In this document: positions 1-64,000 of the stretch, in pieces
Position numbering within the stretch: the first letter of the stretch is position 1
How the letters are laid out: the number at the start of each line of letters is the position of its first letter
From: Gonapodya sp. JEL0774
Taxonomy: Eukaryota
Reading direction: 5' to 3'
Length of the DNA stretch: 64,000 nt
Assembly: GCA_027604505.1 (NCBI GenBank)
Contig: JADIIX010000079.1
Span: 1-64,000 of the forward strand
Made by a program: the position numbers and the translations under genes
The notes under the pieces: model-generated
What the model saw: the letters and a program-made list of their open reading frames with translations, nothing else
The model's database searches: none
What the model was told of the DNA's origin: nothing

Positions 1-2
1 GT

Positions 3-212
3 TTAAAAGTTTGCAAGCATTTCCACCCTGACTCAGAACACTTTATAGCCCCTCTCTTTCCACCCAACCCTGCTGCTCAAAGAGTCATCTTTAATCGGGA
101 TGCACCTGCTGCAAGAAACATGGCCATTGCTGCTGTGCATTACTCCCATACAGGTCGACGGTTACCCTGGAATAGAGGTCCACATGCCCTTCAACCAGAC
201 CCAGCCAGGTGA
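3..212 (+). CDS. C-terminal fragment of a probable Fanzor/TnpB-like RuvC nuclease (gene begins upstream of the window)
   Basis: Frame starting at base 3 (not in the ORF track) reads LKVCKHFHPDSEHFIAPLFPPNPAAQRVIFNRDAPAARNMAIAAVHYSHTGRRLPWNR...AR*. NRDxxAAxN preceded by a Cys/His segment and followed by ..GRRxPW resembles the RuvC-III end (NRDxNAAxN) of TnpB/Fanzor proteins. Only ~70 aa are visible. Confidence 0.55.
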   Translation, partial: LKVCKHFHPDSEHFIAPLFPPNPAAQRVIFNRDAPAARNMAIAAVHYSHTGRRLPWNRGPHALQPDPAR

Positions 213-1324
213 CAGGAGGCATTGCAAACTGCTGGGCTGCAGAGTCCTCCTCTTCATCCTGGTGGTGGCGGTCCACCTGGTGGCGGCGGCGGTTCTCCTG
301 GTCCTCCTAGCGGCGGTGGCTGCGGTCCTCCTGGTGGTGGCGGCCCTCTTCCCAGTCCTCCTGGTCCTCCTGGCGGCGGTGGCAGTCCTCCCAGTCCTCC
401 TGGTGGTGGTTCTCACGGCACTTCTGGCCATGGTGGTTCTGGCGGTCCACCTGGCAGCTTAGGTTCCCACCCCTTTCCCCAAGATCCTGGCAGCTGCAGC
501 CATTCTCTTGCTCCCCTTAGCAGCGGTCCTTCTGGCCCTCACGGTGGCCGCGGTGGGCCTTTTGCATCTTCTCTGGGTGCAGATGGACTGGTGGTACCTG
601 GAGGAGGTGGTGGTAGACGTTTGGTGCCAAGCGATGAGCATGGTCGTGGGCGTCCCCGGCAACTTGAGCGGGACGGAAACCGAGCTCGCAATCGTGTTGC
701 AAGCGTAGACAGGAGATCAGAGACTTCACTTTGTTCTTTGACATCATCCTCAAAACAGCGCCCGAAGAGTAGTGTGATCAGAGTGAATGGTCGATCTGAC
801 TGCAATGGTAAGTACTTGCTGGACTGTATCCGCTGTGTTTCACTGCAGTCAAGATGATGATCTCCTGTGTTTTGCCTTGAAAATGTGTAGATCTTTTGAG
901 CGACAACAGTGCTCATGACTCACAGTCTCCACTGTCTTCTACGAGGAGAAATAGGGACGGGCGGGGGAGAACAGGTCGTGGGAAGGGGGTGGGGCAAAGG
1001 GCATCTTGTTACACGATCTTGTTTCTTGATTGGTCTCTTATCTCATACCGTTAGGTAAGGGTCATGCTGTCGGCACTGACGTTTTATTTATCTCCAACGC
1101 TGTTGAAAACATTTGCTCATTCGAATCTCCTCTGCCAACCTCTCTGCCAACGACACTTGAATATCTTGCGAATGCAGTCCACGCACAAAAGTCCCAAACC
1201 AGGCAGATTGGTACAACACACCACTGGTGTCTTGATCGTTGGAGTTTGCCCCACAAGAAGGTAACCCTGAGAGAAGCAGATGGATGGAGGGGAGAGTGTG
1301 AGAAAGAGAGCGACGCCTAACTAG

Positions 1325-1593
1325 CCTCGCGATTGGCCCCTGCACAGTGAGGACTGGAATCTGTGTGGCATGGTGGCCGCTGAGCATAAGAAATCTGACC
1401 AGGAAGAATCAGATGTGCTCAGCACAAGAAGATCTTGGCCCTGGGTATCTGCGAGGACTTCACATTTTTGGTTGCCTGCCTATCACGGCAACGCAGTACT
1501 CTGATGGGAGCCTATCTTGAAGGCATTACTGCAAAACTTGTGGTTTGGTGTTGTGGTCACTGCCGGTAATATATTATTGACAATATATTAACC
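1325..1593 (+). ncRNA. Candidate omegaRNA scaffold (structured non-coding RNA)
   Basis: Nested complementary pairs: CCTCGC 1325-30/GCGAGG 1451-56; GCACAG 1342-47/CTGTGT 1361-66; GCTGAGCA 1379-86/TGCTCAGC 1416-23 enclosing ATCTGA 1393-98/TCAGAT 1409-14; GTTGCC 1471-76/GGCAAC 1487-92; GCAGTA 1493-98/TACTGC 1527-32; TAATATATT 1567-75/AATATATTA 1582-90. Lies downstream of the Fanzor-like ORF. Confidence 0.45.
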
Positions 1594-1599
1594 CATCCC

Positions 1600-1930
1600 C
1601 TCAGTGTCTGAGCCCATCTGCTTGCACCACATTAATGACATTCACTTCCACATTCATGGCGACTGGGACGTGATGTGCATATACGATATTGACACTCGTT
1701 CACGTTTCGAATTCCTCAATAGAATGTCAAACGCAGGAAACACACCCTCCAGCGCTCCCAATATCGCGTCAAGCAACTCTGGACCAACCCACTGGTGCAC
1801 CCAATTGGGATGGAAATTCTGGGAGAAGGGTAACTCGCCTGTCACAAGGGAGTCTAATCACATAGCGCAGAGGTCTTTGGAGGCATTGGAAGAGGTAGGG
1901 ATGGTGAGGAAGGTGGTCGATGCCTTGTGT
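1600..1930 (-). pseudogene. Degenerate coding remnant of unknown family
   Basis: One minus-strand frame reads ...DLCAM*LDSLVTGELPFSQNFHPNWVHQWVGPELLDAILGALEGVFPAFDILLRNSKRERVSISYMHITSQSP*MWK*MSLMW..., protein-like but broken by TGA codons that could be CGA>TGA changes. Confidence 0.25.
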
Positions 1931-2059
1931 TACTACAAAAATGGCCTGGTAACAACGGAGAGGGGCTGTGGTGCGTTATACGGTTATCGTCATGGTGAAA
2001 TGAAAAGTAAACCACCTACTGCTCTATGATACATCTCTCATTACCATATGTATTTAGCA

Positions 2060-3582
2060 TCAAGTCAGGAAGGCCTCTTTGTTCTCTTCCGCAAACTCCT
2101 TCAAGCCAGTTGGCTTCCTTCCCGTCAGCAACTCCACGTCCGGTAAAATTTTCAGTCCAGGTACTTCAGGGGGCGGAACACTGCCCTTAACGCGCTCTTG
2201 GTACATGGTGCGCCGCCGCTCTGCTTCTCGCGCAATGAACTATGAGGTGAGTTTGCCATGATGGTGTGTCAGTGTGGCCAAGCTGCTGGATCATCATCGG
2301 TATCAACTGGAGAATAAGGACAACTGACCTTGATATAGCCCAGTCTACCAACATCAGTCGGGTCTTCCTCCTCTGTCTCTGCATAGAGCTGGTTCCCGTC
2401 CATCATTTCATGGCGGATCTCTCGTCCGACGGCAGCAGAAAAGATTTGGCAAGCCTCGTTCATGGTGGCAATCTGCGTACCAAGCTGGTAGGTTTGACCG
2501 CGATGAGAAGAAGGGTTGAGGAGTACTGCGGCGGCGGAGGCAGCAACTGAACGAAAAGGAGGTCGCGCAACTGTGTTAATCGCTCCAACGGTGATAACTA
2601 TGGCATTAAAAGGTCATCTTACTGTCTTTTCCTGCAATCCACAGTGTCGGGGTGTCAGGAAGGGCGTACCAGGAGATCACCCCGTTTCGTATCCGAGGAC
2701 GTCCGTTGTAGGAGAGACAGTTGTCCATAAATCTGAGCATGCAAAGGAAAGTTACCGACGTCAATTAGAAACTTCTGATTCGCTAATAGTTTCATAGTGG
2801 GGCGAATTAACGCAGTGGTTATATACCTACTCGGCGGGATGGAGGAAGGTGTACCCGTTAGGAAGAACCGCGCGAATGTACGTCTCGACGAGCTCGTGCC
2901 ACGCTAAACAAAGCCACATCATGAGGGAGCGATGTCAAAAAACCATGTTGAAGTTTATCACGCTCACCGATGAGCGGAAAGTAGACCTTCGCCTCCTTTG
3001 GAGGAACCCTCACCCCCAAATGAACAAGGTGCCTAACCCCCACGGCAGCACATGCGTCGGCAAAATATTTTCCTTGCTCACACATTGAGGAGGTGTAAGA
3101 TGTGGCGAGGAAAACTGAGGCGATAGAGTTGTAAAATGCGAGACGGTGAGGAAGGAGAGGTGGGACGACTAACAGGTCGAGTCAAACGCACCAGCATCAA
3201 ATCCACTGAGGAGGTTATGAAATGAGTAGAAATCATCCAGGTCTAAAATCACCGCTTGGCTATCGAGAGCCCGAAGGTCGGCGTTCTAGGTACTTGTTCA
3301 CATCGTCGAAAATTGCTTCCGACTTCCAATCACCTCCCTTTCCTCGCCATTTCCGCCCTTTTTGCTTCACTTCTAGTGGTCCCTACCGTAACGATGGGCT
3401 TGCCCTCGATGAGAGCGCCAGATTTGGCGACGGATTCGAGTTGGGAGAGGAGCAGAGAGCCCTGGAAAACCGATCGCGATTGGACCACTCAATTACACAC
3501 GAAAAGGAGACGCGAGGCGGGGAATACGAACGACGACGCCCGTGGCGCCAGTGACGAGGACGCGGTATTCGTTCGTGGGCAT
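2060..3582 (-). CDS. NmrA-like / atypical SDR NAD(P)-binding protein (multi-exon)
   Basis: Spliced N-terminus MPTNEYRVLVTGATGVV|GSLLL (Rossmann GxxGxxG). Internal ADACAAVGVRHLVHLGV and HPAE|FMDN. C-terminal PDVELLTGRKPTGLKEFAEENKEAFLT* is typical of NmrA-like proteins. Confidence 0.8.
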
Positions 3583-6500
3583 CGTGTGTGGAATGTCTTT
3601 GGGACGTCCACCTCGCAAGGGAAGGGGCACAAAGGCAAACAATAATACAAGCATAATTTACGCAGTTACGAACGGTGGTGAATTGTGAGAGTGCGCTGGG
3701 CGGCTGTGAAGCGCGCACTAAATTTTCCCTGGTTAGCCCACACGGACTCGCAACATCTTTCTCTGAAACAATTTTTGTGTAAGTTCAATTTCAGGCGAGA
3801 TCCTGGAACTGGCATTAGGGAGAAACATTTCGCAAAGGTCAAAGTTCACAGTGTGCTCCATTCCCCCCCCCAAATCAGCGTTAATGCCATAACTCGGGCC
3901 GCTCTCTCTGGCGCGCAAGCGCCAGAGAGTTAAGCATTAAAAATATGGGCATTCTGACTGCGCTCTCCCTGGGAAGAGAACGCGCGTACTCGCGTTCCTT
4001 AACTATTGCATGGGCAGCCTCTGCGCGGGTTGTCGTGTTCCCCTATAACAACAGTGTGGCATTTCCGCCTGGAATACTATAGTTAAAGCTTTCTAGGGGT
4101 GGTAGAAGTACTGTAATAGAAATAGACTGTAGTTGCTTGAATGACGGGGCTGCCTGTGAAAAATGAAGGTGCCCCCATGAAATCTGCGTGAATGGTGATG
4201 GTCTTTGTGCCACGGGACCGCCGTCACCTGATGAAGACTAAAGAGATCGTGAACATGCTCGATGTACTGGTAAAAGTTGTGCCCGCGTGTGTGGGCGATC
4301 TTGTGCCGATGGAAACTGGGTGATCGGCCCTCCTGATCGTCCTTTCTCGGTTGCCGACGCTCCGTCGTACTCTGATTCGACGCGCGCGGGGGCTAAAAAT
4401 AATTGATTCAAAATTATCATACTGTAGATGGTCTATGGTGAAAAAGAGCGAAGACAAACGGCCGCGGCTCGCGAGAATCAGCTCGCAATGTGGTTTGGAC
4501 GTCGTCAAAAGCTGCCAAAGAATAGATGTCGGGAACGGAACGTGGGGGAGCCCTACGCGGCACAAATTTGCAAATGGGAAGCTATTCCCCACAAAGTTAC
4601 AACAAGCTATCGTGCGATTTGTACCCCCTTCCCTCGCGCTCTTCGTGTTGCGGGTGTCCTTATCGCGAATGAAGCGCTCGGCGGAAAAACAAAGTACATG
4701 TATTAAGAAACGCAAATCGTAGTCTACCTATGGGGAACGAAGTCTCCATGATGAGCATTCGATTTTACTGTGTGGATCTGTTGGCGGGTGTTACAAGGTC
4801 CAGCACTGGCGAAGATCCCCATTCCCCCTGTCCTCTCACCAACTAAACATGGCGAAATTAATAAAACGATTGGACTGGATGCGCGATGAACGGGAGGGGG
4901 TCGATTGGCGTGGTCGGATGTCAGAACCCGCCCCGTCTCTGGGCAACAGGGCACCTATCGCGGGCTTCCAGCCCTATTGCGAGCTTTCATCTCCATTATG
5001 AAACGTGAACGGTGGGAAAACGATGGAAATTGGACCAGTCAGCTCTGGGTGAAGGTGAGTGCGTAGGGCTGCTCTATTGCTGAATCACATATACTGGACG
5101 CAGTTTGACTCCGTCCCCTCAGAAACTGCGATGGCAATGCTGTCCAGTGTCTATGAATTGGCCGAGAGTGCCTTCACGGGTTAATCGACCTTCGCTCTTG
5201 GTCTCCCGGTTGTTTTGCAGATCCGCTTTCCCACCCACGGCGAGCAGCTCCGACCTCCGGATTGAAACGAAAACGTCAAATACAATGAAAAGCTGTTCTG
5301 TGTAGCCGGTGGATACTGTGGACTGAACGGGTCTTGGTGGAGGTGAGTGAATGCGGTGGTCGAACCCATTGGGGGGCTTTCTTGGTGGGGGATTCCCGCC
5401 TGCGTTCGTGTTTCCGCTTACGAGGACCGCCCACTATGAGAAGTGCGGCGTGAGCTGTCAGACCTCCGGGGTGGGCGTTTCTCATTAGCGAAGCGTGAAG
5501 GATGTGGTGTCAACACCCCTGAGCCGTAGATAAGCACAAAGGAAGCGCGCTACACTGTAATGCAAACCAAATACATTCAAATTTGTGTCTAAGCTAAAAG
5601 TACGCGCTGTGCGCGCTGAACTGTGAGTGCTGGTGGTTAGTTGACCGAACGTGCCGCAGGCCACGGGGTTGCATGATAACGGGGATACCTATATGCTTTG
5701 CTCTACAACTGTATATTCATGAGCCCTTGCTAATGGTGTACGGATCAAAGTGCCGCAGGCCCCGCGCTTGCAGGGGAACCAAGTTAGACCGCAACGTACG
5801 GATTCTGTGCTGAAAGAAGGAACTGCCTCATGTATTGAAAGGGGATATAAAAACTACATGTCTACTCTAAAAGCTATGCCCGTAAACGCGTGTGCACTCC
5901 CTATTTGTGCGTGCGGCTCCTCCTTGCACTGCCGTGCCTCACACCGCACCGACCACATCGCCCCACCAAACCCCCCACACCCCTCCCACCTCCCCCCGCG
6001 CTCTCTCTACTCAACGAGCTTGCATCGCTAGTCCCTCCAACAATTGATGTAACAGCATAACTGTGAACCAGGACTTGAACGCTGCGAAAAAAATACTTGA
6101 TCGCTTCTTGGAGGTTCTCAACAGACTGCCCAGAGAGCCTTGCTTTTCAAGGAGCAATGAAGCACATAAACTAAACACTCGATCGCGGATGGTTGGTCAG
6201 CGCAGCCGGTAATCAATCCGGTATTATTACCCGATTACTAATGGAGATAGTGATCTAGAGCAGGCAGGCTTCACAATATACACTGGAGTTTACAAAGTGT
6301 AAAGATGTTCGAAGAATGTTCGAAAGAATGAGGAAGCTCGAGGCTTCAGGAGAGACTCGCGCTCGACCAACAACACACATGTTCGAGGCTCGACTTGAGC
6401 TTAAATGAGATGTTCGTGACAAGCAGGGAAACTCGGACATTTGGAACAGCAGCTGGGGATGCAGGTGAGGTGTACTGGTGATTGGGGAAGGGAGCAGGGG

Positions 6501-6761
6501 CGGATACCAGCTGGAGAGCTTGTCAGAGGTTCTGCAAATAGGAAGTTCAAGTGGAGTGGCACTGAACCACGGAGCAGGAGTAGTTGAGACATCTTGATTA
6601 TGTACGCAAAACAATAAGGAGAAGGTTTTACATGTGTGCATCGTGACTTTGGAAAGCACACTGCAAACACAAACGGAGCAGCCCGTCGACGACAGCAACA
6701 ACCTAAACCACAAACAAGGAACAACATCGCAAGAATCCGAGGAATCCGAGCGAGAAGAGCC

Positions 6762-8515
6762 ATGTCTACTACTCGCAACGTCCTACTGATTGAAGCCGTC
6801 GAAAACGGCCAGGCACAGCGGGTCCGGCAGCTGTTGAGCGAAGGGGCAAACCCTAATGCGCGGAAGCGGGTAACGTTGACCTGCAAGATCGGAAGAGAAA
6901 CGGAAACGGACTCGGTGGAGTGCGAATCCGCGTTGGCGCTGGGGATTCTGCATGCTCATGAGGAAGTTGTGAAGGCTTTGCTTGATGGAGGTGCCGATCC
7001 GAATGGGGCGTGCGAGTGGAAGACGTCAAACTGCAGTAACTGGATGGGTCTGTTGAATGCAGACAGTTGGACCGATCTGTCAAAGCGTTGGGTAGGGTCG
7101 TATTTGTTCCCTTCACCATTGACACTGGCGGTGGCAAGGGGTGGGAAGTGGATGAATTGGGACGGCAGCACATCCAATCCTGCACCAGACTCGGACAACA
7201 AACTGGCAATCAATCTCAAGGGAGGAAGCGTCCAGTTGAGACAACCCAGAGTTTATCAGGACGCCTGCATCTCTCCCTTCGCACTTCAACCTTCCCTCCC
7301 CATTCTCCAAGTCCTCCTCTCTCACGGGGCTGCGGTCACGCAGAGAGAACTGGATGCTGCTTGCAAATGGCCTGATCAATTGTTTTTGCAAGCACTCCAA
7401 CACCATCAGTTCCACCCTCCCACTTCAGTTCCCGCCCACTCCCAACATTCCCCTTCAGCTCCTGCGTCCCCTTCCCCTACTTCTCAGTCCACCGAAACTT
7501 TTCTGGCACTCCTCACCAACAAGGATCGCGAAATAATAGCTCTACGTGCAGAGTTGGATCAAGTCAAGGGTCGGAATGAGGAACTCTCAGTGAGAACGGC
7601 AGTAGCGGAAAGTAAGGTGGAGGAGGTGATGCAGAGGAATGTGGAACATCAGGCAAGGATCACAAACCTGGAAGCCGCAAACCAGGACCTCCAGACACAA
7701 AATTACGCCCTCTCCACGAAAAACGACACTCTCTCCGCAGAAATTCGCACCCTGTCCACAAAAAACGCAGCTTTGGAACGAGAGATTGGAAACCTGGCGC
7801 AACTCACATCCCTCCCACCTGAGCCTCCCACTCGCGAACCCCAGCCACCTCGTACTGTCAAGAAGCTCATGCATGCAATTGCCGAGTATTTTGCACAAGA
7901 TACAGATGAGCTTGATGTCGCAGTAGGTGATGAGATTTATGTGAACCTGGAGTTTGCGGATGGGTGGGGCTTTGTGAGTGCTACAATTTCGTTGCTTGCA
8001 TTTTATGCTCTTCCCTTGAGATGAATGTCTCCTTCCTCTCTCAATCCCCTCCCCTCAACCACCACCAGGGCTTCCACACTGCACGTGGTACAGCTGGTGC
8101 ATTCCCGATCGCATGTGTTAGCGACACCACATCCCAACCTCCTCTGCAAACCCCGTCCATCACCCTGCGCTACGACTCCCGCATCAACGTCCGCTCTGCA
8201 CCTCCCCCTCCCAACCCGTTCCACCCAGTCCACACAGCTCCGCCAATGTCCTCCCAGTACTACGGTGACGTCACTGGCCCGCCACAACGGTCATTTTACC
8301 CTACTGGGCCAACACCACCAGCATCAGGAATGTGGCCTGCGTGGGGTGTAGAATCCAGGGGTGCTGTGTACAGTGCGGGAGGAGGGGACGTGGTGGGGAG
8401 ATTTGGTGGACAGGCTACAGGTTCAGGAACCGAGAGTGGGAGTGGGAGGATGGGGACTGAGACAGAGGTGCTTGGAGCGGAAGTAGGCCGGGTAGGAGCC
8501 GGGCAAGGGAGGTGA
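6762..8515 (+). CDS. Ankyrin-repeat / coiled-coil / SH3 domain protein
   Basis: LIEAVENGQAQRVRQLLSEGANPN and ESALALGILHAHEEVVKALLDGGADPN (ankyrin-like). Heptad-rich segment at ~7510-7800. SH3 AIAEYFAQDTDELDVAVGDEIYVNLEFADGWGF|GFHTARGTAGAFPIACV spliced across an intron at ~7973-8068. Pro/Gly-rich tail. Confidence 0.8.
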
Positions 8516-8831
8516 TTGGTGAACAGGATGACACTTGGAGATGTGGAGTCAGGAAATGGCAGACTGGGCAGGAGGGGTCATTTTAGTATTCTTGCAATAT
8601 TTGTTTCGTTAACGCACTGTGCCGAAGGCCACACAACTGATCCGCTCCCCAACCATCGTTCAACCCGCGCCGTCGCGCTCAACCATCTTCGTTTACTCTC
8701 CCGTGTCTCCCATTTCCGTCATACTCTCGTTCGGTCTCAGTCTCTTCCCCCCACTCTCGCCATCCCATTCCAGTGAGCGAACTACCTACCTGAGCGACCA
8801 CCGCGTCTTCACTCCACAAAGCAAACTCCAC

Positions 8832-11304
8832 ATGACCGCACACGCCGCACTGGAAACACCGGTTGACGTGGTGTCTTTGGGACGCCCTGTGCCGCCCGCT
8901 GCAGCCCGCGTCCGTCGATCGGTGACATTCGCCTCACATGGTTCGCGTGACATTTCGACTCACCGACACACGGAATCTTCCAGTTTGTTGCCAGCTCCCC
9001 ATACACACTCGGTATCTTCCCCATCACTACTGTCTCCTGCGTCTTCTAAGACTCCCGCTTTCATTGCAAGCGGATCTTCCAACTCGGTGACATGCAAATC
9101 TCTGCCCGTTAGACCGTGGATGGAATATGTTCTGGCTGCACGACGAATCACTCAAGTGGAGGAAAGAAGCAAGCCCGGCGGTGGGACGGCTACCGGAGCT
9201 GTCAGAGATACCGCGTCTTCCCCGGCCCACATTGCTTCATCAGGTCTTCCCTCCCTGTTTGTCGACGTCGCTCACTCCAGCAACTCCAGTCAGTCCACTC
9301 TAACTTCAAGTTTCATGAATCTGACCGAAGAATCTCCACTCGCTCGCAAAGAAGTTCCCTCGGAACCATCTACGTTCCTGAATCGTAATGAATTACAGAA
9401 TTCAACTCTAAAGGATATAAACCTGTGTCTCCACACAGTTGACGCTTCCTTGGCTAGTCGTGTATCGGATTTAGTCTACAATACGCTCGTAGGTGAGTGG
9501 GTGAATATAGTTCAGTGTGGAGCACGGATTCTTCAATACACTTCGTGCAGCGTGATGAATTGTCAATGATATTCTCTTGCTCTTGTGTCCTCAGCCTCCC
9601 CCTGCCTTCCCTCTCTCCTATCTTCCACCAACATTCTCTCCTTCCACCCGCACTTCTCCCTTCCATCCGCTATGCCTCTCCTTCGCACATTATTGTTCGC
9701 AGTAATGCAATACAATTGCGCACCAAATTCCATCACACAGAAAGTGCCGAAAGTGGTACTCTACCCAGAGACGGGTCTCAAGTTACATCCAATCCAGTTC
9801 GGAGCGTCTACGCTGGAATCAGAATTTGCGGTGGAACTGGAATTGGTCAAGGAGATGGACCAAGTCCTACAGCAACACGCTGTCAAAATCGCCGCACAAG
9901 TGGCGAGGTGGAGAGTCGAGAGAGGAAACAGGATTGATGGTTCCGTTGTCAGCACGGATGGAAATGAGGTTGCCAGGGGTTCAAAGACGGCGATAGATAG
10001 AGCGGTCATCGGCGGGAGTACTACAGGCAACAGTGCTATATCTCATGATGGTGTGGGACTGACGCACGGTGGGTTCCGACAAGCGACTGATCTTCAGTCA
10101 ACACCGTTAGTCTCATCATCCACATGATCTCCCTCCAAAACCTTTAAAGCTCAAACTATTTGTCTTGCGTTCTGTTCTCAGGATGCTGCTTCCTTTTCCC
10201 CTCTCTGGTTCTCCCCATCTTCCCTCTCACACTCTCGGTACCTCTGTGGTGTCCCGTTGTACCAACCACGGTATCACAGAGGCACCGACAGGCCCAGGGA
10301 GGACCAAAGCGAAATCGGGACGCTGGAATTGGATTTGCCTGCAGTGATCGCGGGCATGGTCGCAGCGCATACCGCGAGGACGGTGGGGCTGACAGAGCGT
10401 TTGGATGGGGGGGGTGGATTGTCTCTCATTGGGGATGGAAGTGGTGTTCGGTGTGAGGTGGCGCTTTCTGGAGGTGGTGCCGGAGAAACAGAGACGGCTG
10501 CGGTGGCTGCAGCAGCGGCTGTACTTAATCGCTTGGATCTGTCTGATGCCAAGAATGAGTTAAGGAAGGCGGGAAAACGAAGAGAAGGCACGATGGTGCA
10601 TTCATTTTTGAATCTACCAGACAAAATCGATGCACGACGGTATAGAGGGCTTCCGAGTGGGTCGTCCTCGTTTGCTCTGCCATTCGGTGATCGCAGATCC
10701 CCTGGAATCATTAGAACGCTTTCACAGACCTCCACCCCACCCCACCCCCTCCAATCGCACGGCGCGTTGTCCTTCTCTCTCCATCCAATACCCTTTCCGC
10801 CGTTCCATGGGGTATGAGAAAGGCTCACCTCGAGTGGTCTGGGGAGTGGAGTGGTCTCGGATACGGGGATGACGATGGAAAGGAAACCGAAAAGGCAGCC
10901 AGGGCTTTTGGAAGAGCCTCGGTGAAGGAATTAGAGACAGCAGTAGCAGGTAGTGCTTCAGGGTGTCGCTGCAGTCACAAAGGAGTTTCACCCACTCAAC
11001 AAACTTTTAATTTTTTTTCCGCTGCACCTTGGCAGATTTCTCAACTCATGCGATCCTCTATGTGACTCGCTCTCTGCATCGTGCTGAGACGGAAGACGTT
11101 GTTGGACATGTGATGGATATGAACTCCCGGCTACCTCTGACAATTGCGCAATCCACCACTGACAGAGAGGGGCGTTCCGAATTGGATTCGGAAGCTGGGT
11201 GGGTTCTTGCGGACATTCAGCATCTTGTGAATGATATGGTGGTTGGTAATGTGGACGGGGGAAAGGTCGAGAGATCGACAGCAAGCGGTCTTGGTGGGTT
11301 CTAA
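8832..11304 (+). CDS. Hypothetical multi-exon protein
   Basis: A run of long plus-strand ORFs (8619-9569, 9585-10127, 10257-10817, 10814-11065, 11029-11304) separated by pyrimidine-rich GT..AG segments. No family recognised. Confidence 0.45.
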
Positions 11305-13116
11305 ACTATTCAAAGGAGGTGGCACGTTTTTGTGGATGTTTCTTTATTATTTTAAGAATTGTGTTGCAATTGAATCGTTCTTCTCAACAGGGAACTGCGT
11401 TCGTGTGCCACCTACAGCCACGACACCTGGGTGTTTCTTGGCACTTCTGGTTCGTGAAAAGTACCGAGACCGCTTTTTCAATTTAACTGCGCGGGATGAT
11501 CTTCTGACGGCTGGCGACGGCAGTGGAGATCGTGAGTTTGATCCGGACAACAGAGATCGAGAGGGCGGAGAAAATATCACCCCATCTGACCCAATCAAGT
11601 CTCCTCGACGGAGAAGACGAAGACGTGGGTCATCCTTGTCGGCGCCAACGAGAAGAGCCATCGAGTCGCAAAGTGGTGACACAGACCACTCAGGGCTCGT
11701 AGCAAGAGCCGCAAGCATGCCAACTCTGTCCGTGTTGGGATTAGGAGATCGCGGTTTCAGAACTGGTCTTGACGTGTGGAAGCATGCTGCTGGAGGTGGT
11801 GCGTCACCGCGACCTGTAGGATTGGAGGTAATGGGGACTGCAATAAGCTGGCCTCATGGACTTGGTGAAAGGAGTGGAGACGGAGATGGGACTCCGATAC
11901 AGCGCAGGAAGGAAAGGAAGAGAGTGGAGGAGAGGTGGTCGTATCCGGTGAGTTGGAGCAATGAGTCTGCGCTGACGAATCCAAAGATGTAACCATGATG
12001 ATGATTCGCTTTTCAACATTATTGTCTCTCTGTCCGACATCGTAGGTTCCGAATCCGAAAGTGTGGAAATGAAGGCAGTGATGATATGTATGGATGTTGA
12101 GCTGTTTGCAAAAAATGCGTCTGGACGGGAACAATTAGTAGGTCCCATTGTGTAAACATATTTCATGAATGGAATTCACAGCCGTGATGAGAGAGATGAT
12201 GGTCAATCCAGCCAAAGAACAATACTGCAGTACCTCGAGCAGTTGTCGGCGGCGATTGCGGATGATAGCTGGGGAGCGACTAGAATGCCTTGTGGTGGTA
12301 TGGGCGCGTGGGAATGCACTCTCACACGGTCTTTTATGAGGTGCAACTATCGATGGAGCATACTCGGCTGGGGAGCATCTGTGATGAAGTCAGCCATGTT
12401 GGCTGCTCGTGGATGGTACTAGGAGGGGAACATCATGTGAAAATGGACCAGGCGCATTTTGGCAAAACGCATCAGTTCAGGTCGGGAAAGAATGCTTGTT
12501 CCATTTTTCGTTCATTTATCGACATGGGGGGAAGAAATGTTGGTTGGCGTGTTTCGTTTCGGGGTGAACAGGGTGGTAGAGAAGCGTATCGGGAATAGAG
12601 TTTTCAAGACCCGTCATCTGCGCCAGAATCACTCCCGTCTTCTGCTGATCGTCTCAGGTGATTTGGTGCGGCGTCCTCTCTTCAACCTGACTCACCATAT
12701 TACGGTATCAGTCACTGAACACCGACTTAATTGGCACGGCGAGCACCGTCAAAACTGGCCAAAATGGGACTTTTGACTGTGACCGGACAAAGAGTGTTTG
12801 CAGACCCCCATATGGAGTGACGTTGCTCCCTGACCGGACATGTCCTCATCCATGCCCGTCTTCAACACGAGTCCATAGCACGAAGCGGCTCGTTCAACCG
12901 CTGGGAACAACTTTACTGGTCTCGTTGAAGCATAAATACATACTTGGGTGCTTGTTTGTTGTTTTGTACAATACCTGCCCCTGCCTCAGTTCTTTGGGAG
13001 GCAAACCCTTGATCACAAGAAAGCCAGGTCCTTGTTTCGGCGATTAAAAATGTCTCCGACGGTTTTAGGAAATCCGAAGCTTCACGTAGCCGTTTCGAAT
13101 CACTGCGTATCAAAGA

Positions 13117-14700
13117 ATGGACGGCCATCGGTACAAGACCGTCGCTTTCTTGTCACTCGCGCTCGTGTTCTGCGGAGTCGCCGTGTCCAACCCGATCCCT
13201 CCTTCACGATGCAATAACTATACGATCCTCGCTGGCACCTACAACGCGGCCTTGCTGCGGTTGGTCCTCGATCCTAACGCTCCTTCGCTCACCTTGGCTG
13301 AAACCATTCCCCTCAACACGTCGAAAGGAGGTCCATTCAATGCGACCAATCCATCGTGGCTGGAACCTCATCCGACAGATCCGAGATTGGCTTTTGCTGC
13401 TGACCAATCCCCGGTCGGAAGGGTCGTCTTGTTCCGCACTAGTTTGAACGGGTCTGTCTCGCATGTCGCGTCTGCTCCCTCAAATGGATACCGCCCTGCT
13501 CATGTCGGTACCACAAAGGACGGAAAGTGGGTTTTTCTGCCTCACTATAACGATGGACACTTTGTGGCCATCCCGGTGGATGTTTCGGCGGGATCGGCGG
13601 CGTTCAACACAAATCATTCGACGCTTCAAGTATACAATGGGACTGGGCCGAATTCAGCGCAAGCAGGGCCACATCTGCATATGGCGGTGAAGCATCCGTT
13701 TTCTGGGCGTGTGTTTGTTGTCGATCTTGGATGTGCGTGTTCTCTCCGTCTTTCTTGGCCGTAAAGGTTACAAACCTCACATTCACTCCCCAACAGCTGA
13801 CCGCATCCATGAACTTCGCCTCAATTCATCCAACTACTGGGTTCCAGTACAGAGCATTGTTGTAAACCCTCCGGGAACTGGACCTCGCCACATGAGGTTC
13901 TCACCAGATGGTAAACCGTTGCACTTTGCACCCTCATCAGAAGTCGGCCTATCTCTCTTTTGCTCATGTTGTGTTTCTCCTCTGCTATAGGCACAAGTGC
14001 TTTCCTGGTCGCTGAACTCGCTTCCACGCTTCACACTTACCGTGTGGCATCCCCACCCAGGGGAAGCGAAGAACCCACCGTGTTCACCGAGGTGACAGTT
14101 ATGAGTGTTGCCCCGCCAGGAGCTCAGAGCTATAATTCAAGCTTACCGCTTGGAGCAGGTGAGATCCTCCTCACAAAAGATGGGACGCAGCTCGCAGTGA
14201 CCATCAGGTGAGAGTACCGGCACTCTGTGCGGGTTCGTCTTGCATCAAATATGCGAAGATTGTTACCTATGCTTAGTGGTGATTAATTTTTTCCTTCAGA
14301 AACGACGCAAACCCGCTTGGTGATGCCATCGGCATGATCTCTCTCGAGAGCCCCTTCTCACCAACCATAGTCGGTTCTCCGACTTTCTACCGAACTGGTG
14401 GAATCCAAGCTCGGGGAATGGAGTTTGACCCTACAGTGCGTACTGCTTCGGGCTTTACTGGCCCCTTGTACAGTGTTCGGTGTTTGTCATCCCTGTCACC
14501 TAGTGCGCTCTGAACTTCTTTCGTTTTGTCCTTCTCCATCTTAATTTCGTCAACAGGACAGGTACCTCATTGCGGGAAACCGCTTTTCTGCATCGATGAT
14601 TGCGTTTGAAAGATTGTCGAACGGTACGCTTCTAGAGCTGGCACGTCTCAACGTTACGCAAGGGACGGAAGTTGCCACGTTCTTATGGGTCAAAGAATGA
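13117..14700 (+). CDS. Secreted lactonase, 7-bladed beta-propeller (6-phosphogluconolactonase / cycloisomerase-2 family)
   Basis: Signal peptide (VAFLSLALVFCGVAVS). Motifs NPSWL, PAHVGTTKDGKWVFLPHYNDG, QAGPHLHM, FVVDLG|ADRI, PPGTGPRHMRFSPDG, RGMEFDPT|RYLIAGNR. Confidence 0.85.
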
Positions 14701-15414
14701 AAGGATAACGAGATCGTCAAATCATTCAAATATGTCGCACTGTGCCTCAATTTACCTGGTGCGAGAGAGCACTGCCATGGGAGGTACGGTATGACAAGCA
14801 GACAATTTTCTTGAGATTCTAGAATGAGTTTTCCATATCGCCAATATATCTTTAAGGACATTTAAATTGACCGCCATGGGCTCTGTGGAGAAGTCAACAA
14901 ATGAAACCAGAATCTAAAGCATCTGAACCTGCATATTATTTTATATCGGGAATATTATTTTATATCACCACAAATTTCAAAAGGGGAGGAATAGAGGATC
15001 CGGATCGGTGGGTTCGCCAAAACATGGACGACGCCTCTCGGAGTTGAAAACACAGGTGGCGCGTCAGGTAGGAGAAGGGATTCGTTCCAGCTCAGGAACA
15101 CGTGTCAGATTCATTCCTTTGAGCAAAACGCACTCCCAGCTCCATCGCGTTTTCTTTCTGCCCGAAGAAACGTCGTTTGATCGCGACAGGACATTGGTGG
15201 AACTTCAAATCTAAAGTCATCTCTTTCGTCCTACCCCACCCATCCGTGCGTTTCTCCTATTCAACCGATCAAACTTTCTACCGCGGTGCTGCAGCACTCG
15301 GCAGTCTCTCGGATTTTGAATCCAGTGATCAATCGTATTCTTTGGTCGTGCTCCTGGCTGATTCTTCCACGATTGGGTTCCCACCACCCAAGTAGTCCGA
15401 TTCACATCCAACTA

Positions 15415-16762
15415 ATGTCTTTCGGTTTCTCCGGCACCGAGAGTGGGAGTATGGGATATGCAGATATGAACTCTCATGGTGAGCTGGTGGAACGACTTGG
15501 CCATGCTCCGTCAAAGGAGTTAATTCATCACTTCACCCCCAAACTTTCTTGGAACAGCCATCTCAAACCCTACGTTTTTGATCCAACCACCATCGCCAAT
15601 CTTTGGCAGTATCCCGACACACAGTCCTTTTCCGCCTGCTTCGCTCTTTGGAGCCAGGGATATGTCATCAGCTTCATGTCCGCAACCAGGCAGTCACATC
15701 AGTTATCCCGATCGGACGAAGTTCACTGCACCTCTTTGGGCGAACAACAACTCGATACACTCCAACCATGTTATTCATCCTTCATCTTCCCAAAACTTTG
15801 AATCACCTGATCTCACCGAAATCATGCACACGTTCACTTGCGCTTACATCCTGTACTTTGGTGAGGTCAACAAACTCACTGCGGAAGCCCACCCAACATT
15901 GCCATCAGGGGATATACGAACACTCATACGCCAAACCTGGAAACAATTGTCGGATGAATCGCGGAAAATGTACCTTCAACGCGCTTCAGAACTTTCGAGG
16001 GAGGTCACTGTGGAACAACAGGGGGTGCTGCAAAGGTTGGCCCAAACTACGGCGCAGGCGCCGATCTATGACTCGGGTGCTTCTTGCATTCCTGACACCG
16101 TGAACAGGCACTTGGCGCTGAACTCCACTCAAATGCAACCAATGCTTTATCCTGCGCCCTCCCCATCATCCTCCCTGCCCGAAACCGAAATCTCTAATAC
16201 CGATGCTGTTTTTAGTCTCCACGACCAATCTCAATCTTGGACAGGTGCTGGATCATCTCTCCACGTGAACGACACGCCAAACGCCCCTGGAGACGCGTTT
16301 GGAAGTGTCTCGGCACGAAGCGAACTCACTTTCGGCCCTTCGTCGGGAGAAACCCCCGTTTCTGAATCTGACCGCACAAATTCCAGTGGGCAAAAGACAC
16401 TGGCACCACCTCCTGTTTCAGCGAGGCATAAGCGTTCCCGATCCTCGGGTCACTCCTCCGGAGGAGAAGCAACGGACTGCTCTGTCAGCACCGCGACGAA
16501 ATCCAAGACGAGGAAGAAGTCTCGTCGGGACCCTGCTGCTCCAAAACATCCCAGGTCAGCTTTCTTACACTATCTCACCAGTGTTATGCCGTTGTACACG
16601 GAACAACATCGCGGACTCTCCATTGGAATGAAAGCAAGGTTGATCAGCGAAGATTGGAGCAACTTACCGGCGGAGGCAAAGGAAGAGTATGTGAAGCGTT
16701 CGGACTTGGACAAGCAACGTTACCGCGAAGAGAAGGAGGCCATGCAAGAAAGGAATCGATAG
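15415..16762 (+). CDS. HMG-box protein (one divergent N-terminal box, one HMGB/Nhp6-like C-terminal box); start exon uncertain
   Basis: CAYILYFGE...IRTLIRQTWKQLSDESRKMYLQRA, and RDPAAPKHPRSAFLHYL...ARLISEDWSNLPAEAKEEYVKRSDLDKQRYREEKE, in ORF 15578-16762. Confidence 0.85.
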
Positions 16763-17559
16763 GTGGACAGTTTGGTCATGTCGGAACAAGATTTTGGAAC
16801 GCTCACAAACATTGGGCATTCGATACCATATAGTCCGGTATTAGACAGGTTTCTCGTATTATGTACATTTTATATCCATATTTACGATCTCGAGTGCACG
16901 ACAGATGAGAAATCCAAACGCGAACTCGTCTATTCATCTGTTTGGGACTTCGCCCTTTGATGTTCTGCTCTCGCACCAGTGAGTCTATTTGTGCCAAGCA
17001 CCTCGATATGGGCGGCTCAAGTTTGCGGTCCCACCCGCGTCGGTCACTCCACTTGCCCGACCAACATATTATCCCACACAAAGTCACCGCCTCAAATGCT
17101 GATTTTCGAGAAAGAGAGACAAACATGTATGTTGCCAATCTGAGAGGGGAAGAATCGAGGACAGATGAGCAATGTATCAGAAGGGAAGATCTGTCCATCA
17201 GCGTTCATGTTTTGAGTGTTTGGTAGAACTATGGCTTTGGGCATAATCCGATCTTTGGACTTTTCAAATCGCAGAAATCGCAGAACTGGACCACCGACAT
17301 CATGGGTTGGTGATGATAATATATTGCAGCGCAAAACACGGACTAGGACCCATTGGATCGCACATTCCTTTGCGGTAGAATATATAACATTTTTGGGACT
17401 TTCCTGTATGCGATATTTCGATCGTCCAAAATCAATGATGATGCTGGTCAGAGAATTCCCCGAGATGATCATGTTCTCTGCAATTGAGCCTATCGCATTC
17501 TGTGCAGAGACAAAATTTTCATGGATGTGCTCGAACATTCGCTTGCGCAATTTGTCTTT

Positions 17560-17790
17560 GGGAGGGGGGGGGGGGGGGTGGGCGTGTGTATGGAGAGTGT
17601 GGGGTAGGGGTGAAGANNNNNNNNNNTGTCTCTCTCCGTCTCTGTGCCTCGCCGGCTCTGGCGTCCTCTTTCCCGGTGTCGGGGGGGGGGCGGGGCGCCG
17701 CGCGGGGGGGGGGGCGGGGGGGGGGCGGGGGGCGCCCCCCCCGCCCCCGGGCGGGTGTATGGAGAGTGTGGGGTAGGGGTGAAGAGCGTG
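17560..17790. other. Assembly gap with poly-G/C low-quality flanks and a duplicated ~31-bp sequence
   Basis: A 10-N gap at ~17617-17626, long G runs, and GTGTATGGAGAGTGTGGGGTAGGGGTGAAGA on both sides (~17586 and ~17755). Confidence 0.75.
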
Positions 17791-18218
17791 TATCGGACAA
17801 AAGGGATCCGGAACGGACCGCCAAGACATATCATAATTTCCTGTTTCCGAGAACTGTCTCATTGTGCTTTCAGCCAAAAAGCGGATCCTTCAAAGTCAGA
17901 GTAGAATTGCTGTGGGGACTCATAAGTACATTTACTTATATTTATGTGGAATGACTTCGGTGTGACCAATGCTGAGATCGCAAAAACGCCAGCCCGACCA
18001 TCGGCGATTGTGGTTAGTCGCATTGGATTTTCAGCCACTTGGTCGCCGGATGCGTATTATTCCAAAAAGGGGTTTTCACGGAGGAACGCATCGGACAAGT
18101 GGGAGGACCCGCTCCTCATTCCACCGAATGAAGAAAATAACCGAGCGATCAACATCACATCGAACATTTTCCAGCGATCGATAACGGTGCTGCGCTTCAC
18201 AGATCGCAGACAGATCGC

Positions 18219-21200
18219 ATGAGGATGGGGAGGAGTAACACGTTACTGCTCATTCTCGTTGGGGTGATATCATCCGGCTGCTTGATCGCCGGGTCTCTCG
18301 GACAATCAGCCCCATCAACCATTCAGACCGCGGACTGTTTCGGAGAATCATGTGAGCTCTATCGACAGTTGCTTGAATCATGCACAGTTTTCACATGGCA
18401 ACCCCAGGTGGCGATGCGACGTCCCCGGAGTTGCACAAACGTCAGACGACCCGCACATGCGACTCCATCTACGCCGCGTATCTGGCTGGCACTAAGATGA
18501 CTTCGCAAGATTACAAAGATTGGACGGTGTGTTATTTTTGCCTCGATCTAGCTCAGCTTCATTCTTCTGAATTATCGTGTCATCTCCAGGCATGGTCTTG
18601 CCGGACTTGGTTTCCAAGTGGTGAGTCGACTTCTTTGACACTCACAGTGAATCAATCGACTGGAATTCATGTACGTTACCTCCATCAGGCATAGGGGCTA
18701 CAACCACCAGAACAAAGACAACGAGCAAAACTATCACAACCACTGTCCGCACCTGCGATTCCATCTACGCAGCCTATCGAGCGGGCACCAAGATGACCGC
18801 GAAAGACTACAGCGATTGGAAGGTGATTTTGGACTTTTGCATCTGTCTGGCAAATTTTTCATGGAGATTCACATTCCCCTTTCAGGCGTGGTCGTGCGCC
18901 ACATGGTTCCCGCTTGGTTAGTTCATTCCCTTATCGACCCCTCCCCCATGTCTCCGTGACACCTCTCTCTCACACATTGACTCACCAATAATCCTTTTCA
19001 GGCATTGGAGCTACGACAACCAAAGTGACCACTTCCAAAACGAGGACAACGAGCAAGACCACCACAGCTCGGACCTGCGATTCGATCTACGCTTCCTATG
19101 TGGCGGGAACAAAGTTAACCGCGAAGGATTATAGTGATTGGCAGGTACGCCTGTTTCGTGTCTCCAGTTGGGCCACCAATGCCCCGCTTTGAACTCTTCT
19201 TCTGCGATACTCGTGCTCAGTCATGGAGTTGTGTCACATGGTATCCTCAAGGAATTGGTGCTACTACAACCAGGGTTACTACTACGAAAGTGACTACCTC
19301 GAAAACAGCAACCTCTACCAAGGTTACCACTTCGAAAACAGCAACGTCCACCAAGGTGACCACCTCGAAAACAGCAACCTCTACAAAGGCCACCACTTCG
19401 AAAACGGAGACTGCAACCAAGCAGACCACTTCGAAAACCGCAACCTCTGTGAAGGAGACGACCTCCAAAACCGAGACTGCCACCAAGGAGACCACTTCGA
19501 AAACCGCAACCGCTACGAAGGAGACTACTTCCAGAACAGAGACTGCCACGAAGGTGACCACATCGAAAACAGCAACCGCTACCAAGGTTACTACATCCAA
19601 AACAGAAACTGCGACGAAAGTCACTACGTCGAAGACCTTGACTTCAAGCAAGGTCACGACAACCAAGTCCCAGACCCAGACGAAATCGTAGGTTACCATT
19701 ACTTCAAGAGCACCGACCGACTTGCTGCTTTAACTGTCCATGTACCCTCTCTCACCCAACTATTGCCGCTGTATAGATCATCCACAAAAACTGCCACATC
19801 GACCAAAGTCACTACCACCAAGGTTACCACGACCAAGTTCACCACGACGAAGAAGCAAACCAGTACCAAGACATCGAGTCGGACCACAACGTCTACCACG
19901 TACACTCATGTGGCCAACTATCCGCTCAATGTTCCGCCTTGGGCTATCGTCGTCGCTAAGGATGGCTCGGGACAGTTCACCGATATCCAATCCGCTGTTG
20001 ACTCGATCCCAGCGCACAACAAGGTCGAAAAGGTTATCTACATCAAGGCGGGTCTGTACGACACGTCGCAAATCTGGATTAATAATACGTATATCACCCT
20101 TGGTGAGTGTGGTATAGCGATGCCGCAGAGCACATTTTTGCGCTGACCCAAAGTGGTTCTGTGCAGTGGGCGACGGTATCGGCAAAACGATCATATCGTA
20201 TGGGCTCAACAAGCCTCTTTACGAAGCGATGAACCCTGGGACCACCAGTGGAAGTTTTGAATCAGCGACGGTCAAAGTTCGAGGCAAATTCTTCAAAGCC
20301 TTCGATATCACCTTCCAGAACACTGCGCCAACCAACGCTTCCGGGGTACAGGTAAGAGGTGTCGCTTTTTGTTTTTGTTGTCTCTTCATCATTTTTGCTT
20401 TTTCGGGTGCTTAGGCTCCAGCGTTTTACATGCATGCCGACAATATGTACATTGAGAACTGTGCATTTTATTCCTGGCAAGACACGTTGCTCGATTACAA
20501 GGGCACCAATCACTGGTACAAGAATATTTATGTTTTTGGTGATGGTTAGTCTGGTTAGCCAGTGGGAGAGCGAGCGATAGTGGGGTCTCACAGCGTTGCT
20601 TTTTAAAGTGGACTTTGTGTGGGGTTACGGAAGGTCTATTTTCCAAAACTCGGAGTTCCACGTTGGAAATAGACCGATGCGGGTCAATGGAACGGTGAAA
20701 TCTAGCAAAGGCTATGTCGTTGCGAATGGAGGTACGTGCGTTCTTACCCAACTTGATGTGAGTAACCGGTGCTCATGTCCGTGTATAATTTTTAAGCCAA
20801 GCCCGGTGGCTCCAAAGCAAATTCTTGGTTCTGGATTTACAATAGCTCCATAAGCGGTCCGTTCCCACGCATTTTTAAGCATCGAACGTTGGATCCTCTG
20901 TTGTAACACTTTTGCATTTGCAGCGGATCCCAACACTGACGTCTACCTTGCCCGGCCGTGGGGAACACTCGCCGCTGCGACGTTCCAAAATGTGTACATG
21001 CCTAGCTCGGTTCTTCCTGTGGGATACATCAACATGTCGTCGTTTTATCCCAAAGACACGAACTATTGGGAAGGTGAATTCCGGCAGCCATCGCTTATGT
21101 CTCTTCGTCTGTGAGTGAGAGCTGCGAGACTCAGAAAATTTCCTTCTCCAGTCAATGCTACCAATACTGGACCCGGCGCAGACACCTCGAAAAGAGCTCC

Positions 21201-24200
21201 ATATGTGCATCAAACAAACCACAATCTCACATTCTCCGAATTTTTCACAACGGATACCACGTGGCTCACCTCCGTGACAAAGTATGGTGCCAGCGTTGAC
21301 CAAGGTGCCGGGTACTTCCAACGATGCTGCACGTACTTCGCGCCGCCTGTTGTCGGCGTCCCGGTTGCCGATTACCCTGACAACGTGCTCTCAAATGCTA
21401 TCGTGGTTGCGAAAGATGGCAGCGGCAACTTCACTTCTGTTCAAGCTGCAATTGACAGCGTGCCAAACCCCAATGCTGCCGAGCAGGTCATATATATCAA
21501 AGCCGGTAATTACTCCGACTCTCAGATTGAAATCAACACGGACTACATCACGTTAGGTAATTTTCTGCCCTTCCTCATCGATTGAGGATGTGTTACTGAT
21601 AACGTGTGTGTGTTCTCTCTTCCAAAGTTGGGGACGGTATGAATGCAACAACCATATCATACTATCTCAACAACCGTAAGTAATTTGAACAATCGCAAGG
21701 CAGCACTCTGATTTTTACCGTGGTGGGCCGTCTTCTTTGGCGCATTCATCCCTTATGATCAGCTCTGTGGTCCGCCCTGTACCCCGGCGCTTCAGGCGCC
21801 AGCTTTGAATCCGCTACGGTTAAAGTCCGTGCACGTTACTTCAAAGCATTCGACATCCGCTTCGAAAACACAGCTCCCACGAATACGACCCAAGCTCAAG
21901 CACCTGCGTTCTATGTCAATGGCGACAATGTGAGTCTGCTCCGTTGTTAAGATCCGTGCCACCATGGGCCACATCCTCTTTGGTGCAGAGCTACGTTGAG
22001 AACTGTGCCTTCTATTCGTGGCAAGACACTCTTCTAAGTTACAAAGGAACAAACCAGGTCTTTAACAACGTGAGTGTTTGTCAATCACGACCATTGTTTT
22101 AAATCAAATTAAATCTCTTCGTGCTCTCTCTTTACGCACTCAGTGTTACATTTTTGGAGACGGTGAGGATTCGTCTCGGACTCAGAAATCGTGCACGCAG
22201 AGTATTTTCTCACCGACTCTCCGTCGCCTGTTTTTAATTTTAGTGGATTTCATATGGGGTTATGGCCGAGCCATGTTTGTTAACTCCGAGTTCCATGTGG
22301 GCAACCGAGCTCTCCGATTGAGTGGATCGAACGCGGCTTGGAAGGGATATGTTGTCGCATCGGGAGCAAACGATGGAACGTACGCGAACTCAGCATTTTG
22401 GCTCGTCAACAGTAGCATCTCAGGTAAAGATCATGTTACGCTGATCCCGATTCTTTGATAACAGCTTACCTGTATCGGACTGGTAGCCGATAATGGAGTC
22501 AACGTTTATCTGGGTCGGCCTTGGGGAAACCGACCTGCGGCAACATTTCAGGGTATTTTTATGCCAGGGTCGGTGAGTTGAAACTAAGGCTCGGTGGAAG
22601 CCATGATGATGTGATTGCAACTCGTTATTGACTTACTGTGCGTTCTAAGGTTGATCCAACAGGCTTCATCCCAATGTCGACTGCACCAGCAACAACCGAG
22701 TACTACGAAGTCAATACGACAAACACTGGACCCGGAGCCGACACCTCGCAGAGGGTGTCATGGGTGCACCAGACGAGCAAAGGCTTGACATTCGATGCAT
22801 TCTTCACTAGCGGCACATCTTGGCTAAAATCCGTGTCTAAGTATGGGGCTAGTGTCAAGCAAGGAAGCGGATATTTCCAAAGATGCTGCAGTGGAAACTA
22901 CACAGATCCTTCGACCATTCCAGCCACCACTGTCACAGGGTATCCCGCCAACGTTCTTTCAAATGCAATCGTGGTTGCCCTGGATGGTTCTGGAAATTTC
23001 ACGTCGATTCAAGCGGCTATTGACTCGGTGACGGTAACGAACAAAGAGCAAGTCATTTACATCAAAGCTGGTAGCTACGCTGGGTCTCAAGTTACCATCA
23101 CCAAAAATTATATAACGTTGGGTAAGTCATAATCTTCTCAGTTGAATCGGGTCAGTGCAGTGAGCCTTTCGTTTGATTCCAGTGGGTGACGGAATCGGTC
23201 GAACCATCATCACAAACAAGTACAACAATCCTATGTGGGCTGCGGATCATCCTGGCCAAAGCGGCGCAAGCGCTTACTGTGCTACAGTTCGCGTCACTGC
23301 TTCCTATTTCAAAGCATTCGATCTCACCTTTGAGAACACTGCGACATCGGACCAAGCACCAGCATTCTATATTCAAGGTAATAATCTGTACATCGAAAAT
23401 GTTGCTTTCCTATCTTGGCAGGACACCCTCCTCTCTTGGACTGGAAGTAACCAAGTATTCAACAATGTGGGTCCAAAGTATCTCCGGAAGATATGCTCAA
23501 ATCGCCGATGTATCCAACGCCACTTCCTTTTCTTCTATTCACCAAACCTATGCTCTATTTAGTGTTACATTCGTGGTGATGGTGGGATTCACGTGTCTTT
23601 CATACACTGTCCAGTACACTCACATCCAATTCGTTTATTCCGCTCTCACTCGACACAGTTGATTTCATCTGGGGGTGCGTTTCTCGATCATTTTTTACTG
23701 CAAAAGCACTCTAAAAATTTCGTCTGGCATAGTTATGGAAGGGCCGTGTTCCAGAACTGCCAGTTCCATGTTGGCAATAGGCCGCTCACCCTCTATGGCA
23801 CTAATACAGAGTGAGTACGCCGGGGGTTTGGGACTAATCGGTTGAGTCAATGACAATCGCAACTGAAACAAATTCGTAGTTGGTGGGGATCTGTGGTAGC
23901 AAACGGTGCAACTCCAACATCGTACTCGACCTCTTGCTTCTGGATGTACAATTCGACGATAAGCTGTAGGTTTTGAACGTTTTGAGCCCTGATTTATCAC
24001 ACGTGTTCATGTTTTGTTCGACTCCGAAAATGTAGCGGATGTGCGTACCACGGCATATCTTGGCAGGAATTGGGGAACACTTCCTTGCGCGTACTTCCAG
24101 TCAGTCATCATGCCTGCGTCAGTTCCGGCGGTGGGATACTCAGCGATGACTTCGGGTAACATCTCTACCAATTACTTCGAAGTTCAAGGCACCAATACCG

Positions 24201-27200
24201 GTCTCGGAAGTAATTCCTCTGGAAGAATTTCTTGGGCTCACATCACCAGCAAAGGCTTCTCATCCATTGACGATTATTTTGGGTCTGATACTACCTGGCT
24301 TCGCTCGGTGACCAAGTTTGGAAGTAGTGTTAACAAGACAGACGGGTACTTCATGCGCCTCATGACTGACACTCCGATCGCAGTGACGAGGACAACAACA
24401 ATAAAGGCATCCTACACAACAACTTCGATGTCCACAACCACAACCATTCCTGCCCCTTCATGGTACCCTGTGAATGTTCCATACAACGCTATTGTGGTAT
24501 CACAGACTGGGAATGGGCAGTACACATCCATTCAGGCAGCTTTGAACTCGGTCTCGTCTTCGAACAACGCGGAGGTTGTTATTTACATAGTTGCCGGCAC
24601 GTACACTGTTTCCTCGTCTATCACAGTCAGCAGAAACTTCATCACCTTGGTGGGAGATGGCATCAACTCCACGATCATATCCTCAAGTTTGACTGGTCTG
24701 GCTAACGGGACGATCTATGTGACTGGGACCAACTTCAAAGCATTTGACATAACCTTCGAAAATACCGTCAGCTCTGGACAGGCACCTGCCTTTATCGTTC
24801 AGGCAAATGATGTGTATTTAGAAAATTGCGCCATCCAGGGATGGACGTCGCCGATCTACGCATGGACCGGATCTAATCAGTGGTTCTACAACGTGAGTGG
24901 ACATGTATTGTGGTGACCCTAGGCAGACTTCTGATGTGACCGGTCACCCATCGCCCATTTTTGGACTTATCTATCAGTGCTACATTCGAGGAGATGGTGA
25001 GTTTTCCTTTTAAATATTTGCTTCTTGAAGCCCTGAATCATTTTCCCACCTCGTTTCTGTTCCTAGGTGACATTATCATCGGAAACTCGAGGGCCTTATT
25101 TGACAGCTGCGAAATCCACGTTGGAAACAAGAAGATTCAACTGAGCGGCCAAAACTCTGCTGTAACTGGTTCAATTGCGACCAACGGGAATAATGCGGAA
25201 CCATCGGCAACAACTTCGTCGTTCTGGATTTACAACAGCAGTATTTCCGGTATGTCGTGGATTTAGTCATTTTAGGGTGTGTTACTGAGAGTGCCGAACA
25301 CGACGCTCACCACCTCCACCAACAATCCAGCGGATTCTCTTACAACCGTGTACCTAGGGCGAGCGTGGTACCCCTACTCTTCAGTTATCTATCAATCTGT
25401 TTACATGCCCGCCTCTGTACCCTCGGTCGGCTGGACTGTCGTAAGCCCTGTGACCCAATCACAACTGTACGAGGTCAACACAACAAACTATGGTCCAGGC
25501 TCCAACACCTCTGGTCGCGTCTACTGGGCGCGTCAGGCTTCTACTGGACTCACGTTTGGTGACTTTTTCGCGACTTTGGACACGACGTGGTTGTTGAACG
25601 TCGGCAAGTACGGCGCCTCTGTCAGCCGAGGAGCAGGATACTTCGCTCGCTGTTGCTTTGAGGCTCCTGCACAAATCAGTACAACAACTTCAACTACCGC
25701 TACCACCACAATGACAGTTACTGATGCGACTACCACCAGCACTGTTACTGATGCAACCACCACTACGACTCTCACGACCACCACCACCCCAGTATCAACC
25801 CTGCCTGTCGGAGTTCCCAATACCGCCATAACTGTGTCGCAAAGTAGTAATGCTCAGTTTACTTCGATTCAAGCAGCTTTAGACTCTGTGTCACTGACCA
25901 ATGGTGCTGAGGTGGTTATTTACATTTCTTCTGGAACCTACGTGGTTTCGTCCACAATTACTGTCAGCAAGAACTATATTACATTGGTGGGGGATGGTAT
26001 CAACAAGACCATCATTTCGTCGGGCATTAGCGGGCTTGCCGCGGGTACTGTGGCGGTTACCGGAGACTTCTTCAAAGCGTTTGACCTGACATTCGACAAC
26101 AGTGTAAGCTCGGGACAAGCACCAGCCTTGGTGGTGCGAGGAACAAATGTGTACATTGAGAACTCTGCAGTGCAAGGGTGGCAATCGCCATTGTATGCCT
26201 GGAGCGGAACCAATCAGTGGTTTTACAATGTAGGTTTGCTGTTTCTTTGGGATTTAACCCATCATTTTGACTTGTTTGATCTTCATGGATCGTCGTTGAT
26301 TGTGTCAGTGTATAATTCGAGGAGATGGTGCGTATTTTTTTGTATATCTTTTTTTTTTTTGTGGTGTGACTTTTTGAGCTGACCCATTGACACGCAGGGG
26401 ATATGATCATTGGAAATTCTCGAGCATTGTTCCAAAACAGCGAGCTGCACATTGGCAACAAGAATATTCAATTGAGCAATACATACTCTGGCGGCACTGG
26501 ACATGTGGCAACGAATGGTAATAATGTGCAACCCACGTCGGCAACCTCGTCCTTCTGGATCTATAACAGCAGCATCTCTGGTGAGTACAAGACATATTTT
26601 GTGAACACTCATCTCCACACTAATGACTTCGAGGTGTTCCTATAACCAGCGGATCCTCTCATGACTGCATACCTTGGTCGCGCTTGGTTCAACTATTCTT
26701 CTGTCGTGTATCAATCGGTGTACATGCCGATCAATGTGCCTGCGGCTGGATGGACAATCGTCAATGCCGTAACTCAATCGCAATTGTACGAAGTCAACAC
26801 AACCAACCTTGGTCCAGGAGCCAGTACCGCTGGTCGCGTTTCGTGGGCAAACCAAATCAGCACCGGACTGACGTTCAGTCAGTTCTTCACCGGTGATACA
26901 ACTTGGCTTTTGGGGGTGAATAAATACGGCTCTTCTATCAATAGAGACGCGGGCTACTTTGTCCGCTGCTGTGTTGGCGACTCAGCATCATCTCAATCCT
27001 CGACATCAGTGACCACGTCATCGTCAGACGCCACTCCTTCGACAACAGTGACAGATGCAACCTCGACCACTACAGTGGAAGTAACTTCAACCTCCACTGT
27101 TACAGACGCCACTACCACTCCGGTACCGACAACCACAAGTCTGCCCCTGTCTCTACCGGCGGGCGTTCCTAACACAGCCATCACCGTATCACAAGCGGGC

Positions 27201-28395
27201 AACGGCCAGTACTCGTCCATCCAAGCCGCTTTAGACTCAGTTTCCCCATCCAACAGTGCGGAGGTGATCATTTACATTGCTTCCGGGAAGTACGTGACCG
27301 CATCCATGATCACCGTCACCAAAGGTTATATCACGTTGGTGGGAGACGGTATCAACAAGACCATTATCTCTTCGGCTCTCGGCGGTAGTCTCAGTACGGG
27401 AACAGTTGTGGTGACTGGAACAAACTTCAAGGCTTTTGACATCACCTTCGAGAACACTGTCCTCTCGGGACAGGCTCCCGCTCTCGGTCTGCGCGCGTCA
27501 AATGCTTACATTGAGAACGTCGCTGTTCAGGGATGGCAGTCGTCTTTATACTTAGGGAGCGCAACAAACCAGTGGTTCTACAACGTGAGTTGCAATTTTG
27601 TAGTTTTAATGCCGGTTAAGGTTGCTGAGACGAACCGTCTCTATCTCGCTTCACACAGTGTATCATTCGCGGAGACTGTAAGTTCCAAGTGTTTCGTAGG
27701 GTTTGACATTGTGGTACTCATTACATAACTTTCTGCGACAGCCGACATGATCATTGGTAACGGTCGAACTCTGTTCCAGAATAGTGAGCTTCACATTGGC
27801 AACAAACAGATCCAGGTCAACGGCGTGTACAACGGAATCACTGGACACGTCGCCACGAACGGTGCAAATAGCGCCACTTCCCCCTCGTCGTTCTGGTTCC
27901 TGGACAGTAGTATCTCAGGTTAGTGGGTTTGTGGCGAACGAACTGTTCAGGTCTTCAGCTGAGCTGACTTTATTTCCAATCACTCAGCCGACCCGCTTAC
28001 AACGGTTTACCTCGGTCGTGCCTGGTACAACTACTCTTCCGTGATCTATCAGTCAGTGTACATGCCGAGTAACGTTCCCGCCGTTGGTTGGACCATCGTG
28101 AGCCCGGTCGTCCAATCACAGCTGGTTGAAGTGAACACCACAAATTACGGACCTGGTTCGAATACCTCGGGCAGGGTTTCTTGGGTAAACCAAGCTTCTA
28201 CCGGTTTGACCTTTGAGCAGTTTTTCACCGGTGATACAACATGGTTGAAGAGTGTCGCGAAGTACGGAGCAAGTGTTAGCAAAGGGATAGGGTACTTCTC
28301 CAGATGTTGCGTTGGTGAGTAACCGGTGATAGTTCTTTGCACAATCGCGATTTTTGTATTGAGTGACGGGTCGTTGACGAATGATAGCGGTCTGA
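18219..28395 (+). CDS. Giant secreted pectin methylesterase (CAZy CE8) with six tandem catalytic-type domains, three N-terminal Cys/Trp modules and Thr-rich linkers
   Basis: Signal peptide; LHKR putative Kex2 site. Six copies of (I/T)V..(D/G)G.G.(F/Y)TSIQ.A.DS..VIYI..G.Y starting at ~19945, 21400, 22965, 24490, 25825 and 27175, each followed by QAPA(F/L), D(F/I/M)(I/V)xG and YL(G/A)RxW motifs. Domain junctions are continuous within single exons (GYFxRCC...NAIVV), so this is one polypeptide. Confidence 0.88.
19283..19680 (+). repeat. Coding 33-bp tandem repeat (~12 x TKVTTSKTATS)
   Basis: 11-aa Thr/Lys-rich units in ORF 19134-19691; the linker of the CE8 protein. Confidence 0.9.
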
Positions 28396-31283
28396 TGCAG
28401 TAGTGTGGATTAGAGGACTGAAGGGAGAGACGGCGTCACACTCATACTCGTACTATATATGCAAGCTACACTACAAGTACTCAATAGATAGAAGTAGTTT
28501 TGGAAACAAGCAGCACAATTTAGATGATAGAATACTGTGGCTTCGAGTTTCAAGAGTCCTTTTACTTCTTTTTCTTCTCCCTTTCACACCGTCACAAATA
28601 AGAACGTCAAATAAAATCTGGTTCGTTGCACGAAGCAAGTCTCAAGAGCCCTCATCCATCTCTTCCCTAAATCAACGAACATATCGGCAAGATCAAGACA
28701 TCACCATACCATCCAATCCGTATGTGAAAGCTTCGAGAGGATCATAGGGACTGCTCCCACGCTGGTCACTAGAGATTACGTCTGCAACGCGGGGTACTGT
28801 GGGATCCTCTGTGACCGTCCCCACATCCTGAGCCAAAATTGAGTGCTGTGCTGCAAGTAAAGGTGAGATGGTGTGCGATGCGGGCAGTATATGGAAATCC
28901 GGCACAAAGGGTGATTGAACGTACGCTTGGTGAGTGGTGGTGCCGGCGGTGGTGGTGATGAAGAAGCGTGCCGGTACGGTATGTGTACTGGAGTTGCCGT
29001 CTGTCCGGAGGCTGAGAAGTGCAGAGAGGTCTGGTTGGATGTCACAAGCAAGGAGTGTGGGGGAATTGTGCAGAGCAACATGGTCTCGTTCGGTAATCAA
29101 GCCACACACTAATAGAGAGCAGCGGACTCACTGCTTTTCGATATCCAAGAGTGCGATGTGCACCCGTTGGCATCGAACACAGACCCGGTTCTCGTTATGA
29201 ACACGTCCGAGTCAAAGCCCCTCGCCGTCACAGCGTCTGCATCCAAGTCTACGATTCCTCGGAGTGGCTCCGCTCCCGAAAAAGCACCATTCAGACTGTT
29301 TGTCAGTCCGTGGTCCGTCCACGACACTGCAAAGCACGTGTCCAACTCTGGAGGAGGCGGAGTGTGGTGGAGAATGGAAACGTGTGGGATTGATCAGGCT
29401 TTTGTGATACTTCTCGCCGTCTGTGGCGCTGGTGCTGATAGCACCACTGCTGTTTGTTCTGCTGGTAATGACGGTGCCAGTCCGGACACAGCGAACATTG
29501 TTCCGCGACGTGTTGGTGGGTCCTTGTGGCGGGGGCGCCTTTGCCCGGTTTGATTAGTCCTTTTCGTTTGAGGGTCTGGCGTAATGTGGAGCTAGTGGAG
29601 GAAGGATGTGCGAAACAGAGAATGGTGAGTCAGCGCTCTGTCTTGGTAAATTGAGAATGCACAACACAAAAACCACACCACACCACACCAACAATAAAAC
29701 AAAAGAATAATGAATGAACAACAACGACAGCAATGACAGTAATAACAACAGCAACAACAACAGAACGAAAGTACGGATTCTCACTAGTCGACAACAGCAC
29801 CCTGCCACCACTCCGGGACGCGAAAACGCATGTTGCATTTCTTCCCGCTGGGTCGATTGCGATTACATGTTTGCGTGACGAGACGCACATCGGAGGGGGG
29901 AGGGGGAGCACCGTGAGATATCCGAGCACGGTCGACGAACTTGAGATTCACTGTGTGACTGGTGTAGTGATGGGCAATAACAGAAAGAAAGAATTGAATT
30001 GAATGATGAATGAAGTGCGATAAACCTCCGTGGGGTGCTCATCCAACTTAATTTTCCCCCACATCCTCCAGCCGAGATTTTCCCGCGTCTGTAATGGGTT
30101 AAGGGAGGATTGCATAAATAAAAAAGCGCCATCTCTCAATGGCGACAGTGTTCGGCGCCCAGGTTGTGGGGAGCTCGACTCGCTCCGGTTCGAGGGGGCG
30201 CGCTCTTGCGTGTGTCCAGGACTGACTGACACACTCACCCGCAGCCTTCACGGACACACGTTACGAGCTCGACTTTGGCCAAGAGGCGAACTTGGGACAG
30301 CGGAAGGAGGTAATTGGCGAGGTGCATGGGTGAATGGTGGCGGGGTAGGTAAGATGGAACCGAGCGAGAGTAAGATGTTCTTCTCAGCAGGACACGACGC
30401 GTCCTCGTAACCAAAGAGACTGATGGACGACGGTGTTGTTCCCTTCTGCAAGATGGAGAATCGGGGTGTTGCGGCTTGTTGGCTTTTGGACCGGACGGGA
30501 GCAGACGATCTTTCAGAAACCTTTAGCGAGAATCGTTTTTTGAAAGACAGAATCCATTAAAACGAACGTTATCCGGGATTGGGGATTCTAATATTGTGAT
30601 ATTATCTGGATACCTGTTTGCAACCCCCACTTTGGAGAGCCGATCTGGACGGCCCTCCGAAAACAATATATTCGTGATTGGTTTGTGCCGAAGTAGCCAG
30701 AATATGTATGCGCACAGAGAGACAAATAATTATTCCAAGCATCGCGCGTGAGACCGCCGATTGCGAAGATTTGTGGCCGCTGGGGAGGTGCCGACACCGG
30801 CTGGCGAGAACAGGTCTTCCAACCGGCGGCTGATAAAATTTTCGTACTTAGAATCTGAGCGACACTGCTTGCTTTTTAATCCGTGCTTGTGCATGGTTTT
30901 TAGGATTGTTTATGACAGTCTATAATACAGTATTAACGAATAAATTTCCTTTTGTGTCTCCCTTGGGCTTGATGTGTGATCAAGACCTCACAGTCAATCA
31001 ACCATTTCAATTTGAATGGATCCTGTAAGATTAAATCTCTTCGAACCTGTAGACTTGGACTGTTTTCCATGTTATATTTATAGCTGTTCCCCTTAGCCGA
31101 AGTCGTCCAAGCCGGCAGTCCCGGTTGAGAGAGTCCGGAGCTTCTTTAGTTGGTAACCAGCAAACCAACAGTGGATGTTACCCTGCTTGGGTGGCTGCGG
31201 CTTGAATGGTGATATGTTCGCCCGGGGCCGAGTTTTCCCGTTCAATCATCGCTAACCCAATCGAGCACCTGGTCTGTCCACAT

Positions 31284-33198
31284 ATGGCGCCGACACTCGG
31301 CTTTGATTCCCTGCTCAACCTGGCTTCCGTGCCGTCAAAGTCATCCGACTTCGTCTTTGTGTTTGTCACGAGGACTCCTCGAGAAATGGGTGGTGGCGGC
31401 AACAGAGACTCTGCGTGCGTTCTTTGCATTTACCTTTACTTTATCTGTTTCTTGTGGAGTGCTGTCATTCCGATTTCATATCTGTTCCTTGTTCCTCTTG
31501 GCTTGCTCTACCCCGATGGCCAACGTTACATTCACACATCCCACTGTTCCTTGTGTCACGTTAAAAAAAACTGCATTTCGTACGCCATGACTCTCCAGCT
31601 TGTTCGGTGGCTATCTCTTAGCACTTGCTACAAAGGCCGCCTTGACTGTCGCAAACGCAAAAGGGTATCCGCACATTATGACCCTCAGTCTAGACATTCT
31701 TCAACCAGTGTCGGTCGATCAGGAACTCGGTGCGTCGCTTGTCAGATGCTCGTTTGTCTCTTCCACTCTGAATTCTCTGCTTTTCACTCGGGCAACACCG
31801 ACATCGTTTCTATTAACAAATGCTGTCACACACTTTTACACATTCGACCATTCCGACTCTGACTCTACAATTGTTCACCACATACATCTATTCAACCACT
31901 CAAATAAATCCTTAAATCCCACGTAGAAACCACGGTTCAGATCATCCGCTCATCTCGACGCATCTGCTTCCTCCGCGCCACCACCACCATCTCAAACACC
32001 CCCAACCCAGTCCTCGCATTCCAATCGACATGCGGCTACCTCTCCTCTACACCACCCTCCCCATCCATCTCCCACCGCGTATCCCCCCGTTACTCCTTCT
32101 CCAGAACCGTTCGCGCCTCCGCACCTTCCCTCATCTCCCCCTCGACCGCCTACGGACCTATCCACACCCTCGCGGCCGCCATGGTGCCCTCAACAGAAGC
32201 ACCTGCGGCCAAAGTGACCGGCCTGCTCCTCACGCGGTCGAAAAATCTCCACGCTGCGTTGGCTCGGTACTCCGAGGAAGCCCTCACGTACTGCAAGGGC
32301 GTCGTGGCAAGAAGGGGCATTGCGGGACTGGCCAAGGAGTCCTGGGAGGGACTGGATGATATGCCGTGTGTGGTAGGTGCGTTGGATGCGGTTCTGGTCG
32401 TCGCGGTGGTTGCCTCGTTGTTGCTTCATCACCGGGATCGCGTTCTATCGGTTGCTACTACGATTTCTGGATTTGGAGGAGACGCATTCGGGAAATAGCT
32501 CCTGGCGCCAGTGCCCTTTAGCTCCCCCAATCCCCTGTTTCCACGTTTGTCCTCCGGTCCCTTACACTCCGCTCTCCCTCCTTCTCTCCCTTTCGTTTTG
32601 TCCTTTCTAACTGATGTCTCCTCCCCTCCAACCGATGCCAACATCCATCATCAAGCAAGACCCGACGAACAACCCATGGATGCTCCGGTACGTCGTGTGT
32701 CTTGTTTCTTGTAAACCTCCATGACCTCACGCACAATCCCAATTGACCACCCACCACCGCCCTTGCATCCACCAACAGTCGGCCGCTTTCTTCGCGGACC
32801 TCAACGCCCCTTCCTTCACCCTCTCGACTTATTTTGGCCCCGCCATAATTTCCGTGACCGTCTCCCTCTCCATCCAGTTTCTCAAACCCGTCCCTCCCGA
32901 CACGAGGTGGATGTATCTCATAGTACGCAACATTGCCAGCGATGTATCACAGTCGCTCTTGGACGGAGAGGTTGAGGCACGTTCTGAGAGTTCCGGTGTC
33001 GGACCCGACGGACACAGGAATCGCCCTCTCGCACAAGTGCGAGAACATGTCCGAGGCCCACAGAAAGAGTTCGGCTCTGTTGCGCACACCGAGTCGGCCA
33101 TGTGGGCACCGGACGGGACACTTGTGTGCGTACAGAGGCAGGCCAGGGTCATCACGGGCCCGGTGACACCGTTGCTCGCAGGGGGCGCGATGTTATGA
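31284..33198 (+). CDS. Double-hotdog acyl-CoA thioesterase-like protein (multi-exon)
   Basis: LFGGYLLALATKAA, TLSLDILQPV, VQIIRSSRR, AFFADLNAP, VTVSLSIQFLKP, ESAMWAPDGTLVCVQRQ match the thioesterase-like hotdog pattern. Confidence 0.78.
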
Positions 33199-33559
33199 TA
33201 GAAGGGAGGAGTGCAGTGGTAGAATTCAGGGTGCACTGAGGGAATAGGACGCACACGTGTAGATGATGCGCGATGAGTAAATACTCTCCAAATACCGGCC
33301 TATCGCTTTTGACAAAGATGGCGATCAGGGGAGGAGTGTGCCAATTGATAAAGTATGTACATGTGTATGAAGCTGACTCATTGCATCATTAACTAACGTG
33401 TAACAAATTAAAACTATGATGTCGATATGATTGAAGGTCAAACGAGTGCGTAGACCAGTGCTTGATATACAGCCTTCAACTTCCAAACTTTCAAAACCAC
33501 TCAACTCGCGGTCCTCGTTCCAAAAGCAAAGTAAATTCCTCTTAACCGAGAAGCAAATA

Positions 33560-36500
33560 TCAACCACCACTACCGCCAGGGGCTTTCCCCGCTTCCATCA
33601 CTGTGGCTCCCGTTGCAGCACCACCCTGTCCTGCCGCCCACACCCCGAGAATCACTTGCGCAAGGTTCAAACCGTCACCCGCACCACCGGCCCCTCCACC
33701 TGCAGACGCCGTGGCCATTACCGAAGTGTGTGCGGCCGTCGATCCGGCCGTCGATCCCATGCCCGTGCTCACGTTGGCGCCTATACCCCCACCGCTCACT
33801 GGACCAACAGTGTTGGCACCCGTGCCCGCACCACTGACGGGACCCGTGTTGGCGCCCGTGCCAGTACCACTGAGGGGACCGGTATTAGCACCGGTGCCCG
33901 AGCCAGATAGCGCCCCCGTGTTGCCCCAAGTGCCTAGTCCTGTTCCCGCGCCGGCGTTCGCACCAGTGCCCGCACCAGCCAACCCCGACGCCTGCACGTT
34001 CGCCAGCGTACCCGCCCCTTGAAGTCCCGCCGTGGCTCCACTTGCTGTTGTCCCGCCGCCGACCGCAGCGGTGGACGCACCCACCGCACCAGCTCCGGTA
34101 CTTGCTCCAGCACCCAACACTGCCCCTCCTGTCGTGGCGGCCGTTGCTGCTGTTGTTGCCGCGCCGGACACGAACGCCCCGGTGCTCGCCAGGAAAGACG
34201 CACCAGTTGTTGCGCCGATTGCGGCGTCCCCCGCAGAAACGGCGATGAGAGAGAGTGGCGCCGATTGACTGTTATAGTGCTCAAGTGAGAAGAGGAGGGA
34301 AAAGAGAGTTTTTGGCATCATATGCAGAAAAGCACCAAGGTTGTGTCACTCACGTTGCCACGGCGAGCAATGGAGTGGTCTCAGTCCCTCTGATTAAAAA
34401 AATTGGTGACATCAGATAGGGATAAGTGTTCTGCCACAGGTACAAAAACGTACCCTGCTGCTGCACTGGAACTGCCGGCGCCTGCTCCACCTGCCGCCCC
34501 ACCCACTCCCGCACCAGCTGCGACTCCTGTTCCAGCACCAGCGGCAGCCGAAGCAGCACTAGCAGCAAAGAAGGTGGATACTCCACCGAAGCTGTTGAAA
34601 GGGAGCAAATTTCGTTGATCGTGACAGATTCTCTGACATGCAGGTTGCACGCTTCACACTCACAGGCCTGCATTTACAGCTACAACCGCAAAACCAACAA
34701 TAACGACGGTCCCCGCTACTGCTCCCACTGCAGCACCAGCGATGACTGCGGCACTAGTTCCTGTGAGCGAAGATGTCGAATTGCTGGAATCGATGTTACG
34801 TTCAGAAGGCACTACCATGGTGGAAGTGACAGTGGTAGTTGGAATAATGCCTGAAGAGAACATGAGCATTTCTCCCAGTTAAGAGTGATTTAATACTGTA
34901 GTACAACTCACCGACCGGGGAACTCGGAACCACTGAATAAAAGGTGGTTAATGGCGCTGAACCTCCGACCACGGTGGACATGGTTGAGAATTCTTCCAGG
35001 CGTGTGAAAGTGGACGGTGCATCCCTGATCGCAACGGTGGTGACAACAGTCGCCGATACAAGCGGTATGGCTGTTATTGCAGGAGACACAACCGCACTCA
35101 TAGTGGGAACTTCGGTGATAGGGATTCGAGAAGCTCCAGACCCAATCCCACTGGAGCCAATCAAGGTAGTGCTGGATTCCATCGCTAAGATGCGCCCTGC
35201 GATTAGCAAGCTAGTTGATGTAGCTGTTTGAATGGTGATTCTCGGCGGACCAGAGGTAGTAGGGTCTGTAGTGGTAACACTGGGGAAAGAGGGAGCCCGA
35301 AAGAGAGTGAACGAATCGTACTCAGGTGTCAATATCTCGGCTACGCTCTCGTTTTGGAGAAAACTATCGTTTGATTCCGTGTGAGTGTAACAGTTGATTT
35401 GGGCAATAAAATGAAAGAAGTTGTGAAGCGAGAATCAGTAGAACTCTCCAACGATATCCTGGCAGCAGTAGAGCTCCTCGTTGTCGAGATCGTGCTTAAG
35501 CTCGCGGTATTGATTGTTGGTACTGGCGTTTGAGTAGTCGTGCTTGGCATTTCCGATATCGTTGATTTGATCGTGGTGGTGCTCTGCGTCTTGGAAGAGG
35601 TCGTGCGGGTACTTGATGTCAAAGTCTCCGAGTAGTTGACTTCGTGATCGTCCTAAGCGTTGCAGAGGTGATAGATTGCGAGGTGGTGCTCGGAGTCTGT
35701 GTGGTCGTAGACTCGGTGGTCGTGCTTGGAGTTTCCGAGGTTGTTGATTCGGTGGTCGTGGTGCTAGCGAGCAATAAGGTGAGACAAAAGTTTGTGACCA
35801 ATGATAAAGACGTGTTGGTGGCTCACGTTTCTGTGTAGGACGTTGTCGTAGTGGGCGTGAAAGTGACCGTTGAGGTGGTACTCTCTGTGAACGAAGTGGT
35901 GGTGTATTTGGTGGTGCTACCTTTCGGTCGCCTCGGAAGTAGTAGATTGCGTTGTGGTGGTCGTAGTCAGAGTCTCAGATGCTGTAGAAGATGTGCTGGG
36001 CAATTGAGTCGTCGTTGTCACCGGTCTAAGAGGGAATATATCGCGTTGGACACGACGCAAGAGAAAGTTACTCCCGTTAGCAGAACCCGGGAATGAATGT
36101 GCCTAACAATCGATATGAAAACACTCACGACGCGAGCCTCCTCTCAACAATGTACGCGGTACCTGAGTCAAAGCATCTGAGGTCGTTGGCACTTCCGTTT
36201 TGAGTACCATCTCTAGCGCGGTGGAAGGGCCATACGTGTCAGTTTCAGCGCTTTCAAACGTTAATTAAGAGTAATAGGGATTTTGCACCACTCACAGCTC
36301 CATGCAATCCTCCCATCCCGCGAGGTTGTCTGGTTTGCCGAATGCCCACTGGAATGACGTGAGCGGTTGAGGTGGAGTGCTCACACCATACGAAGTTGAG
36401 CTCCGGTAGACATATTGCTTCACTCACGAATAATGCAGTATGGAAACAGTTTCAGGAGCTTGAACTCACGTTGAGAACGTGCCGAAAACTGATGCAAACT

Positions 36501-38206
36501 CACAGTTGTGTATGAGTCAGCTCCCAACCACACAAAGCCCAGTGCGCTTGAGGGAACATTGGCCGACAGGGCATTATACATTGCGAGCTGATCGCTTCCA
36601 CTCGCGGGGTACGCCAGTTCTCCCTACGGACCCAACTGGTGCGCGCCTTCAAAAAATCGATTCTTGAGCCTCGTCTCAGCACGTTCGCAGCTCACCTGCC
36701 AGCTTAGAGATGCATCGGCCATGGCTTCAAACCACGAAGCTGAAGACTGGACTATTCGGACGGCGCGGTTGTTGACGATGGTCCATTAAGTTGCTAGGGC
36801 GTCCACTTCGGTGCTGGTAACATGGTCGCGAAGCCATGAGTGTAGGAAGTTGGTTGAAATGATTGGTACCGTGGAAGTAAACACTGTGTTTTTGGTTTGA
36901 GACTACTTACATTGGCTGACCATCGGGGACAATTTGGAGTCTCGCCTGGCGGTAGTAAGGTTTGGCGAACACCTCACACTTGTTATTGCTGATGACACCA
37001 CCGCGATCGGTACACCAGGAAGACGTGACGCCGCCGACAGTCGGCAGTGTCGTACTGCAAAAGGGTGGGTGTAACGTTACATTACAGAAAGTAAGGACTG
37101 ACGTGGAACGAAAGAGGGCGGAAAGGATACTCGCAGTTTTAGGTACGCGTCCAAAATGCTGTTTGGAGTGCTGGGAAAGGATTCAATCGATCCGTAGTGG
37201 GTGGGTCTGCAGAACCATAGCTCACGGAACTCCAAACGCACCAGTCGGGTAAAACCTTGTTGATTGCATTGGTCGTCTTCAAGAAGCAAGCATCATTATT
37301 TCGGCTCCACTCAAAGACGAGACAAACGCTGCCATAAAAGTTGCAAAATGGCTCGCAGTCACCGACATTGTTGGTGGTCCAGGAGGCGAAGGTGATGGAC
37401 GGATCTTGGAAGCTGGTACCGGGCATGACATTGTAGCTTGGGATGGGGTAAACAAAGTTGTTTGGGGTGTATGTGGGGTTTGGATTCGAGAAAGGTCTAC
37501 GATTGAGCAGTGGGTTGTGTTTAAATGGATAATAGTGAGGATTTTTGCGATTCGGCACGATCACTACCATTGCCCAATCCGCAGGGAGGTCAACTCACGT
37601 CGTCTTCTGAAACGCTTGAGCCCCCGCCGACGATGCCTGGTTGTTGAAGCTGGACACGCTTATACACGAACCATCGGGACGCACGACATATCCGACACAC
37701 GAACTCTGTGCATCGCAAGCTAGGCAACACTGGGGGTCAGAGGAGTCGACAAAACCAGGCTTTATGGAAATTAAAACTGCAAAGCCAGGGACGTCAATGG
37801 CGCCGAGTGACGCATACGCTCCTGACGAAGGAGGTGCAGCTGTGGTTGTGGTGGTGACCTGGGGTTTGGCTGGAGGAGGAGGTGATGCGGGTGTTGTGGT
37901 CGTTGTCGACGGAGGAGGAGGCGGAATGTCGACTGTTGTTGTAGTTGTGAATGTCGGTGGAGTTGGAGGAGCAAGCCCAGCAGTCGTTGTTGCGGAGGTG
38001 GTGGCTTCCTGTGCTCGTACAGGGGAAAAGAGCAACAGTGCCATGATCGCTAGAGAGATGGCTGGAGACAATTTTCGGTTATTCCCTTTTGATCGTCCAT
38101 AGTGGAAGCAGGTTGTCGATGGCTTCCATTGATGGCTTTCTGCGGCATAAGGACGGGTAACTCTGGGAACCGAACTCGAATGCGACATCGGGAGCTGGCG
38201 TTGCAT
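33560..38206 (-). pseudogene. PAN/Apple + C-type lectin + mucin + TM protein, paralog A (probably disrupted)
   Basis: Signal-like AISLAIMALLLFSPVRA, two PAN-like modules (QCCLACDAQSSCVGY; DCEPFCNFYGSVCLVFEW), a CTL (SWFEAM..., VWLGAD, KPDNLAGWEDCMEL, ANDLRC), a Thr-rich stalk, a TM at ~34680-34745 and a Gly/Ala tail. In-frame TAA at 36786-36788 and an apparent frameshift near 35630. Confidence 0.65.
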
Positions 38207-39019
38207 CGAGCATCCGCTTAAATTGAGGTTTCAGATGGAGAAAGCCCACCAAGAACTCCAGAACTCAATGGGAAAGCAGAGAGGGGAAACAGAACTGTGA
38301 TTGATCCATCCAGGTGTATTATGAACGTCGACAGAAATCTCACCGCTTTTTGTCCCGAGAGCGGGCGTTTATGGAATTGTTGATTCCCCGGTGGGGAGGC
38401 ACCCAATTACAGTGAGGGGCTGAGGTTCAGGTTCCAGCGGAGCTCCGCAACAACACCTCCACCGGCGAAGGGTAATCACTATGTTGGCGGCGAACCCGGT
38501 GAATATGGAAACTCCGAGAAGTCGTCGATTTATGAGCAGAAGAATATGGGTTGATGGTCTCTGGAGCTCAGTCATGTATATTTTGTATGCCCGGCTTGAC
38601 AGGGTTGCACCTACTCAAGCAGTTGATGGCGCCCGGTGACCGCTTTGATTCAATTGGAAGCCCCGAAAGCCAATTGATCATATGCTCCCATCGAAGTGCA
38701 TTTGAATATTCCAGTGGCCTACCTGGGTGGAGTTGAGCCCTTGTTTGCGGAGAGTATTATCATCTACACTGGTCCTTCTGTTCACTCTCCACCCCAAACA
38801 ACACGGAACGAGATGAGTTCCATGTTTCCTTGGATGCATCTGAAAAGGGGAGATTCTTATCTGGCGACGAGTTGTCTGGCAGAAAGAGTTGGCTACCTTT
38901 TTCAGGTTCTTATAATTGATGATAAAAGCTCTGCTAGTTTAGAATAATTAGAATATGCAATAAAATTTTTTGCAGGTCTCATCGCTTGGCCTCCTCAGCC
39001 AATCTCAATTACCATAACT

Positions 39020-42000
39020 CTACCGAGGAGGTATCCCGGCTTTACCAGCCTCCATTGCCGCCGCTCCAGCAGCAGCTCCAGACTGTCCTCCTGCCCATAT
39101 ACCAAGAAGCATCTGCCCAATATTCGTTCCACCACTGCCAGCCCCGGCACTTGCCGCACCCGAAATAGTCGTCATACCAGTAGCTTGTCCCGCAGTCACT
39201 CCAGCGGTTGTGCCCATGCCTGCGGCCACATTCGCTCCTGTCCCCACACCACTGACCGGACCTGTATTTGCGCCTGTTCCGGCTCCAGACACCGCCCCCG
39301 TGTTGGCCCCTGTCCCCATACCCGCACCGGCACCAGCGTTGGCCCCCGTGCCTGCACCTGTCAGTCCCGACATCGGCACGTTTGCAACGGTACCAGCGCC
39401 TTGAAGTCCTGCGGTGGCTCCACTTGCGCTCGACCCACCCCCGAAGGCAAACGTGGAAGCGCCAGTTCCAGCTCCAGAACTCGCTCCCGCGCCAGCGCCA
39501 GCACCGACACCTGCTGCTGCTCCTGCAGTTGCTGCTGATGTGGCGCCTGTAAAGAGCGATCCCGCACCCGCGAGGAAAGAAGCCCCTGTTGTGGCGCCGA
39601 GTGCCGCGTCTCCGGCAGCCAGAGCTACGAGTCCCACTGGGGCTGATTGACTGTTGGACGGGTCGTGGAAATGACATAGTTACTGACATCTTTTTTAGCA
39701 CGAAGTAGGTTGAGCATGTCATGACTCACGTTGCAACTACAATCAAGGGAGTCGTCTCAGTTCCCCTACCGTATCAAGACCGGGTCCGCTAGTATCAGAA
39801 GCAGTATGTGCCAATCGCCAATAAAATGATGCAACTCACCCCGCAGCGGCACCCGAGCCCCCTGCACCGGCACCACCCCCTGCTCCACCACTCGACCCTG
39901 CGGCGGCTCCAGCTCCCGCTCCAGTCCCAGCGGTCGCTCCAGCCCCTGCACCTGCTGCAGCCGAAGCAGCTCCCGCTGCAAAAAACGTGGACGCCCCGCC
40001 CAGACTGTTGAAGACAAAGAAACGAGTCATGTATGTGCGAGCATATCGCATCACTCGAACTCTGGGAATGCTTACATTCCGGCATTGACAGCCACAATCA
40101 CGGAACCGACGATCACAACAGCTCCAGCTACCGCACCAACTGTCGCACCGGCAATGACCGCGGGACTGGTTGCACTAGGCGACGAGGTCGAATTGGTATT
40201 GTCGATGTTGCGATTAGTGGGTACACTGGATGTAATCGTCGCAATTGGCAAGACGCCTTCCGAATCCACCACATACACAAAGAGTGTTTGCCATTAGACC
40301 CAGTGGTTAAAAAAAGAGAAATCGAGTAGCCCTCACTGATAGTGGTGGTAGTGATTCCTACAAGCGTGCTTGAAGATTCGGCAGTTACAAGCCCCGTTGT
40401 GACAGGGAGCGAGGATGTTAGAGGATCCACAGAGGTCACGGGCAAGGAAGTAACGAGAACGGTCGTTGGTGGTGCGACAGTCGTCACAATGACTACCGTG
40501 GAGGTTTCTATTATCGGAGACGCAGTTGTCGAAGCCAAATCTGCCGTTGTCACCGGAGCTGTCGAAGTGGTAGATTCCGCTAGGGTGACAGGCGCCGTCG
40601 TGGTGACAAGTGCTGCAGTCGTAATTCCTACAAAAGCAGTTGTTTATAGGATTGCAGATGTTTGGAAGTCAGAAATAAGGTCCGTAAGTTACAGTCATAC
40701 AAACTCGAACTCACCGGTGGTGGATACAAAGCTCGTGACGACAGCAGAAGTGGTGTCAACAGTCGTGGGCACGACGATAAGAACAGTGGTTGTAGTTGAG
40801 GACTGAGTCGTTGAACTGGGTGTGACAATAGGGGTGATGGTCGATCTGGAAAGAAATCATCGTGGAACAGAGATTGCAATCAAGCGCATCAGGTACTCAA
40901 TCCTCACGATTGCGTGTACGAAGTTGTGGTAGTAGGTGTAAACGTGACCGTCGAGGTGGTGCTCTCTGTGAAAGATGTGGTAGTGGATTCGGTGGTGGAA
41001 CTCTGGGTCTCGGAGGACGTTGTCAGAGTACTTGACGTCTGCGTTTTCGAGGTGGTGGATTCTGTCGTTGTGGTCAGCGTCTGAGAAGTAGTAGATTGGG
41101 TGGTGGTGCTCGGAGTCTGGGACGTTGTGGATTCGGTGGTTGTGCTGGGCGTTTCTGAGGTCGTGGATTCGGTCGTGGTGGTGCTGGCATCGGCGAGAAG
41201 AGGAGAGAAGACAGCTTTGAGTGCACAATCATCCACACAACTTAGGAGAACAACTGTTCCTCACGATTCCGTATAGGAAGTTGTGGTAGTCGGTGTGAAA
41301 GTGACCGTAGAAGTGGTGCTTTCGGTGAAGGACGTGGTAGTGGATTCGGTTGTCGAACTCTGGGTCTCGGAGGACGTTGTCAGGGTACTTGATGTCTTCG
41401 TTTCCGAGGTGGTAGATTCTGTTGTTGTGGTCAGCGTCTCAGAAGTCGTAGATCGGGTGGTGGTGCTAGGAGTTTGGGACGTTGTGGATTCGGTGGTTGT
41501 GCTAGGCGTTTCTGAGGTCGTGGATTCGGTCGTGGTGGTGCTGGCCATCGGCGATCAGAGGAGCGTAGACATCTGTGAGTGCACAACCATCCACATAACT
41601 TAAAAGACCAACTGTTCCTCACGATTCTGTATAGGAAGTTGTGGTAGTCGGTGTGAAAGTGACCGTAGAAGTGGTGCTTTCGGTGAAGGACGTGGTAGTG
41701 GATTCGGTTGTCGAACTCTGGGTCTCGGAGGACGTTGTCAGGGTACTTGATGTCTGCGTTTCCGAGGTGGTAGATTCTGTTGTTGTGGTCAGCGTCTCAG
41801 AAGTAGTAGATTGGGTGGTGGTGCTGGGAGTTTGGGACGTTGTGGATTCGGTGGTTGTGCTAGGCGTTTCTGAGGTCGTGGATTCGGTCGTGGTGGTGCT
41901 GGCATCGGGGAGAAGAGGAGAGAAGACATCTATGAGTGCACAATCATCCAATAATTTAGAAGAACAACTATTCCTCACGATTCCGTATATGAGGTTGTGG

Positions 42001-45000
42001 TAGTCGGTGTGAAAGTGACAGTAAAAGTGGTGCTTTCAGTGAAGGACGTGGTAGTGGATTCGGTCGTGGAACTCTGGGTTTCGGAGGACGTTGTCAGGGT
42101 ACTTGACGTCTGCGTTTCCGAGGTGGTAGATTCTGTCGTTGTGGTCAGCGTCTCAGAAGTGGTAGATACTGTGGTCGTGCTGGGAGCTTCGGACGTTGTA
42201 GATTCCGTGGTTGTACTGGGGGCAATTTAAATTGTAGCGGTGAGATTGCGGAGGAAGGAGGAAATGGGGTTAGCAACACCGCGAGGTAGGTATCGAGTAC
42301 ATGCGGTGTCCCTCACTCACCTCAGAGTAGTTGTCGTTCTGAGGTGGACGATGATCAGTCAATATACTATTGCTTGAGTTGTTGAGTTGAATGTACTCAC
42401 GGCTGCAATCTTCGTTCCACTATGTACCAGCGTCTCGTTGCCGTGCAGTCTTGGTCATTCGCCTTTCCATCTGCACCATAACTGAGGCACAAACGCTCAT
42501 TCAGCATCGACAATCGACTTGATCTCATTTATGGCGAAACTGACATTTCCAAACATCTCTCTCTGCCTCCGTCTCCAGAGTTATTTGGCTCCCCGTCCTC
42601 CCAGGTAAAATTTGTGAGAGCATCTGCACCATACGAGGTCGACGCTCTAAAAACCAGTACCTATGTTGGGCGAAGTTTCCACAGGTTTTCCAACATGATT
42701 GCTTTGAACGGATTTGTCTCACAGTGACAATATCGTCAGCACCCATCCATATTCCATTGACCCCAATACTATTTCCATCAACGGCATCAAAAATTTGCGT
42801 TTGGTCGCTTGGGCTCGTAGGAAACGCCAGTTCTCCCTGCGAGTGCCACGCCACAAAGAGAACGAAATATCTTTGTACCTTGTGGCAGAGGTTCTTCGAG
42901 ATGGTCTAACTCACTCCCCATGATTGTGAAGCATCCTTCATTGCTTCAAACCAGTTCAGCTCAGTTGTTGTTACGAGACGTACAGCACGACCATTTACAA
43001 TTGTCCAACCATCAGCATCGGCTGCTTCGGGGGTGCTGTCACACAGTGAACATGTCAGAACACCCGAGCTTGCCAGTCACGTGATTTTAGTCTCTCACAT
43101 GTACTGTCCATCGGAGATTATAGAGACTTCATTACCGTAAATTGTGTTGATACTGCAGGTTACGCCGTTGATGACGGTCCCTCCGCGACTCACACACCAG
43201 TAAGCGGTTACTCCGCCTGAACCAGGAATGGGAGTAGGTCTGTTCGGGTCCAAATGGCATATTTTTATGCGGTGTGCAAATCTACCAACAGAACGCGTGA
43301 AACCTCACGTAGTTGTTGTTGTTGTCGTCGTCACTGGCGTCGCAGATGTTGTCGACTCCGTCGTGGTGATGGTTCTAGCCAAATTTAAATGCACATGTAC
43401 CCGGCAGTCATAGAACCGAATCTCAAAGGAATTGGACAATGTCTTGAAATCGCACAACAAAGACACAACTTACGGCACAATTCTCCTCTCAACAATATAG
43501 GCGGTGCCCGGATCAAAGCATCTGAAGTCATTTGCAGCTCCACTTTGAGTCCCGTCTCTGAGGAGTGTGGATAAGTTATTCGTCAAAACTGAGCTTCTAA
43601 GCAACGAGCGCTCCCATTGGGACGTGGAAACACTCACAAGTTCATACATGCTTCCCAACCAACCGCATTGTCGGGCTGTTGGGGGTTGGTGGCCCACACG
43701 AATGGCGTTGTTGGTAGAGAGTTGCCACCATACGAGGTGGAGCTCCGGAAAACAGGGTTCTCAATTCGAAGCACCATTGGTGAGATGTACTCAATTGTGT
43801 GACCATTTTACTGTTACGAGCTCACAGTTTCATACCCGTCTGCTCCCACCCAAACGTACGGAAGTGCACCGGCGGGAACAGTTGGTAAAAGGGCATTAGC
43901 CAGATCAAGTTGATCAACACCACTCGCTGGGAATGCCAGTTCACCCTGAAAGGCGAGACAGTGTCCAAGTGAAGAAATGGTCAAGAATGCTAATAATTCG
44001 TGAAAAATCAGCCCAAAATCTCACCCCCCACGTCACAGACGCCTCTCCCATGGCTTCGAACCATGATGCCGTAGATGGTACAATTCGAACGGCCCGGTTG
44101 TTGACTATGGTCCAGCTGCCCGCGATTGCGTCTGCTGTGGTGCTGTGGGTGATTGGGTTTCACATTGCATACGTGGATACGTTAAATGGGATTGCAGATA
44201 CGATGTGGGCTATAAAACATAATCTTGACACCTGACTTACATGAACTGACCGTCCTGGACTATTCCCAGCCTGGCCTGCCGGAAGTAAGGTTGCTCCCAG
44301 AGCTCACACGCGTTATTTGCGATGTTGCCACCCCGGGAAGTGCACCAGTACGAAGTGACACCACCGACTGTTGGAAGCGCGGCGCTGTTGTGGGAGGAAG
44401 CGCAATGTGTGAGTTGGGCGAATTGCAAATTGAAGCAATTTTTACGCTGAACTTTGCTCACCGCTTAACGTAGACATCCACTTCTCCGCTTGGATATCTG
44501 ACAATTCACAAATTCAGTAAGTCAGTAGAAAGGACATCTAGTCGACGGTTGGCGTCCTCACCTTCCAGGTATCACCTTGTTGCTTGGATAGTCTGCATAT
44601 TTAAGCACACAACGGTCATTAGTGTGATACCATGCAAAAAAGATGCACTGGCTGTAAAAGTTGCACAGTCCTTCACAATCGCCTATGTTGCTGGTGTTCC
44701 AGGTTACAAATCCGACTGGACCAAACATAAAATCAAAGTTCGGTATGACATTGTAATTTGGAATTGCGTAGAGAGTTGGATTTTGTGGATCTGGGCTGTA
44801 TGTGGTATACGGAACTGTAAAGGGCCTATTGTGGTGGATTGGAATTCGGGTACGTGATGTCGTAGAGCGAAAACGCCACGTAGATACACGCAAATGCTCA
44901 CGTTGCTTTCTGAAAAGCTTGGGCACCTGGAGATGCTACTTGACTGCTGAAACTTGACACGCTGACGCACGAACCATCCGGACGTACGATGTACCCAACA

Positions 45001-47290
45001 CACGAGCTCTGCGCATTGCACATGAGTCGGCACTGCGGATCACTGGGGTTGACATAAGAACTTAAAATGGAGCCCAGAGTACTCGCAACGTCAATGGCGC
45101 CGAGGGAGATGTATGTGTCAGTTGCGCTGGGTGGGGGTGCTGAGGTTGTGGAAGTGGTACTGATTGATTCGGAAGTGGTGGATTGTGTGGTAGTGGTGGT
45201 CGTTAAAGTCGTGGTCGTCTCAGGTCTTGTTCCAGTTTGGGGGAACAGCATCCCGCATTCAGATCCCACCGAGTTTGACGTCAGTAAAATCTAAATCAAT
45301 TCATCTAACCGCCACTCACGTACTCACGACGCAAGCCTTCTTTCAACAATGTACGCGGTACCGGAATCAAAGCATCTGAAGTCGTTTGCCCCTCCAGTAG
45401 TACCACTGCAGTGACATCCATTCTCGTCAGTCTCGAGCATCCAAGGAAAGCATCGGAAAATGAAAAGCTCACAGCTCCAAACACTCTTCCAATCCAGCTA
45501 AGTTGTCTGGCTGATTGCTCGCCCATGAGAGAGGTGGTGCTGTCTGGGCGTTGCCGCCGTAAGATGTCGAACTCCGGAAATCGTGCGTCTTGATTTGATC
45601 AACGGACGTCCATTCTGGTGAATGATTGGATGAGTAACATAGAACAGGCTCGCAGATTCTCACCTCGAAAGGGTAGTTGTCCACACCCAGCCAAACGTAG
45701 GCAAGTGCACTTTGTGGAACTTTCGAAGACAGGGCACTGAACATTGCCGCTTGGTCCGCATCACTCGCAGGGAATGCCAATTCACCCTACAATACAAGTG
45801 AAGACAAGCACCAAAGCAGCATCATGCTCAGCAATGCCAACCCGGTGAATGATTCTCGACACGGCAATGACCTCACCCCCCATGTTAATGACGCATCTCG
45901 CATAGCTTCAAACCATGATCCTGCAAACTCAACTATTCGGACAGCGCGGTTGTTTACGATAGTCCAACCAGCCTCGATCGCGTCCGCTTGCGTGCTGGTG
46001 AAAGGGATGTCGACGTGCCGATTAGTTGAGGTATACACGATTAAGTTGGCAAAGGAATACACAGAGAAGCTAATTCTAGTACGAAGCTTACATAAGCTGA
46101 CCGTTTGAGACGATCGGAAGGAAAGCCTGCCGGTAGTAAGGTTTCGTGGAGAGTTTGCACCCATCACTTGTGATGGTACCACCTCGATCGGTACACCAGA
46201 AGGTCGTAATGCCACCAACTTTAGGAAGGGTTGAGCTGGAAAGTGATAGATGATCATGGTTTTCGGTTTCGAGGGAGGAGAGAAGAACGCTGTTGCAAGA
46301 GGTTATGCTCACAGTTTCAGATAGCTATCGAAAGCACCAGTTGGGGTACTAAGAGAGAATATGAGTAATGTTCAATCGGGGGCACGGAAAAATGCTGCGG
46401 AGTTGCGTATGCTGATCTCACCACCCTGGTATCACTTTGTTGGTTGCACCAGTGGTCTGCAGAAAGCACGTGTCACCATTGCGGCTCCACGCCAACACCT
46501 GACAGACATTGGTGTAGTAGTTGCACAGCCCTTCACAGTCGCCCACATTGCTTGTGACCCAACTGGCGAACTTAATTGATGCATCCTGAAAGAGAAAACT
46601 GGGCATAACATTGTAATTCGGGATAGGATAGAGGGAGCCGCCGTCCGGAGTGTAGGTGGGAAAGGGATTCGCGAAGGGCCTAAATTGAGAAAAAGCGCGT
46701 TGGTCTGCGAGGACAGTGTGGTGCGCGCGAGGGGTTGCACAAATCGAACAACGGTTCGCTTACGTCGACTTCTGGAAAGCTTGAGCTCCCGGTGATGATG
46801 ATTGAGTGCTGAAGCTCGATACGGTGACACAAGAGCCATCAGGACGTAGGATATACCCGTCGCAAGTTATCTGAGCATCGCAAGCGAGACGACACTCCGG
46901 GTCATTGAGGTTGACATAACCAGCATTTATGGAGAGGAGAACGATATTGCCAGGTACGTCAACAGCACCAATTGACGTGTACGCGCCTGAGGAAGGAGGT
47001 GGAGCTGTTGTGGTGGTGGTGACTGCCGGTCCTGGAGGAGGTGGGGATGCGGGTGTCGTGGTTGTTGTCGAAGGAGGAGGAGGCGGAACGTCGACTGTTG
47101 TTGTAGTTGTGAATGCCGGCGGAGGAGGTGGCTCAGTTGTCGTTGTCGTTTGGGATTCGGTGGTGGACGTGCTGAGCGTGCTCGACGTGGTGGACGTGGT
47201 GGTTTCTTGACAGCGGACTTTTGTGGCGGAAGCAAGCAAACCCCAGAAAATGACCAGGAGCACGCCTCGAGAAAACTTCCGCCTATTCAT
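39020..47290 (-). CDS. PAN/Apple + C-type lectin + mucin + TM surface protein, paralog B (4 PAN-like and 3 CTL modules)
   Basis: Signal peptide MNRRKFSRGVLLVIFWGLLASATKVRC. PAN-like modules at ~46990-46770, 46640-46425, 45120-44900 and 44790-44560. CTL modules at ~46000-45330, 44140-43480 and 43040-42420 (W(L/M)G, QPD/EPN, C..L, AND..C, YIVER). Thr/Ser repeats, TM AVIAGATVGAVAGAVVIVGSVIVAV at ~40085-40160, Gly/Ala-rich C-terminus. Confidence 0.78.
40904..42230 (-). repeat. ~357-bp tandem exon+intron repeat (about 3.7 copies) encoding a Thr/Ser/Glu stalk
   Basis: Units start at 40904, 41261, 41619 and 41975 (TCACGATT...). Each encodes ASTTTTESTTSETPSTT...VTFTPTTTTSYTES plus a similar intron. 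Confidence 0.9.
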
Positions 47291-48030
47291 TTTCGCCGCT
47301 GACGGCGATAATAGTGCGCTGATGAATTTCCGCCGTGGATGGGTCGCGGGAGTTGTGCAGATATATTACAGTCGGCAGCTGGTCAAGTATTCAATGCCAC
47401 ATAGGGGAAAGAATGTATCCGCAGTCAAAGCATCGCTAGACACGCGATCACTCGATGAGATACTTACGTGGCGACCCTGCTCTTTCCTCTCCCCGTCTTC
47501 CTCACTTGGTTTATCGAAACTACCTGGGGCAGGTATCAGTTTAGGAATGAACGGAACAAAGTCCGAGGTGCCGGCCTTTCATCCCCGCCTTCCCAACCTT
47601 AAAACTAATACCACGAAAGAGGGCATGACTACCGATCAAATGTGGATCATGCAGTTGTCGCCGAGGGAGGAGAATTTTATATAGAAATTCACAAGCGACT
47701 GGCTACCAGAGCCGAGATGTGAAATCACTCCGTCTGAAGGACCGTAATCAATCGGATCAATGGAATCATGTACTCTTCGCTTGAGCTCTCCCATAGGACT
47801 ATCATGCGCAGTTTCCATCTTCATTACATAACTTCATCGATCTTAATGCCGCGAATGAAGTAAAGTTTATGAAATATCAGTCATACCTGTGTTTGCCATG
47901 TCAACACGGTTCTTGGGTTCGATTGGCCAGATGCTGAGTGCAGGGGGGGGGGCGGGGGGCACGGGAGTATGTACTGGACACAGACAAAAATAATGCAAGG
48001 TAGGGTTGTTCGAACAACTTATCCAAATCC

Positions 48031-50260
<2,230 letters not shown>

Positions 50261-50780
50261 GTCGAGTGGCACGGAACCAAGGGGGAGCAAGAACAGAATT
50301 GCTTGTGAGCAAAGTTGCAATTTGGGGGGGGTGTGGCTGCATTGTCGTCTCCGGCTGGCAGAGGATTGTGTGTTGAATTCGAAAAACCTTAACACGCGTT
50401 TCTCTTTGTTCTCAGGCACCAGAAACTGTAGAAAAATTGTGGGTTAGAATGGTGCAGTTACAATTGGAATGGCATAATCGTAATGTATTGAGGAGAGAAG
50501 AGAAGCCCGAAACGCCGAGAAAGCGGAGATTGTGCAAGCCGGAAGACGGTCGGAGGCGAGGGCGAAATATACCGCACTTGCGACAAGCGATGGATGAGTT
50601 GGCGCCGGTCAAACTGAGCTCTTTTGCGATGTATTTCATTGGCAAATTCATTTATGTTCGCCAGTTTTTTTCTCCGGGTGAGGGGCTCCACTCTCCTGCG
50701 GCATCGAAAGCCTGATCTCAAAAACGGCCAAAGGTATTTCGAACTCCGGGGAACTCCACCTGAAAACACTGTAGTTCCCA

Positions 50781-53700
50781 ATGAATCGAGCTCCGCCTGC
50801 GCCAGACGCGGCGGGATTTCGACATCGGCGACCTTCGATGCTCGTGATTGTTGCCTTTTCCTTAATTGGGTTCTTGGCGTCCACCCTGTCGGTCGAGTCG
50901 GCATCCCTGTGTGGACTGAATGTGACAGATTGGGCGGATATACGGACGCAGATCGCTGGACTTGTTGCAGGCGGTGAGTGAGATGTGGATGAGTTGTTAT
51001 AGTGGGCATACCAGAAGTGACAATCTCTCTCGAAAACTCCAATGAATCCTTCTCAACCCAATGAATGGATCTGCTTGCAAAGGATACGGCCCGGACTATG
51101 TTCGACTTACCTATCACGATGGTGGAACTTATTCGGTGGTGGATGGTTCAGGGGGTGCTAGGGGAACTCTCAAAATCGTTCCCTTTCTGAACGGGACCTT
51201 GGGTCTGCTTCCTGGAATCCAGTCTCTGGAAATCATCAAGGAACGCTACCCGGCGATTTCCTATGCGGACCTTTGGGCGTTTGCGGGAGCCGTTGCAGTG
51301 TATGAGAGGTACAGTCGATGCTCAACCCTCGTTTCCATTTCCCTATCTCAATGGTCCTCACAATGAATCTCAGTGGAGGGCCTCTAATCCGTTTTCGATG
51401 TGGACGGAAAGATTTCCTGTTCGTCTGTGTGGTGTCAGCTGTTCTTGTTGTACAGAAGTCTCATGCTGATGTTCCCCGACAGTGTCGGCGAATACACGGA
51501 TGCCCAGAATCACGGTCGATTACCACAAGGCTGGAACAATGCCACGGTAATTCGTCAATCATTTGGCAGGATGGGGTTCACGGATCGTGAGACGGTTGCT
51601 CTCATTGGGGGAGGCCATTCCATGGGACGGGTGAGTGACGAGCGCCGCAACCATTGAGGGTTCAAACTGAGAGTGACCGGGGCTTGACTTTTTCTAGTGT
51701 CGCTATGATTTGAGGTACGTGGGCCTGGGTGATGAAGCTGAGAAACATTGGAATCGATTGGCCGTTTGCTGATACAACACTGAACTGCTCCTTGGCACAC
51801 ATCCAGCGGGTTTTCTGGGTAAGTCTTCGATACCCCGCAGCATTTGAGCACGTGATGCTAACATGGTATTTGCATAATCTGAATGCCAGACCCTGGGCAG
51901 ACAACCCTTTTCGGTGCGTTTGGTTTAACCGCACCTGCAACTTTCACAATTCCTGAACTCTTGTCCCGCGAAACTCGCAAACTCAGCTTCACCAACCAAT
52001 TCTTTGTCCTTCGTACGCAAGATTCGACCTCCTTTCGCCCGGTTGCGAATCCTAATGGTTTAACTCAGTTCAACATAACGGACAACAGCAAGATGGCCCT
52101 TCCGTCCGACCACTCCTTAACCCTTGACCAAAGCTACGCTCCAATTACCCAAGAATACGCCAAAAATGCTTCTATTTTCTTCAGTGACTTTGCTGCCGCT
52201 TACTCCAAGCTGATGGAGCTTGGAAGCAGTCTCGTCGACGCGAATGCGGTGAACGTGACGGGAGTAAGTGGGACGAGACTCGGCGTGGCCACTGACGCGC
52301 AATCAAGCACAGCGTTTGCGGGGGGATGGTCCTCTGTGCAACTGGGGTCGATGTTGCTACTGAAGTGGAAGCTGCGTCAGTCAGACGGGTACATTGACTT
52401 TCAGCTGTTCTCCATGGCCGGTGGTATGTACATGAATATGAATGCTCGTACTCGCTCAAAAGGTGCTGCTCAACTCACTAGTTCTGCCCCTCCGTTTCAG
52501 GTTGGTTTGCCTTCGGCATCGGCTCCGGGATGCCATCGCAAGATGTGTATTCCTACGAACCAGCTACGGGCAAAATCACGGACAGAATTTCCAGCACTTT
52601 TGATATGCCAACGCCTGACACTGAAGCGAATGGGTTGGATAATGTGGAGAATTTCCAGGATTTGACGGCCTCCTTGGGACAAGGCACCTGGACGAAGGTG
52701 GTGGGCTTCTCGAGGAAATTGAACACTGGAGATTTAAATGACGCCATAATAGCGCCTGGATCAATGACGATAACGTGAGTGACATGAGGTCGACGCGCAA
52801 GAAATGAAAATCTGTTCAGTTTCCGGAACTTTTGCATCAGCTATGCTTGGTCCACTGACTCCCCATCTATCGCGTACCACGGTGCCAATAAGGGGAAAAT
52901 CTCTCTTGACATGTTTACGGCAGTCCTGATAGCTACTAGCACAGACTCAAAAGTCCTCGCTTTGCAGGCATTCCATGGAAGTAGGTTGACCTCTCCACTG
53001 TGTTGCTACTTTTCTCTTACCAGGTTTCCACGTATTAGTCACGATGCTAGTGTCGTTTGGGCTTTTGCTGCCGTTGGGCATCTTCTTCGCTAAATATTCG
53101 GACTTGTATCCCCTCGTGGTAGGTTTTAATGCGTTATCTGTACATCTGTGACCTTATTTGTACTCTCTACGGCAGTGGTTGCAACAACACGAAAAAATTA
53201 ACACCCTCGTGTACACGAATGTTGCCCTTTCTGCGCTCGTGAGTCATGTCGGTGAAAAGCTGTAACTGTGTGACCATTCTGACGAGTCTTCACTGGCAGA
53301 TTGCACTCGTTGGGCGCCTTAGTGGTGGTAACGAGACCACGCATCCCATTTTGGGAATGATCTTGTTTGGAACGTTGACCATTACGGTTCTTGTGGGCTT
53401 CCTAATTGGCCACTACCTCAATATTCCGAGTAATCTGAGTCGCCACCTGTCACGCGGGCACAAATACATAAAGCTTTTTCACGTGTGAGCCTTTCCCCTC
53501 GTTGTAATGGAAACGTGGTGATACAAACTGACGTCTTCTTTGTGATTCTTCCGTTTATGAAGCGTCTCTGGCTATTCGTGCTACATACTTGGACTAACAA
53601 ATGGTGCTCTGGGCCTGTGGGACTACATGACACGGAGCATAAGCACCCGAATGGCGGACCAAATTATCGCTCTCTCCCTCTACGTGTCAGCGGTCATGGC

Positions 53701-64000: not shown

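What the first reader, a model, noticed from the sequence alone, without database searches (positions are those of the whole stretch)
19920..28395. Six-domain pectin methylesterase with three active-type and three pseudo-enzyme domains
Seen: domains 1-3 have WQDTL and VDF(V/I)WG. Domains 4-6 replace QDTL with TSPI, QSPL and QSSL (~24845, 26182, 27537) but keep the second Asp (GDIIIG, GDMIIG, ADMIIG) and LGRAW. Established: CE8 catalysis needs two Asp residues, one in QDTL, and fungal PMEs usually carry a single catalytic domain. Inference: the three C-terminal beta-helices are non-catalytic pectin-binding or processivity modules, or decoys for plant PME inhibitors. The ORF stays open through them, which suggests they are maintained by selection.
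Basis: partly seen in the sequence, partly recalled or inferred. Interest (0 to 1): 0.82.

Follow-up and report, generated by a model that had tools for sequence, protein, structure and literature searches.

The report
Pectin enzyme carrying three disarmed copies
A water-dwelling fungus has one very long gene for a predicted secreted pectin-stripping enzyme, built from three intact enzyme units and three units that lack one catalytic residue yet are preserved by selection and likely serve as pectin-gripping tethers, a layout that also appears to have arisen separately in other fungi and in bacteria.

Summary
The locus splices into one 2,532-aa reading frame (18219–28322, 36 exons) with six pectinesterase domains. 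NCBI's model of this gene is KAJ3338682.1, Gonapodya sp. JEL0774. All five domain-to-domain linkers lie inside single exons, so these are not separate genes. Domains 1–3 keep both aspartates; domains 4–6 have Ser for the first and keep the second Asp, Arg and Trp. G. prolifera has the same Asp→Ser domains. Synonymous sites are saturated while pN is about 0.2, and domain 6 folds as a normal PME. Corrections: ADMIIG is SDMIIG after splicing, and the gene starts 1.7 kb upstream with a signal-like peptide and three copies of an unannotated Cys/Trp module shared with other chytrid proteins. Mixed intact-plus-degenerate arrays also occur in Fusarium, Rhynchosporium, Berkeleyomyces and actinobacteria, with separate origins. 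Best reading: non-catalytic pectin tethers (0.55, untested); inhibitor decoy is unlikely (0.07). The scan earlier noted a dead CE8 domain in a Prevotella genome. No transcript data.

The parts
18219..18351 (+). Exon 1: start codon and hydrophobic signal-peptide-like stretch; the KR site (residues 55-56) follows in exon 2
   Evidence: model; mean hydropathy 2.5 over 12 residues from residue 9; no signal-peptide predictor was available. NCBI's model omits this exon.
18452..19253 (+). Three copies of a 36-aa Cys/Trp module (18452-18690, 18748-19003, 19070-19253, intron-split), with no Pfam family
   Evidence: the same module occurs on a G. prolifera GH26 (5 copies), a G. prolifera hypothetical protein (4), a Gonapodya M60 peptidase (2) and a Cladochytrium tenue protein (4). 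Low-confidence helix-hairpin model; no structural match.
19254..19921 (+). 193-aa Thr/Lys/Ser stalk (86 Thr, 31 Lys, 26 Ser)
19922..21330 (+). CE8 domain 1, intact catalytic set (QAPA, WQDTL, VDFVWG, ARPW)
21376..22889 (+). CE8 domain 2, intact catalytic set (WQDTL, VDFIWG, GRPW)
22944..24364 (+). CE8 domain 3, intact catalytic set (WQDTL, VDFIWG, GRNW); 75% identical to its G. prolifera counterpart
24467..25656 (+). CE8 domain 4, pseudo-type (WTSPI: first Asp and the Gln before it lost; GDIIIG, GRAW), after a 34-aa Thr-rich linker
25804..26972 (+). CE8 domain 5, pseudo-type (WQSPL, GDMIIG, GRAW), after a 49-aa Thr-rich linker
27156..28310 (+). CE8 domain 6, pseudo-type (WQSSL, SDMIIG, GRAW), after a 61-aa Ser/Thr-rich linker; predicted intact beta-helix
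   Evidence: pLDDT 88.9; TM 0.84 to tomato PME 1xg2
18219..28322 (+). Whole gene: 36 exons, 35 GT-AG introns, 2,532 aa
   Evidence: NCBI model P0019 (2,398 aa) is identical at 2,238 positions and differs in five stretches

Best explanation
This is a single gene for a 2,532-residue, predicted secreted CE8 pectin methylesterase of the aquatic fungus Gonapodya, in which domains 1-3 keep the full catalytic residue set and likely remove methyl esters from pectin, while domains 4-6 lack the first catalytic aspartate and likely act as non-catalytic pectin-binding tethers on long flexible linkers. Shown: one frame, six domains, the residue changes, their conservation in a second species, purifying selection, and linker lengths. 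Predicted: an intact beta-helix fold for domain 6. Inferred: Asp-to-Ser removes turnover, as in the engineered Dickeya D178A mutant that was crystallised with hexasaccharide. Inferred: the retained Gln, Asp, Arg and Trp keep a groove that holds homogalacturonan, probably the still-methylated form, since these domains carry fewer basic residues. Inferred: the tethers keep the enzyme on decaying fruit tissue in open water and feed chains to the three closely linked active domains, ahead of the fungus's polygalacturonases. The N-terminal Cys/Trp repeats are likely a second binding or docking module, with ligand unknown.
For: All 5 inter-domain linkers lie within single exons, with no intron, stop or KR/RR site. 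All 5 pseudo domains from two species form one clade (100/99) and share Ser at the first Asp. They keep the Gln153-, Asp199-, Arg267- and Trp269-equivalents in 5 of 5, Gln177 in 4 of 5, and an aromatic at Tyr181 in 5 of 5 (Dickeya contact list from PMC10530356). Between domains 4, 5 and 6, pS is 0.73-0.75 (saturated) and pN 0.18-0.21; dN/dS is 0.078 for the one pair where it could be computed. Domain 6 model: pLDDT 88.9, best matches are PMEs. PDB 2nsp, 'D178A mutant in complex with hexasaccharide I', shows that a PME lacking this Asp still binds substrate (title seen). Linkers before the pseudo domains are 34, 49 and 61 aa at 59-66% Ser/Thr/Pro, against 15 and 18 aa between active domains, the pattern typical of binding modules (general knowledge). 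K+R count is 12-14 against 17-25 in active domains. G. prolifera is an aquatic saprotroph on decaying fruit that grows on pectic sugars and has 14 GH28 genes. Mixed arrays recur in 7 of 26 multi-domain hits, and a single origin of the degenerate units is rejected (p-AU 2.3e-10).
Against: No binding or activity data exist. Known substrate contacts are also changed: Phe202-equivalent to Ile in 5 of 5, Thr109-equivalent to Gly in 4 of 5 (inferred mapping), and a 13-14 residue loop deleted. 45% of all columns (138 of 309) are invariant among the five pseudo domains, so invariance of four cleft residues is only modest evidence for a used cleft; selection could act on the fold alone. The Asp199-Arg267 pair may be structural. 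Domain 4 has also lost Gln177, which may be erosion. The dN/dS values compare paralogues and average over a long time. Roles of the two aspartates and the inactivity of D178A are recalled from Fries et al. 2007, which I did not read.
Confidence: 0.55

Rival explanations
1. Domains 4-6 are enzymes with a changed chemistry or substrate. The new Ser and the retained Asp could work as a Ser-Asp dyad, or the single Asp could act on a more reactive ester or on an acetyl group of pectin.
For: Ser is fixed in 5 of 5 domains and is two nucleotide steps from Asp (codon TCG in all three window domains). The oxyanion-hole Gln, second Asp and Arg are kept. E. coli YbhC shows a parallel pair of changes, QNTF and DIVSG, and was once reported to be a thioesterase (PMC11982519).
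Against: The same passage says later work found no YbhC esterase activity on pectin or palmitoyl-CoA. No His is invariant in the pseudo domains alone. Ser invariance is not special at a 45% background. Other lineages use Gly, Gln, Asn, Ala or Ile at this site, which fits loss rather than gain.
Confidence: 0.15
2. Domains 4-6 are a structural stalk, spacer or protein-interaction surface. Selection keeps the beta-helix fold, and the cleft binds no pectin.
For: Loss of the Phe202-equivalent, the cleft-side loop and a third or more of the basic residues. Some ascomycete degenerate units have lost the second Asp, Arg and Trp as well, yet persist in several genera.
Against: In Gonapodya the exposed cleft residues Gln, Asp, Arg and Trp stay fixed across saturated synonymous divergence. 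The domains sit at the free C-terminus on flexible linkers, with no membrane anchor after them, a poor place for a spacer.
Confidence: 0.15
3. Domains 4-6 are decoys that soak up plant PME inhibitors in fruit and protect domains 1-3.
For: The substrate is decaying fruit. The domain 6 model's best structural match is tomato PME from the PME-inhibitor complex. The shortened loop leaves a more open cleft (inferred). Inactive-paralogue decoys are known for an oomycete xyloglucanase (recalled).
Against: [quoted passage not shown] Mean alignment scores to 17 plant-type PMEs are 272-300 for pseudo and 261-309 for active domains; plant consensus residues shared with pseudo domains only number 6, with active domains only 12. 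The host tissue is dead, and the same layout occurs in actinobacteria.
Confidence: 0.07
4. The pseudo domains are decaying duplicates, or belong to separate genes fused only by annotation.
For: No RNA evidence was obtained. Domain 4 has an additional loss (Gln177). Copy number differs between species: three pseudo domains here, two in P0001.
Against: Linkers are inside exons; there is no stop or frameshift in 2,532 codons. Three intron positions are shared by domains 4-6 and by domains 2 and 3, two of them also by domain 1. pN/pS 95% intervals are 0.20-0.34. NCBI models join the domains in both species.
Confidence: 0.03

Closest known systems
CE8 pectin methylesterases (tomato 1xg2, carrot 1gq8, Aspergillus niger 5c1c, Dickeya PemA 1qjv)
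   Same: PF01095 match, beta-helix fold (TM 0.72-0.84 for domain 6); full Asp-Asp-Arg set in domains 1-3.
   Different: These solved enzymes are single catalytic domains. Here there are six in one chain, three without the first Asp. The active domains have DF(V/I)WG and QDTLL for the usual DFIFG and QDTLY.
Dickeya PemA D178A mutant (PDB 2nsp)
   Same: First Asp absent, second Asp, Arg and Trp present; crystallised with hexasaccharide (title).
   Different: Engineered single change. The natural domains also change Thr179 to Pro or Ser and Phe202 to Ile, and lose a loop.
E. coli YbhC (PDB 3grh)
   Same: Natural CE8-fold protein with the first Asp replaced (Asn) and the Phe202-equivalent lost; no pectin esterase activity shown.
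   Different: Stand-alone lipoprotein that has also lost the cleft Trp; not fused to active domains; lower structural match (TM 0.69).
Multi-CE8 proteins of ascomycetes (Fusarium solani KAJ4211297.1, Rhynchosporium CZT13450.1, Berkeleyomyces KAL5627266.1) and actinobacteria (Kineococcus WP_432484233.1, Geodermatophilus WP_457037253.1)
   Same: Tandem CE8 domains with intact and first-Asp-deficient units in one chain.
   Different: Separate origins. In the ascomycetes the degenerate units are N-terminal and some have lost all catalytic residues; the replacing residue is Gly, Ala, Ile, Gln or Asn, not Ser. I found no paper describing any of them.
Multidomain Butyrivibrio PmeC5 (PMC12109409)
   Same: About 2,000-aa secreted PME with accessory domains proposed to hold it on the plant wall.
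   Different: The passages describe one PME catalytic domain plus PL9 and adhesin-like domains, not tandem dead CE8 copies.
Insect multi-domain GH18 chitinases with inactive catalytic domains (recalled, not checked)
   Same: Tandem catalytic domains of which some lack the catalytic acid and are thought to aid binding.
   Different: Different fold, family and substrate; analogy only.

Membership tests
CE8 pectin methylesterase (domains 1-3) | PF01095 match above the curated cut-off | tested here: met
   818 bits, 6 stretches for P0019
CE8 pectin methylesterase (domains 1-3) | Two Asp plus Arg catalytic set, with oxyanion Gln and cleft Trp | tested here: met
   all present in 3 of 3; set described as strictly conserved in PMC12109409
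CE8 pectin methylesterase (domains 1-3) | Methanol release from pectin | not testable with these tools
   No assay; no characterised member of this chytrid clade found in the searches
Active CE8 enzyme (domains 4-6) | First catalytic Asp (QDT motif) | tested here: not met
   Ser in 3 of 3 window domains and 2 of 2 in G. prolifera
CE8 fold (domains 4-6) | Right-handed parallel beta-helix of PME type | tested here: met
   Predicted for domain 6 only: pLDDT 88.9, top 15 Foldseek hits are CE8-fold entries
Pseudoenzyme kept by selection | Purifying selection and conservation in another species | tested here: met
   paralogue-based dN/dS only, no orthologous DNA available
Carbohydrate-binding module | Demonstrated non-catalytic binding to a carbohydrate | not testable with these tools
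   Only indirect: linkers, retained cleft residues, analogy to 2nsp
YbhC-like proteins | First Asp to Asn, loss of cleft Trp, stand-alone lipoprotein | tested here: not met
   Ser not Asn, Trp retained, fused to active domains
Inhibitor decoy | Resembles the inhibitor's target more than the active partner does | tested here: not met
   no excess similarity to plant PMEs; whole-domain measure, interface residues not examined
Known fungal dockerin or CBM family (N-terminal repeat) | Pfam or structural match | tested here: not met
   No Pfam family over the repeats at E up to 1; no fold match, but the model is low-confidence

The most novel reading that the evidence does not exclude
Disarmed CE8 beta-helices are an undescribed class of pectin-binding module that reads methyl-esterification, invented at least three times (Gonapodya, ascomycetes, actinobacteria) by removing one aspartate from a tandem duplicate. 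In Gonapodya they are joined to three active esterases and to a new Cys/Trp module that tags several secreted proteins of aerobic zoosporic fungi for a common surface or scaffold, a cellulosome-like strategy outside the anaerobic gut fungi.
Probability: 0.25. Interest if true: 0.8.

Novelty: new variant of a known kind. Interest (0 to 1): 0.56.

Why it matters
If domains 4-6 bind methylated homogalacturonan, they are natural versions of the D178A substrate trap. They would offer probes for pectin methylation and a direct test of how tethering affects PME processivity, with active and dead copies from one gene as matched controls. The repeated origin of mixed arrays suggests a general design that annotation hides, since pipelines count such genes as one hypothetical protein or as several active domains. 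The gene also bears on how early-diverging aquatic fungi digest plant walls without losing enzyme to open water, and it exposes an unnamed 36-aa module shared by chytrid secreted proteins. The general idea of dead catalytic domains serving as binders is known in other families, which caps the surprise.

Tried and rejected
No whole genome is held for this window, so paralogues and orthologous DNA could not be searched. No RNA holder was listed for 18400-28399; this is no evidence either way. I first suspected domain 3 had NFVWHS in place of DFIWG by reading through an intron; a 16-nt micro-exon restores VDFIWG, and NCBI's model agrees. An alternative 3' intron from 28315 would change only the last residues or add a non-domain tail; NCBI's model also ends at this stop. 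Branch-point motif check: 11 of 35 introns against 12% of random exon stretches, weak support only. Plant mimicry by the pseudo domains: not seen. The VIA-align second look at the domain 6 model did not complete, so the fold match rests on Foldseek. ESM Atlas gave no usable feature hit for the Cys/Trp module. No complex prediction was run: no true plant inhibitor sequence was at hand, and a pass would likely reflect likeness to 1xg2. Kent et al. 2016 (PMC4714216) is not held. Paper searches that found no description of tandem or dead CE8 domains in Gonapodya or other fungi: 0 papers; 0; 1 paper, Butyrivibrio; for the repeat. The library lacks most subscription papers, and I did not open the supplements of PMC4494064, whose CE8 trees may include KXS11264.
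Full report
GENE MODEL. Three-frame reading of 17900-28500 and splice-site listing give one model from ATG 18219 to the stop at 28320-28322: 36 exons, 35 GT-AG introns of 56-96 nt, 2,532 codons and no internal stop. A profile search of 1.84 billion representatives with the closest relative returned P0019. NCBI names it hypothetical protein KAJ3338682.1 of Gonapodya sp. JEL0774; it is identical to my model at 2,238 of its 2,398 positions. It is an independent annotation of the same gene and also joins all six domains. It differs in five stretches: it lacks the signal-peptide exon, reads most of the Thr/Lys stalk in another frame, and drops about 11, 9 and 86 residues elsewhere. Pfam finds six pectinesterase stretches in it.

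ONE GENE OR SEVERAL. All five linkers between domains lie inside single exons, and none holds a KR or RR site. The frame runs from the end of each domain into the next without a stop or a new signal peptide. Intron positions are shared across domains: three positions in domains 4-6 match domains 2 and 3, two of them also domain 1. This supports both the splice model and origin by tandem duplication inside the gene. No RNA run was listed, so expression is untested. The weakest joint is intron 7, between the N-terminal stalk and domain 1, where skipping the splice would end the chain; NCBI's model also joins these parts, though by reading through that intron in another frame.

CATALYTIC RESIDUES. 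Alignment to tomato and carrot PME places QDT, VDF and LGR.W unambiguously. Dickeya numbering follows the contact table of PMC10530356 (passages) by motif spacing. Domains 1-3 have Gln153, Gln177, Asp178, Asp199, Arg267 and Trp269 equivalents. Domains 4-6 have Ser for Asp178, keep Gln153, Asp199, Arg267 and Trp269, keep Gln177 in two of three, have Ile for Phe202, and lack a 13-14 residue loop. Among 206 other CE8 domains from 167 of 170 fetched proteins (one region counted twice), 182 have Asp at the first position and 1 has Ser. PMC12109409 calls the Asp-Asp-Arg set strictly conserved (passages), and PMC3913658 says both aspartates take part in catalysis (passages). That Asp178 is the acid/base, Asp199 the nucleophile and D178A inactive is recalled from Fries et al. 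2007, which I did not read; I saw only the PDB title of 2nsp, the D178A mutant with hexasaccharide.

CONSERVATION AND SELECTION. G. prolifera KXS11264.1 (P0001) is an N-terminally incomplete model holding the end of one domain, an intact domain 75% identical to domain 3, and two Asp-to-Ser domains 60-69% identical to domains 4-6. The five pseudo domains form one clade (100/99) inside a clade of chytrid PMEs whose other members, including single-domain proteins of G. prolifera and Zopfochytrium, are intact. The loss therefore predates the split of the two species. Among domains 4-6 synonymous sites are saturated (pS 0.73-0.75) while pN is 0.18-0.21; dN/dS is 0.078 for domains 4-5 and not computable for the other two pairs. 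These are paralogue comparisons. AlphaFold2 with 72 sequences models domain 6 at pLDDT 88.9, and its top Foldseek matches are PMEs, TM 0.84 to tomato PME.

After a hydrophobic stretch and a KR site come three 36-aa repeats with two Cys and three Trp, then a 193-aa Thr/Lys stalk. A search with two repeats found 4 proteins among 144 candidates: a G. prolifera GH26 (5 copies), a G. prolifera hypothetical protein (4), a Gonapodya M60 peptidase (2) and a Cladochytrium tenue protein (4). Pfam has no family for the repeat. The model is a low-confidence helix hairpin per repeat (pLDDT 63) with no structural match. A small aromatic, probably disulphide-closed module shuffled among unrelated secreted proteins behaves like a binding or docking module; which one is unknown.

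THE LAYOUT RECURS. Of 26 fetched proteins scored with more than one CE8 domain (one an artefact of my merging, several probably fused plant gene models), 7 clearly mix intact and first-Asp-deficient domains. Five carry names: Fusarium solani (2 degenerate + 3 intact), Rhynchosporium (1+3), Berkeleyomyces (1+3), Kineococcus (1+2) and Geodermatophilus (1+2); two are unnamed. In a 39-domain tree the degenerate units fall in three places, each beside intact domains of its own lineage, and a single clade is rejected (p-AU 2.3e-10). I named the groups after seeing the tree, left P0047 out of this tree, and the search kept only the best 150 of 3,507 hits, so the true spread is wider and unmeasured.

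MECHANISM. Most likely (0.55), domains 1-3 de-esterify pectin and domains 4-6 hold the protein on it. For this reading: the cleft Gln, Asp, Arg and Trp are retained, a PME without this Asp binds hexasaccharide (2nsp), the linkers lengthen to 34-61 Thr-rich residues exactly where the pseudo domains begin, and G. prolifera lives on decaying fruit in water and grows on pectic sugars (passages of PMC6690862 and PMC4494064). Fewer basic residues suggest a preference for methylated chains, which is inference. Against it: Phe202 and a cleft-side loop are lost, and 45% of columns are invariant anyway. Rivals are altered catalysis (0.15; parallel changes in YbhC, whose reported activity was not reproduced according to PMC11982519, passages), a ligand-free structural role (0.15), an inhibitor decoy (0.07; passages of PMC13477033 and PMC7697075; no plant-like shift) and decay or separate genes (0.03).

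NOVELTY. Domains 1-3 are ordinary CE8 members by sequence. Domains 4-6 have the CE8 fold but fail the catalytic-residue test. My paper searches found no description of tandem or dead CE8 domains in Gonapodya or other fungi; the library is incomplete, and the supplements of PMC4494064 were not opened. Dead catalytic domains used as binders are known in other carbohydrate-active families (recalled), and this scan noted a fully dead CE8 domain in a Prevotella genome (not checked by me). Verdict: a real, conserved, apparently undescribed variant of a known kind, with function untested. Interest 0.56.

Noticed in passing
window 18452-19253 (+): Three copies of an unannotated 36-aa Cys/Trp module, also found on a GH26, an M60 peptidase and two hypothetical proteins of Gonapodya and Cladochytrium; candidate new binding or docking module.
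   Followed up: partly
P0049, P0035, P0075, P0047, P0094, P0060, P0158: Tandem CE8 arrays with degenerate units in ascomycetes and actinobacteria, of separate origin; some ascomycete units have lost all catalytic residues.
   Followed up: partly
window 23675-23732 (+): An intron found only in domain 3 whose 3' end reads in frame as NFVWHSYG, echoing the DFIWGYG that it interrupts; may be an intron gained by tandem duplication, or chance.
   Followed up: no
window 18219-28322, against NCBI model KAJ3338682.1: The public gene model omits the signal-peptide exon, reads most of the Thr/Lys stalk in another frame and drops the domain 4-5 linker; it is labelled hypothetical protein.
   Followed up: yes
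window 28315-28387 (+): A strong splice donor lies just before the stop codon; an alternative last intron would change only the final residues.
   Followed up: partly
window 17500-17800: A 10-base N run at 17617-17626 inside a GC-rich stretch that appears duplicated on both sides; probably an assembly gap, 600 bases upstream of the gene.
   Followed up: no
window 6618-8021, 13090-13761, 15524-16759, 32725-33195, 37142-37594, 49446-50042, 54024-54893, 58635-59288, 60180-61580: Neighbours by Pfam among 63 of the 66 long ORFs outside the gene: ankyrin repeat, lactonase, double HMG box, acyl-CoA thioesterase-like (weak), PAN domain (weak), aminotransferase, FAD oxidoreductase, carboxylesterase, LRR (weak). 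No second pectinase was seen, but short exons were not scanned.
   Followed up: partly
P0001, P0020, P0021, P0022, P0023: Chytrid and anaerobic-fungus PMEs form their own well-supported clade apart from the ascomycete multi-domain PMEs, plant and bacterial sequences sampled; no characterised member turned up in the paper searches.
   Followed up: partly
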